A DNA stretch of 64,000 nt from an uncultured delta proteobacterium (GCA_963743305.1 CAVUPH010000013.1:128001-192000); one strand, 5' to 3'; counted from the stretch's first letter, positions 1-64,000 are shown. Made by a program: numbers and translations. The notes: generated from the sequence alone by a model not told the origin.

Positions 1-348
1 GCCTTCGGCATCAACGCTGAAAGGCTTGCCTAAACAGGTGAGGGTCATCTTCCCCTGATTGTAAATAGCGCCGCATCGTTCCGCGGCCTGGCCCAGATCG
101 ATCTCCCGGATGCGCTGCCGCAGGTTTTCCAACGCCTTCCGGCTGTCCCTTTCAATCGAGCCTCCTTCCCCGGCGTCCCGCCGGGACTCAGGCGAGCTTT
201 CCTCTACCAGATAAGGGCAGTCTCCGAGCGTTTTTTTGCCTTGGAACACCGCCACGGAAAAAGCCAGGCAACTGGCTTGGCGGCATTCCCGGCAGTTTGT
301 CTTGGGAAGCCGGTTCAAGACCTCTAAGTGACTGGTTACGCGGGACAT
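1..348 (-). CDS. Fe-S cluster domain protein (DUF3786-like), truncated by the window edge
   Basis: Manual translation from ATG 348: MSRVTSHLEVLNRLPKTNCRECRQASCLAF...CPYL, matching the LPxTNCxxCxxxxCxAF...CP Fe-S motif; GGAGG RBS upstream. Confidence 0.75.
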   Translation of the reverse strand, partial: MSRVTSHLEVLNRLPKTNCRECRQASCLAFSVAVFQGKKTLGDCPYLVEESSPESRRDAGEGGSIERDSRKALENLRQRIREIDLGQAAERCGAIYNQGKMTLTCLGKPFSVDAEG

Positions 349-373
349 GATATTTCCTCCTGAGCTAAGAGAT

Positions 374-772
374 TCAGGGATTCGAAATGCGGACGGTGAA
401 CACCACGGTTTTATCGGAGGGCGTGGCCTCCCAGGATCTCTTGTAGGTCAACCTTATCTCAGTAGTTCCCGCTTTGAGGGCCTTGAAGTGATAACGTTGC
501 TCTCCACCCGATCCCGGACGCTGGGGGTGGGCCGGCTGGTAGGGACTGCCGGTGAGTTCGAGATAGGAACGGTCGAACTGTTCGTTGCCCCTCCAGGTGT
601 ATCCGGTCGTTTCATTGGCCTCGAGCCTGATCGTGAAAACCGTCCCCACCTTGGCCTGGATGTCCAGGTCCTTTTCGGAATAGAGGGCGCCGCCCTTTTC
701 CCCCGAGGTGGTGGCAGCGCAACCCAGGATTAGAAACATCACCACGATTCCGATACTGATTACCATGGGCAT
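374..772 (-). CDS. Chagasin-family (I42) protease inhibitor lipoprotein
   Basis: Lipobox ILGC, NETTGYTW, GSGG and YKRSWE motifs; start moved to the MPMVIS ATG. Confidence 0.8.
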   Translation of the reverse strand: MPMVISIGIVVMFLILGCAATTSGEKGGALYSEKDLDIQAKVGTVFTIRLEANETTGYTWRGNEQFDRSYLELTGSPYQPAHPQRPGSGGEQRYHFKALKAGTTEIRLTYKRSWEATPSDKTVVFTVRISNP

Positions 773-929
773 CGTCTTCTCATCCTTTCTCTCCTTTTCT
801 CCAACGCTCACCTCTGCCCGGCCGCCTGGAACATACCGCTCGTCTTTCACCGTTTTGGACTGTTTGGATAGGTGGCTGCCCGGTTCAGTAGCGATGCCCT
901 TGACGGCGAAGTTTGGAGCCATGGCCGGA

Positions 930-1880
930 TTATCCCTGTCTGGATTCCAGGGCCTTGACCAAAGCCCTGATGGTGGTGTTAAACGGAGTTTCGATTCCGG
1001 CCTGTCTCCCGTACTCGATAAACTTCCCGTTGATGAAATCGATTTCCGTCCGGCGCCGCTGTTCCACGTCCACCAGCATGGAGGGTTTATGAGGTCCCGC
1101 GCTTTCCATATATTCCCTGGCGAACGAATAAAAGTCCCACCCTACGGCGATTTCATTGGCCCGGGCCACCCGGATGCACTCTTTCAGTAAGGAATCGATC
1201 AATTGGAATATGATCGGATCCTCCAAGGCCTGCTTCATCGTTTGACCGGTGACCGCGCAAACCGGGTTCATGCAGGCGTTCATGACCGCTTTCCGCCAGA
1301 CCAGGGGGATAATCTGATCGGTGTGTTCGGTGGCCAGTCCCGAGCGGGTCAGGGTCTCGGCCAGGGCCTTGGCCGAAGACCGAGTTTCCGGGGCCAGCTC
1401 TTGAAGGTAATGGGGGGGATGATGAAAAACCAGCCGGACCCGGCCTGGTTGAATCAGTCCGCAGCCGTAATTTACCACGGCCCGCATCACCGGGGCCCGC
1501 CCTAAGACCCGGGCGACTTCAACTTCCGTGTCGATCCCGTTTTGCCAACTCACTACGACCATTCCCTTTCGGTAAAAAGTCTCGATCGCCGAAGCGATCA
1601 GCGGAATGGCCGAAGCCTTGACGGTCAGGAAAATTACGGTCGGACGGTATTGGGCCAGTTCGTCGACATGAATGCAGGTGGCGAACACTTTTTGTTGCAG
1701 CCTGGCCGCGCCTTCGATGGTTATCCCCGGATCAAGAGCAGGTTTAATCAGGTCCGGGTTGATATCGCAGAGGATGACTTTTTCCCCTTCCTTGGCCAGG
1801 AAAGCGGCCAGGGTGCAGCCCACCGGCCCGGCGCCTATCACCGCTATCGTGCTGGGAACTAATATTCCTTTCGGTTTCAT
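930..1880 (-). CDS. panE: 2-dehydropantoate 2-reductase (ketopantoate reductase family)
   Basis: GAGPVG Rossmann motif, TVKA, QNG, WRKAVMN, PSMLVD and RTEIDFING. Confidence 0.85.
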   Translation of the reverse strand: MKPKGILVPSTIAVIGAGPVGCTLAAFLAKEGEKVILCDINPDLIKPALDPGITIEGAARLQQKVFATCIHVDELAQYRPTVIFLTVKASAIPLIASAIETFYRKGMVVVSWQNGIDTEVEVARVLGRAPVMRAVVNYGCGLIQPGRVRLVFHHPPHYLQELAPETRSSAKALAETLTRSGLATEHTDQIIPLVWRKAVMNACMNPVCAVTGQTMKQALEDPIIFQLIDSLLKECIRVARANEIAVGWDFYSFAREYMESAGPHKPSMLVDVEQRRRTEIDFINGKFIEYGRQAGIETPFNTTIRALVKALESRQG

Positions 1881-1892
1881 GGGAGGCCCTTT

Positions 1893-2324
1893 CTACGAAG
1901 ACTCAAAAGAAGTGGGATCCAGCAGTCTGATCCCGTGCCCTTGAAGCAGGGCTATAGCCCGGTCACTATCGTTAAAGCGGAAAATCATGATCGCCTTTCC
2001 GGTGGGGGCGCCGACCAGTCCATAGGCGTAGTTGATACTGATCCCTCCTTCCAGGAGTGGTTTCAATATCCGGGCCAAGCCGCCCGGTTGATCTTCAATT
2101 TCCACGGCGATCACTTCGTCCACCCGGGCGGGCATATTCCCGGTCATCAAGATCTGCATGGCCAGGGTGACATTCGAGACCAGTAGGCGAAGGACTCCGA
2201 ATTCCCCCACATCGGCTATCTGTAGGGCCCGGATGCTGATCCCGGCTTCCCCCAAGGCCTGAGCGACCTGAAATAATCGCCCCGGGGCGTTTTCGATAAA
2301 AACGGATAATTGTTTAATTTTCAT
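1893..2324 (-). CDS. Tandem ACT domain amino-acid-binding protein
   Basis: QLSVFIENAPGRL and EIEDQPGGL ACT repeats; AGGAGG RBS. Confidence 0.85.
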   Translation of the reverse strand: MKIKQLSVFIENAPGRLFQVAQALGEAGISIRALQIADVGEFGVLRLLVSNVTLAMQILMTGNMPARVDEVIAVEIEDQPGGLARILKPLLEGGISINYAYGLVGAPTGKAIMIFRFNDSDRAIALLQGHGIRLLDPTSFESS

Positions 2325-2511
2325 GTTTCCTCCTTTTTATCGGCTTTTTCCACTCGGCTGGCGCCGAAGAGAGGGGATTGGGCTAATCGTATTCCCATTC
2401 TAAATCAGATCGTCTTTTTTTGACCACAAAATCTTTCAGGTGGATTATAATTTCGACAAACCCCCATGCTCAGGGCGGGCACCCGTGAAGCAGGAAAAAA
2501 ACAGACCCCGG

Positions 2512-2610
2512 GTCATTGCGAGGAGCGAAGTGACGAAAGCAATCCCCCAGTTGGCTTACAACGCCCCCCCAAGCCCTACCGGGGGATTGCTTCGCTTCGC
2601 TCGCAATGAC
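2512..2610. repeat. REP-like palindromic element (GTCATTGCGAG...CTCGCAATGAC family)
   Basis: Terminal inverted repeats plus inner GCAATC/GATTGC; related copies at 31457 and 33081. Confidence 0.8.
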
Positions 2611-2652
2611 ACACTTGTTTGGGGCTTATTTTCGTATTATAAGGAGAAGATC

Positions 2653-3528
2653 ATGATTGACGACTGGCTGGCCAATGCCTATGAAGGGATGTCCCGGCGG
2701 CAGTTTCTCGCGCGGATGAGCGCTGCGGGTTTCGGCCTGGCCGGATTCGCGCTCGCCGCCGATCCGGTGGAGGGCGAGGTCATCACCACATCCGCCCAGG
2801 GACTTGAAACGGCCGAAGGGGAAGTTCCCCGTGGCGATTTCCAGATTCCGATCTACGAGGCCCGTCCCGCTGCTCCGGGGAGGTATCCGGTCGTGCTTGT
2901 CCTCCCCGAGATTTTCGGGCTGCATGCCCACATCAAGGATGTCACCCGCCGGTTTGCTCGGGAAGGCTTCCTGGGCCTCACCTTTGAGCCTTACGCGCGG
3001 GAAGGCGGCGTTCTGCAGCTTCCCGACATGGCCGCCGTGCGGAAGGTGACGGATCGGATTCCGGACGCGCGGGTCATGGAGGACCTGGACGCTCTGGTGG
3101 CCTATGCCCGGCGGCACCCGGCCGGGCAGGGGGATCGGATCGGAGTGACGGGGTTCTGCCGCGGGGGAATGTACACCTTGCTCTTCGCGGCCCATAGTCA
3201 CAAGCTGAAGGCCGCTGTTGCCTGGTACGGCCAGATCCGGCCTGCCAAAATTCCGGGCGTCCGTTCAGCCGGACCCCTCGATCTGGCCGCCCAAATTAAA
3301 ATACCCGTCCTCGGCCTATATGGTGAGGCGGACCTGGGGATTCCTGCGGATGACGTCAAGGAGATGGAGGCGGCCCTCAAGGCTTCCGGCACAACGACCG
3401 AGTTCGTGCTTTACCCTGAGGCGCCGCACGCCTTTTTCGCGGATTATCGTCCCAGCTTTCGGCCGGAAGCGGCCGTTGATGCCTGGCGTCGCTGCCTGGC
3501 CTGGTTCAATAAATACTTGAAAGTTTAA
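2653..3528 (+). CDS. Dienelactone hydrolase family protein with twin-arginine-like N-terminus
   Basis: PEIFG, GFCRGG nucleophile elbow, HAF; SRRQFL; AAGGAG RBS before ATG 2653. Confidence 0.9.
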   Translation: MIDDWLANAYEGMSRRQFLARMSAAGFGLAGFALAADPVEGEVITTSAQGLETAEGEVPRGDFQIPIYEARPAAPGRYPVVLVLPEIFGLHAHIKDVTRRFAREGFLGLTFEPYAREGGVLQLPDMAAVRKVTDRIPDARVMEDLDALVAYARRHPAGQGDRIGVTGFCRGGMYTLLFAAHSHKLKAAVAWYGQIRPAKIPGVRSAGPLDLAAQIKIPVLGLYGEADLGIPADDVKEMEAALKASGTTTEFVLYPEAPHAFFADYRPSFRPEAAVDAWRRCLAWFNKYLKV

Positions 3529-3534
3529 CCGGGA

Positions 3535-4075
3535 TCATTCCTTCCGGGTTAAAGTCATCTCCATCATCTTTTCTTCTTTGCCCCCCTTGGCGGTGATGAA
3601 CATTTCATAGGCCACGGTATTGTCATTAATGATCCTGGAGACACTACGCCAAGTCATGGGACCCCGGACCGGGTCGTCGTAGCGGCTTACCTGGGTAATG
3701 GTCTTGCCGTTCGGACTGGCAGTCCCTTCAAAAAAATAGATACCGGTGCTCATGGAGTCGATCCAGGTTGACACATATTTCTTGGTATGGTTGTCATACC
3801 CGATGACATTGATGCCTTTGAAGGTACGTTCCCATCATCTTGCCGGTATAGACCTGCTCCAGGAATCGTCCATCAAGGATCATCTTTTGTTTGCAGGTCC
3901 CTGTGGATTCCACGGGGGGCTTATCGGGCTCCATCCAGCCCTTGGTCTTAGTAATCCAACTTCCCGCCTGACGCGCCAGCCGCTTGTGCGGCGCGCCCGG
4001 AGTTCCCACCTTCTGATAGACTTTCATGATCGCCTGCATGTCCATCTTGCCTGCCTGTTTTTTCTCTTTTGCCAT
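3535..4075 (-). pseudogene. DUF1579-like protein split by a +1 frameshift near 3826
   Basis: TPGAPHKRLA..GSW...LDGRFL joins FKGINVIGYDNHTKKYVSTWIDSMSTG if one base is removed (ATG GGA ACG T ACC TTC AAA). Confidence 0.8.
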
Positions 4076-4278
4076 CGCATACCTCCTTATGGATGTGGCC
4101 ACCCGGGTCCGCCGCCGGACTGCGGCCTGGTGAACAAGTTAATACCCTCCGGCGTAGTTTCCCCTTCGAGATTATCTTTTAATTCTTACGCATGATCCCA
4201 TTTAAATAAATGGTGTAAACAATGTATTTTTTGAGAAAAAAAAGAGTATTTTTCTTTGAAAAAGGACGGCACAACCGC

Positions 4279-5619
4279 TCAGGAAGGAAAACACCGGGCG
4301 AATTGTTTCATCAACCGCGGGGATCCCTTGATGCGGATCTTCCGTTGGATCAGGGCCGGGAGGAGGCTTTTTTCTTTAGCCAGAAAATCCACCCAGGTCC
4401 GGCTGTCCGCCGTGAGCCGCAGGTCCGCTTTTCCGACGTGTCCGGGTTGAACCAAAATCTGTTGGTCTTTGATGACCGCTGTGCCGGTCAATTCTTCAGC
4501 CCCGGTAAAAGTGAAATGGTAGGTGGCGTTCAATCCTTCGGATTGTCCCCGTTGGAAAATCAAGGGCAGGCTTTCCAAGAAACTCTTCGCGGAGCCGGCC
4601 CTAAGGCCGTTGCCGATCAGCCTGGCTTTCTTATGAGGAAAACGCTTGGCCAGGTATTGTTCGGCATCCGAACCGGGCACTACAAAAATGGCTTCTTCTT
4701 TGTTTTGAAAAGGTTTGACCACCTCGTCCAAATAGGTTTGACGGTCGTCCAGAAAAGGACCGATGACCTCCTCCCCGGCGGGACAGACAGCCAGGCAGTA
4801 GGAGGATTTGTTGCATATGCCGTAACTCAGGGACTGCCACATGGAGGTCGTCTCGGAATCGCCGACTTTCCGGCGATAAGCGGCCACGTCCCGGCTGGTG
4901 ACCACCCGCTCCACCCAATCCTGAAAACCACCCAACCGGTCGCGGTAGTTGTGGGTCATACAGGCAGTAAAATTGAAATGACCGTCCGGGGAGATGGCCC
5001 CGACCGGGCAGACGGCAACACAAAGTCGGCATTCCACACAGGGGTTATAATCCAGGGGTTGGTCATAGGCGGTGGCTTCCCGGTCCAGCAGGATGGTGCC
5101 TAAAACAATAAAGCTGCCGAACCGGGGATGGATCACCAGGCGGTGGTGCCCAATCTTTCCCAATCCCGCGGCCTCGGCGATGGTTTTGTGGGAAATCGGC
5201 CACATCTTCCCGGGCCATTTGGCCATATTCATGGGAAACCCGCCCGAGAGGTATAGTGCCCGGATGCCGTCCGCTTCCAGCCTGCCGGCCAAACGGCGTG
5301 TCGCTTCGTTGATTTTTTCAAAGGTCCGCAAGAACTCCAGATCAGATACGTCTCGGGAGGGGCAACGGATATTCTCACGATTCATCTTGCAGACCAGGCT
5401 GACCAGGCTTTTTGTCCGGGGGAAGATCTCCAGGATGTCCGCGCGCTGATCATTTATTCCCGGGCGGTCCAGTTCGACGACGGCGGCATCGTCGGCACCG
5501 GCTTCCAGCGCCAGGGTCTTAAGCCGGTCGGCATCTATTTTTTCCAGGGTCAAGGAGGGAGAATGGGCGGAGGCCTTCTCCCGGTAGCGTTTTACCGTCG
5601 GGTGCTCGTTGAGTTGCAT
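4279..5619 (-). CDS. QueG/reductive-dehalogenase-like 4Fe-4S protein with C-terminal SCP2 domain
   Basis: SHKTIAEAAGLGKIG, HPRFGS, CVECRLCVAVCP, CLAVCP; C-terminal SCP2-like ADLRLTADS...KIRIKG. Confidence 0.75.
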   Translation of the reverse strand: MQLNEHPTVKRYREKASAHSPSLTLEKIDADRLKTLALEAGADDAAVVELDRPGINDQRADILEIFPRTKSLVSLVCKMNRENIRCPSRDVSDLEFLRTFEKINEATRRLAGRLEADGIRALYLSGGFPMNMAKWPGKMWPISHKTIAEAAGLGKIGHHRLVIHPRFGSFIVLGTILLDREATAYDQPLDYNPCVECRLCVAVCPVGAISPDGHFNFTACMTHNYRDRLGGFQDWVERVVTSRDVAAYRRKVGDSETTSMWQSLSYGICNKSSYCLAVCPAGEEVIGPFLDDRQTYLDEVVKPFQNKEEAIFVVPGSDAEQYLAKRFPHKKARLIGNGLRAGSAKSFLESLPLIFQRGQSEGLNATYHFTFTGAEELTGTAVIKDQQILVQPGHVGKADLRLTADSRTWVDFLAKEKSLLPALIQRKIRIKGSPRLMKQFARCFPS

Positions 5620-5645
5620 CGAATGATCTCCCTTTTTGGCCGAAG

Positions 5646-6083
5646 TTAGGCTTCCCAGACCTCCGGCGGAACCATGCCCATGGACTGATATTCGATTCGG
5701 TACGGAGTGATTTTGCAGACCACAAAGTTGGGGTCTTCGGGTCCGGAAAATACATTCTTGAGGTGGTCGAACCAAACCGTTTTCTTACTTCGTTCATCGG
5801 TCAGGATTTCCGCCCGGCCCTGGATCTGTAAATAGGATTCAGCCGTTTCCATGGTAGCCACACCGGTGGTCAGGTGGACCTCCGGGTTTTTCTTGATTTG
5901 GGCAACTTTTCGGGAACCCAGGAAGGTGGCCATCCAAAGGGTCAGGTCTTCATCGGCGAAAGGGGTGACATAGCGAACCCAGGGTTTACCGTCTTCAGTC
6001 AGCGTTCCCAGGGCGCAAAGGGTCGGTCCGGTCAGTTTAGCCAAAATTTTCTTTTTAAGTTCCTCGTTGGACGAGTGGGCCAT
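5646..6083 (-). CDS. Pyridoxamine 5'-phosphate oxidase-like FMN-binding protein
   Basis: LGTLTEDGKPWVR, SRKVAQIKKNPEV, GPEDPN. Confidence 0.8.
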   Translation of the reverse strand: MAHSSNEELKKKILAKLTGPTLCALGTLTEDGKPWVRYVTPFADEDLTLWMATFLGSRKVAQIKKNPEVHLTTGVATMETAESYLQIQGRAEILTDERSKKTVWFDHLKNVFSGPEDPNFVVCKITPYRIEYQSMGMVPPEVWEA

Positions 6084-6142
6084 TTTCTTCCTCCTTATTC
6101 CATATTTAAAAGTTATTTATAAGGCACATTAATAAATATCAA

Positions 6143-6727
6143 TTAACCTTTTAATATATATTTAAAAATAGATTTGAGGTGATTTTCCAGAGGGGCAGGA
6201 CCCTTGACCGCTTTCATGTGCATGAGTGCCCCATGCCAACTATAAACCAGAAAATAGGCCGCCTCCCGCACCTCCAGGCCCTTTGATAAATCTCCGGATT
6301 CCTGTGCTTCGGCCAGCACGTCAGCGTATAAATCCACCATAGCTTCCAGCCCTTGCCTGAGCTTCTCCCTGAAAGCCGGGCTTAAGTCCCCCATTTCCTG
6401 GGCCAGGTTGCCTATCGGACAGCCATAAGCAAAAGCTTTCGATTTGAAGAATTGAATAAACCAGCCGAGAAAATTCCTGACCCGGTCCAACGGCGGAACA
6501 GCGCGGTCCCCGAGGGCCTCTTTGGCTAGCTTTGAATAAAATTGCATAAAATAATCGATTACTTGAATGCCAAAATCTTCCTTATTCTTGAAATAATTAT
6601 AAAATGATCCTTTGGGCACTCCCGCCGCACGCAGCACTTCCTGAACGCCGGTATGGTTGAACCCTTTGAGGTGGATGATCTCGGCCCCGCACTCTAAAAT
6701 TCTGGTTTTGGTATCTTCCTTCATCAT
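6143..6727 (-). CDS. TetR family regulator (NemR/YxaF-like)
   Basis: HTH AGVPKGSFYNYFKNKE; GCPIGNLAQEM. Confidence 0.9.
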   Translation of the reverse strand: MMKEDTKTRILECGAEIIHLKGFNHTGVQEVLRAAGVPKGSFYNYFKNKEDFGIQVIDYFMQFYSKLAKEALGDRAVPPLDRVRNFLGWFIQFFKSKAFAYGCPIGNLAQEMGDLSPAFREKLRQGLEAMVDLYADVLAEAQESGDLSKGLEVREAAYFLVYSWHGALMHMKAVKGPAPLENHLKSIFKYILKG

Positions 6728-6760
6728 CGGTTATGGCTTTTTCTATTTTAGCTTGACATA

Positions 6761-6789
6761 ATAATAGACCGGTCGTCTCAAGGTGTCAA
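6761..6789 (-). promoter_or_regulatory. Sigma70 promoter of the TetR operon with an overlapping NemR-like operator
   Basis: TTGACA-17-TATTAT on the minus strand; quasi-palindrome TAGACCGGTCGTCT in the spacer. Confidence 0.7.
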
Positions 6790-7040
6790 TTAGATTTATT
6801 CCGGGTGGATGTGCCTGCCTCTGAATTTAAGGCCTCCCTTTCCTTCCGTTTATCACTCGGGTTCTCTGGGATTTGAAGGCGGTGCAACCTGAAAGAACCC
6901 GGGTAGTGGGTAGTCCGCCCCATGATCGATCCCGGCTACAACCCGAACTCCTTCTTACTGGTCACCGGCAGCAAGGAATGCCTGAAAATTCTGGAAGGTT
7001 AGGTCTAAGAATGGTAGATTAACCCGGAATTGGGACTCCG

Positions 7041-7261
7041 TGGCCGTCGGGTCTCGGCGATAGGGGTTCCTCCCACTTCGGGGGACTTTTCAGGTTCTCC
7101 CCCGGCCCCCGGGTTATTAAATCTTTCCGGAGGCCGGGTCCGCCTTGATGGCGCCAAAATTCTCTGAGATGGGGACTGCTTTAAATAGAATTTGTAAGAT
7201 CGGCTCGGATTCGAATTCCGGAGAACCTTTGGAAAACCCTTTCGCCGAGACCCGACGGCCA
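7041..7261. repeat. Element bounded by ~30-bp inverted repeats
   Basis: TGGCCGTCGGGTCTCGGCGA (7041-7060) is the exact reverse complement of 7242-7261; imperfect pairing continues inward. Confidence 0.7.
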
Positions 7262-7313
7262 TACCAGATAGGGGGGTCACCCACCCCAAGGGGCGAAGCG
7301 TCAAAAAGAATTA

Positions 7314-7919
7314 TTAAGCCCGGGTGATTACGAATTCCCCATAATCGTCTCCCACTTCAATCCCTTTGGTCTGGACGGACTTGAAGGTGTTGAGGCCGGT
7401 TTTTCCGGTGGGATCGAAGGGGCCGCCATAAGCCAGGTCCATAAAAGCGGCGGATACTCCCTGGATCATGTAAGCCGTGGGCCTGCCGGCTTTACCATAC
7501 AGGACCACGTCGCTTTCATAATAATCATAAGCCCGGATTACCATTCTTTCGTTGGGCACCAGTTCGGCGACCTCGGATTTGGCCCACCCCCAGGCGGTGA
7601 AGACGGCAAAAGCCCCGTGCAGCACATCCTCCGGGGCCTGCTCGATCATCGGGCCCACGACCTGATTCCAGATGTCCGAGGTGATGATCCCATAGCCGGT
7701 GAAATAACCGCACTCGTGGGCGCAGTTGACCAGGAGGGTTTCGGCCGTTTCGATCAGGTCTTCCGGCACCGAATTGACGATGCGCCGGGCAAAGCCGTTC
7801 CAAAATTCGGCCGGCAGTTGTTGCACATATACCCCAAAGGCCGGGATCATCCCTTCCTGATCTCCCAGTACCGTTACTTTCGACATCTCGGCGATGATTT
7901 TCTTTCTATCAATGGCCAT
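7314..7919 (-). CDS. Divergent V4R (4-vinyl reductase/Bet3-like) fold protein
   Basis: AWGWA, MIQGVSAAF and QTKGIEVGDDYGEF resemble V4R GWG, G-x-x-x-G and ExxCxxxGDxxCxF; AGGAGG RBS. Confidence 0.55.
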   Translation of the reverse strand: MAIDRKKIIAEMSKVTVLGDQEGMIPAFGVYVQQLPAEFWNGFARRIVNSVPEDLIETAETLLVNCAHECGYFTGYGIITSDIWNQVVGPMIEQAPEDVLHGAFAVFTAWGWAKSEVAELVPNERMVIRAYDYYESDVVLYGKAGRPTAYMIQGVSAAFMDLAYGGPFDPTGKTGLNTFKSVQTKGIEVGDDYGEFVITRA

Positions 7920-7929
7920 GATTTCCTCC

Positions 7930-8466
7930 TTATCGTACTACGGCTTTGAAAACGGATTTTTCATCCCCGCAAACCAGACTCTTGATCTCCTTGGCTTGGA
8001 AACTCCGGGGGGGTTTGTTGTTGGTCAGATCGGCTACGGCGGCGACAAACCCGGTCGTGAAAAAATTAACCGGTTGATCATAGCTGCCCCATTTTTTCAA
8101 CCAGCCTTCATCCAGATGGCTGTACTCCATTTCCGCCGTGACCGCGTATTTTCCGATGGCGCTGAATTTGATGATTCCCATGCCGGAGATTTTCCAATAT
8201 TCCTCCGCAACGGCGACCTTCTCGGCGATAGTTTGGATGTTTCGGGCCTGATAATAGCGGTTCAGGACATCATAAAAAACATCCTCCGCATTCTCCACCA
8301 GATGCCGAACCCCTTCAAATTCGGTGGCGTCCAGGGCCAACTGGACATAGAGCGTGGAATAATGATGGCAATGAAGCACCGTGCAGTCCCCGTTCAGGGA
8401 ATGCCGGTTCTTCACCGGATCAAAGGTGTGTTCAATTTCAAATTCGGTCTTTTTTTCAATGGCCAT
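7930..8466 (-). CDS. Divergent V4R fold protein with LHCHHY motif
   Basis: SGMG, FTTGFVAA, EIKSLVCGDEKSVF; GGAG RBS. Confidence 0.55.
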   Translation of the reverse strand: MAIEKKTEFEIEHTFDPVKNRHSLNGDCTVLHCHHYSTLYVQLALDATEFEGVRHLVENAEDVFYDVLNRYYQARNIQTIAEKVAVAEEYWKISGMGIIKFSAIGKYAVTAEMEYSHLDEGWLKKWGSYDQPVNFFTTGFVAAVADLTNNKPPRSFQAKEIKSLVCGDEKSVFKAVVR

Positions 8467-8484
8467 GTTCTTTCTCCCTTTCCT

Positions 8485-8673
8485 TTACAATTTTATGTCC
8501 TTACCTGTGATTTCCTTGAAGACCTTTTCCATCTTGCTCAGATTCTCCGGGCTGTCCGGGGCCGCTCCGGCTTTGTCGGAACTCATCCCGGACTTCATGG
8601 CCAGACGCATCTGGGCCTGCAAGCCCCCGTGGTCCTTGGCCAAACTAAACGCTTTCACAAGCTTGGCTCCCAT
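8485..8673 (-). CDS. Small helical hypothetical protein (62 aa)
   Basis: AAGGAGG RBS; tightly packed between the MCP and V4R genes; MRLAMKSG...PDSPEN. Confidence 0.75.
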   Translation of the reverse strand: MGAKLVKAFSLAKDHGGLQAQMRLAMKSGMSSDKAGAAPDSPENLSKMEKVFKEITGKDIKL

Positions 8674-8695
8674 AATGTGTAACCCTCCTTAGCTT

Positions 8696-9769
8696 TTATT
8701 TACTTCTTTCTGATACTAATCGTAACATTGGGCCGGATTGTACCGGGATGACTGTTTTTATCTGATCTGGAAAAATCTCTTCTCCGGTTTCGTAGGTCGT
8801 CTGGCCGGCCATGCTCTTCAGCGAAAAAATCCAGTCCTTCATTTGTCCGGTCTGGGTATTCATCTCTTCAGCGGCGCTGGCCAGCTCTTCGGTCTGGGCC
8901 GCCGTCTGTTGGATAACCCGATTGACTTCATTTACTCCCCTATTGACCTGTTCAAGGCCCTGGGATTGTTCCAGGGAGGCAGCGGCGATTTCAGTTACAA
9001 AGGTATTCACTTTGTCGGTGTTGTCGCTCACTTTGGAGAATTCATCGATGGTAACGATCGCGTCATCCATGGCCTCGTTGATTTTTCGACTGATATCCTC
9101 GATCTGGCCGGTGGTTTTTTTGGCCGCGTCGGCCGCCCGCAAGGCTAAGTTGCGGACTTCATCGGCCACCACGGCAAAGCCGGCCCCGGCCTCACCCGCC
9201 CGGGCGGCTTCTACTGCCGCGTTCAGGGCCAGCAGATTGGTTTGAAAGGCGATTTCATCAATTGTTTTAACGATTTTTTGAGTATCGAGACTGGCCTCGC
9301 TCACCTGCCCTATGGCTGCCGCCATGTTTTGCATGGAATTGGAACAGGAATCGGTCGTGTTTTTATTTTCCAAGGACAGGATTTTGGCTTGTTGGGCATG
9401 TTCCGCATTTTGTTTGGTCATGGAGGAAATTTCCTCCAGGGAGGAAGAGGTTTCTTCAAGAGCGGCCGCCATTTCCGAGGCCCCGCTGGCCAGAGATTGG
9501 CTGGAGACCGACACCTCGTGGGAAGCCAGGGTCACTTGATCGACGGCCTCATTAAGACCCTGGATTAGTCCGCCGAGATCCCTGGCCAGGGAACGCCAAA
9601 TCCACAGGCTGAGCCCCACCAGAGCGGCCGTTTCCACAAAAAGAAAGACCCCAAACAGCCCTGTTGACGTTTCTCCGAAAACCCGATATCCAAGGAATCC
9701 GACACCAACCAGTTGCAGGACCAGGAATCCCAACCCGACCAAAAGACGTTTTTGAATTGATAAATTCAT
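8696..9769 (-). CDS. Methyl-accepting chemotaxis protein lacking a ligand-binding domain
   Basis: Hairpin tip [34 protein letters not shown]; methylation helices [10 protein letters not shown] and [10 protein letters not shown]; two TM helices joined by a ~9-aa loop. Confidence 0.92.
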
Positions 9770-9920
9770 AAGGAACGGTCTCCCAATTGAACCAAAGTTA
9801 AAGGGCACTTCAATTCTTAAGGGGTTGATGAATCGAATGCCTTTCTAGGACAGAATGAATTACTACTTGAAATACTTTTCTTATTTCATAGGCAATTCAT
9901 TCTTTATGGTGTTAAAGGTC

Positions 9921-9947
9921 TTATCGGCAAAAAGCAGTCGGGCTTGA
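9921..9947 (-). promoter_or_regulatory. Sigma28 (FliA) promoter for the MCP-V4R operon
   Basis: TCAA-N15-GCCGATAA on the minus strand (consensus TAAA-N15-GCCGATAA). Confidence 0.75.
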
Positions 9948-10213
9948 ATAGTATCGGAAAATCCCGAGGGATTTCTTTGGGGAGGGACCCATTGTTTTTT
10001 CGGACCGGTGCCGGTTTTAGCCTGTTACCCGAAGCGGGAAAGAAGGGAAAAGTGGGGTGCGGCCTGTAAGAGAGGAGTTGGAAAGGATGAGGGGATGGTC
10101 AGCGGGGTAAGTGTTTATCCTCCCCGGAGGCATTTCAACCCAAATATCGGGACCATCCGGGGTGGAATCGGAGTGAAGGGGCGGTTCGTGCCGCTAATAT
10201 CAGGGGTCCCGCT

Positions 10214-10498
10214 TTAAAGACTGTTGATACGCGGCGGGTCGATCTCCTTCAGAACCTGAATCCCTTTCGTCCTCAGGGTCTCGAGGGCCTTGGCTGTAGT
10301 GTCGGGCGCTACGCCCTTGCTCAGACCTTCGATGACGACAACATTGTAGCCGTTGGCGGCAGCATCGACGGCGGTGGCCAGGACGCGGTAATCAGTGGCC
10401 GGTTCATACACCACCAGCTTCTTGATGCCCGCTGCTTTGAGGATGGAGTCCACCTCGGTCTTGGCCCCCCCCGTCATCCTGGAAACCTGAGTAGCTGG
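10214..10498 (-). pseudogene. C-terminal remnant of a nicotinamidase/isochorismatase
   Basis: SYSGFQDDG, then a frameshift in a G8 run, then EPATDYRV in place of GLATDYCV; no N-terminal half. Confidence 0.65.
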
Positions 10499-10541
10499 TG
10501 AATATCGGGTTCTGTCCTTGTTCTTCCTCCTTGTTTTTATT

Positions 10542-10775
10542 TTAAAACCATGATTTGGCGCGATAGGAACGATAGGCTTCACCGAAACGGGACTCCAAAT
10601 CCCGCTCCTCCAGTCTCCGCCAGAAGATAATACTGCCTATTCCTAGGAATCCGGGGATTAGGCTGAGGGTTGCTCCGTGGTAAAGACTCCAACCGAAGAT
10701 CCAAAGCTCGTAGCTGTTCCGAATCACCAATCCAGCCAGGAAGAGGCCCAGGAGTAACGAAAAGTCAATTCTCAT
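10542..10775 (-). pseudogene. Internally deleted isoprenylcysteine/phospholipid methyltransferase-family membrane protein
   Basis: C-terminal LEERDLESRFGEAYRSYR motif retained; only 77 aa and the RHPxY segment is missing. Confidence 0.6.
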
Positions 10776-10790
10776 AAGGATACTCCAACA

Positions 10791-12947
10791 CTATTCCCAG
10801 CCCCCCGGATGCTCTTTGGGTCTTTGCGCTGAGGACCAATTTTCGGTCGCTATATCAAACGGCCAAGAGGCCCGAATAGTCGTTCCTCCTTCTCCGGATT
10901 CGACGGCGAAAGCCCCATTCGAGAGCTCCGCCCGTTCTCTCATGGTGGATAGGCCGAATCCTCTAACGACCTCGCTCAGCTCAAATCCCCGGCCGTTGTC
11001 TTGAATAGTCAATTCTATTCCATCGCCCACCTTTTGCAGAGAGAGACAGACCCGGCTGGCCTGACTGTGCTTGGCGATATTGTTCAGCGCTTCCTGGGAA
11101 ATGCGAAAGATCGGGGTCTTCAGAGAATCAGGCAATTCCTCTTCCGCCAGGCCGATTTGGCCTTCAACCCCGATAGAGGAATAGGTTTTTTGAAACTCTC
11201 GGCAGAACCAATTCATGGCGGAAATGATCCCCAGGTCATCAAGAATGGCCGGGCGCAAATCGGCCATGATCCTTCGGGTCTCCACGATGGTTTGTTGAAC
11301 CGCCGCCACCAGACCGTGAAAGGATTCGATTTGAGTCAGGCCCTGCTCCATATCGGCTTGAGTCTTTTCAATGCTGTATTTGATAGCGGCCAGGGAAGAG
11401 GCAATGCTATCGTGAAGCTCTCCCGCAATTCTCTTCCTCTCCGTCTCCTGAGAAGTGAGGCACTGAGAGGCAAAAAACCGCACCTGTTGCTCCGATTGGC
11501 GCAGCGTTTCTTCCAATCGCCGGCGCTGGAGAATTTCTTGCTGCAGCATACCGACGGCTTCCGTTAATTCCGCCGTTCTTATCTGAACCCGTGCCTCTAG
11601 CTCGGCATTGATTTGCTCGACCTCCCGGCGGGCTTCGACGGCGTCTTGCATGAGATTGAGCGCGGCCAGCCGGGAGGCGCGCAAGGCTTCCTCGGCCTGT
11701 TTGCGCTCCGTAACGTCGAGAAAGACCACCCCAAAACATCCTCTCTCGGTCTGAAAAGCGCTCACCTCAAAATGCCGCCCCAGGGCCTCGCTCCATTGGT
11801 CGAAGTGGGCCGGCTGACCGGTCAGGGCGACCGATCCGTACCGTTCCACCCAGAGGCTTTCCGCTTGGGGCAGGACCTCAGAGAGTGTTCGCCCCACGAG
11901 GTCTGTGGCCTTAAGTCCGGTCAGTCGCTCGAAACCCGGATTCACCTGCAGGAAGCGGTAGTCGCAGGGCCGGCCCTCGTCGTTACAGATGATTTCGTGG
12001 ACGGCGAAGCCTTCGGTCATGGTTTCAAACAGCTTTCGAAACCGATCCTCGCTTTGCGCGAGTTCCCGGAACAAGGTCCGATAGGGGCGCTGGAGGCCGG
12101 TTTCGATAATGGCCTTATACAGCAGGGCATAAGCCACGATTTTCAGGAAATGGCCCAATTCATTGAACAGGCCGTAAACGTTTCCATACCAGGTGAAGGA
12201 CAGCTCCGAGACGATGCTTACGCCTATGGCGGCCATCACCAAGCGCAGCACCGAAGGGTCCAGGTGCTGCCGTCGCCGGGAGACGAAGAAGATCGCCCCG
12301 GCCAGCAAAACGCAGATGAGGTATTCGCTGATGATTTTAAAGGGCGTTAGACCCTGCCCTTCGACAAAACAGGCCGGGAACCATCCGCCGAACACCATGG
12401 CCAGAAACAACGCCGTTATCAGGCCGTAGGCCGACAGCAGCCTCAGGGCGCTGACCCGTCGCGTCAGGTATAGGGGCGCCACCACCAGGGACACCGCCTC
12501 CAGGCTTCGCGCGGCAATCCACAACTGCGTCGGCAAGTCGGCCGTTGCGCCGGGAAACACGCCCATGCCCTTGTAAGCCAGCAGGTGAAGGAGGTCGAAG
12601 GCGCCCACTGTCAGAAAGGCCACACCCAAAAACAGAAAAAAACCGTGGGCGATGAGCCGGCGGGAATTCCAGGCCAGGATGAACATTCCCCAGGCCACTA
12701 AAACCGAAAACAACTCCGCCAAACTATGAAACAGCAGATAACTGACGCGGCCCGTCAGCCATAGCCCGACGATGCCGACACCCACGGCAGCCATAATGAG
12801 GGCCTTGTCTATGGCTTTTGTCGGCGCCGTACCGGCTTCCCTCTGGGTCTTCTCGGAGGGATCCTGCGACTTTTGGCCCGGCCGGCTTTTTTCTGGGCTT
12901 TGGTCGGTGACCTGGTTCGTTCCGTTCTTCCGGTCCTTCATGAGCAC
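10791..12947 (-). CDS. MASE3-PAS-HisKA_3 sensor histidine kinase
   Basis: YLLFHSLAELFS (MASE3-type), PAS DYRFLQVNPGFE, ERKRIAGELHDS, EALNNIAKHS, DNGRGF, GFGL. Confidence 0.9.
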   Translation of the reverse strand: MLMKDRKNGTNQVTDQSPEKSRPGQKSQDPSEKTQREAGTAPTKAIDKALIMAAVGVGIVGLWLTGRVSYLLFHSLAELFSVLVAWGMFILAWNSRRLIAHGFFLFLGVAFLTVGAFDLLHLLAYKGMGVFPGATADLPTQLWIAARSLEAVSLVVAPLYLTRRVSALRLLSAYGLITALFLAMVFGGWFPACFVEGQGLTPFKIISEYLICVLLAGAIFFVSRRRQHLDPSVLRLVMAAIGVSIVSELSFTWYGNVYGLFNELGHFLKIVAYALLYKAIIETGLQRPYRTLFRELAQSEDRFRKLFETMTEGFAVHEIICNDEGRPCDYRFLQVNPGFERLTGLKATDLVGRTLSEVLPQAESLWVERYGSVALTGQPAHFDQWSEALGRHFEVSAFQTERGCFGVVFLDVTERKQAEEALRASRLAALNLMQDAVEARREVEQINAELEARVQIRTAELTEAVGMLQQEILQRRRLEETLRQSEQQVRFFASQCLTSQETERKRIAGELHDSIASSLAAIKYSIEKTQADMEQGLTQIESFHGLVAAVQQTIVETRRIMADLRPAILDDLGIISAMNWFCREFQKTYSSIGVEGQIGLAEEELPDSLKTPIFRISQEALNNIAKHSQASRVCLSLQKVGDGIELTIQDNGRGFELSEVVRGFGLSTMRERAELSNGAFAVESGEGGTTIRASWPFDIATENWSSAQRPKEHPGGWE

Positions 12948-12950
12948 ACC

Positions 12951-13379
12951 TTATGAATCCGCTGATTGGGGGAGCACCGGCTTGATATCGACGAGCGGCG
13001 TTCCATCGATCGCCTCCAGCGGTCCCACCTTGATTCTGTTCCCGGCGATTTCCAGAACCGTAACGCGATGTAATCCCAATGGATTGGGTCTGTGGGGCGA
13101 CCGGGTGGCAAAGACGCCGGTCAGGGGCCGGTTTGGATCCCGACGCGGGTGGACCTTCAGTTTGTCGCGCTGCGCCTGGTGAAGCCAGGTGATTAAGACC
13201 ATTTCATCGCCCGGCGCAATTCCTTCGAGCCCCTCGGCAACCTCCGCCTGCACATCGAGCCAGGCGTCGGGCGCCCCTTCAGATCCCTGGCGGGGCGCCG
13301 CCTCGCGACCAGTCAGGTCGGAGCGGATGACCCCAATGGGTTTAATCGTAAAGCGGGCTTCGATCATAGCGCTGCTCAC
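12951..13379 (-). CDS. trmO: tRNA m6t6A37 methyltransferase TrmO/TsaA family
   Basis: PIGVIRS, APRQG, GVFATRSPHRPNPLGL, DGTPLVDIKP. Confidence 0.85.
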   Translation of the reverse strand: MSSAMIEARFTIKPIGVIRSDLTGREAAPRQGSEGAPDAWLDVQAEVAEGLEGIAPGDEMVLITWLHQAQRDKLKVHPRRDPNRPLTGVFATRSPHRPNPLGLHRVTVLEIAGNRIKVGPLEAIDGTPLVDIKPVLPQSADS

Positions 13380-14140
13380 GGGAAAATCTGACCTGTGGGA
13401 CGTATCGTCACTTCGTTCACGTTGACGTGCGGCGGCAACCTGAGGAGCCAGTGAATACCATCCGCGATGACCTGGGGTTCAAGAAGTTGGCCGAAGGGAG
13501 CGACGGCCTTACTGAAATTTTCCTCGTCATACCCGGCCACGGCCTGAAATTCACTGACGACGATGCCCGGCAACACCAGGGAAACGCGTACCCCCTGGGG
13601 ACAAACCTCACGGCGAAGCGATTCGGCCAGCGCACCGACAGCGAACTTGCTGGAACCGTAGAACCCGCTGAAGGGCGAAATATTCCGGCCCACCGCTGAA
13701 CCAATGACCACGATGTCCCCGCGTTTTTGTTTGACCAGGTATTGTCCCGCCCGCCGCATCAGGCTGGCCGCGCCGAGCACGTTGACTTGGTATAGGTCCC
13801 GCCACTGGGATTCATCGCTGCCGAGGATACCGCCTGCCAGTCCGCGACCGGCATTGATGACCACAATCTCAAACGTGCCGCCGCCTTCATTCCAGGCCAA
13901 GGTTCGCTCCAGCAAACGATCAATATCCTCCGGAGCGCCCGCATTGCCCGCCACGGCCAGGGCTTTCCCCCCTTGGGCGATAATCTCCGAGACAACCGTA
14001 TCCAGCCGGTCTTGGCGTCGGGCCTGGATGACGACCGCCGCGCCGGCCCTGGCCAGGGTAGCCGCCGTAGCTCGTCCTATTCCGGAGCTGGCACCGGTAA
14101 CAATGGCCGTCTTGCCAGAAAAATAGCTATCTTTTTCCAT
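13376..14140 (-). CDS. Short-chain dehydrogenase/reductase
   Basis: TGASSGIG, NAG, YGSSK. Confidence 0.9.
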   Translation of the reverse strand: MEKDSYFSGKTAIVTGASSGIGRATAATLARAGAAVVIQARRQDRLDTVVSEIIAQGGKALAVAGNAGAPEDIDRLLERTLAWNEGGGTFEIVVINAGRGLAGGILGSDESQWRDLYQVNVLGAASLMRRAGQYLVKQKRGDIVVIGSAVGRNISPFSGFYGSSKFAVGALAESLRREVCPQGVRVSLVLPGIVVSEFQAVAGYDEENFSKAVAPFGQLLEPQVIADGIHWLLRLPPHVNVNEVTIRPTGQIFP

Positions 14141-14248
14141 AAAATCCTCCTCGGTGGCGTACCAGGTAGAGTTTGTTTTTAAGGATTTAGGCGGCCGGAC
14201 CCCATCCCGTCACCTTACGCTCTTTAGTCCTGGAATCAAATGCTGGCT

Positions 14249-14273
14249 GTCATTCCAGCGGAAGCCGGAATCC
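14249..14273. repeat. Half REP-like element (GTCATTCC...GGAATCC family) supplying the DoxX stop codon
   Basis: GTCATTCCAGCGGAAGCCGGAATCC; similar to the element near 62790. Confidence 0.5.
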
Positions 14274-14699
14274 GGCGCTGGAATTGGATGAAGACGGGTC
14301 TCGCCTCCAGAGGCGATCTCCGCTCCAGGCCCCTCCTCCAGCGAAGGCCAGATATAGGAAAACAAAGCACAAGACCACGGCCAGGTCCCCTCCATTCCTC
14401 AAGGGCCAGAACCCCTTCGGCGCGTGCACCAGGAAGTAGGCCACGGCCATTTCTCCTGAGAGGATGAAGGCTACGGGACGGGTGAACAGCCCGAGCAAAA
14501 TAAACAGCCCGCCGAAAAACTCCAGCACCCCGGCCAGGCCGAGCAGAGACATCAACGGGGGCAAGACGGCGTGCTCGGGGGAAAGGAAGCCGAAGAGCTT
14601 CTGGGCCCCGTGCTGCAGGAAGAGGAAGGCCGTAACGATCCGCAGGACGCTCAGCAGGCGCGACGACCACCGGGAACAAAAGGATTCGAGATAAAGCAT
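14250..14699 (-). CDS. DoxX family membrane protein
   Basis: HGAQKLFG, LGLFTRPVAFILSGEMAVAYF, GGGAWS. Confidence 0.9.
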   Translation of the reverse strand: MLYLESFCSRWSSRLLSVLRIVTAFLFLQHGAQKLFGFLSPEHAVLPPLMSLLGLAGVLEFFGGLFILLGLFTRPVAFILSGEMAVAYFLVHAPKGFWPLRNGGDLAVVLCFVFLYLAFAGGGAWSGDRLWRRDPSSSNSSAGFRLPLE

Positions 14700-15061
14700 A
14701 AACACCTCCTCGTTGGTCTATTTGGACGCGGTCCTTTATGTGGCGGGATCTGTTTTCACGCGGGACGACTTAATAGAAAATAGGCTTTCCCTTTTAGCAT
14801 TTATTTTCTATTTTGTCATTAAATCAGATCATTGTCAAATAAACTGGTGACCAGGCCCAACTCAGCTATTCGGCGAAATTAGGGAAAGAAGACGGGCGGT
14901 TAGGAGCGGAAGGGAGTCCTCCCCCTTAGCATCCGGTTTTCTGGAGTCCGAGCTTTGGGGTCGGATTTTTCCCTATGTAGAGCGAAGGGTTTCAGTTGAC
15001 GAAAAGGGACTTCTTGTAATACCATCTCTAATCAAGGTCAGGAAATTGAAAAGGAGGAGCC

Positions 15062-15634
15062 ATGGATCTTTTTGCCGCCATCAAGGAAAGACGCAGTTGT
15101 AGAAGCTTTTTGAGTGACCCGATAGAGGAGGTCACCCTGGAGAAGATCATAGAAGCCGGGACCTGGGCGCCTTCGCCGATGAACGCCCAACCCTGGGAAT
15201 TCATCGTGGTCACCAGCCCGGAGATGAAAGAGAAGATTTATGCGGAGGCGGAGCGCTGTCGCCGGTGGGCCTTGAGCGCCAGCGGCTGGAAGTGGCTGGA
15301 CAAATACCGGATCGAATTCCTGAAATCCGCCCCGGTGCTGGTAGTGGTGGTCGGCGATCCTAAAAAAACCGGGGTCGACCAATTCATGGAGGACGGTTCG
15401 ACGGGCTATCAATACGCCTGCGCCGCGGCCGTCCAGAATATGATGCTGGCCGCCCAGGTCCTGGGCTTAGGCAGCCTTTGGTTTACGTTGTTCGACCGAA
15501 AAAATGTGGGCGAAGTCTTGGGCGTCGCTCCCGAAAAAAAGGTGCTGTCCCTCGTTTGCCTGGGCAAGCCGGAAGGGACGGTGGCTCCGGTGTCGCGCAA
15601 ACCGACGGCAGAGAAAATGACGTACTTCCGGTAA
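15062..15634 (+). CDS. Nitroreductase family protein
   Basis: RRSCRSF, APSPMNAQPWEF, QNMMLAA, GLGSLW. Confidence 0.9.
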   Translation: MDLFAAIKERRSCRSFLSDPIEEVTLEKIIEAGTWAPSPMNAQPWEFIVVTSPEMKEKIYAEAERCRRWALSASGWKWLDKYRIEFLKSAPVLVVVVGDPKKTGVDQFMEDGSTGYQYACAAAVQNMMLAAQVLGLGSLWFTLFDRKNVGEVLGVAPEKKVLSLVCLGKPEGTVAPVSRKPTAEKMTYFR

Positions 15635-15668
15635 GGGGAACCGGCCTTGGCCCGCGCGATCCTTCCTT

Positions 15669-16880
15669 TTACCCGCTGGTTTGTGCGGCCCAAGAAGGGG
15701 GTGATCCCGGTGGAAAAGATTCTTTCCTAACCGCGGAGCCCGCGGTTTTTAAGACCTCTGCGCTTAATCTCGGTTCAGCCATCCGAACAATGCGAATGGC
15801 CCGGCGCCGCTCTACGGGAAAATATAAAATAAAGCTGGCGCCTTGTCCTGGTTCGGATTCAACTTCGATGCGGCCTCCGTGAAGGGCCAGGATTCGTTTG
15901 ACCGTCGCCAGATCGATTCCGGCCCCATTGTCCTTGGTGCTGAAAAACGGGTTAAAGATAAAGGGCAGGTCCCTCTTCAGGATCCCGATCCCGTTGTCGG
16001 TTACCCTGACCCAGTGATGCCGGCCGTCCGATCCGCTCGTAAAGGTGAGCTCCCCGAATTCTTCCAGGGCCTCAATGGCATTTTCAATCAAAATCATAAA
16101 GGCCCTCACCGAAAGATTTCTATCCACCCGCAGAGAAATTTCCGCAAGATCCTTATTGACGGCGATCGTTTTGCTTTTCAGCGGGTAGGTAAATAACCGG
16201 AGGGCCTCCTCGATGAGCTCTTCCAGGGGTTCATTGGTGAAAGAGGGCTTCGGCAGCGTGGCAAAGGAATCGGTTTTTTTCACCAGCCGTTCTATTTTTT
16301 GCAGGTCGCTTAAAATGTACCGGTAATACCGCTCGTTGTCTTCGTTTCGCTCGCAGGCGGCATGGAGCTTCTTGCAGTAGCCGCCGATACCGGCCAGGGG
16401 ATTCCGAAGTTCATGGGCCACTCCCCCGGCGATTTGGATCAGATCTTCATAATGGCCATCCAGGAGGATTTTTTCGAGTTGCTTCTCCTGGTCCATATTC
16501 TGGATGCAGATGAAAATCAGGGCATGCCCCCGGGCGGGTTCAGACATGGCCTGCATATTGATGAAGGCGAAAAAACGGGTCTGGTCCTTTCGCTGGAGCA
16601 TCAGCTCGCCCTCATAGGGACAATTCTTTTGGGCCAGGTCCATCAAATTGGAAAATAGATAGGTCACATCCTCCGGTGTAAATAAGAGGGAAAGCATTTC
16701 CCCCTCCATCTCGTCCGGGGTAAACCCGAAAAGATTTTCCACTACCGGACTGGTGAAACAGATGCGACCGCTCAGGTCGGTTACAATAACCGCCTGTTTG
16801 AGGCAGGCCAGAATGCTTTCCAGCATTTCCCAAGAGTCACAATACGTTAGCGGCCAGGCCAAGTTGGTATTTTTATTCAT
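15669..16880 (-). CDS. Cytoplasmic PAS sensor histidine kinase
   Basis: PAS region, AHELRNPL, DNGIGI, FNPFFSTK, variant G2 box GAGIDL. Confidence 0.9.
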   Translation of the reverse strand: MNKNTNLAWPLTYCDSWEMLESILACLKQAVIVTDLSGRICFTSPVVENLFGFTPDEMEGEMLSLLFTPEDVTYLFSNLMDLAQKNCPYEGELMLQRKDQTRFFAFINMQAMSEPARGHALIFICIQNMDQEKQLEKILLDGHYEDLIQIAGGVAHELRNPLAGIGGYCKKLHAACERNEDNERYYRYILSDLQKIERLVKKTDSFATLPKPSFTNEPLEELIEEALRLFTYPLKSKTIAVNKDLAEISLRVDRNLSVRAFMILIENAIEALEEFGELTFTSGSDGRHHWVRVTDNGIGILKRDLPFIFNPFFSTKDNGAGIDLATVKRILALHGGRIEVESEPGQGASFILYFPVERRRAIRIVRMAEPRLSAEVLKTAGSAVRKESFPPGSPPSWAAQTSG

Positions 16881-16962
16881 CGGCTACTCCTTCGCTGTTG
16901 CCAAGCAACGAATAAAAAAAAGGTGGTTTCCCTTAGCAGGGGGTTGGCCTTTGCGGGGCTCA

Positions 16963-18036
16963 TCACAGCCCCGACGCTAAGGTAGGTTTAATCAATCCCA
17001 GGTTTCCCAGAGTGGGTTCGATTTCCTGAGCGGTGAAAAGCCAGGAATCCGTCCCCGGCCTGGAAAGGGCGAGGCTGGTTATCTGTCCTAACCGCTCGAG
17101 AAAAAATTCCTCCCGATGGGTGAGTTGTTGTTTAAGGGTATTGATCCAGAGGTAGAGGGTGCCCAGTTTTTTGTGGTCAAAGGATAGGGGCATGGTTTTC
17201 AAAAGGCTGGGCTGGGACTTTTGCCCGAAGGCCCCTCGGTCTTCCGCGTTCCCGAAGGGTTTCCCGGCTTTCAAGGATTTTTTGATGGCCGGAAACCGGG
17301 CCAGGTCCAAGACGATGGGTTCCGTTTCCGGAGAATCGTTGGAGGAAACCATTAAACCGCTTTTCTCCCGGGAATCCACAAAAATGGCCGAACAGCGAAC
17401 GATGGAAAATTTTTCGCAGATGATCCGGGTCAGTTGCAGCAGGTAGTCGGAAAAGCGTTTCCCCTGACCGATGGACTGGGCCACCTCGGTCAGCGCCTCC
17501 AACTCCAGATAGTCTTCCCTCAGGATCTCCTTTTCCAGCAGAAGACGGTTATAGGATTCGATCATGCCGTAGAAGAAAAAGGTCACAATAAATAGAAAGG
17601 GAAAGCGGAGCAAGGTCCCGGTACTCCAAAAATCGTTCGGGGATTTCAGATAAAGGGAAGTCCCGTAGATGACCAGAATTAACCCGAAGGCGGAACCGAT
17701 CAGTTTGAGTCGCCTCGAGGTGGCGGCCAATAAAAGAATCAGAAAGTAGATGACATAGAATTCCGAATCCGATTGCGCGGCAAAAAAAAGGGCCAGGGTG
17801 GTCAATAAGATATCAAGGGAAAGAATATAAAAAAGAAAACGTTTCTTTCGAAAGAGGGTTTGGGGAAAAAAAGTCAGTCCCAGGTTGCTCAAGGCGTATA
17901 GGGAAAAGCCGAAGATAAATGAGAGGGGCAGGTGCTCTTGCGAGAAGCTGAAGAGGAGGACATAGCCGACGATGATGATCAGCGCCCAACGCAGCAGCAA
18001 GATGGTCCTTTTGTTATATTCTTCTTTTAGCAACAT
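16963..18036 (-). CDS. Multi-TM membrane protein with C-terminal GAF-like domain and no output domain
   Basis: About six hydrophobic segments, a coiled coil, then GAF-like RCSAIFV...MPLSFDHKKLGTLYL...EEFFL. Confidence 0.65.
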   Translation of the reverse strand: MLLKEEYNKRTILLLRWALIIIVGYVLLFSFSQEHLPLSFIFGFSLYALSNLGLTFFPQTLFRKKRFLFYILSLDILLTTLALFFAAQSDSEFYVIYFLILLLAATSRRLKLIGSAFGLILVIYGTSLYLKSPNDFWSTGTLLRFPFLFIVTFFFYGMIESYNRLLLEKEILREDYLELEALTEVAQSIGQGKRFSDYLLQLTRIICEKFSIVRCSAIFVDSREKSGLMVSSNDSPETEPIVLDLARFPAIKKSLKAGKPFGNAEDRGAFGQKSQPSLLKTMPLSFDHKKLGTLYLWINTLKQQLTHREEFFLERLGQITSLALSRPGTDSWLFTAQEIEPTLGNLGLIKPTLASGL

Positions 18037-18064
18037 ACCGTTTTCCTCCCCCAGATAGAAGGTT

Positions 18065-18841
18065 TCAGGTCAGCTTGGCCCTTAATTTTGAACGGACCTG
18101 CGAATGAATTTGAGATACCCGTCCTTCGGAACAACCCAGAATGTGGCCGATCTCACTTCCGGAAAGTTCTTCGTAATAGTAGAGGGAAAGGAAGGTCTGC
18201 TCCCGCTGGGTGAGGCGATCAATGGCCTGGGCCAGGTGTTGTTTTAGATCCAGCAGAATGACCTGGAAGGACGGATCTTGTCTTTCATCCGCCGGTAAGG
18301 CCTCCAGCATCTGGTCGGAAGGATCACTGTCGGAGGAGTGCGGGGTCATTTTCAGGTTTTGAGCCGAAAGCCCATAGGCCTCCTTGACCAGCTTGTAAAA
18401 AAGATCCAGGGTTTTGCCGAGCGCCTGGGCCACTTCTTCGTCTTCCACCGGATAGCCTTTGGCTTGCTCCAACTCCCGCACCGTATTTTCCAGAAGCATT
18501 TTTTTGTGTCGGACGGATCGCGGGACCCAGTCCATGGCCCGCAGTTCGTCCAACATGGCTCCGCGGATGCGGTATTCCGCGTAGGTGGAAAAATTAACTT
18601 TTTTGTCCGGATCAAATTTTTGCAGGGCATCCATCAAACCGATCATCCCGACACTGATTAAGTCCTCTAGCGCAATATGATCCGGCAACCGCCTGACCAG
18701 TCGCTGGGCCACAAATTTTACCATAGGGCTGTGCTTGAGGATCAAGGCTTCCCGCTCGCTAAGGGAAATAGGGATGGCCTCGCAGACCGGCGGGGGCGTC
18801 TTCCCTTCTAATTTGTTGTATTCGCTTACGGTGGCTTTCAC
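18065..18841 (-). CDS. fliA: FliA/WhiG-family sigma factor (sigma28), orphan
   Basis: EDLISVGMIGL, YAEYRIRGAMLDELRAMDWVPRSVR, LYYYEEL, RVSQIHS; probable GTG start after GGAGG (ORF extends to 18877). Confidence 0.88.
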   Translation of the reverse strand: MKATVSEYNKLEGKTPPPVCEAIPISLSEREALILKHSPMVKFVAQRLVRRLPDHIALEDLISVGMIGLMDALQKFDPDKKVNFSTYAEYRIRGAMLDELRAMDWVPRSVRHKKMLLENTVRELEQAKGYPVEDEEVAQALGKTLDLFYKLVKEAYGLSAQNLKMTPHSSDSDPSDQMLEALPADERQDPSFQVILLDLKQHLAQAIDRLTQREQTFLSLYYYEELSGSEIGHILGCSEGRVSQIHSQVRSKLRAKLT

Positions 18842-18877
18842 GTGTCCCTCCTGTTGCGTTCTCTGGCCAGGCAGCAT

Positions 18878-20092
18878 TTATACCCCCGGGCTGGTTTCCA
18901 AAACGGCAGTTTGGTTGATCAATCCCTGATCGAAAGGGGTGATCTCCGGATAATGTGGAAGTAGACCTGACCGTTCATCCCTTGGCGGTCCAAGGATCCT
19001 CCCCCCATCCGAGTGATCGGGAAAGCCGGTTGTTTGACCTTCTAATTTTTCCCAGGCTAGGCCGAAGTCCTTCCCCTTGAACAGGATCAAACAGGCTTCC
19101 ACCACCCGGGGATCAAAAAGCACGCCTGCTTGGGCCTCAATTTCCTCCAGGGCCTTGTCGATTCCCAAGGCCGGTCGGTAAGGCCGGTGGGAGGCGATGG
19201 CCTCCACCACGTCGGCCACCGCCAGTACTCTGGCCTCCAGGATAATCTCCGCTTTCGACAAGCCTTGAGGATATCCGCTACCGTCGATTCTTTCGTGGTG
19301 CTGATGCACGATATCGGCTATCGGCCAGGGGAAATCAATGGGCTCCAGCAACTGGTACCCCAATTGAGCATGGGATTTGACGATGGCGAATTCGATGGCT
19401 GATATTTTCCCCGGCTTGCTGAGGATCTCGGCGGGAATAAATATCTTGCCGACATCATGAACCAATCCGGCCATGCGGATTCCTTCGGTCTGAGGACGGG
19501 GAAGCCCCAGCTCGCCGGCAATCGCTGCGGCCAGCTTAGACACTCTTTGCTGGTGACCGGCGGTATAAGGATCCCTTATTTCTACGGTTGAGGCCACCAG
19601 ATTGATGGTCCCGGTGATGGATTTTTGCAGGTCATTTACGGTGGTCAGCAGGTCTTGGGTTCGTTCTCTGACCTTGGTTTCAAGGTTCTGAAGGTAGCGC
19701 CGGTTTTCAATCTCCAATTCGCGGCGGCGGAGGGCGTTCGACACCTGAATCATCAGTTGATTCAAACTAAAGGGTTTAATCAGGTATCCATAGGCGCCGA
19801 TAACCAAGGCTTCCTCCGCAGTCCGCAGGTCATCTATCCCGCTCTCCATGATAATGACCGTATCGGGATACCGATGGGCGACAAATTTAATCAATTCGAG
19901 ACCGGATTCCCCGGGCAGATTGATATCGCTGAGGATCAAGGAAAAGATCTGGCGCTGCAGGAGAGCCCGCGCTTCTTTGGCATTTCTGGCCAACTGGCAG
20001 ATATAACCATGCGAACGGAGCTCTTTAGCAATGAGTCGGAGGATATTTTCCTCGTCCTCTACGACCAAGATTGGATGTGAATCTATTTTCAT
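18878..20092 (-). CDS. REC-HD-GYP c-di-GMP phosphodiesterase (RpfG-like)
   Basis: Receiver with SDINLPG; RDPYTAGH, HDVGK, HHERIDGSGYP. Confidence 0.92.
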   Translation of the reverse strand: MKIDSHPILVVEDEENILRLIAKELRSHGYICQLARNAKEARALLQRQIFSLILSDINLPGESGLELIKFVAHRYPDTVIIMESGIDDLRTAEEALVIGAYGYLIKPFSLNQLMIQVSNALRRRELEIENRRYLQNLETKVRERTQDLLTTVNDLQKSITGTINLVASTVEIRDPYTAGHQQRVSKLAAAIAGELGLPRPQTEGIRMAGLVHDVGKIFIPAEILSKPGKISAIEFAIVKSHAQLGYQLLEPIDFPWPIADIVHQHHERIDGSGYPQGLSKAEIILEARVLAVADVVEAIASHRPYRPALGIDKALEEIEAQAGVLFDPRVVEACLILFKGKDFGLAWEKLEGQTTGFPDHSDGGRILGPPRDERSGLLPHYPEITPFDQGLINQTAVLETSPGV

Positions 20093-20139
20093 TTCATCTC
20101 CCGAAAGGTTGCATCTTAGACTTGTTAATGGAATTATAC

Positions 20140-20154
20140 TCAAGAACCATGCCA
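20140..20154 (-). promoter_or_regulatory. Sigma54 -24/-12 promoter
   Basis: TGGCATGGTTCTTGA versus consensus TGGCAC-N5-TTGC, about 50 bp upstream of the HD-GYP gene. Confidence 0.7.
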
Positions 20155-20240
20155 GGAAAGGCGAATATAGACAAAGGCTGGATTAACGAGGAGTTATTGA
20201 AGCAGGCCCACGGGGGTTGAACTCGATATCCGGTTTGGAC

Positions 20241-20276
20241 GAGACGATTTGTCTCACTTCTGAGAAATATGAGACG
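20241..20276. promoter_or_regulatory. Candidate upstream activator sites for a sigma54 activator
   Basis: Overlapping palindromes GAGAC-GATTT-GTCTC and TCTCA-CTTC-TGAGA plus a further TGAGAC half-site. Confidence 0.55.
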
Positions 20277-20278
20277 GA

Positions 20279-21610
20279 TTAATTATTTTGATTTCTTATT
20301 TTTTTCAGTTTCCGATAGAGCGTCGCCCGGGAGATCCCCAGGGCTTTGGCCGTCTGGGCGACTTCTCCTTGATGCTCCTTCAGGGTTGATAAGATGGCCG
20401 AGGCCTTGTTCCCCTGGTAGTCTTCAGGAGGGGTCCCGAGACTGGAGATAGGTTTGGTGCCCAATAAGCCGGGAAAATGCTCCTCGGCCAGGGGGGCGCC
20501 CCGTGATAGCAAACAGGCCCTTTCCAGGATATTTCGCAATTCCCTGACATTCCCGGGCCAGGGGTATTGTTGCAACAGCTTGATTATTTTCGTCGGCACC
20601 CCGATCTCGGATTTTGCCATTGAAGCCAGGAGGTGGGAGACCAGTCCCTCCATATCTTCCAGCCGTCTCCGTAAAGGAGGAATTTGAATGGGAAACACCT
20701 GTATGCGGAAAAACAGGTCCTTGCGGAATCGCTGTTGGGCAATCTCTTCTTCCAGATTTTTATTGGTCGCGCACAACAGCCGGAAGTCACTGTGGCGGGA
20801 TTTCACATCTCCAACCCGACGGAACCATTTATCTTCAATGACCTTAAGGAATTGGGCCTGAACCTCCAAGTCCATATCACCGATTTCGTCCAAGAAAAGG
20901 GTGCCCCGATCGGCAATCTCGATCAGTCCCTGCCGGTTCTGGATGGCCGAGGTAAAAGCCCCGCGAACAACGCCGAAAAGTTCGCTGGCCATCAGTGCTC
21001 CTTTCAGACCGGAACAATTCACTTCAACCAAAGGTTCGGATCCGCGCTGGCCGTGTTGGTGTATCCATTGGGCCAGCAATCCCTTTCCGGTTCCGGTTTC
21101 TCCCAAAATTAATATCGTGGAGTCATTCTCAGCCGCCAGAGAGGCGAGTTCTTTGACCAAGGCCATGCCCGGACTCGGCCCCCAAAAAAAATTCTCCCGG
21201 TAGTTCGATCGTTCTTTGGCCGTCCGCTGCCGGCGCAACGCGCCCCATTCCAGAGCCTTTTGGAGAAAAATCTGCAGGCCGGCCATTTCTACCGGCTTGG
21301 GCAGAAAATTATCCGCACCCCGGCGCATGGCTTCCACGGCTTTCGGGATGTCGCCTTCCCCGCTGATGACAATAATGGGTAGCCCGGGATAATTTTCCCG
21401 GAGTTCCGGTATCCAATCCAGCCCATTGCCGTCGGGAAGGTTTAAATCGAGCAAGAGGGCATCAAAGCGCCGGTTCAGGATGGTTTCCCGAGCTTCTTTC
21501 AAGGAGGAGGCTTCAGAGACGATAAAACCGGCTTCAGCCAGGTATTTATAAAACAATACCCGGATTGCCGGATCATCATCGACCACTAGAATTTGAGGAT
21601 TCATCCTCAT
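20279..21610 (-). CDS. NtrC-family sigma54-dependent response regulator
   Basis: REC, GETGTGK, SELFG..GAFTSA, FLDEIG, WPGNVREL, Fis HTH LGISRATLYRKL. Confidence 0.93.
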   Translation of the reverse strand: MRMNPQILVVDDDPAIRVLFYKYLAEAGFIVSEASSLKEARETILNRRFDALLLDLNLPDGNGLDWIPELRENYPGLPIIVISGEGDIPKAVEAMRRGADNFLPKPVEMAGLQIFLQKALEWGALRRQRTAKERSNYRENFFWGPSPGMALVKELASLAAENDSTILILGETGTGKGLLAQWIHQHGQRGSEPLVEVNCSGLKGALMASELFGVVRGAFTSAIQNRQGLIEIADRGTLFLDEIGDMDLEVQAQFLKVIEDKWFRRVGDVKSRHSDFRLLCATNKNLEEEIAQQRFRKDLFFRIQVFPIQIPPLRRRLEDMEGLVSHLLASMAKSEIGVPTKIIKLLQQYPWPGNVRELRNILERACLLSRGAPLAEEHFPGLLGTKPISSLGTPPEDYQGNKASAILSTLKEHQGEVAQTAKALGISRATLYRKLKKIRNQNN

Positions 21611-21718
21611 CCTCCTTGAAACGCCAAAGGCGGGTTTCTGCCGACCGAGTCTCGAACGGAAGTTCGGAAGCGACGGCGTCCTTTTGCCTTCAATCGCCTC
21701 CGGCCTTTTCCCCGGCAG

Positions 21719-22726
21719 TCATTCGAATTTGACCGCCCCTTTCTTGAACACGCGCAGACAAGCATCCACAACCCCGGGGTCGTAGAGTACGCCCCGGTTT
21801 CTGAGAATCTCATCCAGCGCGAGATCGGTTCCCCTGGCCGGGCGATAAGGCCGGTGGGAGGCCATGGCTTCCACTACGTCGGCAACACACAGGATCCGGG
21901 CCTCGAGAAGAATATCCTCTCCCGAAAGCCCCTGGGGATAGCCGCTGCCGTTCATTTTCTCGTGATGCTCTAATACTATTCGGGCGATCGGCCACGGAAA
22001 TTCAATATCGGCTATGATAGCATAGCCGGCTTGGGGGTGCGTCTTAATAAGCTCGAATTCATTTTCCGTCAACTCGTTCGGCTTGCTCAGTATCTGCGCG
22101 GGCACGGATATTTTTCCCAGATCATGTATCATTCCGGCCAGGCGAATCCCTTCCAGGCGATCTTTCGTCAGGTTCATTTCCGTGGCCAGGGCAGCGGCAA
22201 GATCGGCCACCCGCCGCTGATGGCCCGCGGTGTAGGGGTCCCGGGCTTCAACCGTCCGGGTCATCGCCTGTATGATCCCCTCCAGGGCCTTTTTCAGTTT
22301 GGCGGTTCGCTCCTCCACCATCTGCTCAAGCTCCTGGCGGTACATGCGGTTGGCGATCTCCAACTTTCGCCGCCGCAAGACATTCCGGATATTAATGAGG
22401 AGCTCGTGAAGATTAAAAGGCTTTAAAACATACCCCCAGGCCCCCAATTGGATGGCGGCGTCGGCGATTTTAGAATCATCCACCGCCGTCACGATGATGA
22501 CCGCTGTGTCCCCATACTCCGTCGCGATATGCCTGGCCAAATCAATGCCGGATTCCCCCGGCATGTTCACATCGCAGAGCGCCAGATTGAAGGTTTGTTC
22601 ACCCAGGCATTTTCGGGCTTCCGCCGCATTAGCGGCCAGGGTACAGGCATGACCGTTCGTCGAGAGTGTTCGGTCCAGCAAGCGACGCATCTGTTCTTCG
22701 TCGTCAACGATCAAGATACTTGCCAT
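21719..22726 (-). CDS. REC-HD-GYP c-di-GMP phosphodiesterase, paralog of 18878-20092
   Basis: CDVNMPG, RDPYTAGH, HDLGK, HHEKMNGSGYP. Confidence 0.92.
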   Translation of the reverse strand: MASILIVDDEEQMRRLLDRTLSTNGHACTLAANAAEARKCLGEQTFNLALCDVNMPGESGIDLARHIATEYGDTAVIIVTAVDDSKIADAAIQLGAWGYVLKPFNLHELLINIRNVLRRRKLEIANRMYRQELEQMVEERTAKLKKALEGIIQAMTRTVEARDPYTAGHQRRVADLAAALATEMNLTKDRLEGIRLAGMIHDLGKISVPAQILSKPNELTENEFELIKTHPQAGYAIIADIEFPWPIARIVLEHHEKMNGSGYPQGLSGEDILLEARILCVADVVEAMASHRPYRPARGTDLALDEILRNRGVLYDPGVVDACLRVFKKGAVKFE

Positions 22727-22729
22727 GCG

Positions 22730-22900
22730 CTATCCTCAACCATTATCTTCCGATCGCGCGGGGTTTTTGGGGGGAGGGCCTCGTCGCTCGGCCTGGAAGG
22801 GCAGCCGCCGAACCCGTGGGACAGGATTGCCTTTCGACCGCGGGTCAGAGCGCTGGAGGTGACGGTGAGTACCGGAATGTCCCGCGGGGTGTCGTCCTGG
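22730..22900 (-). pseudogene. Degenerate C-terminal half of a receiver domain
   Basis: Manual translation RDIPVLTVTSSALTRGRKAILSHGFGGCPSRP matches the pattern DIPVIAxTAxA...GFDGYISKP. Confidence 0.55.
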
Positions 22901-23465
22901 TAAACCCCCTTGTCGGCCTACCTAAACCCTAATGTATCTATAAATTATACTGCTCCGGGAGACAAAAGCAAGTGAATTTGGTGCTGTAATGGCAGTTGCA
23001 ATGGCCTAAAAGGTCGTCGTAGTCGTATTCCTAGGTGTTGGGACACATCTGATGTATGGTGGTTGCATATAGTCATCCGGTCCTCCGTCTCCATCGATAC
23101 TCTGGCCTCAGAGACCGTTTTCGCTCGGAGCATCGCAGCCCCGTTTAGGCCAGAAGGTGAAAATATTTTTCACGGTCAGAGAAGGGACGCCACTCCAGGA
23201 TCTAAATGCCGACGGCAGGTAATTCCCGGAAGAGGCAGCGGAGATCTTTAGCGGGGCAGGATGATGATGGCCGAGGCCGTCAGCAGGAGCCCAACTACTT
23301 GGAAATGGTGAAGCATTTTTCCCAGGGCCACAGATATCCCGTATCGAAATTTGAAAAAAAATTTTATAATACCATCCCAATCAGAGACAAGGGAAAAAAA
23401 GAAAACGGCAGATTAAGCGGATAGTCAAACCATCCATCGGCAGAAACGGAAAAAGGGGTTACCAG

Positions 23466-23726
23466 ATGAAGAATAAATCAAGAATGGCTACCAACAAACG
23501 AAAAAAAATCTCGCCGCAGCTCGGGGAGGCGGACCCGGTCGAACGAAGGGAGTGCCTTTGCCTCCAGTGCGGTATATCGAATTATCTCGTACTGGCAGAT
23601 CTGCCTCCGGATGCCTGGGAACCTTCGGAAACCAAGGTTTTGGCCGGCATATTTTGTTCCGACTGCGGCGGCCCCTTGCTGGTCCGAGGGGCCGCCGGAG
23701 AAGAGCCTTTTTACCCAACCCAATAA
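23466..23726 (+). CDS. Small putative zinc-ribbon protein
   Basis: CLQC...CSDCGG pairs; AAGGGG upstream. Confidence 0.5.
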   Translation: MKNKSRMATNKRKKISPQLGEADPVERRECLCLQCGISNYLVLADLPPDAWEPSETKVLAGIFCSDCGGPLLVRGAAGEEPFYPTQ

Positions 23727-23818
23727 CCGGAGGGATTTCCCATGAATCCGGCTTTTCGCCTATTGTTTTTCACCATAAATAGATCAACCTATCCCCATTT
23801 GATACCAGGAGGCCTGGA

Positions 23819-24469
23819 ATGAAAAAGCAAGGTTCGTTAACAGATTTTTGCCGGTTTTTGCTCTTGATTTTATTCTTGATCCCGATGCTATCCTTGTCTC
23901 CCGAAGCAGTCTATAATTCCCGATACAATAAATTTTGGGCCGCCTATGGGGGAGGATCGGCCACGAATCCCCTGGTGATCGCCGACAGCGGCCACCAGGT
24001 AATGAGCGGGGGATATCCCAACTTCTATAATCCTTATAAAAACATGGTGGATCAGGAATTGACAAGGCCGCCCCAGGCCCATGTGCAGGCCACCTGGCAT
24101 CGGACCGGCAACAAGGTTACCTTTTCCATCCAGGTGACTAACCAAAGCGGCGTCTCCCTGTCCTATGCGGAGAACAAGGCCGCGGTCCATGCCGTGGTCT
24201 ATGAAGACGCCAAGGTGGGGGTTACTTCCCGGTATGCGCGGTCGGCCGTATTTCAGAATCTCTCCACCGCACTGGCTTCGGGGGCCTCGGCGACCTTTAC
24301 GCTGGAGACGCCCGACCTGACCGTTGTGGATTGGAACAAGCTGCATTTTGTGGCCCTGGTGGATTACCGACCGGCCAGCAGTGGGGCCTATGACCTGCTC
24401 CAGGCGGCGGTGGCTCTACCGGCCGTGTCCGACCGGGCTAGCGGATTAAAAGAAGTTGGTCCGGTATAG
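23819..24469 (+). CDS. Secreted hypothetical protein with a beta-rich C-terminus (Omp28-like)
   Basis: Signal peptide; GGAGG RBS; AVHAVVYED and LHFVALVD strands. Confidence 0.5.
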   Translation: MKKQGSLTDFCRFLLLILFLIPMLSLSPEAVYNSRYNKFWAAYGGGSATNPLVIADSGHQVMSGGYPNFYNPYKNMVDQELTRPPQAHVQATWHRTGNKVTFSIQVTNQSGVSLSYAENKAAVHAVVYEDAKVGVTSRYARSAVFQNLSTALASGASATFTLETPDLTVVDWNKLHFVALVDYRPASSGAYDLLQAAVALPAVSDRASGLKEVGPV

Positions 24470-24790
24470 ATGCCAGATTTCCTCTTCTTCGTCCTCGTGC
24501 AGCAGGATCAGCGGCCTGGCGCCCAGGTGGCACAGGAGGTTGGGAGCGGAGCCGAAGAGGCGGCAGATTAAGGGTCGGACCGGATAGATGGTGCAGCCTC
24601 GTTCGGAGACATAGGGGCAGGTAGTGCCCTCGGCTAACTTGAAAATGATTCCGTTGGTTTTTAGGTACTTTTTGATACGCCGGGTTTCTATCTTGGTCTG
24701 GGAAGGTATTCCAAAGGCCTGACAGCAGGCCGTACAACCCGGAAGGCAAGGGACCCCGGGGATCAGGGCATAAAGATCCTGGATTTTCAA
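24446..24790 (-). CDS. YkgJ-family cysteine-cluster protein
   Basis: CLPGCTACC, CPY, CTIYPVRPLICR. Confidence 0.8.
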   Translation of the reverse strand: MKIQDLYALIPGVPCLPGCTACCQAFGIPSQTKIETRRIKKYLKTNGIIFKLAEGTTCPYVSERGCTIYPVRPLICRLFGSAPNLLCHLGARPLILLHEDEEEEIWHLYRTNFF

Positions 24791-24805
24791 ATGAGGAGGG
24801 TGTCC

Positions 24806-25549
24806 TTAAGGAAGCAGTTCCTTTAGATCCTGCCAGTGGGAGATGCGAGGGACGTCGAAATCGGGTTCTTCCTCCCGGGCCGCGGTGTAGCCCGGAAAGG
24901 TCGGGACCTGGTTATCCCGGACATAGGTCATCCAAACCGGGTTCAGCCCGGCCTCCTTCGCCCCTTGGATGTCCGATTCCCAGTCGTCCCCGATAAAAAA
25001 AATTTGATCTCCTTCTACCCCCAATTCGCTGATCAGTTGTTCGAAAACCGAGAGATGGGGTTTCCGGTATCCTAAATCCCCGGAGATCAAGATTACCTCA
25101 AAATAAGAAGTCAGCCCAAAGTAGTCCAACAGGCCGCGGGCCGCGGGCGGGTGGGTGAAATTGGAGAGTAAGCCCAGCCGGTATTTGCCCTGTAGACCGG
25201 CCAACATCTCGCCCGTCCCGGGGATCAGACGGCAGAAGGGATAAAAGGCCGAGAAGTAGGCTTCCACGGCCGCGGCGACCCGGGCATCCTGCGGAACCAG
25301 GGGATACCCCATATCCGTTAACGCCGCGCTGATCCAGAATCGGTTGTGGGTTTCTTTTCCTTCCCGGTGAGCTTCTTGGATGAAGCGAACCGCCGCCTCG
25401 CGATAAACGGTCTGGAACCGGGCCGGATCAAGATCCAGCCCGTCGGCGCGAAGCTTGTCGGTGAGCCTAGTTAAAGCCTCCCCGACGGCCCCCGGTCCGG
25501 CCATGATCAGGGTGTTGAAGAGGTCAAACCCGATCGCTTTGATAGGCAA
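24806..25549 (-). CDS. HAD-superfamily hydrolase
   Basis: FDLFNTL, LSN, RKPH, IGDDWESDIQGA. Confidence 0.88.
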   Translation of the reverse strand: MPIKAIGFDLFNTLIMAGPGAVGEALTRLTDKLRADGLDLDPARFQTVYREAAVRFIQEAHREGKETHNRFWISAALTDMGYPLVPQDARVAAAVEAYFSAFYPFCRLIPGTGEMLAGLQGKYRLGLLSNFTHPPAARGLLDYFGLTSYFEVILISGDLGYRKPHLSVFEQLISELGVEGDQIFFIGDDWESDIQGAKEAGLNPVWMTYVRDNQVPTFPGYTAAREEEPDFDVPRISHWQDLKELLP

Positions 25550-25553
25550 CGGG

Positions 25554-26003
25554 TTACTCTATTCTTCTCAGGTTAATGGTCAGGTTCTCCTTGGCCCCCG
25601 GGTAAACGTCGATAAACCGCAGATAATCCCGGTAGCCCCCTTTCTTGGCCTCCACCTTGTGCCGCCCCGCCAACACCCCTTCCTCATAGGTGTTGTCTTC
25701 CCGGGGATCCAGCTTGTGTCCGTCGATATACACCGCCGCTTCCGATGGTTCAACTTCGATAAAAATCCAGCCGGAACCTTTGGCCCCTTTGGTGCCCTGA
25801 TAATTGTCCGGGGTCGGGGGATAATAGCCGGGTGGATAATGGTTGGGGTAATATTGGACCGGGGTCAGGGCAGGGGGATTGATCGAGGGGACATCGATCA
25901 GAGCGGCTGCCTGCACCGTTCCGCCAGAACCTAAAATTAGCAGAGTGAGAATCAATAGAAAAGAGGAAACGACAAAGTGATCTTTTGTTACTCGGAAAAA
26001 CAT
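25554..26003 (-). CDS. Exported PEGA domain protein
   Basis: Signal peptide, Pro/Tyr-rich linker, VEPSEAAVYIDG...GRHKVEAKKGGY. Confidence 0.8.
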   Translation of the reverse strand: MFFRVTKDHFVVSSFLLILTLLILGSGGTVQAAALIDVPSINPPALTPVQYYPNHYPPGYYPPTPDNYQGTKGAKGSGWIFIEVEPSEAAVYIDGHKLDPREDNTYEEGVLAGRHKVEAKKGGYRDYLRFIDVYPGAKENLTINLRRIE

Positions 26004-26086
26004 AGTGACCCCCTCAGGGATTATCAAACCAGGGTGAAAATAGGATCTGAAGCTCAGCCCCACAGGCCTTGAACCGTCCAATCAAA

Positions 26087-26416
26087 TTAATCCAGGACCT
26101 CCATCAACTTGCCGCAGCAGGGAGGAATCCGGTCCCCTTTCTTGAGGTCCGCGTATTTGTTGCAGGTCTGGCAGTAGCAGCGGCCGTCCTTATCCATATG
26201 CACCTCCGCGTACTCCCCGGCTCCTTTTACTTCCAAGCCTTCAATAGCAAAGCGGGCAAATTTGTTTTTCTGGGGGAGAAATTCGCCGACCGGGACCAAC
26301 TTCTTACTGAAACGGACACAGTCGATCATGATTCTCCAGAGCGCTTCGATTTTTTTGGTTTCGTCGGCGGTTTCCGGAGTAAATTCCACCAAATTCTTTT
26401 CGATGTTGATTTGCAT
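26087..26416 (-). CDS. Hypothetical protein with C-terminal CxxC...CCG metal-binding ribbon
   Basis: CQTC...PPCCGKLM; GGAGG RBS. Confidence 0.7.
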   Translation of the reverse strand: MQINIEKNLVEFTPETADETKKIEALWRIMIDCVRFSKKLVPVGEFLPQKNKFARFAIEGLEVKGAGEYAEVHMDKDGRCYCQTCNKYADLKKGDRIPPCCGKLMEVLD

Positions 26417-26647
26417 GGGTCCACCTCCAAGTCATTAGGGGTTAATTTGATAACTATAAGGGATGCCACTCAAAAGGTCAAGGCAGGGTTAAAGAGACAT
26501 TCAACCGGGTAGCCATTCCAATAGCCTGGGCGCCGGGCATTGTCAATCAATGGATAGCCGAGTCTTTGGCCACTGGATGCTTTTTCATAGGGAACCAGCC
26601 GGGTTGATGGTATAGTGTTCTCAGGTAACTCTACATAATCAAAGGTG

Positions 26648-27622
26648 ATGAATATGCCCGATGAAATCTATCCCGATCTCTACCGGCTGGAAATCCCCCT
26701 GCCGGAGAGCCCGCTCAAATACCTCAATTCCTATGTCCTCAAGAGTCCGGACCGGAACCTGATCATCGACACCGGCCTCAATCGACGGGAGTGCCTGGAG
26801 GCCATGCAGAGCGGCCTGGCGAAGTTGTCCGTCGATTTGAAGCGAACCGATATTTTCATCACCCACTTGCACGCCGACCACTTCGGGCTGGTTAACAAGC
26901 TGGCCACGGATTCCAACCGCATTTTCTTCAGCCGTCCCGAAAAGGAGCTGATCGAATCCTGGGAAGGCTTCGAGGCCATGATCGCCTACGGCGGCCGAAA
27001 CGGTTTTCCGGAAGAGCAATTGCGGGCCGCCCTGGATAAACACCCGGGGAAAAAATACGGCACCCAGTGGATACCGGACCTGAGCCTCCTGGACGACGGG
27101 GACCTCATCGAATGCGGTCGTTATTCATTCCGTTGCGTCACCACTCCCGGTCACACCCTGGGGCATATCTGCCTTTACGAGGCCGAGCGAAAGATTCTCA
27201 TCGCCGGCGACCATATCCTGGACGACATCACCCCCAACATTCAATGCTGGACCGATATTCAGAATCCTTTAAAATGGTACCTGGCCAGCCTCGATAAAAC
27301 GGCGGCCCTGGAAGTGGACCAGGTCCTGCCGGGACACCGGCGGCTCATCCGGGACCATCGCTCCCGGATCGACGAACTGAAGAGGCACCATAAAAATCGT
27401 TTGGCGGAAGTCCTGGAAATCCTCAATAGCGGACCCCAGAGCGCTTATCGCGTTGCCTCCCGGATGACCTGGGATATCAAGTGTGATTCCTGGGAGGCCT
27501 TCCCGGTGACCCAAAAATGGTTTGCCACCGGGGAAGCCATTTCTCATTTGAGATATCTGGAGGAAGAGGGTAAAATTTTAAAAGGGCAGCAAAGCGGAGC
27601 CATCCGATATAGCTCATCTTGA
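26648..27622 (+). CDS. MBL-fold metallo-hydrolase
   Basis: THLHADH, PGHT, AGDH, PGH. Confidence 0.9.
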   Translation: MNMPDEIYPDLYRLEIPLPESPLKYLNSYVLKSPDRNLIIDTGLNRRECLEAMQSGLAKLSVDLKRTDIFITHLHADHFGLVNKLATDSNRIFFSRPEKELIESWEGFEAMIAYGGRNGFPEEQLRAALDKHPGKKYGTQWIPDLSLLDDGDLIECGRYSFRCVTTPGHTLGHICLYEAERKILIAGDHILDDITPNIQCWTDIQNPLKWYLASLDKTAALEVDQVLPGHRRLIRDHRSRIDELKRHHKNRLAEVLEILNSGPQSAYRVASRMTWDIKCDSWEAFPVTQKWFATGEAISHLRYLEEEGKILKGQQSGAIRYSSS

Positions 27623-27640
27623 ATAGGGGAGAACTCACCC

Positions 27641-28978
27641 GTGCAAAATGATGGTCAAAGCGATAGTAATGGAGGGAAAGGTCAAGGCCGAACGGCTCGG
27701 CCAAGGAGGCGATTGGCCGCCCTGATTGCTTTGGGGCTGATGATTTTCCTCTTTGGGGGACAGGATTGTCCGGCGGCAACGAATGACTTATTCCTGGAGG
27801 CGATCTTGCCCGATCGACTGGGGCAAGCGGAACCACCTTTTGTTAAGCGGTCCAGAGTGGCAAAAATCAACTGGCAGGCCTTAGAGGCTGGAGCGGTTCA
27901 AGAAAACGACGAAAAGGGGAAGAAAACCGTTCGGTTGAACTTGTTCCCAGACACCGTTTATACGGCTTGGGTCCGGCGGACCGAGGTCACCCCCAACCGG
28001 GAAACAATTTGGCAGGGGGGGCTGGAAGGGAACCCGGCCAGCGAAGTGACCCTGGTGATGAAGGACGGCCTTTTGGTGGGTAATGTCAGTTCTCCCGGGG
28101 GAAGGTTTCAGATACGCTTTCTGGGGGAGGGATTTCACCGCATTCGAGAAGTGGATCCCGGCGGTTATCCACAGGAGGGGGCTCCCATTCCGGTCCTGAC
28201 GGGGAAGGATGGGGCCGAAAAAATTCCCGAAAAGAAAGGGCTCGCGGTTATTTTTCAAAAACTTTTTCTGCCAGCGATCTTTAAGCCCCCGATAGTCGAT
28301 GTAATGGTGGGGTATACCTCGAGGGCGCTGGCAGCGGCCGGAGGAATCTCGGCCGTCAACGCCTTGATTGCCCTGGCGGTGAGTGAAACCAATACCGGTT
28401 ATGCCAACAGCGGGATCGACCAGCGGATCAACCTGGTCCACACCCTGGAAGTGGCCTACTCCGAAGCCTTTTTTGATTGGGATGTCACTCTGGACCGGTT
28501 GCAGGGGACGAACGACGGCTTCATGGACCAAGTGCATCCCCTGAGAGAGATCAACCGGGCGGATTTGGTGGTGCTCTTGGTGAACGATGGGAATTTTTGT
28601 GGACTGGGATACCTGATGACTACACCCTCGACAGCCTTCGCCCCTTTTGGGTTCAGCCTGGTGAACTGGGAGTGTGCCACCGGAAATTATTCCCTGGCCC
28701 ATGAAATGGGGCACAACATGGGCAGCGAACACGATCGGGCCAACGCGGGAGGTTCGGGGAGTTATCCCTATTCCTTTGGATATCAGGCCCCGGACCAATC
28801 TTTTCGGACTATTATGGCCTACGATTGCCCTTTGGGCTGTCCTCGGATCAACCACTGGTCCAATCCGGATGTTTTTTATAATGGCCGACCCACCGGCGTG
28901 GGGTCCAGCTCCCCGGTCTCCGCCGATAACCGGCGGTCGCTCAACAATACGGCTCCTTTTGTGGGCAATTTTCGATAA
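27641..28978 (+). CDS. Secreted reprolysin-like (M12B) zinc metalloprotease
   Basis: HEMGHNMGSEH zinc motif, Met-turn TIMAY, propeptide; start codon uncertain. Confidence 0.88.
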   Translation: MQNDGQSDSNGGKGQGRTARPRRRLAALIALGLMIFLFGGQDCPAATNDLFLEAILPDRLGQAEPPFVKRSRVAKINWQALEAGAVQENDEKGKKTVRLNLFPDTVYTAWVRRTEVTPNRETIWQGGLEGNPASEVTLVMKDGLLVGNVSSPGGRFQIRFLGEGFHRIREVDPGGYPQEGAPIPVLTGKDGAEKIPEKKGLAVIFQKLFLPAIFKPPIVDVMVGYTSRALAAAGGISAVNALIALAVSETNTGYANSGIDQRINLVHTLEVAYSEAFFDWDVTLDRLQGTNDGFMDQVHPLREINRADLVVLLVNDGNFCGLGYLMTTPSTAFAPFGFSLVNWECATGNYSLAHEMGHNMGSEHDRANAGGSGSYPYSFGYQAPDQSFRTIMAYDCPLGCPRINHWSNPDVFYNGRPTGVGSSSPVSADNRRSLNNTAPFVGNFR

Positions 28979-29025
28979 TTATAAATTAATAACAATACCA
29001 AACGTGGCTGGCGTCTATTTTCGTG

Positions 29026-29580
29026 CTAAACCTTAAGCCCCTCGCGGATATACCTCGCCCCCTCCTGCAGCGCCGCGGAGTTGATGGGGATCATCTTGTG
29101 ATAGCGCTTGTCCAGGGCCTTGGTCAGGGAATGGATCAACGCGTCTAAGGAGACCACCCGACTTTCTTCCACAATGGCGCCCAGCATGGTCATATTGGCC
29201 ATGCGGCTCTCCCCGGCCTTGGCGGCCAGTTCCATCGTCGGTATGGGGACAATCTTCGGGCCTTCAAAGGAGGCATCCTGAAGATCAATCAGGGAAGAAT
29301 TAACAAATACCGTTCCTCCCGGCTGGACCATGGGCCCGAACCGGAGCAGGGAAGGTTTATTCAACACGGCCGCCGCGAGCGGATGATGGATAATCGGGGA
29401 GCCAATTTCCCGGTCCGAGACGACCACCGTGCAATTGGCCGTTCCGCCCCGCATTTCCACGCCGTACACCGGCATGTAGGTAACCTGCCGCCCCTCTTCC
29501 ATGGCGGCATAGGCCAGAAGGTTGCCGATGAACATGACTCCCTGCCCCCCAAATCCGGCGATAATAATATCGAAATACAT
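29026..29580 (-). CDS. 2-oxoacid:ferredoxin oxidoreductase gamma subunit
   Basis: AGFGGQGV, YGVEMRGG, ANMTMLG. Confidence 0.9.
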   Translation of the reverse strand: MYFDIIIAGFGGQGVMFIGNLLAYAAMEEGRQVTYMPVYGVEMRGGTANCTVVVSDREIGSPIIHHPLAAAVLNKPSLLRFGPMVQPGGTVFVNSSLIDLQDASFEGPKIVPIPTMELAAKAGESRMANMTMLGAIVEESRVVSLDALIHSLTKALDKRYHKMIPINSAALQEGARYIREGLKV

Positions 29581-30321
29581 CTAAGCCTCCTTCTCTTTGA
29601 AAACACCCAACGGGAAATAGGGGATCATTTCGTTCTGGATCCGTTGGTTGGCCTTTTCCGGGCTCATCTTCCAGTTGGTGGGACAGCTCGACAAGAATTC
29701 GATAAAGGCAAAACCGAGTTTGTTGATTTGGACTTCGAAGGCTTTTTTTAACATCTTCTTGGCCGTCATCAAGTGTTTGGGTGTATGGACCGCCACTCGG
29801 GCGGAGAAGGCCGTTCCCTCCAATACAGCCATGATCTCCGCCATCCTGATCGGATAGCCTTCGTTGTGGAAATCCCGGCCGTAGGGGCTGGTGGTGGTGG
29901 ACTGCCCCAGCATGGTGGTGGGGGCCATCTGTCCCCCGGTCATGCCGTAAACGGTATTATTGACAAAGATGATGGTGACCCCTTCTCCCCGGTTGGCGCA
30001 GTGCAGGCTTTCGGCGATGCCTATGGAGGCCAGGTCTCCGTCGCCCTGATAGGTAAATACGAAATTATCCGGGCGGGCTCGTTTAATGCCAGTGGCCACC
30101 GCCGCGGCTCGGCCGTGAGGAGACTCGCAAACATCCACGTCAAAATAATCATACATGAAGACCGAGCAACCCACCGAGGCGGCGCAGATAGTCTTTTCCC
30201 GGAGATGATAGGTATCAATACATTCCGCCACCAGGCGGTGAATGATCCCGTGATGGCAGCCAGGGCAGAAATGGAAAGGGACGTCGATTAAACTCTCGGG
30301 GCGTTTGAATACTTGTTTCAT
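29581..30321 (-). CDS. 2-oxoacid:ferredoxin oxidoreductase beta (TPP-binding) subunit
   Basis: [26 protein letters not shown]. Confidence 0.92.
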
Positions 30322-30345
30322 TAGTAATACCTCTTGAAAAACATT

Positions 30346-31404
30346 TTAACCACACCGGTACACTTTTTTGATCTCATCGAACAATTCATTGGGCGTAGGG
30401 ATCGACCCGGGCGGACGTCCGTAAAAATCCACATCCGCCCCCTTGTCCACCGAGAGCTTGACGTCTTCCACCATCTGGCCGGTGTTCAGTTCCACCACAA
30501 AAAAACGGCGGATGCGGCGAGACAGTTCCCGGAGGGGTTCTTCCGGATAGGGGTACAGGGTGATGGGGCGGAAAAGTCCGACCTTCATCCCTTGCTCCCG
30601 GGCCATATCGATGGAGGACTTGATGATTCGGGCTACGGACCCGAAGGAGACCACCACCAGGTCGGCATCTTCGATCAAATAGGTCTGGTATTCGATCTCC
30701 GCCTTCATGCGCTGGTATTTCTGGAAGAGGTTCCAATTGTGGACGGTCAACTCCCCCTCGGTCAGATAAAGGCTTTTCAGATATTGGGCTTTGCGACCCA
30801 CGGCCCCGGTCAGGGCCCAGGGCTTGGGAAATTCTTTGGGCTGGTAAGGATGCAGAGTGACCGGTTCCTTAATCTGCCCCAGCAGGGCATCACCCAGGAC
30901 CATCACCGGGTTCCGGTACTGGTCGGCCAGGTCAAAGGCCTTCATGGTCAGGTCGTAATTCTCCTGGGCGGAAAAAGGGGCCAGGACCAGCGTCCGATAG
31001 TCGCCGTGGCCTCCCCCCCGGGTGGCCTGAAAGTAATCCCCCTGGGAAGGGGAAATACCCCCCAGGCCCGGTCCGCTGCGGCTCATGTTGACGATGACCC
31101 CCGGGATCTCGGAACCGGCCATATAGGAGATTCCTTCCTGCTTTAAGGAAATGCCCGGACTGGAGGAGGAGGTCATGGCCCGGGCGCCCGTGGCCGCAGC
31201 GCCCAGGAGCATATTGATGGAGGCCACTTCGCTCTCCGCCTGGATGAAAGTCCCTCCGGCCAGTGGCAGGTGCCGGGACATGTATTCCGGGATGTCGTTC
31301 TGGGGAGTTATGGGGTAGCCGAAGTAAAAGCGGCATCCGGCGGCAATGGCCCCCATGGCGATGGCTTCGTTGCCTTTGATTAAATCAGTGCTTGGTTTAG
31401 TCAT
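30346..31404 (-). CDS. vorB: 2-oxoacid:ferredoxin oxidoreductase alpha subunit (VorB-like)
   Basis: GYPITPQ, QAESE, SSSPGISLKQE, GGGHGDY. Confidence 0.85.
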   Translation of the reverse strand: MTKPSTDLIKGNEAIAMGAIAAGCRFYFGYPITPQNDIPEYMSRHLPLAGGTFIQAESEVASINMLLGAAATGARAMTSSSSPGISLKQEGISYMAGSEIPGVIVNMSRSGPGLGGISPSQGDYFQATRGGGHGDYRTLVLAPFSAQENYDLTMKAFDLADQYRNPVMVLGDALLGQIKEPVTLHPYQPKEFPKPWALTGAVGRKAQYLKSLYLTEGELTVHNWNLFQKYQRMKAEIEYQTYLIEDADLVVVSFGSVARIIKSSIDMAREQGMKVGLFRPITLYPYPEEPLRELSRRIRRFFVVELNTGQMVEDVKLSVDKGADVDFYGRPPGSIPTPNELFDEIKKVYRCG

Positions 31405-31456
31405 GCGATTCCCTATTTATTCAAATTAGAAGGTTTTGCAAAAATTCTCAAAAACC

Positions 31457-31546
31457 GTCATTGCGAGCGGAGCCAAGCAATCCTCCGGTGAAGCATATGA
31501 GTGCCGGCTTTGGGGATTGCTTCGTCGCTTCGCTCCTCGCAATGAC
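31457..31546. repeat. REP-like palindromic element inside the oxidoreductase operon
   Basis: GTCATTGCGAG...CTCGCAATGAC, same family as 2512-2610. Confidence 0.8.
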
Positions 31547-31587
31547 AGCCAGTGGGTTCTTTTTGTGAATGCATAAAATCTGATCCA

Positions 31588-31791
31588 CTACTTCCAGACC
31601 TCTATCGCCACATCCGGGCACATCTCGGCGCAGAGGGCGCAACCGGTGCAGGAGGCCTCATCTTTCAGACAGGCCACGGTATATCCCTGGTTGTTGATCC
31701 GATCGCTTAAGGCAATGATTTTTTTCGGGCAGGCCAAGACGCAAAGCCGGCAGCCTTTACAACGTTCTTCTTGAAAATTGACTTTGGGCAT
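31588..31791 (-). CDS. 2[4Fe-4S] ferredoxin-like delta subunit
   Basis: CKGCRLCVLACP, CTGCALCAEMCP. Confidence 0.92.
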   Translation of the reverse strand: MPKVNFQEERCKGCRLCVLACPKKIIALSDRINNQGYTVACLKDEASCTGCALCAEMCPDVAIEVWK

Positions 31792-31817
31792 AAAACGAAT
31801 CCTCTAAAATCTTATAC

Positions 31818-31893
31818 TGGAGTAATGGGGTAATGGAGCAATGGGGGTGATGGAAGAAAGGTCTTTAAGGAAAACTCCAACACTCCAACACCC
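31818..31893. repeat. Degenerate 8-mer tandem repeats with inverted counterpart
   Basis: TGGAGTAA TGGGGTAA TGGAGCAA TGGGGGTGA followed by ACTCCAAC ACTCCAAC. Confidence 0.55.
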
Positions 31894-31947
31894 ATATGTT
31901 TTGCTAAGAACCCGTAAAGGAATAAGCCATACCATGCCGCGGTATCT

Positions 31948-32029
31948 CCGTTCATGCTGAGCCAGTCGAAGCATGGCCGTATCGTTCACCCTTCGACTGC
32001 TCGACAGGCTCGCAGCTCAGGGCAAACGG
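31948..32029. repeat. REP-like pair (CTGAGCC..TCGAAG family)
   Basis: CCGTTCATGCTGAGCCAGTCGAAGCAT and CCCTTCGAC...GCTCAGGGCAAACGG; related to repeats at 63.1-63.5 kb. Confidence 0.6.
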
Positions 32030-32068
32030 TTGTAGTGTCGCTTTGTCAAGGTTATTTGTCTACAGATC

Positions 32069-33007
32069 CTAAGTATTCGCCGCGGTGAAAGCCTGAAGAC
32101 TCTTCACGTCTTCCACGTTGAAAGCGGTATAGGCAAACTCCTTAGGGAGGCATTTTTTCACTAATCCCAAAAGGACCTTTTTGGGGCCCACCTCCAGAAA
32201 TCGGGTAAGTCCGTCTGCTCGCATTTGTTGGACGATATTCACCCAGCGGACCGGACTTCCCATCTGCCGCCCCATGATTTCTTTGATTTGTCCCGCGTCT
32301 TGAACCGCATTTCCCGTCACATTCAAGTAGAGGGAGCATTGGGGGGGCTGAAAGGGTACGGCGGCCAATTCTTTCTGAAAAGACTCTAGGGCCTCCCCCA
32401 TGAGCGGGCTGTGCCAGGCCCCGCTGACGGCCAGCGGAACCGCCTTTCCTCCCTGTTCCGTCACCCGGCGGCGGGCTTCCTCTACCAGGGGCTGGGAGCC
32501 GGAGATGACCGTCTGTTCCGGGGTATTGAAATTGGCGGCGCCGATGGCCCCCTGGCCCTGCAATCCGGCCAGGATGGACTCCAATTGCTCCGGGGACAAT
32601 CCCATCACAGCCGCCATGGCTCCTGGAACCTTTTGTGCCGCCTGGTCCATGAGTGCCCCCCGGGCCTTGACCAGTTTCAAGGTATATTCAAGCGAAATGA
32701 CCCGGGCGGCGTAAAGGGCCGAGTATTCACCCAGACTGTGGCCGGCCACGGCCGCCGGCCGATATCCCAAATCTTCCAACACGGCCAAGGCGGCCAGATT
32801 GACCGCGGTCACCGCCGGTTGGAGATTTCGAGTCAGGGTCAGTTCCTCCAGGGGTCCCTCGAAGCACAGCTTTCGGAGAGGCAGGTCAAGCAGCGTTTCG
32901 GCCCGATCAAAGACCTCGCGGGCCGTGGGGTATTGATCATGGATCTCCTGGCCCATGCCCACGTACTGAGAACCCTGCCCTGGAAATAAAAATGCCCTAT
33001 CGGCCAT
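32069..33007 (-). CDS. fabD: Malonyl-CoA:ACP transacylase
   Basis: FPGQGSQ, GHSLGEY, VSGAWHS, EVGP. Confidence 0.93.
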   Translation of the reverse strand: MADRAFLFPGQGSQYVGMGQEIHDQYPTAREVFDRAETLLDLPLRKLCFEGPLEELTLTRNLQPAVTAVNLAALAVLEDLGYRPAAVAGHSLGEYSALYAARVISLEYTLKLVKARGALMDQAAQKVPGAMAAVMGLSPEQLESILAGLQGQGAIGAANFNTPEQTVISGSQPLVEEARRRVTEQGGKAVPLAVSGAWHSPLMGEALESFQKELAAVPFQPPQCSLYLNVTGNAVQDAGQIKEIMGRQMGSPVRWVNIVQQMRADGLTRFLEVGPKKVLLGLVKKCLPKEFAYTAFNVEDVKSLQAFTAANT

Positions 33008-33080
33008 GCCCCACCTCCGTCGGAAAAATTTAAATTTATAAACGTAGGCCGGCCAAAATTCAAGAAAAAAACAGGCATAG

Positions 33081-33170
33081 CTGCGAACTTGATCCGGGGG
33101 AAGCAACCCTCCGATTGAACTTGGGGATCGTGGTACCCTCATTGGGGGATTGCTTCGATCTGACAATGAC
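33081..33170. repeat. Degenerate REP-like element
   Basis: GAAGCAAC...GGGGATTGCTTCG...CAATGAC. Confidence 0.5.
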
Positions 33171-33419
33171 CAGTAATCCGGATATTTGCATGCTTCGAGG
33201 ATACCCCACCCGTGGATGCTGATTTAATATTTAACATGAATGGTGCCCGATGTCAAAATTGTCGCCCTCAGGATCTGAGTTCACCAAGGAATCGCTTGAA
33301 CAGGCGGATATTTCCTGTCAACTCCCCCCGCAGGCGCAGGTCCGATTTAACCATCCATCCTGATTGACTTTTTTTTGTCTTTGGACTATTCTCAATTTCG
33401 GAAGAAAAAGGAGCCATCC

Positions 33420-33953
33420 ATGTCCCGAACCCCCCCAAAAGAACGCCTTTTCAGCAGCCGAGAGATTCAGAAAAGGGTAGGAGAGCTGGCCCGGATCCTT
33501 TCCCGGGATTATCGGGGACGGGAACTGATCCTGATCGGGGTTTTGAACGGGGCCTTCATCTTCCTGGCCGATTTGGTGAAACGAATGACCATTCCGGTCC
33601 AGATCGATTTTGTTCGCTTGTCCAGCTATGGCAGCGGCAGTGAGAGCCAGGGTCGGATAAAGGTAATCAAACCGACGGAATTTCCCCTGGCGGGGAAGTC
33701 GGTGCTGATTGTGGAGGACATCATCGATACCGGCTTGACGCTGGATTTTTTGTGCCGGTCCTTAAAAGAGCAGAACCCTGAGTCTGTCCGGATCTGCGCC
33801 TTGGTCGATAAGAGCGAACGGAGGAAATTACCCGTGTGCATTGATTACGTGGGGTTTGTCGTTCCTTCGGGATTTATTGTCGGCTATGGCCTGGATTTCA
33901 ACGAGCAGTACCGACAGCTCCCGGCAATTTATCGTTTGTTGTCTTTGGGTTAG
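33420..33953 (+). CDS. hpt: Hypoxanthine phosphoribosyltransferase
   Basis: VLIVEDIIDTGLT, FIVGYGLD. Confidence 0.93.
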   Translation: MSRTPPKERLFSSREIQKRVGELARILSRDYRGRELILIGVLNGAFIFLADLVKRMTIPVQIDFVRLSSYGSGSESQGRIKVIKPTEFPLAGKSVLIVEDIIDTGLTLDFLCRSLKEQNPESVRICALVDKSERRKLPVCIDYVGFVVPSGFIVGYGLDFNEQYRQLPAIYRLLSLG

Positions 33954-33972
33954 ATTATTTTAGGAGAACGCC

Positions 33973-34752
33973 GTGCAGATTCAATGTCCCCAATGTGAAA
34001 CGACCTTCCAATTGGATGAAAATCAATTAGGGGAAAACGGTTCCAAGGTGCGTTGCAGTCGGTGCGGCCGGGTTTTTTGGGCCGAGGCCCCGGCTAAGAA
34101 GGAAGCACCGTCTCCGGAAGAGGCTATCCCGGAAGAGCCCAACCTTCCGCGGGAAGAAGAGATCATGACCGCCTTCCCAGGACCTCCCCAGCGTCGGGTC
34201 GGAGCCATGGTCGGGTTTTTCCTGCTGTTGCTGCTTTTGGTCATTACCGTCCGCTATTCCTATCTGCAACTCTTGGAACCCGACCAGGAATTCGGCGAAA
34301 CCGTCAAAAAAGTCTTTTTTCTGGACTCCGATCCGCGGGGCGCTAAAAAAATTCGCTTACAGGAGGTCAAGGGTTATTTCAAAACCAATCCCCTGGAGGG
34401 CCGTTTTTTCGTGGTGGAGGGGAAGGTGGTGAACGGCTACAGCCATCCCCGTGATTCTATCCATTTGCGCGGGAATCTGAAAAACGCCGTCCAGCAGGTG
34501 GTGGCGACCCGGGAAGTAGCGGCCGGTTGGAGTTTGAATCCGGAGGAACTGGAAACGTTGTCCTTCGCCGAGATCAATACCCTGGCCGCCGGCCAACCGC
34601 AACGCTTTTCCTCCAGGATTCACTTGGCCCCATCGGCCACGGCCCCGTTCATGATCATCTTTCCCCCTTCACCACAACCGTTGGCCGAATTCTCCGTGGA
34701 AGTGGTCGATTCGAAAAAAAGTTTGGCGGCGGCCCGATTCGCCCATAAATAG
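33973..34752 (+). CDS. Zinc-ribbon plus DUF3426-like membrane-anchored protein
   Basis: CPQCETTF...KVRCSRC, acidic linker, one TM helix. Confidence 0.8.
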   Translation: MQIQCPQCETTFQLDENQLGENGSKVRCSRCGRVFWAEAPAKKEAPSPEEAIPEEPNLPREEEIMTAFPGPPQRRVGAMVGFFLLLLLLVITVRYSYLQLLEPDQEFGETVKKVFFLDSDPRGAKKIRLQEVKGYFKTNPLEGRFFVVEGKVVNGYSHPRDSIHLRGNLKNAVQQVVATREVAAGWSLNPEELETLSFAEINTLAAGQPQRFSSRIHLAPSATAPFMIIFPPSPQPLAEFSVEVVDSKKSLAAARFAHK

Positions 34753-34755
34753 GCT

Positions 34756-35757
34756 ATGTCCGTTGCCCGCTGGATTCTGATCAATTGCCTGATCTTCTCG
34801 ATTATCCTCCTGGGGGGGAGCGCAGGGTTCCTCCTCATCGAAGGGCCTCACTGGAGCCTGTTGGACGCCGTGTATCAGACCATAACCACCATATCCACCG
34901 TGGGCTTCATGGAGGTCCATCCCTTGAGTCCGGCCGGCCGGATCTTTACCATTTTTCTGATCCTGGCTGGCGTCGGTTTTATTTTTTATTTTCTAGCTCG
35001 GATGACCGAGATAGTGGTTGAAGGGACGATTAAGGATATTTATGGGAGGCGGAAATTGGATAAGAAAGTGACGCGTCTGGAAGGGCACTACATCGTTTGC
35101 GGGTACGGCCGAATCGGGCGGACGGTCACCCAACTTCTGAAAGAAAAACCTCTGGAGGTGGTGGTCATTGAAAAAGACCCTGAATACATACCCCTGTTCC
35201 AGGGAAAAGGGATTCTTTATCTTCTGGGTGAGGCGACCGATGAAGACGTTCTGCTCAAGGCCGGGATCGAGAGGGCCAAGGGCCTGGTGGCGGCCGTTTC
35301 CTCCGATGCCGACAATGTCTACATCACCCTAACGGCCCGGGGATTGAATGCCCACCTGTTTATTCTGGCCCGGGCCGCTGAGGAGGCTTCCGGCCGGAAG
35401 ATGATCCGGGCTGGTGCCGATAAGGTGGTTTCGCCCTATGAGATCGGGGCGCGACGCATGGCCAATACCATCCTCCGGCCGACGGTTATCGATTTCATCG
35501 AACTGGCCATGCACACCAAGAGTCTGGACTTATCTATGGAGGAGATTACCGTTAAAGAGGGTTCCCAGCTTCATGATGTCACGCTTCAAGAGGCCGCCAT
35601 CCGCAAGGATTACAACCTGATCGTGGTGGCCATCAAAAAGAATTCCGGAGATATGATCTTTAACCCCTATTCCCAGACCAAAATCCATCTGGGCGACACC
35701 CTGGTCGTCTTGGGGGATCGGGAGAACGTGTCCTTGCTGGAGCAGAAGCTGAAGTGA
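34756..35757 (+). CDS. Two-TM potassium channel protein with RCK (TrkA-N/TrkA-C) domains
   Basis: TISTVGFME pore, CGYGRIG, TrkA-C tail. Confidence 0.88.
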   Translation: MSVARWILINCLIFSIILLGGSAGFLLIEGPHWSLLDAVYQTITTISTVGFMEVHPLSPAGRIFTIFLILAGVGFIFYFLARMTEIVVEGTIKDIYGRRKLDKKVTRLEGHYIVCGYGRIGRTVTQLLKEKPLEVVVIEKDPEYIPLFQGKGILYLLGEATDEDVLLKAGIERAKGLVAAVSSDADNVYITLTARGLNAHLFILARAAEEASGRKMIRAGADKVVSPYEIGARRMANTILRPTVIDFIELAMHTKSLDLSMEEITVKEGSQLHDVTLQEAAIRKDYNLIVVAIKKNSGDMIFNPYSQTKIHLGDTLVVLGDRENVSLLEQKLK

Positions 35758-35758
35758 G

Positions 35759-36613
35759 TTAACCGGACCCGTAACTGTGCAGGCCGGACAAAATGAAATT
35801 GACCCCGAAATAAGTGAAAAGCACACAGGCAAAGCCGATAACGGAAAACCAGGCAATCCGTTTTCCATGCCAGCCTTTCATCATGCGAGCATGCAATAAG
35901 GTGGCATATACCAGCCAGGTAATGAGCGACCAGGTTTCCTTCGGATCCCAACTCCAGTAGGTTCCCCAGGCCGAATGGGCCCAGATGGCCCCGGTAGCGA
36001 TACCGACGGTGAGCAACAAAAAACCCACGATCACCGTTTGATATACCAAATCATCCAGAACCGTCTGCTCCGGCAGAAAGCCTGGAGATTTCGCAGCGGA
36101 GGACTTTGCTTTTTCCGGTCTTTTCCCGCGGAGCAGGAACATGAAAGCCAATCCGCAGGATACGGCAAAGGCGGCGTACCCTAAAAAACAGGTGATGACA
36201 TGAGCGATCAGCCAGTTGCTCTTCAGGGCCGGCAGCAGGGGCTGGATCCGGGTATTCATATCCGGGGAAAAGGAGGCGTAGGCCATGGAAAGAAAGGCAA
36301 AGGGCAAAGTAAAGGCCCCAATGGTTTTCAGCCCGGTTTTGAACTCGATCCACAAGTAAATGAAGGCGATGGTCCAGGCAAAGAAAATAAGAGATTCGTA
36401 GAGATTGGAAAAAGGGGCGTGGCCGATCCCCAATTGATAGGATTCAATCCAGCGCCAGATGATGCCCCAGGTTTGAAGAGCAAGGACAACCAGGGTGATC
36501 CAGGTGGCCAAACGGCCAAAAGCATCTTTCCGGAAAACCAGTAAGAGCAAATAGGCCACGGCGGCGAATAAATAGCCGAAAGTGACGATACTCAGGACAA
36601 AAGAGCTGTTCAT
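35759..36613 (-). CDS. ccsA: System II cytochrome c synthase, WWD subunit
   Basis: WGTYWSWDPKETW, GLHSY. Confidence 0.93.
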   Translation of the reverse strand: MNSSFVLSIVTFGYLFAAVAYLLLLVFRKDAFGRLATWITLVVLALQTWGIIWRWIESYQLGIGHAPFSNLYESLIFFAWTIAFIYLWIEFKTGLKTIGAFTLPFAFLSMAYASFSPDMNTRIQPLLPALKSNWLIAHVITCFLGYAAFAVSCGLAFMFLLRGKRPEKAKSSAAKSPGFLPEQTVLDDLVYQTVIVGFLLLTVGIATGAIWAHSAWGTYWSWDPKETWSLITWLVYATLLHARMMKGWHGKRIAWFSVIGFACVLFTYFGVNFILSGLHSYGSG

Positions 36614-36687
36614 ATTAAATCCTCATGCCCGGAGCGGGCAACCGCAAAGCATAAAAGACCTTTCTTCATACTAAACCTCAATAAACG

Positions 36688-38049
36688 TTATTCACTCCCC
36701 CAGCGGTTGACCAGGCGTTCCAGGTTGAGGATAAAACCGGCCCGATTCTTATGGGCCGTTCCTCCAAAATCCAGTTCCATCCGGGTTTTCCCTTTGGGGT
36801 CTTTTTTCTCCCGGAGCCAGACCCAGACCTGCTGATGGGAAAAATAGAAGGCCACGATGAAGCCCAAGAGCATCAGGCAGGACCCGATCCAGATAAACCA
36901 GATGCCGGGATCTTGGTTGACCTGCAGGCCGGTGACGTACCGGGTTTTCATCTCTTCCACTTTGATCCGGAAGTCGGCCAGTTGATTGCCGTGAAACTCG
37001 GGATGCTCGGCCAGGATCCAGCTATGTTCCACTTCCCGGCCGTCTTTAAGCAGGATCAGACCCAAGGCCGGGCCAAAGTTCGAAAGGTCGTTGACAAACC
37101 GTTCCAGGGAAAGACTGTAGGGGGTGCCGGGGATCTCCGTGATCCGCCCTTGGGCCACGGTGACTTTCCGGACCTGGTCACCCTGGGTCAACGAGAGGTC
37201 CACAGTCGAGGGCACCCGATCCCAGGTGGCCTGATAAAAGGTAATTCCCTGATAGGTGAAAGGATCATTAACTCGGATGGATGCCTTTTGAACCTCCCGG
37301 CCCCTTTCGAGTATGGACAAGTCCGAGCGGTATTCCTTGGGCATCCCGTTTTCATAGAAAGAGACCAGAAAACGGTCGCAACGAACGGAAAAACCAAGTG
37401 CCCGAAATCCGCCGGAGTTGCCAATCGTAATTTTGTCTTTCGTTTCCCCTTCTTTCAAATTCATAAAGCCCTTAAAACCCCAGAGGGATCCGGCGATGGC
37501 CCCGGCAAAGATCACCAGGATGCTGAAATGGACTAAATAGACGCCCAAACGGGAGTACCTTCCCTTCTCGGCGTAAAAAGCCAGACCTGAAGGGGCCTCC
37601 AAGGATTTTACAACCTTGAATTTTTTCCCCAAAAGGGCGTGCACCCGATCCCGAGAAGAGTCCAGGTCAATGGACAGGCGCATTTTTTTTCGGAAAGGCA
37701 GGGTGTCAAATAAGCCGTCACTCACAGGGCGGGGCGGCGCCTGGATGACCTTCCAGGTACTCGAGAAACGCTTGAGGGAGCAGACGATCAGGTTGACGGA
37801 TAAGAGCAGCAAGAGCCACTGAAACCACCAGGAATGATACATGTCCTGAAGCTGGAAAAACGCGATCAGCCTGGCGGTTGTCGGTCCAGAGCGTTGGACC
37901 ACCATTTCCAAAGGCTCGCCCTGGGGCAAAACGGTCCCGATGATGGACGTAGCAGCCAGTGTGATCAGGATGACGATGGCCAGTTTGACCGAAGCAAAAA
38001 AATCAATAATTTGAGCTAAAAATCCTTTAGAAGTCCGGGTATCGGCCAT
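36688..38049 (-). CDS. resB: System II cytochrome c biogenesis protein ResB/Ccs1
   Basis: IGTVLPQ, YHSWWF, VHFS, VNDP, DPG; adjacent to ccsA. Confidence 0.9.
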   Translation of the reverse strand: MADTRTSKGFLAQIIDFFASVKLAIVILITLAATSIIGTVLPQGEPLEMVVQRSGPTTARLIAFFQLQDMYHSWWFQWLLLLLSVNLIVCSLKRFSSTWKVIQAPPRPVSDGLFDTLPFRKKMRLSIDLDSSRDRVHALLGKKFKVVKSLEAPSGLAFYAEKGRYSRLGVYLVHFSILVIFAGAIAGSLWGFKGFMNLKEGETKDKITIGNSGGFRALGFSVRCDRFLVSFYENGMPKEYRSDLSILERGREVQKASIRVNDPFTYQGITFYQATWDRVPSTVDLSLTQGDQVRKVTVAQGRITEIPGTPYSLSLERFVNDLSNFGPALGLILLKDGREVEHSWILAEHPEFHGNQLADFRIKVEEMKTRYVTGLQVNQDPGIWFIWIGSCLMLLGFIVAFYFSHQQVWVWLREKKDPKGKTRMELDFGGTAHKNRAGFILNLERLVNRWGSE

Positions 38050-38190
38050 GATTGAATAGGGTACTCGTCGATTCGTTTATTTGGCGCCCAAGCCATCAAT
38101 GGGCAGTCGAGTTAAAATAATGCATCGATCAAAAAAAACAACCCTTTTATCTAAGTTTCCAATTCGGGTCAATCCCATTTATTCATTTGA

Positions 38191-39896
<1,706 letters not shown>

Positions 39897-39899
39897 GGT

Positions 39900-40118
39900 T
39901 TAACCCAACCGCTCACTTTTGAGCGTCTTCAGTCGATTCTGGATTTTCTGCACCAAGGCTTTAAGGTCGAGTTGCATGCCGGACAAATCCTGATGGCGTC
40001 TATCCGCTACCCGTTGGATTTCTCCCAGCCAATATTGGACCACTTCCATTTCTTTTTTGGCCAATTCCTCCTGGACCCGCTGATTCATCTGGCGGATCAA
40101 CGCAACGTCTAACGGCAT
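39900..40118 (-). CDS. Small helical hypothetical protein upstream of queD
   Basis: 72-aa ORF with GGAGG RBS, 3 bp from queD. Confidence 0.65.
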   Translation of the reverse strand: MPLDVALIRQMNQRVQEELAKKEMEVVQYWLGEIQRVADRRHQDLSGMQLDLKALVQKIQNRLKTLKSERLG

Positions 40119-40280
40119 AGGGCCCCTCCCGGCAATAGATTTTAAATGGCCTTTTAATACCTGTATGTTACCGTTAGAGAGCGTTTCCTGTCAACCGGCC
40201 ATTTAACCTCTCCCGTCGGAAAGGTTCTAACTTAAAGGGTTGACAGAGGAAATAAGAAAGGTTAAGGTGAAAGGCTAATT

Positions 40281-41954
40281 ATGAATACTAAAATTTTAAA
40301 AACCGGGTTGATTTTTCTTTTGGGGCTTTGTTTTTTTTGTCCACTGACCGTTTTCGGGGCGGCTGAAACCGCTAAAGTGGCTCTTCTGCCCTTGACCATC
40401 AACGCCCCCGACCGCCTGGACTACCTGCGCCAGGGCCTTCAGGACATCATGGCCTCCCGGATAGCCTGGGAGGGGAAAGTGCTGGTGCTGGATAAGACGC
40501 TGGTGCAGAAGGCCTTGAACAAGGTCCCGGGGTCAATCGATGAATCTCGGGCTTTGGAAATCGGTAAAAATCTGGGGGCGGATTACGTGATTTTCGGGAG
40601 CCTGACCATGGCCGGCACCGGTGTCAGCATTGATCTGCGGGTGGCCGCCCTGAACAAAAAACAGGCGGGAGAAAAATTCTTTACCCAGACCAAGGGAGTG
40701 GACGAAGTCATTCCCCGAATAAACGACTTGATCGAAGACCTCAATGAAAAGGTCTTTGAGCGGCCCCGAACCCCAGCGGCGGCCGTCAAAGGTCCGATTG
40801 AGCTGCGGTCGACCGCCGCCGGGGAGAAAGCGCCCATTGCCTTAAAGGATTTCACCTTGAAACCCCTGTCCCCTAAGATCAACATGAACGCCGGCGGTTT
40901 CGATCTGGCCGGTATCTGGCGGAGCAGCCTACTGCCATACGCCATGCGGGATTTGGCCTTTGGCGATTTCGACGGGGACGGCAATCTAGAAACGGTGGTC
41001 ATCAGTCAGAAAGCCGTTTATATCTACCGCTTCAAGGATGAAAAGTTCGAGTTGCTCAAGGAAATCAAGGGGGAGCGGAATGATAACTATGTCGGCGTGG
41101 ATGTGGCGGATATCAAAGGTGCCGGAAGGCCCCAGATTTTCGTCAGCAACTTCCGTGAAGACGGTGATCGGTCACTGGTGGTCTCCTGGGACCAGGGCAA
41201 TTATGCGGTCATCGCCGAAAAAATACCCTACCTTTTTCGGGTTCATCGTCTGCCGGGACGGGGCCAGGTTTTGTTGGGGCAGCAGCGGTGGGGGGAATGG
41301 GCCTTGGGCGGACCCATCAAGATCCTTTCCTGGAAAGATAACCGCTATACCCCGACGGAAGTCTTGAAATTTCCCGAGGGAATAAACATTTACAATTTTA
41401 CCGTGGTGGATTTGAACGGGGACGGTTCTCCGGAAACTATCTATTTGAATGATAAGAATCAATTGGTCATACTGTCCGATAAAGGGAAAGTGGAATACAC
41501 CAGCGCCGCCCATTACGGGGGCACCGTAAATATGATTACCTCGAAGCAATTTACCACCGTCGATGTAGTCAGTGGGACCATCATGAGTGATCGGGTCGGG
41601 CGGACCTATTTGCCGGCTCGACTGGTGGTGGTCCCGGGTTTGACTCCGGGTAAAATGGAGATTATCGTCAATAAGAATAAAGATTCCCTTTGGAATGTTA
41701 TCGACCGCTTTGAGTCTTTTACCAGCGGGGTGATTTATTCACTCACTTGGGACGGGACAAATGTCAAAGAAGGTTGGCGGACCATGACCATCAATGACTA
41801 CGTGGCCACTTACGGGGTGGAAGACTTCAAGAACAACCGCCAAAGACAGTTGGTCGTGGGCGTCGTTCAATCCCAAGGGTTTCTTTTATTGTCCAGCGGG
41901 CGCAGCCTGCTGTATTGCTATGATTTAGGGTTGTTTAAGCCCGAACAAAAATAA
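40281..41954 (+). CDS. Exported FG-GAP/VCBS repeat protein with TolB-N/CsgG-like N-terminal domain
   Basis: Signal peptide, LGADYVIFGS, GDFDGDGNLE, DLNGDGSPE. Confidence 0.8.
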   Translation: MNTKILKTGLIFLLGLCFFCPLTVFGAAETAKVALLPLTINAPDRLDYLRQGLQDIMASRIAWEGKVLVLDKTLVQKALNKVPGSIDESRALEIGKNLGADYVIFGSLTMAGTGVSIDLRVAALNKKQAGEKFFTQTKGVDEVIPRINDLIEDLNEKVFERPRTPAAAVKGPIELRSTAAGEKAPIALKDFTLKPLSPKINMNAGGFDLAGIWRSSLLPYAMRDLAFGDFDGDGNLETVVISQKAVYIYRFKDEKFELLKEIKGERNDNYVGVDVADIKGAGRPQIFVSNFREDGDRSLVVSWDQGNYAVIAEKIPYLFRVHRLPGRGQVLLGQQRWGEWALGGPIKILSWKDNRYTPTEVLKFPEGINIYNFTVVDLNGDGSPETIYLNDKNQLVILSDKGKVEYTSAAHYGGTVNMITSKQFTTVDVVSGTIMSDRVGRTYLPARLVVVPGLTPGKMEIIVNKNKDSLWNVIDRFESFTSGVIYSLTWDGTNVKEGWRTMTINDYVATYGVEDFKNNRQRQLVVGVVQSQGFLLLSSGRSLLYCYDLGLFKPEQK

Positions 41955-41958
41955 TTTC

Positions 41959-42035
41959 GGCGGTGTAGCTCAGGTGGTCAGAGCATGCGGCTCATATCCG
42001 CAGTGTCCGGGGTTCAAATCCCTGCACCGCCACCA
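41959..42035 (+). tRNA. tRNA with CAT anticodon, most likely elongator tRNA-Met
   Basis: GGCGGTG/CACCGCC acceptor (G1-C72 paired, so not initiator), TGCGG-CTCATAT-CCGCA, GTTCAAATC, CCA. Confidence 0.9.
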
Positions 42036-42231
42036 AATTTCAGAAAAGCCGATTTTGGGTTTGATCCCGGGAGCGGCTTAATCTCAGTTTTAAGAGACTT
42101 TGATGATGCAGATATTTTTTTCTTGTTTTTATTTTTACTTTTATTCCGGCGTCTGCCCGGATTAAGGGAGACTGGAACCTCTTCTCCAGTAAAACCTGAC
42201 CGGGACAGAGGCCGAAAGCGGCTGCCCCGGG

Positions 42232-42263
42232 AAAAAGCCCTGGGCCCCCTCAGGGCTTTTTTT
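42232..42263 (+). terminator. Intrinsic terminator about 40 bp upstream of the GNAT gene
   Basis: AAAAAGCCCTG-GGCCCCCT-CAGGGCTTTTTTT. Confidence 0.75.
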
Positions 42264-42302
42264 GTTTGACGAACAACTTTTTTACTTGATGGTGATTAGG
42301 TT

Positions 42303-43898
42303 ATGCCTGTTAATGCTCCCTATACCCAAACCGGTCAGATCGCCAGGAAGTTTCAGCAGGCCGGTTTGGGACTGAAAGAGATGCTGTCCTTAATCGAGAT
42401 GACCTGGGAGGATAACCCCCAGGAATCTCCGCTGCTCCCTTCCAGTCAGGTCTTCGCGGATTTGGACCAACTGATCCGTCACACCGCCCAAGGCAGCCGG
42501 ATCAAGCGGTTTCGGGCGGTTGACCGGAAGCATCCCTTTCAGGCCTTCGAGGTCTATACGCGGGAAGGGGAGATTTTGGGGTACCTGAATATGCTTTACT
42601 TCCGGAAACCGGTTCCCTGTTATTACCTGGTTTACGTGGAAATCGACCATCCTTTCCGGGGTCAGGGCCTGGGAGGTCGGATCGTTGAAGCCTTCAAGGA
42701 GCTGGTGGAGAGCAAGGGCGCTCTGGGTTTACTCGACAACATCATTCCTCCCGATGATCCTACCTTTGATCTCTACACCAAGTTGGGCTGGAAACCCGTG
42801 GAGGCCTTTACCGGGACGATGGTGGGTCAACCCTCGGGACACTATCTGTTCTATCGTCCCGCTTCGATGAAGGTCAACAATCTGACCGAAAAACTGCCCA
42901 AGCTGCTTTTCAATCTCCAGAAGAAACGGCCGGTCATTGAGATGCGGGATAATGAGGAGATGGTCAAAAGGACCATTCGGGAATTCAACCAGATCTACCT
43001 GGCTTTGGAAAAACTGTTTCAGGAGGAACTTCGCCAAGGCCAGAGTACCCCCTTGATGCGATTTATGTTTACCAAATTCACCACCCGATTTTTGCATTTT
43101 CGCCGAAAAATTCAGGACCTGCTGGGCTATACGGGGGGTGAGTCTCTGGAGCAAATTGCTTTTTCCGATTCGGTCAAAGGGTTGGTCATCCAGGCGTACA
43201 GTTTTAACTGGGAACCGGGTCTTACGGTCAAGTCTTTTACCGAAGCGTCTCTCTGGAACAGGCTCCCGGAAGAGATTCGAAAAAATCCCACCCGGGCCAT
43301 CGAAGGACTTCCCTTGTACTGCCGGCCGTACCTGCGGGAATGGCTTCGAAAAACAGGCCGAAAGGAACCTCTGACCCTGACCATCGGCGATTTGCTGGAC
43401 CTGGGTTTTGACCCCACCCGACTTCGGGAAATCGTCCTCCAGGAAGAAGTTTTCATGTTGGAAAGAGTCACGCCGTTGTTGTTCGCTGAAACCGAGGCTC
43501 GGGAGGCCGTCTTGAGAAAGGCGGGTCAGAAGGCCTCAAACTCCCGGATCCATGGTTCGCGGCTGCTGGTCAATCCCCCCCTGTTATGGATTAAGGAGCG
43601 GGGCAACGGCTATATTCTCAGAAAAAAGATTCCGGGTATCCACGCCGAAGAGGCCTTGTCGCAACTGCGAAGTCGGGAAGCCTTAAAAGATCTGAACCGG
43701 CAATTGCGGGTGGATAAAACCATTGAGCGGACCATCGGCGCGGTTCAGGACTTTTTAAAGTCCCACCTCCGGCTACCGGCCCTTTTGGCCCCGGCCGATT
43801 TAGCGGTTTTTGTCCCCTGGGATTTGCAGAGTAATCGACCGCTGGTCGCGATCGATGACCGGCTGCAGCCCTACCTGGAACAAGTCTGGCTGGCATGA
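42303..43898 (+). CDS. Large GNAT-domain protein with uncharacterised C-terminal region
   Basis: Motif A VEIDHPFRGQGLG and LYTKLGW within the first ~165 aa. Confidence 0.75.
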   Translation: MPVNAPYTQTGQIARKFQQAGLGLKEMLSLIEMTWEDNPQESPLLPSSQVFADLDQLIRHTAQGSRIKRFRAVDRKHPFQAFEVYTREGEILGYLNMLYFRKPVPCYYLVYVEIDHPFRGQGLGGRIVEAFKELVESKGALGLLDNIIPPDDPTFDLYTKLGWKPVEAFTGTMVGQPSGHYLFYRPASMKVNNLTEKLPKLLFNLQKKRPVIEMRDNEEMVKRTIREFNQIYLALEKLFQEELRQGQSTPLMRFMFTKFTTRFLHFRRKIQDLLGYTGGESLEQIAFSDSVKGLVIQAYSFNWEPGLTVKSFTEASLWNRLPEEIRKNPTRAIEGLPLYCRPYLREWLRKTGRKEPLTLTIGDLLDLGFDPTRLREIVLQEEVFMLERVTPLLFAETEAREAVLRKAGQKASNSRIHGSRLLVNPPLLWIKERGNGYILRKKIPGIHAEEALSQLRSREALKDLNRQLRVDKTIERTIGAVQDFLKSHLRLPALLAPADLAVFVPWDLQSNRPLVAIDDRLQPYLEQVWLA

Positions 43899-43991
43899 GA
43901 TCAATGATTAAAAATCAATTGTCAATTATTAGCGGTGTTCAATTCAATCTTCGTATTAAACGCCCAAGAAGAAAGCAGTCCTTAAAATGGC

Positions 43992-44020
43992 TTGACAGTC
44001 GAAGAGGGGTTTATTAGTAT
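43992..44020 (+). promoter_or_regulatory. Sigma70 promoter of tadA-tRNA-Ser-dnaX
   Basis: TTGACA-17-TAGTAT. Confidence 0.65.
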
Positions 44021-44063
44021 AAAAAATTTACAAATTAAGCCGTCGCGGGAGAAGGCTGAGGGG

Positions 44064-44531
44064 TTGGGATCCGAGGGCCGGTGGTTCTGGGAACGTCTGA
44101 TGGGCGAGGCCCTGGATCAGGCTCGGGAGGCTGCCCGGCTGGAGGAAGTCCCGATAGGCGCCATCCTGGTAGGCAACGGAGGTGAACGGCTGGCCGCCGC
44201 TTCCAATCATCCCCGGGGACTGGCGGACCCCACGGCCCACGCTGAGATAATCGTTTTGCGCCGAGCGGCCCGGGAACTTGATAATTACCGGCTTCCCGGG
44301 ACCACTTTAGTCGTAACGGTTGAACCCTGTCTGATGTGTGCCGGGGCCCTGATTCAGGCCCGGGTAGCCCGGATCGTTTTTGGGGCCTTTGATCCGAAAG
44401 CCGGGGCCTTGGGTTCTTTGTATGATCTATCCTTGGATCAGCGGTTAAATCATCGCCTGGAGGTGATCCCGGGAATTCGGGAAGCCGAGTGTCGTGAGCT
44501 GATTCAGGGTTTTTTTAAGACGCGAAGATAA
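44064..44531 (+). CDS. tadA: tRNA adenosine(34) deaminase
   Basis: EVPIGA, HAE, EPCLMC; start revised to TTG 44064. Confidence 0.92.
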   Translation: MGSEGRWFWERLMGEALDQAREAARLEEVPIGAILVGNGGERLAAASNHPRGLADPTAHAEIIVLRRAARELDNYRLPGTTLVVTVEPCLMCAGALIQARVARIVFGAFDPKAGALGSLYDLSLDQRLNHRLEVIPGIREAECRELIQGFFKTRR

Positions 44532-44536
44532 AAACC

Positions 44537-44630
<94 letters not shown>

Positions 44631-44666
44631 AAATAGCCGAAAATGTTTTGTTAGTTTCAATCGAAC

Positions 44667-44760
44667 GGAGAGATGCCCGAGCTGGCTGAAGGGGCACGAC
44701 TGGAAATCGTGTGTACGCCCAAAAGGTGTACCGAGGGTTCGAATCCCTCTCTCTCCGCCA
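44667..44760 (+). tRNA. tRNA-Ser(GGA)
   Basis: GGAGAGA/TCTCTCC, CACGA-CTGGAAA-TCGTG, long variable arm, GCCA end. Confidence 0.95.
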
Positions 44761-44775
44761 ACCAAATTTACTAAA

Positions 44776-44824
44776 ATAATTGATAATTGATAATTAACAA
44801 TTAACGGTTAATTGTTAATTATTA
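44776..44824. repeat. AT-rich heptamer array forming a palindrome
   Basis: ATAATTG ATAATTG ATAATTA ACAATTA ACGGTTA ATTGTTA ATTATTA; 16-bp arms ATAATTAACAATTAAC/GTTAATTGTTAATTAT. Confidence 0.65.
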
Positions 44825-44876
44825 AAAGCATGACCCGGAAACCTCCCTTTCATCCCTTTTTTCTATCGGATTCACC

Positions 44877-46586
44877 ATGTCTTATCTGGTCTTAGCTCGG
44901 AAATTCCGCCCCCAGGTTTTCGAAGAGGTCATCGGGCAGCCTCATGTAACCCGGACGCTGCAGAATGCCCTCAAAACCGGCCGAGTGGCCCATGCCTATT
45001 TGTTCAGCGGACCCCGGGGGGTGGGCAAAACCTCGGTGGCCCGTATTCTAGCTAAAGCCTTAAACTGCCAGGAAGGGCCGGGCCCCAATCCCTGCAACCA
45101 CTGCCCTTCCTGCCGGGAAATCACCCAGGGGGGCAACCTGGATGTTTTTGAAATTGATGGGGCCTCCAACCGGGGGATTGACGATATCCGGGAATTGCGA
45201 GAAAATATTCGTTACTTGCCGGCCCGGGGGCGCTATAAAATCTATATTGTCGATGAAGTGCACATGCTGACCAAGGAGGCCTTTAACGCGCTGCTAAAAA
45301 CGCTGGAGGAACCTCCCGATCAGGCAATATTTATTTTCGCCACCACCGAACTCAACAATGTCCCGCTGACTATTTATTCCCGCTGTCAGTCTTTTCATTT
45401 TCGCCGTATTTCTCCGGAAGCCATGGTTAAGCATTTGGTCCGGCTGGTGGAGCAAGAGCAGATTGCCTATCGGGAAGAGGCCCTGCGCCTGATTGCCCGT
45501 CAGGCCGAGGGCAGCATCCGGGATTCGTTGAGCCTGCTGGATCAAATTCTTTCTTTCTCACCGGGGGAGATCAACGAGGCGATCATCCAGGAGATTCTGG
45601 GCCTGGTGGATCGGCGTCTGCTCCTGGACCTGGGCCAGGCTGTTCTCGGCGGGGATCTGAAAAAGATCATGGCCTTGGTGGGTGAGGTCTACGAATACGG
45701 CTATGACCTGAAAGTCTTTTTCAAGGACCTGGTGGACGTTTTTCGCAACCTGCTTTTGGTCAAAATGGGGCAGGAAGAGGGGCCGCTCTTGGATCTTTCC
45801 ACCGGGGAAATCGGCGAGTTAAAGGACTTGAGTGCCCCGGTTTCCCTGGATTATCTTCAAGACGGCCTGCATTTTCTAATCCAGTCGGAGGGCGAATTGC
45901 GGAAAACCGGGCAGCCCCGTTTGGCCCTGGAGATGATTCTGTTGCGTCTGGCCCGGTTGCAAGAAGTGATCCCCATCGATGCGCTGCTTCAGAAGCTCGA
46001 GCAATTGGAGCAGGGAACTCGGGGAGGGGAATCGCCGGGTTTTAATTCTCCTGAGAGGCCGGCCGCCGATTCATCACTCAGAGAGGAACGACAGGAATAT
46101 CGCCAACCCCAACGCCAGGACGCCGCCCAAAGGCCGCCCATTTTAGAGGCCCCGGTTTCCGCCCCGCCCGAGCCTGATCCGGGTCCCGGCCTCCGGGCCG
46201 GCGGAATAAACCCGGAACGTCTGCTGGAGCATATCCGCAGGGAAAATTTACCCTTGGCAACTTATTTAGCCCAGGGAAAACTTCGAATCCTTGAAGACCA
46301 GACCCTGGAATGGGACTTTGAGGACAATGCCTTTCATTTGGAATTGATGGAAGGGAATGGAAACAAAAAGCGGCTGGAAGAAATATGTCAGGCCTTTTGC
46401 GGTAAGAAGGTCAGGATTCGCCTGCTGGGGCGGGCTAAAAACGCTCTCAAAGGAAAACAATCGACACCGACCCAGCAGACCCAAAAAAAACGGAAGGTGA
46501 TCAAGGAAACCCTGGAACAACCCCCGATCCGCGATATCCTGGATATATTTCAAGCCGAAGTGATTGACGTCAAGATCCCCGATTAG
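44877..46586 (+). CDS. dnaX: DNA polymerase III subunit gamma/tau
   Basis: YLVLARKFRP, GPRGVGKT, DEVHML, SRC. Confidence 0.96.
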   Translation: MSYLVLARKFRPQVFEEVIGQPHVTRTLQNALKTGRVAHAYLFSGPRGVGKTSVARILAKALNCQEGPGPNPCNHCPSCREITQGGNLDVFEIDGASNRGIDDIRELRENIRYLPARGRYKIYIVDEVHMLTKEAFNALLKTLEEPPDQAIFIFATTELNNVPLTIYSRCQSFHFRRISPEAMVKHLVRLVEQEQIAYREEALRLIARQAEGSIRDSLSLLDQILSFSPGEINEAIIQEILGLVDRRLLLDLGQAVLGGDLKKIMALVGEVYEYGYDLKVFFKDLVDVFRNLLLVKMGQEEGPLLDLSTGEIGELKDLSAPVSLDYLQDGLHFLIQSEGELRKTGQPRLALEMILLRLARLQEVIPIDALLQKLEQLEQGTRGGESPGFNSPERPAADSSLREERQEYRQPQRQDAAQRPPILEAPVSAPPEPDPGPGLRAGGINPERLLEHIRRENLPLATYLAQGKLRILEDQTLEWDFEDNAFHLELMEGNGNKKRLEEICQAFCGKKVRIRLLGRAKNALKGKQSTPTQQTQKKRKVIKETLEQPPIRDILDIFQAEVIDVKIPD

Positions 46587-46641
46587 ATTTTTACATCCAT
46601 TGTTCTGAGAATTGGTCTTTAACAATGGATGTAAAAATCTA
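46584..46641. terminator. Perfect 21-bp-arm hairpin directly after dnaX (possible bidirectional terminator)
   Basis: TAGATTTTTACATCCATTGTT...AACAATGGATGTAAAAATCTA between convergent genes. Confidence 0.6.
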
Positions 46642-46690
46642 ATATAAAAAAACTATTTTCTTGTTAGTTTTTCCCCTCTCCTTTCCCCTG

Positions 46691-47404
46691 TCAAACGTTC
46701 TCAGTCTCCAGATAAGGGATCAATCGTTTTTTCATGTCTTCGCGAAGTTTCCGAAAAAGGCTTTTCCAGCCGACGCCGAAGGTGGACAAGGTCAGGGGAT
46801 CGGTGTAGGGCAGGTGGACCCGGTTGCCGTAAGCCGGATAAAAGGCACACATCCGGTCGGCATCGGAGCAAAGGGTGATGACCCGATCAAAGGTCAAGCC
46901 GGTAAAGAGATCCAGATGTTTGGTAGGCTGCCGGGCGGCATCGATCCCGATTTCCTTCAAGGCCTTGACGACCAGGGGACTGATTCCGGCCGGCAAAAAT
47001 CCAGCGGAAAAGGCGGCCCAGCGGCCCTTAAGAAAATGATTGACCAGGGCCTCGGCCATCTGGGAACGCACCGCATTGCCGGTGCAAATGAAAAGGACTG
47101 TTTTCAGTCCGGCGGCCTGGGCGATTTTAAATTTCAGTAGTTGCCCATCCGGTACCCCGGTCCCGGTTTTATAAATCCGACAGCCGGAGGCGACGGTTCG
47201 GGCGCTTTCCGGTTCCAGATCCTGGCCATCAAGGCGAATGGTCGGCGATCCGGGGAAAGCCTCTGCTTCGGCCTGGCCCGGGTCGGATACCTCTATTTCT
47301 CTGGGGGACAGGTTCAATCCCAGGGAATGAAGTATTTCCCGAAGGAGATCCCGGACCTTTTGCAGGTTCGGACAGCCCGGGGTGTAGAGCAGTTCCAGAC
47401 GCAT
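46691..47404 (-). CDS. arsC: Fusion of a thioredoxin-like domain and an LMW-PTP-fold arsenate reductase
   Basis: N-terminal GCPN...FPGSPTIRLDGQDL...GCRIY; C-terminal CTGNAVRSQMAE, TLCSDADRMC, DP. Confidence 0.7.
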   Translation of the reverse strand: MRLELLYTPGCPNLQKVRDLLREILHSLGLNLSPREIEVSDPGQAEAEAFPGSPTIRLDGQDLEPESARTVASGCRIYKTGTGVPDGQLLKFKIAQAAGLKTVLFICTGNAVRSQMAEALVNHFLKGRWAAFSAGFLPAGISPLVVKALKEIGIDAARQPTKHLDLFTGLTFDRVITLCSDADRMCAFYPAYGNRVHLPYTDPLTLSTFGVGWKSLFRKLREDMKKRLIPYLETENV

Positions 47405-47406
47405 AC

Positions 47407-48450
47407 CTACCTTTCCTTTGGCTTAAGAGGGCGGCCTGCTGACCGCCACCAGCTTATCCCTATCATTACTAGGGCCGCGCCTCCCAGGCTGTATTCAAAA
47501 ATCTGGGACAACAAGTGCATGGCAAAGGAAATAAATATCCCTTGCGAGGCCTCAATTCCCTGACCGGCTAGCACCCCCCCCAGGATTCCCTCATACAGCC
47601 CAAATCCGGCAACCCCGCTGACCGGCAGGCTGGCGGCCACCTCTGAGGCCATAATCCCTAACATCACTCCCAGGAAGGGCAGCGAGACAGGCACGGTCAG
47701 CAGGGCCTCCATGACTGCGTATAAAAGCAAATAAAGCAGGGTATATTTGATGGTCCTCAGGACTAAAGAAAGGCCCAACAGCGGCCAGAAGAGACGGGTT
47801 CGGCGCAGGGCCAGGAAAGAACGGCTGACCTTCATCAGTTCCTGGGCGATTTTCTCAGCCCAACTATGTTTTTTGGGGAAGGAAGTGCTCCGTAAATCAA
47901 TCCAACGGGACAAGCCTCGGAATAAGGGTTCCAGAAGGGCGATAACGAAAATCCCCCCCACCGTTATGACCATCCCCAGACCCCATAAGGCGGGATGGAC
48001 GGGGGCTCCCCTGCAGGCGTCCACCAGCAGGACGACGGCCATCAGAGGACCCAGGGTCAGCAGATCAAAGAGGGCGGCATAGGTGAAGGAAGAAAAACAG
48101 GAGGCGAAGTCAAGGGCAAAAACCCGGTTCAAAATAACCAGATAGGAAAGAGACCCGGTCCGGGCCGGCAGGAAATCCACCAGCATATTGCGAACCATGG
48201 TAACCAGGGTCATCTGGCCGAAGCCGGGGACTATAGAAGGCGCAGCCCCTTTGATGAGCAGATGGTAGCGCCAAGTCCTTAATAACAGACCGACTCCATA
48301 GAGGCCGACAAATATCTCTAATAGCTCTATCCTGATCCGGGTCAGGAGATTGAACCATTGCTCAGTGGTGTTCCGGGAAAGGATCAGGTAAAAGAGGAGG
48401 CCCGTGATGCCAAAGGACAGGGCCAGGAATAGCTTCTTCTTACCCATCAT
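47407..48450 (-). CDS. Lysylphosphatidylglycerol synthase TM-like (UPF0104) flippase domain protein
   Basis: LRTWRY, LPARTG, PVSGVAGFGLYE; multiple TM helices. Confidence 0.75.
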   Translation of the reverse strand: MMGKKKLFLALSFGITGLLFYLILSRNTTEQWFNLLTRIRIELLEIFVGLYGVGLLLRTWRYHLLIKGAAPSIVPGFGQMTLVTMVRNMLVDFLPARTGSLSYLVILNRVFALDFASCFSSFTYAALFDLLTLGPLMAVVLLVDACRGAPVHPALWGLGMVITVGGIFVIALLEPLFRGLSRWIDLRSTSFPKKHSWAEKIAQELMKVSRSFLALRRTRLFWPLLGLSLVLRTIKYTLLYLLLYAVMEALLTVPVSLPFLGVMLGIMASEVAASLPVSGVAGFGLYEGILGGVLAGQGIEASQGIFISFAMHLLSQIFEYSLGGAALVMIGISWWRSAGRPLKPKER

Positions 48451-48547
48451 CCGAGCTAAGGTAACATAGCCGGATGGAAATAACAATCAGAAACTATAGC
48501 GATCCCAATAGGTTAAATAAAGTTTAAAAAAATCTATTGATAGACTT

Positions 48548-48574
48548 TAAAGAAATCATTAATATTTCCGATAA
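48548..48574 (+). promoter_or_regulatory. Sigma28 promoter for the lipoprotein gene
   Basis: TAAA-N15-TCCGATAA, 23 bp upstream of ATG 48598. Confidence 0.7.
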
Positions 48575-48597
48575 TTTTTTTTGGGAGATCAGTAGAC

Positions 48598-49174
48598 ATG
48601 AAAAGATTATGGTGTCTGGTGGGTATTTTGACTTGCTTCACCCTTTCCTGCAGCAGCAGCGGGAGCAGCAGCGGGAGCGGGGGGAATATTATGGGCAGCA
48701 GCACAACCTATAAAAAGGAAGACTTGGCCGGGACCTGGAATTACCTGGCGAGACAGCAGGGAGGTTCGAACAGTTGCAGCGGCACGATGACCTTCGATCA
48801 GAATCTCCACCTGACCGGAATCAGCAACAGTTGCTGCACTAGGGGTCAGATGATTAGCAGCGATATGGAATTTTGGATCTGGGACTATGGGTTCGTCAAG
48901 GGGCGCAATTACGCCTGGTGTTCCGATCCGAGCATGCTCATGAAGTATGCCATGAACTTCCAGGGGTTGGATAAAAGAAGACCTCGCCGGGTTGCTGGAT
49001 GTCCATGTAAGCCATCAGGACGGCGACCCCTATACCCGTTTTGATATCACCATGACCAGCCAGGCTCCGGTACCCGTAACTCCTCCCCCGATTGATCCGG
49101 GAATCAACCCCGCGCTACAAGGCAAAAAGCCGGTCCGGACAGCCGGTCTGTCGACGGTCCCTTCGAAAAAGTAG
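48598..49174 (+). pseudogene. Lipoprotein split by a +1 frameshift near 48975
   Basis: Lipobox TLSC, Ser/Gly linker, DLAGTW; after GLDK the plausible reading continues in the +1 frame (LAGLLDVHVSH...FDITMT, Pro-rich tail). Confidence 0.6.
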
Positions 49175-49180
49175 CGGAAG

Positions 49181-52100
49181 TCAGGCCGGAATTACCCGGC
49201 GGAGATCCGGGTTTTTTCCTCCTGAACCCTGCACAGTAAAATTCCTGAACCAGGTTACCGAATCCGCTTTTGTCCAGAGACCGGGATGCCCTTTTAAGGG
49301 GGTGGCCGTCTCATAGGTCAAAATCGGATCTTCATCCAGATACCCCGTTATGGCCCGACCGTTTATTTTCACCTTCAAGGCGTACCAGCGATCGGATTCG
49401 ATTTTCTTTGGACTCGCCGCCCGATTAAACCGTCGGTGATTTTCATATTCAAAAAGAACCAGATTGTCCTCCAGGGCGTTCAGACGCCAGACAAAATAAT
49501 TGCCGAGGCTTCGAAGGCCGAAGGCGATTCCCCCGGCCCGATCGATATGGCCGCCGGTAGCGATCACTTCCACCTGAATCGTCCCTTCTTCCAGCTCAGT
49601 GTCTCTGGCTATAATCAAGGGGAAATAGTAGTAAGCTTCCATCCGGTCTAAAAAATCCTGGAGCCGGGGACCCGTCACTTTTCCCAGCAGTTTGGCCAGT
49701 CCGGTGGAAATTCGGAATCCGGCTCGGCTGCCGTCCTGGAGAATCGCCGGGACCCCTTCGAATTCCTTCTCCTCCCAATTACCCTCTTGAATATAAAAAC
49801 CGGGGAGTTGGTCCTGCCGGTCGCGGGAAAGAAAATCGTAGTCCCCCTGGAAAAAGCGATCGGCCAGGCGTTCCACCTCTTCGGGTCGGTTCAGGGCCAT
49901 GTCCAGCAGGCGGGTAGAGGCCAGTAGCCGGCCCAGTTGGTCCAGTTTGGCTTCGAGAGGTTTCCGGTCAAACCCGGTCAGGGCGGCCTCCAGGAGGTCA
50001 CCCTGGACCGATACTTCGAAACCCAGCCGTTTCAGGACCAGGTCAAGAAAGAGGACCCGGAGCGACCGGCCGAGAAAATTACCGGCTCCCCCGGAAAACC
50101 GCAGGGAAATGTAATTCTGACTTCCCTGGTCCCCGCAGAGCGTATCCAAATTGGCAAAATGGTAGCCGAAGCGGGCGCTAAGGTTCAAATAATCTTTGGA
50201 CAGAAAGGCGTAACTCTCTCCGCCGGGGACCTCGCCGAACTCGGAGGTGGCGCTGGAGGCCATGAGGCTGAGAAAGCTCTTGGGGTCGAATTGAATGGTC
50301 CCTTTCCAGGTGATGCCGGGATGGGTGAAGCCTTTCCAGAGGGCCTTCATCGGTACGGACTCGATGTGGTCGGGCACGACTGTTTCGCAATCGGTCAACC
50401 CGAATTTCAATCCGCCGCCCAGGTCAATCAGGTTGAGGATCAGGGGGATTCCGGTCTTCAGCCTTACGGAGATGGTGTGATTATCGAGGGAGTCTCCCAA
50501 CCCGAACATTTCTTTCATGGCCAGTTCGTGGGTGAAGCGGATCAGGTCATGGATGGTCCGGCAGCCCTGCGGGGAGAAGGACGGGGACTGGGGATCGGTC
50601 AGTGAGAGGGGTGAGATAGTATCCAAGAGGTCCCGCAGCCTTCGGCTGACCGGGCTGTCCAAAAAAGGCCGGCCGGCCAAAGTCCTGAGAGACGGCCGGG
50701 CCTCATCCAATCCCTCGTAGACGGTCGCCGAGTCGGCATCCAGGGTAACCGGGGTCCCCTGGGGGATGGTTGTGGAGGCTCCCCTGGCCCCCACGATCAA
50801 AGGGATGGCGAATTCCCGGGCTACCGAGGCCAGATGGCTGGTAACACTTCCCATTTCCGTGACCAGGCCGTTGACCCGCCCGGCCAGGCGGGCATATTTC
50901 GGGGAAGCGGTCGGGGCCACGAGGATAACCCCCTCTGGAATGGAGGACAGTTCGTCCTCCCCTTTAAGGACCCAGGCCGGGCCGGTCGCCACCCCGGGAG
51001 AAGCGGTTCTGGCCGCCGGAAAAAATGACCGGCAGATCAGGTGTGGCCTCGGGGGCCAGGGTTTTTTCCCCGGATTCCAGGAAATGGAGCGGCCGGGACT
51101 GGAGTAGGAATAGTTTTCCCTCGAGATCCTGGGCCCACTCCACATCCTGGGGGCGCCCGAAAAATGTTTCCAGCCGCAACCCGTAGTCCGCCAGGCGCAA
51201 CACCGTTTCATCCGTCAGGGCCGGTTGTTCCCATTCGGTTTCTGGGACTTCCTCAATCCCGGTTCCGCCCTCCGGAAGTCCCACCAGACGCCGCTTTTTC
51301 CGGGAAATGGTCCGGGATACTACCGTCCGCTTTTGACGGTCCACTCCGAAGGAATCCGGCACCGTCTGCCCGCTGACCAGTTCCTCCCCCAGGCCCCAGA
51401 CAGCAGACACCTCCAGCCGATCGGCCTCCGGATCGGAAAGGTCCCTGGTGTACATCACCCCGCTGGATTTCGGGCGAACCATGACCAACCCGGCCACGGC
51501 CATGGGCAGATCTGCATCTTCCAGACCCCGCTGCCAGCGGTACCAGATGGCTCGAGGAGAATATTTACCGGCCAGAACGGTTTTATAGGCCTCCAGGAGG
51601 TTGTCCCGACGGACGTTCAGCACCGTGGTAAATTGACCGGCAAAGCTGGCTTCCGTGTCCTCTCCAATGGCGCTGCTCCGCATGGATATTGAAACGTTCG
51701 GCTCGGTCCGATTTTCCAGGGAGCCATAGGCCTGGAGAATCGCCGAGGCAAGGGCGGCCGGCATTGGGCTGTTCCGGATTTTGTCCTGCAGGGTCAGGCT
51801 GACGGCATCCAGATCGGCGGCATCCTCCGGATCCAGGTGGAAAAGCTTTTCTGTTATCGTGGCTTCCAGGCCGTTTTCCGACAGGAAATAACGGGCCCCG
51901 TCGGCCGTTACGGCAAACCCGTCCGGGACCGGCAGGCCCAGTTCCTTTTTTATAAGCCCCAGGTTTCCGGCTTTCGCCCCGACCAGCCCGAGTTGGTCGG
52001 CGTCGATCTCATCCAGGGAGAGGATATAAACGTCAGCCGAAGAAACCCGGGGAAGGGCCAGCGGTTTTTCGACTTCTCCCCTGATCCGGTTGAAAACCGC

Positions 52101-52379
52101 TTCCAGGTCGGTGAATCTATCCCCGACCAGTTCTTGGAAGGTCTGCAGCAAGCCCTCCGCCGCGGTTAACAGGGCCTGGGCCTTTTCCCGGACTCTGGCC
52201 GAGGTAAAGGGGCGGCCGCTGAAGTGCATCTGTTCCAACTCGGCCAGCAGGCCGAGGGAGGTATGATTGAAGTCCAGGAATTCCTTGAACCGGCGGTAGC
52301 GATCCACCTGGCGGCCGTCCTGATTGACCAGCAGGGTGCAGACATCCGGTTTGGAAAAAAATTTGAAAAGATTTTTCAT
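49181..52379 (-). pseudogene. PEP synthase/pyruvate,water dikinase-like protein with C-terminal lectin-like domain, +1 frameshift near 51007
   Basis: GAKAGNL, RSSAIGED, SFAGQ, DVEW, LQSRP; continues GQ|TASPG and phospho-His GSVTSHLASVARE if one A is removed. Confidence 0.8.
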
Positions 52380-52453
52380 GTCTTATTCTTCCAGTGATGG
52401 AAACCCAGTCATTCCGATTTCATTCCGGTATGTTCAGGATGTATCTAAGTGAT

Positions 52454-53764
52454 TTAAATTATACCCAACAGTCTTCCTAAAAGTCCAATGGCTCCAGCCG
52501 AAATGATTACCGTGATCATCCCCACGCGGAGCCATTGCAGGGCGACGAAGGAAGCAAGGCCTATGACTATTCCAAACCAATTGACTTCACCAGGTGCCGG
52601 AAAGAGGACCTGGATTCCGAACCAGACAGCCAGATTGAGAACCACCCCGACGACCGCGGCGGTGATGGCCGAGAGGACGGCGGATAGTCTTTTATTTCCT
52701 CTAAATTTCTCTATGTAGGGGCCTCCTAACATGATGAATAAGAAAGAGGGGAGGAAGGTAAAATACGTGGCGATCAGGGAGCCGATGAGCCCGGCCCAGA
52801 TTGGATTTAAAGCTCCCGGATTATTCCATCCCGCCATGAAACCGATAAACTGGACCACCATGATTAAAGGGCCGGGAGTGGTTTCAGCCAACCCCAGCCC
52901 GTCAATCATCTGGGGGCCGGTCAACCAGGCAAATTGCTCCACCCCGGCCTGGGCGATGTAGGCTAAGACCGCGTACGCACCGCCAAAGGTTAGAAAAGCG
53001 GCCTTGGTAAAGAACAATCCCTCGGTGACAAAGACAGGATTTGGAATTAAGATCAGCCCTCCCATGGGGATAATCCAGAGCGTCAGAAACACCAGAATTA
53101 GAATAATACTCCGTTTCATGGAGGGTTCGATATGGCAAGGGAGGTCTATCTCACAGTATTGGACATAAGCCTCCTCAGAATCGCCATCCTTTTCCTTAAT
53201 GACGTCGAATTTCTTAGGAAGGTAAAGCCTTCCTAAGAATCCTGTCAACCCGGCCCCCAGGACGATGACAGGGAAGGGGACCTTAAAGAAGAAAATCGTG
53301 ATGAAGGCGACAGCCGCCAGGGCTATCAGGGTCTCATTTTTTAAGGCCTTCTGGGCAATCTTAATGACGGCGGCGGCCACAATGGCCAGGACGGCCGGTT
53401 TGAGGCCGCTGAAGACCGCGGCGATCCAGGAGATGTTCCCATAAACGCCATAAACCAGGCTGAGGCCGAAAAGGATAAAGATGGAGGGGATGACAAAAAA
53501 ACTTCCTGCCACCACACCCCCCGGTATTTTATGCAGCAGCCACCCTATATAGATGGCCAACTGCTTGGCTTCCGGGCCCGGCAGCAGCATGCAGTAATTG
53601 AGGGCCTGGAGGAACCGGGTGTTGGAGATCCAATTCCTTTTTTCCACCAGTTCCTGGTGCATGATGGCAATTTGACCGGTCGGCCCGCCGAAACTGATGA
53701 AGCCCAGCTTCAGCCAGAATTTGAAGGCTTCCCGAAAGGAAGGGTGGGGCGTCGGTTCGATCAC
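52454..53764 (-). CDS. chrA: Long-chain chromate efflux transporter
   Basis: SFGGPTGQIA, LPGPEA, TFGGAY, TPGP. Confidence 0.92.
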   Translation of the reverse strand: MIEPTPHPSFREAFKFWLKLGFISFGGPTGQIAIMHQELVEKRNWISNTRFLQALNYCMLLPGPEAKQLAIYIGWLLHKIPGGVVAGSFFVIPSIFILFGLSLVYGVYGNISWIAAVFSGLKPAVLAIVAAAVIKIAQKALKNETLIALAAVAFITIFFFKVPFPVIVLGAGLTGFLGRLYLPKKFDVIKEKDGDSEEAYVQYCEIDLPCHIEPSMKRSIILILVFLTLWIIPMGGLILIPNPVFVTEGLFFTKAAFLTFGGAYAVLAYIAQAGVEQFAWLTGPQMIDGLGLAETTPGPLIMVVQFIGFMAGWNNPGALNPIWAGLIGSLIATYFTFLPSFLFIMLGGPYIEKFRGNKRLSAVLSAITAAVVGVVLNLAVWFGIQVLFPAPGEVNWFGIVIGLASFVALQWLRVGMITVIISAGAIGLLGRLLGII

Positions 53765-53827
53765 CTTATTTCCCAGTAACTTTCAGATCATCAAAGTGAC
53801 TTCGGGCATCGGCCTTGGTCCAGAGCC

Positions 53828-55087
53828 CTATTTTGTTGATGTTTTGGGGACCGGCATATCCCGCCCCCAAACGGCGAAACCCACGGTGCCGATGATCCCA
53901 AAGACGAAGGCCATGATGAAATTCACCTCCGGGCTGATTTGCCATAGAAACGCGCCTCCCAGGGCGGCGGCGGATACAAAGACGTCTCGGATCAGGTAGT
54001 AGAGCCCGAACATGCCCGCCTGGCAGCTTTTGGGGGAGAGATCCATGATCAGGGATTTGCGGGTGGGCTCGCCGAACTCCTTGAGGCCCCGGAGGATAAA
54101 GGCCAGGACCAGCCATTCGAAGGAGCGGCTATAAAGTAAGACCAAGGGGAAAAAAGTGAAAAATACAAAGGTCGTGAGAACAAAAGGCTTCTTGTGGCTC
54201 CGATCCGCCAAGTAGGCCACCGGGATATAGACCAATACCGCCGTGGCCATCTCGATCGTCGTCAGGAGGCCGAACTGAAGGGCCGACACCGGATCGGCGA
54301 TGGTCTTCAGACACCAGACTACCACGAAGGCGTAGGGGATCTGCTCGCAGAAGCGGATCAGGATGTCGGTAATCAGGAGCCCTTTCATGGCCGGGTTCAT
54401 CAGCCGCAGTAGTCTCAGCGGATTTTTTTCCGGGGAAAGTGTGCAGGCCTCCCCCGAGGATTTCGTGGCGGACCGGTCGTCGGCGAGCAGTCTCTGTTGC
54501 AGGACCAAGGCTACCCCGGCCAGGACCAGCGCCGCCTCAAAGGCGAGACGAACCCCGTCACGTTCCCCCCAGAGGCTAATAAAGACTCCGCCGACCAATG
54601 GCCCCAGGGCCATGGGGACGCGGCGCACCAGCGAGTGCATGGTCACCCCCATGGTCCGTTTGTTTTGGGGCAGCACCCGGTACATCAGGCTCATGGTGGC
54701 CGGCAGCGAGATGGCCGACCAGGAGATGAAAAGCACCGCTCCGGCCAACACCGCCTGCCAGGCGGGGATCACGATCACCAGGGAAAAGCCCGCCATGGCC
54801 ACCAAGTTGAAAACCAGCAGGGAACGCTTGGTTCCGATGCGGTCGGCGAGGTAGCCGCCGGGAAAGCTGTAAAGGGCCGAGAGCAGGTTATCCATGGCCT
54901 GGAGCAGCCCGATGGCCAGCACGCCGCCCCCCAGGGCCATGAGGTAGATGGGCAGAAAGCGCTCGCCCATCCGCTCGCCCATCCCCACCAGCACCACCAT
55001 GGCCAGTAATCCGACGGTGCTGCGCTGCAGGGCGAGGAATCCGGTGATCCGGGCGGTGCGGGTGGAGGCGGGGTCCGGAGACGGCAT
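53828..55087 (-). CDS. MFS transporter
   Basis: GYLADRIGTKR motif A; about 12 TM helices. Confidence 0.88.
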   Translation of the reverse strand: MPSPDPASTRTARITGFLALQRSTVGLLAMVVLVGMGERMGERFLPIYLMALGGGVLAIGLLQAMDNLLSALYSFPGGYLADRIGTKRSLLVFNLVAMAGFSLVIVIPAWQAVLAGAVLFISWSAISLPATMSLMYRVLPQNKRTMGVTMHSLVRRVPMALGPLVGGVFISLWGERDGVRLAFEAALVLAGVALVLQQRLLADDRSATKSSGEACTLSPEKNPLRLLRLMNPAMKGLLITDILIRFCEQIPYAFVVVWCLKTIADPVSALQFGLLTTIEMATAVLVYIPVAYLADRSHKKPFVLTTFVFFTFFPLVLLYSRSFEWLVLAFILRGLKEFGEPTRKSLIMDLSPKSCQAGMFGLYYLIRDVFVSAAALGGAFLWQISPEVNFIMAFVFGIIGTVGFAVWGRDMPVPKTSTK

Positions 55088-55090
55088 GGA

Positions 55091-56062
55091 TTATCCTTTG
55101 CGTCTTTGGAAATAAGTATACAAATTTTCATATAAACGGATGCCCTCCTCCAGGCGTTGATCGTCGTCCGGATGAGACGAGACCAGTCCGGTCAATAAGG
55201 CTCGGAAGCCGTCCGTTTCACGACGGTTGAATTTATCGTCCTTTAAGTCGATGTCGTGGACGATCTCGGCCAGCGGTACCAGACCCCGGTCCTGGAATTG
55301 GCATCGCCCGATCATCACCTCAAAAGTACACCGGTCCCCTTCGTGGGTGAATTCTCCGTCGAACAGGTCGAAACGAAGTTCCCCGGGCTGCGGGGTATAA
55401 TGGGGGCCGCGGACGAACTTGAAGACCGCTTTTGGGTCGATAAAGCGCCTGATCAACCATCCGCAGGCCAGACGATCCACAAAGAGGTTTTTCCGGGTCA
55501 CCCAGGTTTTTCCCTGCAGCCGGTCGACCTGCTCCAGACTGCCAGGCGCCGTCAAGGGCTCACCGGCAACTTGGGTTTCCAAGTTCAGGAGCAGGGCTTC
55601 CGCGGTTCCCCGTTCGGGCGTTTGAAAGAAGTCGATGGCGAAGACCTCGTCCAATCGGCGCCGCAGCCGGGAGACCCGGGCCGGTCCCTTCAGCGCCGGG
55701 TCCCTCGGGTCGTCCGGCCCGGAAGCCCGGGCCGTGAACAACTCCCGGGCCTCCCGGATAATGTTTTCGTAATCGAACCGGCGGGCGCCTTGAAAAAGGG
55801 CGATGATCTGGTCGTCAGCCAGGCCTTCCAGAAACCGCGCCTCCGAGATGGACCCCTCCCCGCCGCCCTCGACGATCTCTTTGAGTATCCAGTTCAAGTC
55901 TTCCCGTGAGTGTTCGGAAGGGGGTAAGGCATAGACCGATTGTTTTAGCGCCACGGCGCCCACCTGCTGTAACCGGCGCCAGATTTTCACCCGTAGGGCG
56001 TTGGGCTTGGGGGGAAGTTGATGGATTAAAAGCAACCACTTTTTCGAGTCATGGGGGTTCAA
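55091..56062 (-). CDS. chrB: Chromate resistance regulator ChrB
   Basis: WLLLIHQLP..RVKIWRRL, WVTR..VDRLACGWLIRRFID, FTHEGDRCTFE; TTG start after CAGGAG. Confidence 0.88.
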   Translation of the reverse strand: MNPHDSKKWLLLIHQLPPKPNALRVKIWRRLQQVGAVALKQSVYALPPSEHSREDLNWILKEIVEGGGEGSISEARFLEGLADDQIIALFQGARRFDYENIIREARELFTARASGPDDPRDPALKGPARVSRLRRRLDEVFAIDFFQTPERGTAEALLLNLETQVAGEPLTAPGSLEQVDRLQGKTWVTRKNLFVDRLACGWLIRRFIDPKAVFKFVRGPHYTPQPGELRFDLFDGEFTHEGDRCTFEVMIGRCQFQDRGLVPLAEIVHDIDLKDDKFNRRETDGFRALLTGLVSSHPDDDQRLEEGIRLYENLYTYFQRRKG

Positions 56063-56082
56063 TAGAGACTCCTGATAACAAG

Positions 56083-56103
56083 TGTTACTTATATAATGTA
56101 ACA
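56083..56103. promoter_or_regulatory. Candidate ChrB operator
   Basis: TGTTAC-N9-GTAACA inverted repeat just upstream of chrB. Confidence 0.55.
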
Positions 56104-56202
56104 TCAATAACAATTAGTCAAGGGTGATTCCCAGTAAGTTTTGAAATTGATTCGCAGGAGTCCGTCAATCGATGGTTTTTGAGGGGGGATTAAAAAGAGC
56201 AC

Positions 56203-56231
56203 TTTACAACATTGAAATAACAGGGTAAAAT
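56203..56231 (+). promoter_or_regulatory. Sigma70 promoter for ybaB-recR
   Basis: TTTACA-17-TAAAAT. Confidence 0.55.
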
Positions 56232-56276
56232 TCCTTAAAAATTCAAACCATTTTACAACAGGTAAGGGAAAAAATT

Positions 56277-56597
56277 ATGAAAAATTTTGGCAACATGGGC
56301 AATATCATGAGCCAGGCCAAAAAAATGCAGGAGCGGCTGGCCTCCGTCCAGGAGGAGATGGCCCTTAAAACGATCGATGGTTCGGCCGGGGGCGGGATGG
56401 TGACCGTTACCGCCAACGGCCGCCAGGAGATTATTTCCTTAAAAATCGAACCGGAGGTGGTCAATCCGGAGGACATCGAGATGCTCCAAGACCTGGTTCA
56501 GGCCGCGGTGAATGATGCCTTGCGTAAATCCCAGGAGATGGTCCAGCAGGAAATGTCCAAGATTACCGGGGGCCTGAAAATTCCCGGCTTGTTCTAG
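56277..56597 (+). CDS. ybaB: YbaB/EbfC nucleoid-associated protein
   Basis: QAKKMQ, AGGGMV, DIEMLQDL; adjacent to recR. Confidence 0.93.
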   Translation: MKNFGNMGNIMSQAKKMQERLASVQEEMALKTIDGSAGGGMVTVTANGRQEIISLKIEPEVVNPEDIEMLQDLVQAAVNDALRKSQEMVQQEMSKITGGLKIPGLF

Positions 56598-56599
56598 CC

Positions 56600-57205
56600 A
56601 TGGCCTTATATCCGCCCCCCCTGGCCCGGCTGATCGCCTCCCTGACCCGCCTGCCGGGGTTGGGGGAGAAGAGCGCCACTCGCCTGGCCCTTCACTTCCT
56701 GCGCACCTCGGAGGAGGAAATCCAGGAATTGGCCCGAAGTCTGGTCCAGGTGAAGGAAAAGATCCGCACCTGCTCCATCTGTTTTAACTGGACGGAATCC
56801 GACCCCTGTCCTTTGTGTCTCCATCCGGGAAGAAGGGCCGACCTGCTTTGCGTGGTGGAAGGCCCGGGCGACTTATTGGCCCTGGAAAAGAGCGGTGGCT
56901 TCAAAGGAAAATATCATGTCCTCCAGGGGACCTTGTCGCCGATCGACGGAATCGGCCCCCGGGAATTGCGGATTCGAGAACTCCTGGATCGACTGGAGAA
57001 AGAGTCCATCAGCGAAGTGGTTCTGGCCCTCAATCCGACCACGGAAGGGGAGGCGACCATCTCCTATCTGACCGAGCAGATCAAGGCCCGCAGGCCCCAG
57101 GCGCGCCTCACCCGGATCGCCTACGGCATCCCCATGGGCGGGGACTTGAAATATATGGATAACTACACCATCAAAATGTCGCTGGAAAGCCGCAGAGACG
57201 CCTGA
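56600..57205 (+). CDS. recR: Recombination mediator RecR
   Basis: LPGLGEKSA, CSIC..CPLC, YHVL, EGEAT. Confidence 0.95.
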   Translation: MALYPPPLARLIASLTRLPGLGEKSATRLALHFLRTSEEEIQELARSLVQVKEKIRTCSICFNWTESDPCPLCLHPGRRADLLCVVEGPGDLLALEKSGGFKGKYHVLQGTLSPIDGIGPRELRIRELLDRLEKESISEVVLALNPTTEGEATISYLTEQIKARRPQARLTRIAYGIPMGGDLKYMDNYTIKMSLESRRDA

Positions 57206-57211
57206 TTGAAA

Positions 57212-57297
57212 AAATCCCTCCCAACCTCCCTTTATAAAAGGGAGAGGGCCGATGGAAAGATTCCCCCCTTTGAAAATGGGGGGTGAGGGGGGATTTA
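57212..57297. repeat. REP-like doublet palindrome (CCCTTT..AAAGGG family)
   Basis: AATCCCTCCCAACCTCCCTTTATAAAAGGGAG...CCCCCTTTGAAAATGGGGGGTGAGGGGGGATTT. Confidence 0.6.
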
Positions 57298-57349
57298 TCG
57301 AATGGGTTAATATAATAAAATCTTTTAAACAAATAAGGTGAGAGAAATA

Positions 57350-59029
57350 ATGACCAGTAGCGGATTAATGAAGGGTTCAGAAATCATCGTCGAGGTCCTG
57401 CGGGAAGAGGGGGTGGACGTGCTGTTCGGTTTTCCCGGCGGATCGGTTATCCCGCTCTACGACGCCCTCTACGACTGTTCCATCCGTCACATCTTGACCC
57501 GCCATGAGCAGGGTGCGGTTCACGCGGCCGATGGCTATGCCCGGGCGACCGGCAAGGTGGGGGTCTGCATCGCCACCTCCGGACCCGGGGCCACGAATCT
57601 GGTGACCGGGCTGGCCAACGCCAATATGGATTCCGTGCCCTTGGTGGCCCTAACCGGCCAGGTGCCCACCCACATGATCGGCAACGACAGTTTTCAGGAA
57701 GCCGATATTTACGGGATCAGTATTCCCATTACCAAGTATAATTTTTTGGTGAAGGACTTGAAGGATCTGGCCCGGATCCTGAAAGAGGCCTTTTATATTG
57801 CCCGCACCGGGCGTCCGGGTCCGGTCCTGGTGGACCTGCCCAAGGATATCCAGGAAAAAAAAATAAGGTATAAACCCGCCGGAGAGGTTCAAATTCCGAG
57901 CTACCATCCCACCTTTAAGGGGCATCCCAAGCAGATCGAGACCATGGTCCGGGCCATCCGGGAAGCGCAGCGGCCGGTGGCTTATGTGGGCGGCGGGGTT
58001 ATCTCCGCCGGGGCCACCGAGGAACTGGGGCAGTTTATCCGTACCTTGCAGATTCCCATTACCAGCACTCTGATGGGTAAGGGAAGTTTTCCCGAAAACG
58101 ATCCGCTGGCCCTGGGCATGCTGGGCATGCACGGCACCCGGTATGCCAATAACTCCGTCTACCACTCCGACCTCATCCTGGCCTTAGGGGTCCGGTTTGA
58201 CGACCGGGTGGCCGGCGACGTGAAGAAATTCGCCCCCCAGGCCAAGATCGTCCACGTCGATATCGATCCGGCTGAAATCGGCAAGCGGGTGAATGTGGAT
58301 ATCCCCATTGTAGGCGACTTGAAAACGGTGCTGACCCAGGCCTTGGCTCTGATCAAGGCCGGGGAACGGAAAAAATGGCTGGAACAGATTAGCGAGTGGA
58401 AACGGCTGTACCCCTTGAAATATTCTCTGGAGGGGGGCCTGAAGCCCCAATATATCCTGGAGTGTATCAACGAGATCCCGGGTCGGGACCTGATCGTGGC
58501 CACCGATGTGGGACAGCATCAGATGTGGTCCGCCCAGTTCATCAAAACCCGGAAGCCGAGGGGCTTCATTTCCTCCGGCGGCCTGGGGACCATGGGTTTC
58601 GGTTTTCCGGCCGCTATTGGCGCTCAGGTGGGCTGTCCGGAGGACACGGTTATCGTGGTCACCGGAGACGGGAGCTTCCAGATGTGTATACAGGAATTGG
58701 CTACCATCCGGACCTATAATATCCCGGTCAAGATTTTTATATTCAATAACGGCGTCCTGGGGATGGTTCGTCAATGGCAGGAATTGTTCTGCAACAAGCG
58801 CTACTCCCAGACGCGGTTTGAATTCAACCCCGAGTTCACCAAGGTGGCGGAGGGCTACAGTATCCCGGGGCTGATCGTCCGGACTCACGAAGAGGTTAGG
58901 CCGGCCATTGAAAAGGCTCTGTCGGACCCCGGGCCCTATCTGCTTGATTTTCGCGTGGCCCCGGAGGAAAACGTCTTTCCCATGGTCCCGGCCGGTAAGG
59001 GGATTTGTGAAAATATGGAGGAGTGTTAG
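57350..59029 (+). CDS. ilvB: Acetolactate synthase large subunit
   Basis: RHEQGA, TSGPGATN, GMLGMHG, GDGS, GMVRQWQ. Confidence 0.95.
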   Translation: MTSSGLMKGSEIIVEVLREEGVDVLFGFPGGSVIPLYDALYDCSIRHILTRHEQGAVHAADGYARATGKVGVCIATSGPGATNLVTGLANANMDSVPLVALTGQVPTHMIGNDSFQEADIYGISIPITKYNFLVKDLKDLARILKEAFYIARTGRPGPVLVDLPKDIQEKKIRYKPAGEVQIPSYHPTFKGHPKQIETMVRAIREAQRPVAYVGGGVISAGATEELGQFIRTLQIPITSTLMGKGSFPENDPLALGMLGMHGTRYANNSVYHSDLILALGVRFDDRVAGDVKKFAPQAKIVHVDIDPAEIGKRVNVDIPIVGDLKTVLTQALALIKAGERKKWLEQISEWKRLYPLKYSLEGGLKPQYILECINEIPGRDLIVATDVGQHQMWSAQFIKTRKPRGFISSGGLGTMGFGFPAAIGAQVGCPEDTVIVVTGDGSFQMCIQELATIRTYNIPVKIFIFNNGVLGMVRQWQELFCNKRYSQTRFEFNPEFTKVAEGYSIPGLIVRTHEEVRPAIEKALSDPGPYLLDFRVAPEENVFPMVPAGKGICENMEEC

Positions 59030-59032
59030 GTT

Positions 59033-59536
59033 ATGCGTCAGGTCATCTCGGTCCTGGTTCGAAATCATCCCGGGGTTCTCTCCCATGTGGCCAGCCTCTT
59101 CACCCGGCGGGCCTATAATATTGAAAGCATTGCCGCCGGCGTTACCGAACGGCCGGACGTGACCCGCATCACCCTGGTGGTCTCAGGGGATGAAACGGTG
59201 CTGGAGCAGGTCATCAAGCAGCTTCGGAAACTGATCGACGTCATCCGGGTCATCGATCTCAAATATTCCCAGGCGGTCACCCGGGAATTAATTCTGATGA
59301 CCGTCTTGCTCCCGGCGGATAAAAGGGTGGAATTTATCCAGATCGCCAATTCCTTCGGGGCGGTGATCGTGGATATTTCCGATCAGACGGCCACCATTGA
59401 GTTTTCAGGGAACGAACGGCAGATCCACTCCGTATTAATGGCCCTGGCGGCATTCAAGGCCAAGGAAATGGCCCGCACTGGTCTGATTGCCCTGCCGATC
59501 GAAAGTCTGGGGGACAGTAAAGAATTTATCGTTTAG
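59033..59536 (+). CDS. ilvN: Acetolactate synthase small subunit
   Basis: NHPGVL, YNIES, KQLRKLIDV, ARTG. Confidence 0.93.
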   Translation: MRQVISVLVRNHPGVLSHVASLFTRRAYNIESIAAGVTERPDVTRITLVVSGDETVLEQVIKQLRKLIDVIRVIDLKYSQAVTRELILMTVLLPADKRVEFIQIANSFGAVIVDISDQTATIEFSGNERQIHSVLMALAAFKAKEMARTGLIALPIESLGDSKEFIV

Positions 59537-59625
59537 CGCTTGACAAAAAATTCAAAGGTATGATAGATAAGAATGTTTTGGGGATTTAAAATCTGGAAAG
59601 TGTGAGTGAAACCGTGAAAAATCCA

Positions 59626-60174
59626 ATGATTGAAGTGCGCATTCATGGCCGGGGAGGGCAGGGAGCAGTGACTTCGGCGGAGCTGATGGCCTTGGCGGCC
59701 ATCGACGAAGGAAAATACGCTCAGGCTTTTCCCAGCTTCGGCCCGGAACGCCGAGGCGCGCCGGTGGTGGCCTTTCTAAGAGTCAGTGATGATCAGATTC
59801 GGATTAGGTCCAAGGTCTATCAACCCGACGTGGTGGTGGTCTTGGATCCCACCTTGTTGGATATTGTGGACGTTTCCGCCGGGCTGAAACCCAAAGGAAC
59901 CGTGATTATTAATTCAGCCAAAAGCGCCGAACAGATCCAAAAGCAATACGGCTTTAAAGGGCGACTGGCGACCGTGGATGCGACGAAAATTGCGATGGAG
60001 GAAATGCGGGTCCCGATTACCAATACGACCATGCTGGGGGCCTTGATCAAGGCAACCGGCATGACCCGGTTGCCCTCCATGGAAAAACCGCTCAAGGCCC
60101 GCTTCGGCAAGATAGCGGAGCGCAACCAAAAATCCATGCAGCGGGCCTATGAAGAAACCGCGATAAGGGAGTAA
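59626..60174 (+). CDS. porC: Pyruvate/2-oxoacid:ferredoxin oxidoreductase gamma subunit
   Basis: HGRGGQG, FGPERRGAP, NTTMLG. Confidence 0.85.
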   Translation: MIEVRIHGRGGQGAVTSAELMALAAIDEGKYAQAFPSFGPERRGAPVVAFLRVSDDQIRIRSKVYQPDVVVVLDPTLLDIVDVSAGLKPKGTVIINSAKSAEQIQKQYGFKGRLATVDATKIAMEEMRVPITNTTMLGALIKATGMTRLPSMEKPLKARFGKIAERNQKSMQRAYEETAIRE

Positions 60175-60178
60175 ACCG

Positions 60179-60475
60179 GTGGCGAAGATTGATGCCTTGA
60201 TGCCTTGGAGGGAGGTGCCTTTGGGAGGCGCCATCCTGGAACCGGGCAATGCCAGGAAGTTTAAGACCGGAGACTGGCGGTCCAAAATCCGCCCGGTCAC
60301 CGATCGGGAAAAATGCATTAAATGCGGAATGTGTTGGGTGTTTTGTCCGGATATGGCCTATGCCCACCGGGAAGACGGCTATTTCGACTGGAATAGCGAT
60401 TACTGCAAAGGTTGCGGTATTTGCGCCCGGGAATGTCCCAAAGAGGCCATTCAGATGGTTGCGGAGGAAGAATAG
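60179..60475 (+). CDS. porD: Pyruvate/2-oxoacid:ferredoxin oxidoreductase delta subunit
   Basis: TGDWR, CIKCGMCWVFCP, CKGCGICARECP. Confidence 0.85.
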   Translation: MAKIDALMPWREVPLGGAILEPGNARKFKTGDWRSKIRPVTDREKCIKCGMCWVFCPDMAYAHREDGYFDWNSDYCKGCGICARECPKEAIQMVAEEE

Positions 60476-60477
60476 CT

Positions 60478-61656
60478 ATGGCCAAACGAGTCGGCATGGA
60501 GGTTTCCATTGCCATCAGCGAAGCGGTGAAGTTGGCCAATGTGGACGTTATTTCGGCCTATCCCATCACGCCCCAGACCCATATCGTGGAGCACCTTTCC
60601 GAATTTGTCAATGACGGGGAACTGCAGAGCGCTTTCATCCCGGTGGAGTCGGAGCATTCAGCCCTGAGCGCCGCCGTGGGGTCCTCGGCCGTGGGTGCCC
60701 GGACCTTCACGGCCACCAGTTCCCAGGGACTGGCCCTGATGCACGAGATCATGTTCGTGGCTTCCAGCCTGCGTCTGCCTATCGTCATGTCCGTGGTCAA
60801 CCGGGCCTTGTCGGCGCCGATCAATATCTGGAATGACCTGAGCGATATCATGACCGAGCGGGATACCGGCTGGGTCCAGCTTTTTGCCATCAACGGTCAG
60901 GAGGCCTTCGACCTGACCTTGCAGGCGTTTAAGATCGCCGAAGACCCGAGGGTTCTGCTTCCAGTGGCCGTCAACCTGGACGGGTTTATCCTCAGTCACG
61001 TGATTGAGCCCATCGAACTGTTGGATCAGCAGGAAGTGGATCAATTCCTGAGTCCCTTCCAGCCGGTGCTGCGCCTCGATCCGGACAAGCCCGTTTCCCT
61101 GGGCGCCTTTGGCAGTCCGGACGTCTTTATCGAGGTCAAGAAACAGATCGAGGAAGCCTTGATCGGCTCCCAGAAGGTGGTGGCCGAGGTCTGGAAGGAT
61201 TTCGGCCGGCTCTTTGGACGAAACTACAAGCCCGTGGAATCCTATAGAACCCAGGACGCCGAAACGTTGCTGATCACCATGGGCAGCATCAGCGAAACCG
61301 CCATGATGTCCGTGGATGCCCTGCGGGAGAAGGGGCAGAAGGTGGGGCTGATCCACATCCGACTCTGGCGGCCTTTTCCTTTTAAGGATTTTCTCCAGGC
61401 GATCAAGGGGGCCAAGGTCCTGGCGGTCCTGGATCGCGCCCTGGTGCCCGGGGGGGTCGGCGGGCCGGTGGGCCTGGAAGTGAAAGCCGCCCTTTATGGA
61501 AAGGCCGAACGGCCCTACGTGGCCGAATTTGTGGCCGGGCTGGGCGGCCGGGATTTGACGGTGGAGACCTTCATCGAGGTGCTGGACAAAGCCGGACGCT
61601 ATGCCCTAAAACAAAAAGACTTTCAATACGAATTGATCGGGGTGCGCGAAAAATGA
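60478..61656 (+). CDS. porA: Pyruvate/2-oxoacid:ferredoxin oxidoreductase alpha subunit
   Basis: AYPITPQT, VESEHSA, TSSQGL, GLGGRD. Confidence 0.85.
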   Translation: MAKRVGMEVSIAISEAVKLANVDVISAYPITPQTHIVEHLSEFVNDGELQSAFIPVESEHSALSAAVGSSAVGARTFTATSSQGLALMHEIMFVASSLRLPIVMSVVNRALSAPINIWNDLSDIMTERDTGWVQLFAINGQEAFDLTLQAFKIAEDPRVLLPVAVNLDGFILSHVIEPIELLDQQEVDQFLSPFQPVLRLDPDKPVSLGAFGSPDVFIEVKKQIEEALIGSQKVVAEVWKDFGRLFGRNYKPVESYRTQDAETLLITMGSISETAMMSVDALREKGQKVGLIHIRLWRPFPFKDFLQAIKGAKVLAVLDRALVPGGVGGPVGLEVKAALYGKAERPYVAEFVAGLGGRDLTVETFIEVLDKAGRYALKQKDFQYELIGVREK

Positions 61657-62639
61657 TTGCCGAGGATCTGAAAGAGTTCAAGAAATTTACGCCCAAGACC
61701 CTTCCCCGGGAAGAACCCCTGGTCTCCGGTCACCGGGCCTGCCAGGGTTGCGGGGAAGTGCTGGCCTTGCGCCTGGTGGCCAAAGCCATCGGCACGCCCA
61801 TGATCGTCGTCAGCGCCACGGGCTGCATGGAGATCATTTCCTCCCCCTTTCCCCAGACCGCCTGGGACGTGCCTTGGCTCCACGTGGCCTTTGAAAACTC
61901 CGCCGCCGTGGCTTCCGGGGTCGAGGCCGGGTTGAAAATCCTGATGGAGAAAAAAAGGATCCCGCAAAAGTCGATCAACGTCGTGGCCTTTGCCGGGGAT
62001 GGGGGTACCGCCGATATCGGCCTTCAGTCCCTTTCCGGGGCCATGGAACGGGGCCATAATTTTGTGTATGTCTGCCTGGATAACGAAGCCTATATGAACA
62101 CCGGTATCCAGCGTTCCAGTTCCACCCCCTTCGGGGCCATGACCACCACCTCGCCGGCCGGCAAGGTGATCGCCGGGCAAACCACCTGGAAAAAGAATAT
62201 GCCGGCCATCATGGCGGCCCATAATATCCCTTACGTGGCCACGGCTTCGCCGGCCTTTTACCTGGACCTGATGAACAAGGCCAAAAAAGCCTCGATGATC
62301 AAAGGCCCGGCCTATCTCCATGTCTATGCCTCCTGCCCCACGGGCTGGCGGCACGGATCGGATCTGGCCATCGAAGTGAGCCGGAAGGTGGTGGAGACGA
62401 ATATCTTTCCCTTGTATGAAATTGAAGAAGGAAGATATACGGTCCGCAAGAATAACAATCCTAAACCGGTGGAGGAATATTTTAAACAGCAGCGGCGCTT
62501 CGCTCACCTGACGCCGGAGATGTTCAAGATGATCCAGGACCGAACGGACAGGGATTACCAACGCTTGCTACAGATGGAAGCTTTGACCAACCCGGCCGCC
62601 GTTAAAAAGGAAGAACCGAAGGAGAAAGCGGCCGGATAA
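61653..62639 (+). CDS. porB: Pyruvate/2-oxoacid:ferredoxin oxidoreductase beta subunit
   Basis: ACQGCG, TGC, GDGG, DNEAYMNTG, CPTGW. Confidence 0.85.
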   Translation: MIAEDLKEFKKFTPKTLPREEPLVSGHRACQGCGEVLALRLVAKAIGTPMIVVSATGCMEIISSPFPQTAWDVPWLHVAFENSAAVASGVEAGLKILMEKKRIPQKSINVVAFAGDGGTADIGLQSLSGAMERGHNFVYVCLDNEAYMNTGIQRSSSTPFGAMTTTSPAGKVIAGQTTWKKNMPAIMAAHNIPYVATASPAFYLDLMNKAKKASMIKGPAYLHVYASCPTGWRHGSDLAIEVSRKVVETNIFPLYEIEEGRYTVRKNNNPKPVEEYFKQQRRFAHLTPEMFKMIQDRTDRDYQRLLQMEALTNPAAVKKEEPKEKAAG

Positions 62640-62744
62640 GTAGGATTTTTAAGTTTCCCCGTAGCGCAGTCCCGCTTGCAGCGGGATTTCGCTAGTGCTC
62701 AACCGAGGGGGCGGAAGAAAGAAAAGCAAGAGCGCAGCAAGTTA

Positions 62745-62910
62745 TTAACGGTCTCATAATAGAACCGACTACCTCGAGGTTCTCTTGTCGTCATTCCCGC
62801 AGCGCTTCTGGGCGGGAATCCAGCCTCGGTCTGGCACGATTCTGGATCCCCGACAAAGACACTCGGGGATGACGGTCGGTGGTATGTACAGACAATTATG
62901 AGACCCTTAA
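62745..62910. mobile_element. MITE-like element with TTAA-flanked terminal inverted repeats enclosing a REP-like hairpin
   Basis: TTAA-C-GGTCTCATAAT...ATTATGAGACC-C-TTAA; internal GTCATTCCCG...GGGAATCC...GGATCCCC...GGGGATGAC. Confidence 0.55.
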
Positions 62911-62928
62911 TATAACAACAATATAAAT

Positions 62929-63004
62929 TCCCCGGTAGCTCAGCCGGTAGAGCGGGTGGCTGTTAACCACTTGGTCGGCGGTTCGAATCCGTCCCGGGGA
63001 GCCA
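62929..63004 (+). tRNA. tRNA-Asn(GTT)
   Basis: TCCCCGG/CCGGGGA, GGTGG-CTGTTAA-CCACT, GTTCGAATC, GCCA. Confidence 0.95.
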
Positions 63005-63012
63005 TTCGACGC

Positions 63013-63049
63013 GAAAAGGGTCCCTTTATGAAACAAGGGACCCTTTTCT
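63013..63049 (+). terminator. Intrinsic terminator after tRNA-Asn
   Basis: GAAAAGGGTCCCTT...AAGGGACCCTTTTC. Confidence 0.7.
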
Positions 63050-63177
63050 TGTCTTTCGAGGACCTCAAGATCCCGAGTATTATCGAGGGACTCATGGCCT
63101 CCGGCCGATAAAGTCGTAAGCGGCGAATGGCCCTGAGCCTGTCGAAGGGCTACCCATCACCATTTATGAATTAAATT

Positions 63178-63486
63178 ATGCCTGAAATTGCATGGTTTTA
63201 TATCCTCAGACTACGTTCAGGAAAATTTTCCACCGGAGCTACCACTGACCTGGAACAGCGGTTCAAGGACCATCTTTGTGGTAATGCCTGCCGAACCACC
63301 CGATTGGATCCACCGGTTGCTTTGATTCATTCAGAAGAATGTCAAACATTTAGCGATGCCAGAAAGCGAGAGGCACAGATAAAACGTTGGTCCCGGGCAA
63401 AGAAGGAATCACTAATAGCTGGTGACCTTAATAAGTTAAACCAGTTGTCCAAAACAAAGTCAAAACAAGAGGGACGTAAGGATTAG
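63178..63486 (+). CDS. Small GIY-YIG nuclease family protein (UPF0213-like)
   Basis: FYIL...FSTGATTDLEQR..H, ARKREAQIKRWSRAKK. Confidence 0.85.
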   Translation: MPEIAWFYILRLRSGKFSTGATTDLEQRFKDHLCGNACRTTRLDPPVALIHSEECQTFSDARKREAQIKRWSRAKKESLIAGDLNKLNQLSKTKSKQEGRKD

Positions 63487-63752
63487 GTTATAGATTTAGC
63501 GTCGAATGATCCTTGAGCCTACCCGAGTAGTATTGAGGGACGAGTCCAAAGGCCAAAATCCAGAAAATGACTCAATCCTTTTCCTGAAGCCAATTATTTT
63601 TTCTATTCCGCAATCCAAATTCCACAAAGTCCCCTGACCTGAAATCCCCCTTGACACCCTTTCTTCTTATTGTATGATATATCATCTGATGTACACTTTG
63701 TTATGAATATTGATTGGACCAAACCTCTCAGGTGCTTGAAAGGAGAGCGGCT

Positions 63753-63965
63753 TTGAGTACCCCGGTCGACATCCCCCGATTAGTCCGTGAGCTCCGAAAA
63801 CGAACGGGGCTCACCCAGGAGAAATTCGCGGCCAAGCTTGGTGTGACCTACCCAACCATCAACCGTTGGGAGAACGGTCGGGCTAAGCCGTCGCCGTTGG
63901 CCATGCAGAAGATCGATGATCTACTAGACAGCATGGGGGAGAAAGATGTTGGATTGCTGAAATGA
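63753..63965 (+). CDS. XRE-family helix-turn-helix regulator
   Basis: GLTQEKFAAKLGVTYPTINRWENGRAKPS; AGGAG RBS; TTGACA-16-TATGAT at 63651-63678. Confidence 0.88.
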   Translation: MSTPVDIPRLVRELRKRTGLTQEKFAAKLGVTYPTINRWENGRAKPSPLAMQKIDDLLDSMGEKDVGLLK

Positions 63966-64000
63966 CCTACTGGCGGTGTAAATTTGAGATGATCCGATGA

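Follow-up and report, generated by a model that had tools for sequence, protein, structure and literature searches.

A chemoreceptor without a sensor domain beside a conserved three-protein V4R-type cassette, a candidate cytoplasmic sensory input

Introduction

In anaerobes, many chemoreceptors lack a recognisable sensor, and there has long been a gap in knowledge of the signals they respond to. The nearest described arrangement is CetA/CetB of Campylobacter jejuni, a bipartite energy-taxis receptor (PMC2628428), and a system of the same type, CetA2/CetB2, is reported from Magnetospirillum gryphiswaldense (PMC12442639). CetA is a chemoreceptor (MCP) with a transmembrane helical hairpin and without a periplasmic sensor. 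A second, soluble protein serves as cytoplasmic sensor and is co-transcribed with CetA, and the two proteins have been proposed to act as one receptor reporting an intracellular state. The locus considered here lies in a 64,000-nucleotide stretch from an uncultured delta proteobacterium (GCA_963743305.1 CAVUPH010000013.1:128001-192000; hereafter the window). It encodes an MCP with the same kind of hairpin and likewise no periplasmic sensor, followed by an adjacent trio of genes in the same predicted operon, and for this MCP and trio we propose the same role. The two arrangements differ in that CetB is a single PAS-FAD protein whereas the candidate sensor of the window would be a three-protein V4R complex with no PAS; CetA carries a HAMP domain, the presumed receiver of the PAS signal, whereas the window MCP has none; and the window locus carries a sigma-28-like motif upstream.

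The two larger trio proteins, V4RA and V4RB, find their best full-length structural matches in the A domains of XylR, DmpR, MopR and PoxR (5frw, 5kbh, 6iy8; TM 0.65-0.77), which are dimeric ligand-sensing modules of NtrC-type activators. Unlike these domains, which are fused to AAA+/DNA-binding output, V4RA and V4RB stand alone; they are predicted to associate as a heteromeric pair to which a protein of 62 aa adds a third subunit, their set of conserved residues is different, and no sequence-level profile match joins them to the XylR/DmpR-type domains. The same fold is found, at lower similarity (TM 0.45-0.57), in the Bet3-family TRAPP subunits of eukaryotes and archaea and in archaeal MJ1460 (2oso/2osd), and the V4R-Bet3 link itself has been argued before (PMC2253512). 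Bet3-family proteins form heterodimers of paralogues (bet3-trs31 and bet3-trs33, by the titles of the PDB entries); unlike them, the trio loci have no GTPase or trafficking context. Stand-alone H-NOX gas sensors are small proteins with a related fold, encoded beside signalling proteins that include MCPs; the structural likeness is weak and confined to V4RB (TM 0.37-0.42), and H-NOX systems are not known to include a desulfurase. Finally, many related loci resemble the SufS-SufE and CsdA-CsdE pairs in having a type II-like desulfurase beside, and sometimes fused to, a small protein with one conserved Cys, although that small protein, unlike the SufS and CsdA partners, matches no SufE/CsdE family. 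Our literature search found no paper on this candidate three-protein V4R complex, and neither Pfam nor NCBIfam has a family for any of the three trio proteins.

Results

A predicted four-gene operon with a sensor-less chemoreceptor

Four genes lie in tandem on the minus strand, in the order MCP, s62, V4RA and V4RB, with gaps of 22, 18 and 10 nt by ORF coordinates (Table 1). The three downstream genes are each preceded by a ribosome-binding site (AGGAGG, GGGAGA and AGGAGG for s62, V4RA and V4RB, respectively, 6-9 nt before the ATGs), and the MCP start that we adopt (ATG 9769) has GGGAGA 9 nt before it; an alternative GTG start at 9808 has no such site. No terminator-like site was found on the minus strand between 6700 and 10250. 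Neither the terminator scan nor a sigma-70 scan gave more matches than a shuffled control. Rfam, run over the whole window, returned 4 tRNAs only and nothing in the 5' leader. On this layout the four genes are probably one operon.

Table 1. Features of the locus, with positions counted from the first letter of the window
Feature	Position	Strand	Basis
MCP, 357 aa	8696..9769	-	ORF; MCPsignal match
s62, 62 aa	8485..8673	-	ORF; without Pfam/NCBIfam family
V4RA, 178 aa	7930..8466	-	ORF; AF2 and Foldseek fold
V4RB, 201 aa	7314..7919	-	ORF; AF2 and Foldseek fold
Sigma-28 (FliA)-type promoter-like motif, TCAA-N15-GCCGATAA	9921..9947	-	only exact match in the 64-kb window
FliA/WhiG sigma factor gene (context)	18068..18877	-	TIGR02479, 235.3 bits (cut-off 189.6)

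The MCP has a full signalling domain (MCPsignal E 3.9e-39, profile positions 7-171 of 172), which is its sole Pfam domain, and its residues 78-336 (370-aa reading) match positions 261-519 of the 553 in the Tar model NF011622 as a single unbroken alignment. A crude hydropathy scan of the 357-aa form places transmembrane segments at 9-27 and 39-57 with a loop of 11 residues between them, only ~8 residues separate the second segment from the Tar-aligned stretch, and a Pfam search detected no HAMP at E<=1. By these scans the protein is a signalling domain on a transmembrane hairpin anchor that lacks both HAMP and a sensor in the periplasm, and its cytoplasmic part would span residues ~58-357. The C-terminal 80 residues of the window MCP and of 21 MCPs linked to the trio elsewhere were compared for a shared docking motif, and none was seen. 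Several of these MCPs end in ordinary aromatic C-terminal peptides.

An earlier note on this DNA had described four co-oriented genes with 10-22 bp gaps, clear ribosome-binding sites on the three downstream genes, and a receptor with a complete signalling domain and a loop of ~9 aa between its helices, and all of this is borne out by the coordinates, the sites and the domain match given above, the loop being slightly longer. It had also named a sigma-28 promoter as the driver of the operon, for which the outcome is mixed. The sequence TCAAGCCCGACTGCTTTTTGCCGATAA at 9947..9921 (-) falls within the 444-nt intergenic region upstream of the MCP, ~150 nt before ATG 9769. In a sigma-28 promoter a TAAA-like -35 element precedes the -10 element GCCGATAA by 15 nt, and the -35 element here matches that consensus at 3 of its 4 bases. 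Searched as TMAA-N15-GCCGATAA with zero mismatches, the motif upstream of the MCP is the single match in 64 kb; when one mismatch or fewer is allowed there are 7 matches vs. 0.62 expected (0/100 shuffles reach 7), and GCCGATAA alone occurs 7 times, mostly inside genes, vs. 2.33 expected (1/100 shuffles reaches 7). The FliA/WhiG gene of the window would be the candidate reader, with transcription expected to begin close to 9913 (-). The exact match upstream of the operon stands, but the motif is not conserved in relatives: within the 350 nt upstream of 13 gene starts at 12 loci we found only two weak partial matches, TAAAGTT..ACCGATAC at L002 and GCCGATAC, without a -35 element, at L003.

Two distant paralogues with a V4R fold

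The AF2 model of V4RA (pLDDT 92.3) has its best Foldseek matches in the PDB among the PoxR, MopR and DmpR sensor domains (E 8.5e-9, TM 0.74-0.77), followed by Bet3/TRAPP and the V4R protein MJ1460. The V4RB model (pLDDT 89.3) returns the same match list, headed by MopR (E 3.9e-7, TM 0.66-0.68), and Foldseek gives a probability of 1.00 for both proteins against PoxR/MopR/DmpR, Bet3 and MJ1460, at an identity to the PoxR/MopR/DmpR domains of only 10-15%. The predicted models thus confirm the V4R fold that the earlier note had assigned to both ORFs, but the V4R profile itself (PF02830, cut-off 31 bits) matches neither window protein at E<=1. Relatives come closer: 9/31 of V4RA carry sub-threshold matches (best E 1.6e-4), as does 1/47 of V4RB (E 0.068), and some V4RA relatives in JGI records are named 'predicted hydrocarbon binding protein'. 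A V4RB profile search also finds more distant two-domain relatives of ~400 aa, and 4 of the 13 that were scanned reach the PF02830 cut-off (P0214, 51.1 bits; P0201, 38.3; P0193, 35.1; P0270, 31.9); on these profile scores, sequence homology to recognised V4R proteins runs through the two-domain intermediates. Thiothrix lacustris has relatives of this distant two-domain kind only. Profile searches of PDB sequences gave a chance match only for V4RA (E 0.62) and none for V4RB. Aligned profile to profile with hhalign, V4RB is a distant paralogue of V4RA (94% probability, E 1.1e-7).

Conservation is high. Across 46 relatives, drawn from many phyla, identity to V4RB is 53-79%, the mean column identity is 71%, and C70 of V4RB is invariant (47/47 sequences); in V4RA the invariant residues are R21, H22 and H32-C33-H34-H35, the His and Cys positions being kept in 31/31 sequences. 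Two positions of the window V4RB, F73 and S181, are H in 45/47 and C in 46/47 family members, so either these residues are not cofactor ligands or the site is altered in the window copy. Scored over 46 loci, C189 of V4RB and the desulfurase/p100 pair described below were both present at 24 and both absent at 9, with 8 and 5 discordant, counts on related rows from which we draw no conclusion.

The trio as a unit

A search of genome contigs yielded 80 related loci from many phyla. The order s62-V4RA-V4RB and a single strand are kept throughout them; s62, directly upstream of V4RA, is present at 76/80 and V4RB at 78/80. V4RA and V4RB are fused at L011 and L012 and in 7 proteins of 387-405 aa, and a search for V4RB joined to output domains returned V4RA-V4RB fusions only. 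We take the trio to be an old, widely transferred cassette. The ESM Atlas gave no usable match for s62. A longer s62-containing protein, one 352-aa record with a primase C-terminal domain, was set aside as a gene-call artefact or irrelevant.

When s62 was modelled as the partner of V4RA and V4RB, the complex scored an ipSAE of 0.91 in each of 3 runs, vs. 0.01 for the best of 3 controls, and replacing V4RB abolished the score. The mark used for such scores is reached by 58/80 solved complexes and 2/110 mismatched pairs, counts that come from single-chain pairs with other alignments and hold only roughly for s62/V4RA/V4RB. At least 94% of contacts agree between the runs, the partner pLDDT is at least 90, and s62 residues 18-34 are modelled against V4RA 42-50 and V4RB 51-65 and 177. 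By these models the three proteins probably form one soluble complex, in line with the earlier note, which had joined the small protein and both V4R proteins in this way; we infer that V4RA and V4RB pair within it as a heterodimer.

Chemotaxis genes recur beside the trio

The trio does have a link to chemotaxis, but an incomplete one. An MCP homologue was found no further than 7 kb from the trio at 27/80 loci and at 53/80 there is none; 21/80 have an MCP on the same strand within 2 kb, and at 11/80 one lies within 300 bp. Three placements occur, across several phyla: directly upstream of the trio, upstream of the desulfurase, and directly downstream. CheA/CheW were found at 7 loci, and at L003, the locus with the closest MCP, MotA-MotB follow directly downstream of the trio. 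On the V4RB tree the MCP-near label is scattered: it needs 15 changes, and well-supported branches force at least 5 of these, so the linkage recurs and does not go back to a single inherited accident. The clade of the window has an MCP at L002-L004, L006-L009 and L011 and desulfurase or p100 at none of L001-L013. Co-occurrence with MCP/che genes elsewhere, the lack of which the earlier note would have counted as a refutation, extends over several phyla, but is not seen at most loci. Its theme of a sensor-less receptor holds for the window MCP and for 17/30 of the MCPs neighbouring the trio, which have no recognised sensor domain, but not for the 12/30 that carry PAS, Cache, CZB or 4HB, and the trio is thus more than a substitute for a missing sensor.

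A cysteine desulfurase and p100 are the commonest neighbours

At 54/80 loci the trio has its commonest neighbours, a cysteine desulfurase of SufS/CsdA type and a protein of 100 aa with a single Cys (p100); counted separately, the desulfurase occurs at 48/80 and p100 at 54/80. L024 and L078 are among the desulfurase-linked loci. The earlier note had not foreseen this partnership, and the window has neither gene. Neither an MCP nor desulfurase/p100 is present at 18/80 loci, 10 of which have <2.5 kb of flank on one side. In the desulfurase alignment the H-C of RxGLHCAP and the PLP lysine are invariant (42/42), and a pattern search recovered HCx in 41/42 ORFs, with none in L063; by these residues the enzyme is catalytically intact. 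Its best model is TIGR01977 (343-367 bits for two unfused copies and 288 for the fused L063, all below the cut-off of 377), and the SufS and CsdA models also match. Desulfurase and p100 are fused at L020, L063, L065 and L069. For p100 we found no SufE/CsdE or other Pfam/NCBIfam family; it falls in unnamed ESM Atlas clusters, and its Atlas structure has a loose likeness (TM ~0.66) to a domain of PAPS-reductase/ferredoxin proteins, which we treat as a lead only. A defence-system reading was rejected, as PADLOC matches nothing in the trio or p100; it matches the desulfurase to SspA and DndA, as it would any cysteine desulfurase.

The desulfurase and p100 partners, taken with the His/Cys-rich invariant residues, point to a sulfur-derived or metal group on the complex, and they speak against the assumption of the earlier note that the V4R pair binds a hydrophobic ligand.

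Discussion

We propose that the trio encodes a conserved cytoplasmic V4R sensor complex, probably loaded with sulfur or metal, which serves as the input to a sensor-less MCP; the step from complex to MCP we infer, and we regard the whole as evenly poised between right and wrong. The operon would then encode a split chemoreceptor. Lacking HAMP as well as a sensor in the periplasm, the MCP alone would be a signalling module only. V4RA and V4RB, as paralogous subunits of XylR/DmpR-type fold, would pair as a heterodimer in a soluble cytoplasmic complex, with the central helix of s62 clamping across both. This complex may carry, or be modified by, a sulfur-derived or metal group, for instance a persulfide, an Fe-S cluster or a metal-thiolate site, and would report an intracellular state (redox, oxygen, or sulfur/cysteine status) and not an external hydrophobic compound. 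In the lineage of the window, where the desulfurase pair is absent from the locus, it may be wired directly to the sensor-less MCP, binding to whose cytoplasmic bundle would bias the control of CheA, and the sigma-28-type promoter would place expression of the receptor with the motility regulon. Several findings weigh against this reading: 53/80 loci have no MCP within 7 kb and 18/80 have neither an MCP nor desulfurase/p100, 12/30 neighbouring MCPs bring their own sensor, the window lacks desulfurase and p100, its V4RB departs from the family at positions 73 and 181, the sigma-28 motif is not conserved in the relatives examined, and the known split receptors receive their signal via HAMP, of which the window MCP has none. 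A broader version is tentative and, in our judgement, somewhat doubtful, namely that desulfurase, p100, s62, V4RA and V4RB, often joined by an MCP as the sixth gene, make up an undescribed, horizontally spread cytoplasmic sensory system in which the desulfurase would load an Fe-S cluster or persulfide onto the s62-clamped V4R complex; the state of the sulfur-based group (redox, O2/NO, sulfur/cysteine) would be read by MCPs without a HAMP relay.

Alternatively, the trio might not be a sensor at all but act together with desulfurase and p100 in sulfur trafficking, in cofactor maturation or as a carrier, the MCPs being co-regulated neighbours or receptors for related substrates such as cysteine. 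This would fit the greater frequency of desulfurase/p100 (54/80 loci vs. 27/80 for an MCP), the enzyme-like conservation of V4RB at 71% mean column identity, the own sensor domains of 12/30 neighbouring MCPs, and the V4R protein BchJ, a presumed tetrapyrrole carrier. We nevertheless consider it unlikely, though with appreciable weight, because the clade of the window keeps the trio beside MCPs without a desulfurase, MCP linkage recurs on the V4RB tree, CheA/CheW and MotAB appear at some loci, the closest solved folds are ligand-sensing domains, and the window MCP has no sensor of its own.

It is less probable still that, like the sensor domains of XylR, DmpR and MopR, the V4R pair recognises a small ligand of hydrophobic or aromatic nature and signals to the MCP without a sulfur-derived cofactor, which was the version of the earlier note. 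The phenol-bound PoxR, MopR and DmpR domains head the structural matches, some JGI relatives bear the title 'predicted hydrocarbon binding protein' and the window locus has no desulfurase; however, the structural similarity comes with an identity of 10-15% only, the invariant residues are His, Cys and charged, the desulfurase of 48/80 loci would be left without a role, and no aromatic-catabolism genes were found among the neighbours examined. Very improbable, finally, is a chance adjacency of a functionally unrelated MCP and trio downstream of a chance promoter match. The 53/80 loci without an MCP within 7 kb, the absence of the sigma-28 motif from relatives, and the 7 copies of GCCGATAA in the window, mostly within genes, would all fit chance, but they are set against gaps of 10-22 nt in which no terminator-like site was found, a same-strand MCP within 2 kb at 21/80 loci in several phyla and three arrangements, and a full spaced motif that is unique in the window and correctly placed between genes.

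Should the sensory reading fail, the five-gene cassette would still be a well-defined, very conserved unknown. As a sensory input, the trio is a testable candidate conserved across at least 12 phyla. If the complex signals to MCPs, split receptors would come in a further kind, next to the PAS-FAD system of CetA/CetB, and the V4R/Bet3 fold would be tied to chemotaxis. If the wider cassette reading is true, chemoreceptors would have a new class of input, and stand-alone bacterial V4R pairs would gain their first assigned function. The desulfurase suggests sensing based on sulfur or metal, which may bear on the way strict anaerobes navigate redox gradients.

Operon architecture and the chemoreceptor

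The four ORFs in 7314-9947 all lie on the minus strand, with intergenic gaps of 22, 18 and 10 nt. AGGAGG, GGGAGA and AGGAGG are placed 6-9 nt 5' of the start codons of s62, V4RA and V4RB, respectively, and GGGAGA precedes the ATG of the methyl-accepting chemotaxis protein (MCP) gene at 9 nt; a GTG at 9808 lengthens the MCP frame, but lacks a ribosome-binding site. Upstream, within a 444-nt intergenic region, lies the sigma-28-type motif TCAAGCCCGACTGCTTTTTGCCGATAA, which alone in the window matches TMAA-N15-GCCGATAA exactly (≤1 mismatch: 7 matches vs. 0.62 expected, 7 reached in 0/100 shuffles; octamer GCCGATAA alone: 7 occurrences vs. 2.33 expected, 7 reached in 1/100 shuffles). The co-oriented genes, short gaps, ribosome-binding sites and promoter motif described in the earlier note are thus all borne out. 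The window also encodes a FliA/WhiG sigma factor (TIGR02479, 235.3 bits, cut-off 189.6), so a candidate sigma factor for reading this motif is present in the organism; its gene is clustered with those of two response-regulator/HD-GYP-type proteins, a sigma-54 activator and a PAS histidine kinase. Flagellar and che structural genes are absent from the window. Across 6700-10250, a simple scan found no terminator-like sites on the minus strand, and sigma-70-like sites did not exceed the frequency seen in shuffled sequence.

In Pfam, MCPsignal is the sole domain of the MCP (E 3.9e-39, profile positions 7-171 of 172), with no HAMP at E≤1, and residues 78-336 of the 370-aa reading align unbroken to positions 261-519 of 553 of the NCBIfam Tar model. 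A hydropathy scan of the 357-aa form predicts two transmembrane (TM) segments, residues 9-27 and 39-57, leaving a loop of 11 residues between them and ~8 residues from TM2 to the signalling bundle. The MCP is a membrane-anchored signalling module with neither a sensor nor a HAMP relay, in agreement with the full signalling domain and tiny inter-TM loop first read from the sequence.

Elsewhere in the window, the 586 nt between V4RB and a TetR-family gene hold only Arg/Pro-rich, overlapping ORFs, none of them convincing, and no Rfam match. A 122-aa ORF that aligns only to the C-terminal part of the isochorismatase domain (positions 95-171 of 175) probably represents a gene that is truncated or has a mis-called start, and ChrB- and ChrA-type chromate-resistance genes lie together with an MFS transporter gene.

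Coordinates of features in the window and in related loci (L-numbered, found with a V4RA relative)
Feature	Locus	Position	Strand	Remark
Sigma-28-type motif	window	9947..9921	-	TCAAGCCCGACTGCTTTTTGCCGATAA
MCP gene	window	9769..8696	-	ORF scan; ATG 9769
s62	window	8673..8485	-	62-aa ORF
V4RA	window	8466..7930	-	178-aa ORF
V4RB	window	7919..7314	-	201-aa ORF
Interval without convincing ORF	window	6728-7313		
Isochorismatase-like ORF	window	10217-10582	-	122 aa
FliA/WhiG gene	window	18068-18877	-	
FliA/WhiG cluster neighbours	window	15672-16880, 18881-20143, 20282-21610, 21722-22726		
ChrB, ChrA, MFS genes	window	52457-56113	-	
MotA-MotB	L003	8375-9930		MCP-s62-V4RA-V4RB-MotA-MotB
V4R and SpoIIE/PP2C genes	L011	4875-6573		
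DUF3034 protein	L036	5767-6747		
DUF3034 protein	L043	5794-6705		
DUF3034 protein	L045	5760-6719		
~290-aa paralogues	L055	4932-6701		
~290-aa paralogues	L070	4026-6720		
~290-aa paralogues	L075	251-2042		
Roadblock/LC7 gene	L077	6557-6967		Polyangia MAG

V4RA and V4RB adopt the V4R fold

Neither Pfam nor NCBIfam recognised a family for s62, V4RA or V4RB, and a sequence-profile search of the PDB found nothing for V4RA or V4RB. AlphaFold2 models of the two larger proteins (pLDDT 92.3, pTM 0.88 for V4RA; pLDDT 89.3, pTM 0.87 for V4RB) had as their top Foldseek matches in the PDB the phenol-sensing domains of PoxR, MopR and DmpR (E 8.5e-9, TM 0.74-0.77 for V4RA; E 3.9e-7, TM 0.65-0.68 for V4RB), followed in second rank by Bet3/TRAPP subunits and the V4R protein MJ1460; weak H-NOX similarity was seen for V4RB only. 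Compared with each other, the two are, judged by their profiles, distant paralogues (hhalign probability 94%, E 1.1e-7). An HMM search with the V4RB profile returned 271 cluster representatives at E≤0.001, of which 187 also pass E≤1e-10; two-domain proteins of ~390-430 aa are numerous among them, and PF02830 was found at E≤0.01 in 10/13 scanned two-domain relatives, reaching its cut-off in four. Because of these structural matches and of the two-domain relatives that reach PF02830, we take the V4R fold proposed for the two larger ORFs as confirmed, though the Pfam V4R profile itself fails to reach V4RA/V4RB proteins; both subunits belong with V4R, XylR-type sensor domains and Bet3.

We found at least 156 V4RA relatives of near-constant length (~178 aa) in the 90%-cluster collection, a few carrying the JGI name 'predicted hydrocarbon binding protein'; R21, H22, H32, C33, H34, H35, D119, G121, W122, K125 and W126 are invariant in an alignment of 31 sequences. 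V4RB shares 53-79% identity with 46 relatives from many phyla (mean column identity 71%). Its C70 is invariant, H73 is present in 45/47 sequences and C181 in 46/47; the V4RB of the window has F73 and S181 in place of these near-universal residues. A further cysteine, C189, is present in 29/47 and missing throughout the desulfurase-less Desulfobacterota clade. Named members among the V4RB-profile matches are all 'hypothetical protein', including those of Thiothrix lacustris and T. litoralis, cultured species whose 451-aa proteins (matches P0172, P0289-P0293) are distant double-V4R relatives and a possible experimental entry point.

The trio is a conserved unit and a predicted complex

We scanned one genome per species (185,579 species), obtained 148 stretches with a V4RA relative and kept the best 80, which are nearly all MAGs and belong to Thermodesulfobacteriota, Planctomycetota, Armatimonadota, Verrucomicrobiota, Ignavibacteriota, Acidobacteriota, Gemmatimonadota, Myxococcota, Bacillota and others. 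Within these best 80 of 148, phmmer against six-frame ORFs detected s62 in 76 and V4RB in 78, and the order s62-V4RA-V4RB on one strand held without exception, so that the gene-neighbourhood survey proposed at the outset shows a trio recurring across phyla. The two V4R genes are fused into one ORF in L011 and L012, and the fusion is also seen in seven proteins of 387-405 aa from a large protein set.

A three-chain prediction that scored s62 as the partner reached 0.91 in 3/3 runs (best of three controls, 0.01), with at least 94% contact agreement and partner pLDDT of at least 90; the score mark is passed by 58/80 solved complexes and 2/110 mismatched pairs, a calibration that is only rough for a three-chain job with custom alignments. 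The modelled s62 contacts V4RA 42-50 and V4RB 51-65 and 177 through residues 18-34, its conserved MRLAMK-G core, and the score was lost when V4RB was swapped out. Contact between V4RA and V4RB is suggested by their fusion in some loci, by their strict side-by-side placement and by the way s62 bridges them. The conserved C-terminal half of s62 (PDSPEN motif) lies outside the part of the interface that is predicted with confidence, and might bind a further partner. We conclude with high confidence that the trio is a V4R-fold complex. The soluble complex envisaged in the earlier note is therefore supported in that s62 is predicted to sit on both proteins; its supply of a signal to the receptor is a proposition we hold to be evenly balanced.

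Chemoreceptors and a cysteine desulfurase recur beside the trio

An MCP lies ≤7 kb from the trio in 27/80 loci, on the same strand ≤2 kb away in 21 and ≤300 bp away in 11, while CheA/CheW are encoded at seven loci, and 11 have histidine kinases or response regulators. Among 30 trio-adjacent MCPs, 17 have no recognised sensor domain (including two fragments and five HAMP-only proteins), one is a poly-HAMP array and 12 carry PAS, dCache, CZB or 4HB. Eight of the 13 loci of the window's clade (L001-L013) have an MCP (L002-L004, L006-L009, L011); the MCP most similar to the window's is that of L003 (E 2e-93), where MotA and MotB directly follow the trio. On a quick maximum-likelihood V4RB tree (79 rows), the label 'same-strand MCP within ~2 kb' takes 15 changes (shuffled mean 20.1), at least five of them forced by well-supported branches, and MCP linkage therefore recurs across the V4RB family. 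The tree intermixes phyla (Hyphomicrobiales bins with Ignavibacteriota; Verrucomicrobiota with Phycisphaerae), which suggests horizontal spread or mis-binned MAG contigs.

When the four genes flanking the trio on either side were clustered, a single cluster dominated (50/80 loci); it resolves into two genes, encoding a ~377-aa class-V aminotransferase and p100, a ~100-aa protein. The former is nearest to TIGR01977, 'cysteine desulfurase family protein' (343-367 bits for two unfused copies, 288 for the fused L063 copy; cut-off 377), with selenocysteine lyase SclA and SufS/CsdA as next-best NCBIfam models; the H-C of RxGLHCAP and the PLP lysine are invariant across 42 aligned desulfurases, and a pattern search found HCx in 41/42 ORFs. 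No family was found for p100, which conserves the EDCFDG cysteine and an FPRPFF..IKGVEG motif; L020, L063, L065 and L069 encode it as a fusion with the desulfurase. By alignment-built HMMs, the desulfurase is present in 48/80 loci and p100 in 54/80, usually directly upstream of s62; both are absent from all 13 loci of the window's clade, and the window holds no homologue of either. MCPs are placed in three ways, MCP-trio, MCP-desulfurase-p100-trio and trio-MCP. MCP and pair occur together in 19 loci of the 80; 18/80 have neither, and 10 of these 18 have <2.5 kb of flank on one side.

Other neighbours were seen in single loci or small groups. Tandem ~290-aa paralogues of no family, in two or three copies, take the place of the desulfurase pair upstream of the trio in L055, L070 and L075; a DUF3034 protein lies between desulfurase/p100 and s62 in L036, L043 and L045, with a CZB-type or sensor-less MCP downstream of the trio. 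In L011, the genes between CheA/MCP and the fused V4RA-V4RB gene encode a SpoIIE/PP2C phosphatase and a stand-alone V4R protein of canonical type (PF02830, 49 bits), and in L077 a Roadblock/LC7 gene is directly upstream of the trio.

Interpretation

The closest functional analogue is CetA/CetB, a bipartite energy-taxis receptor in which CetA is a TM hairpin with HAMP and signalling domain and CetB a soluble PAS protein (PMC2628428); the Magnetospirillum counterpart is reported to sense through FAD (PMC12442639). By analogy, MCP and trio may work like such a receptor; they are not a CetA/CetB member, as two traits that define this family, a HAMP in the MCP and a PAS-FAD partner, are missing. 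Of two papers on V4R proteins, one reports PYP-V4R fusions and the other V4R in ParA and asparaginase conflict systems; a defence-system reading of the cassette was dropped, as the trio and p100 match no PADLOC model. As the earlier note had supposed, we found no description of the cassette in the main text of openly accessible papers. Among the matches listed for V4R with chemotaxis, none was relevant by title or abstract; searches for V4R with cysteine desulfurase and for 4-vinyl reductase with methyl-accepting chemotaxis found none, and those for COG1719 and for chemoreceptor, iron-sulfur cluster, aerotaxis and cysteine desulfurase in combination returned nothing relevant.

The reading we find best supported, at about even confidence, is a split chemoreceptor with the trio complex as the sensory input of the MCP. 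The earlier note's interpretation is partly supported, by the V4R fold, the conserved trio and the recurring MCPs; it did not foresee the desulfurase link. Its own version, in which the trio senses a hydrophobic ligand and sulfur chemistry plays no part, can draw on the phenol-sensor matches and on the desulfurase-free locus of the window; set beside the desulfurase pair of most lineages, we judge it unlikely. The same pair would fit a sulfur-trafficking or maturation module, its MCPs being bystanders or receptors of a related substrate, a possibility that we weigh together with the MCP-bearing, pair-less loci of the window's clade and regard as doubtful. Chance adjacency of MCP and trio would be compatible with loci that have no MCP nearby and is, beside the recurrence of the linkage, very improbable.

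In the split chemoreceptor, the MCP would be the membrane anchor and kinase-control module, and the s62-V4RA-V4RB complex would provide its signal. The complex may carry, or be modified by, a sulfur-derived or metal group, because both large subunits have the fold of ligand-sensing domains, His and Cys are prominent among the invariant residues, and the cassette of most lineages includes a cysteine desulfurase and a small Cys protein. For the window copy, F73 and S181 in V4RB and the desulfurase-free locus speak against such a group. The best-supported picture is of a split chemoreceptor whose basis is a highly conserved V4R cassette, so far uncharacterised, with a cysteine-desulfurase link, and a cofactor-bearing trio would sense conditions inside the cell rather than a hydrophobic compound from outside.
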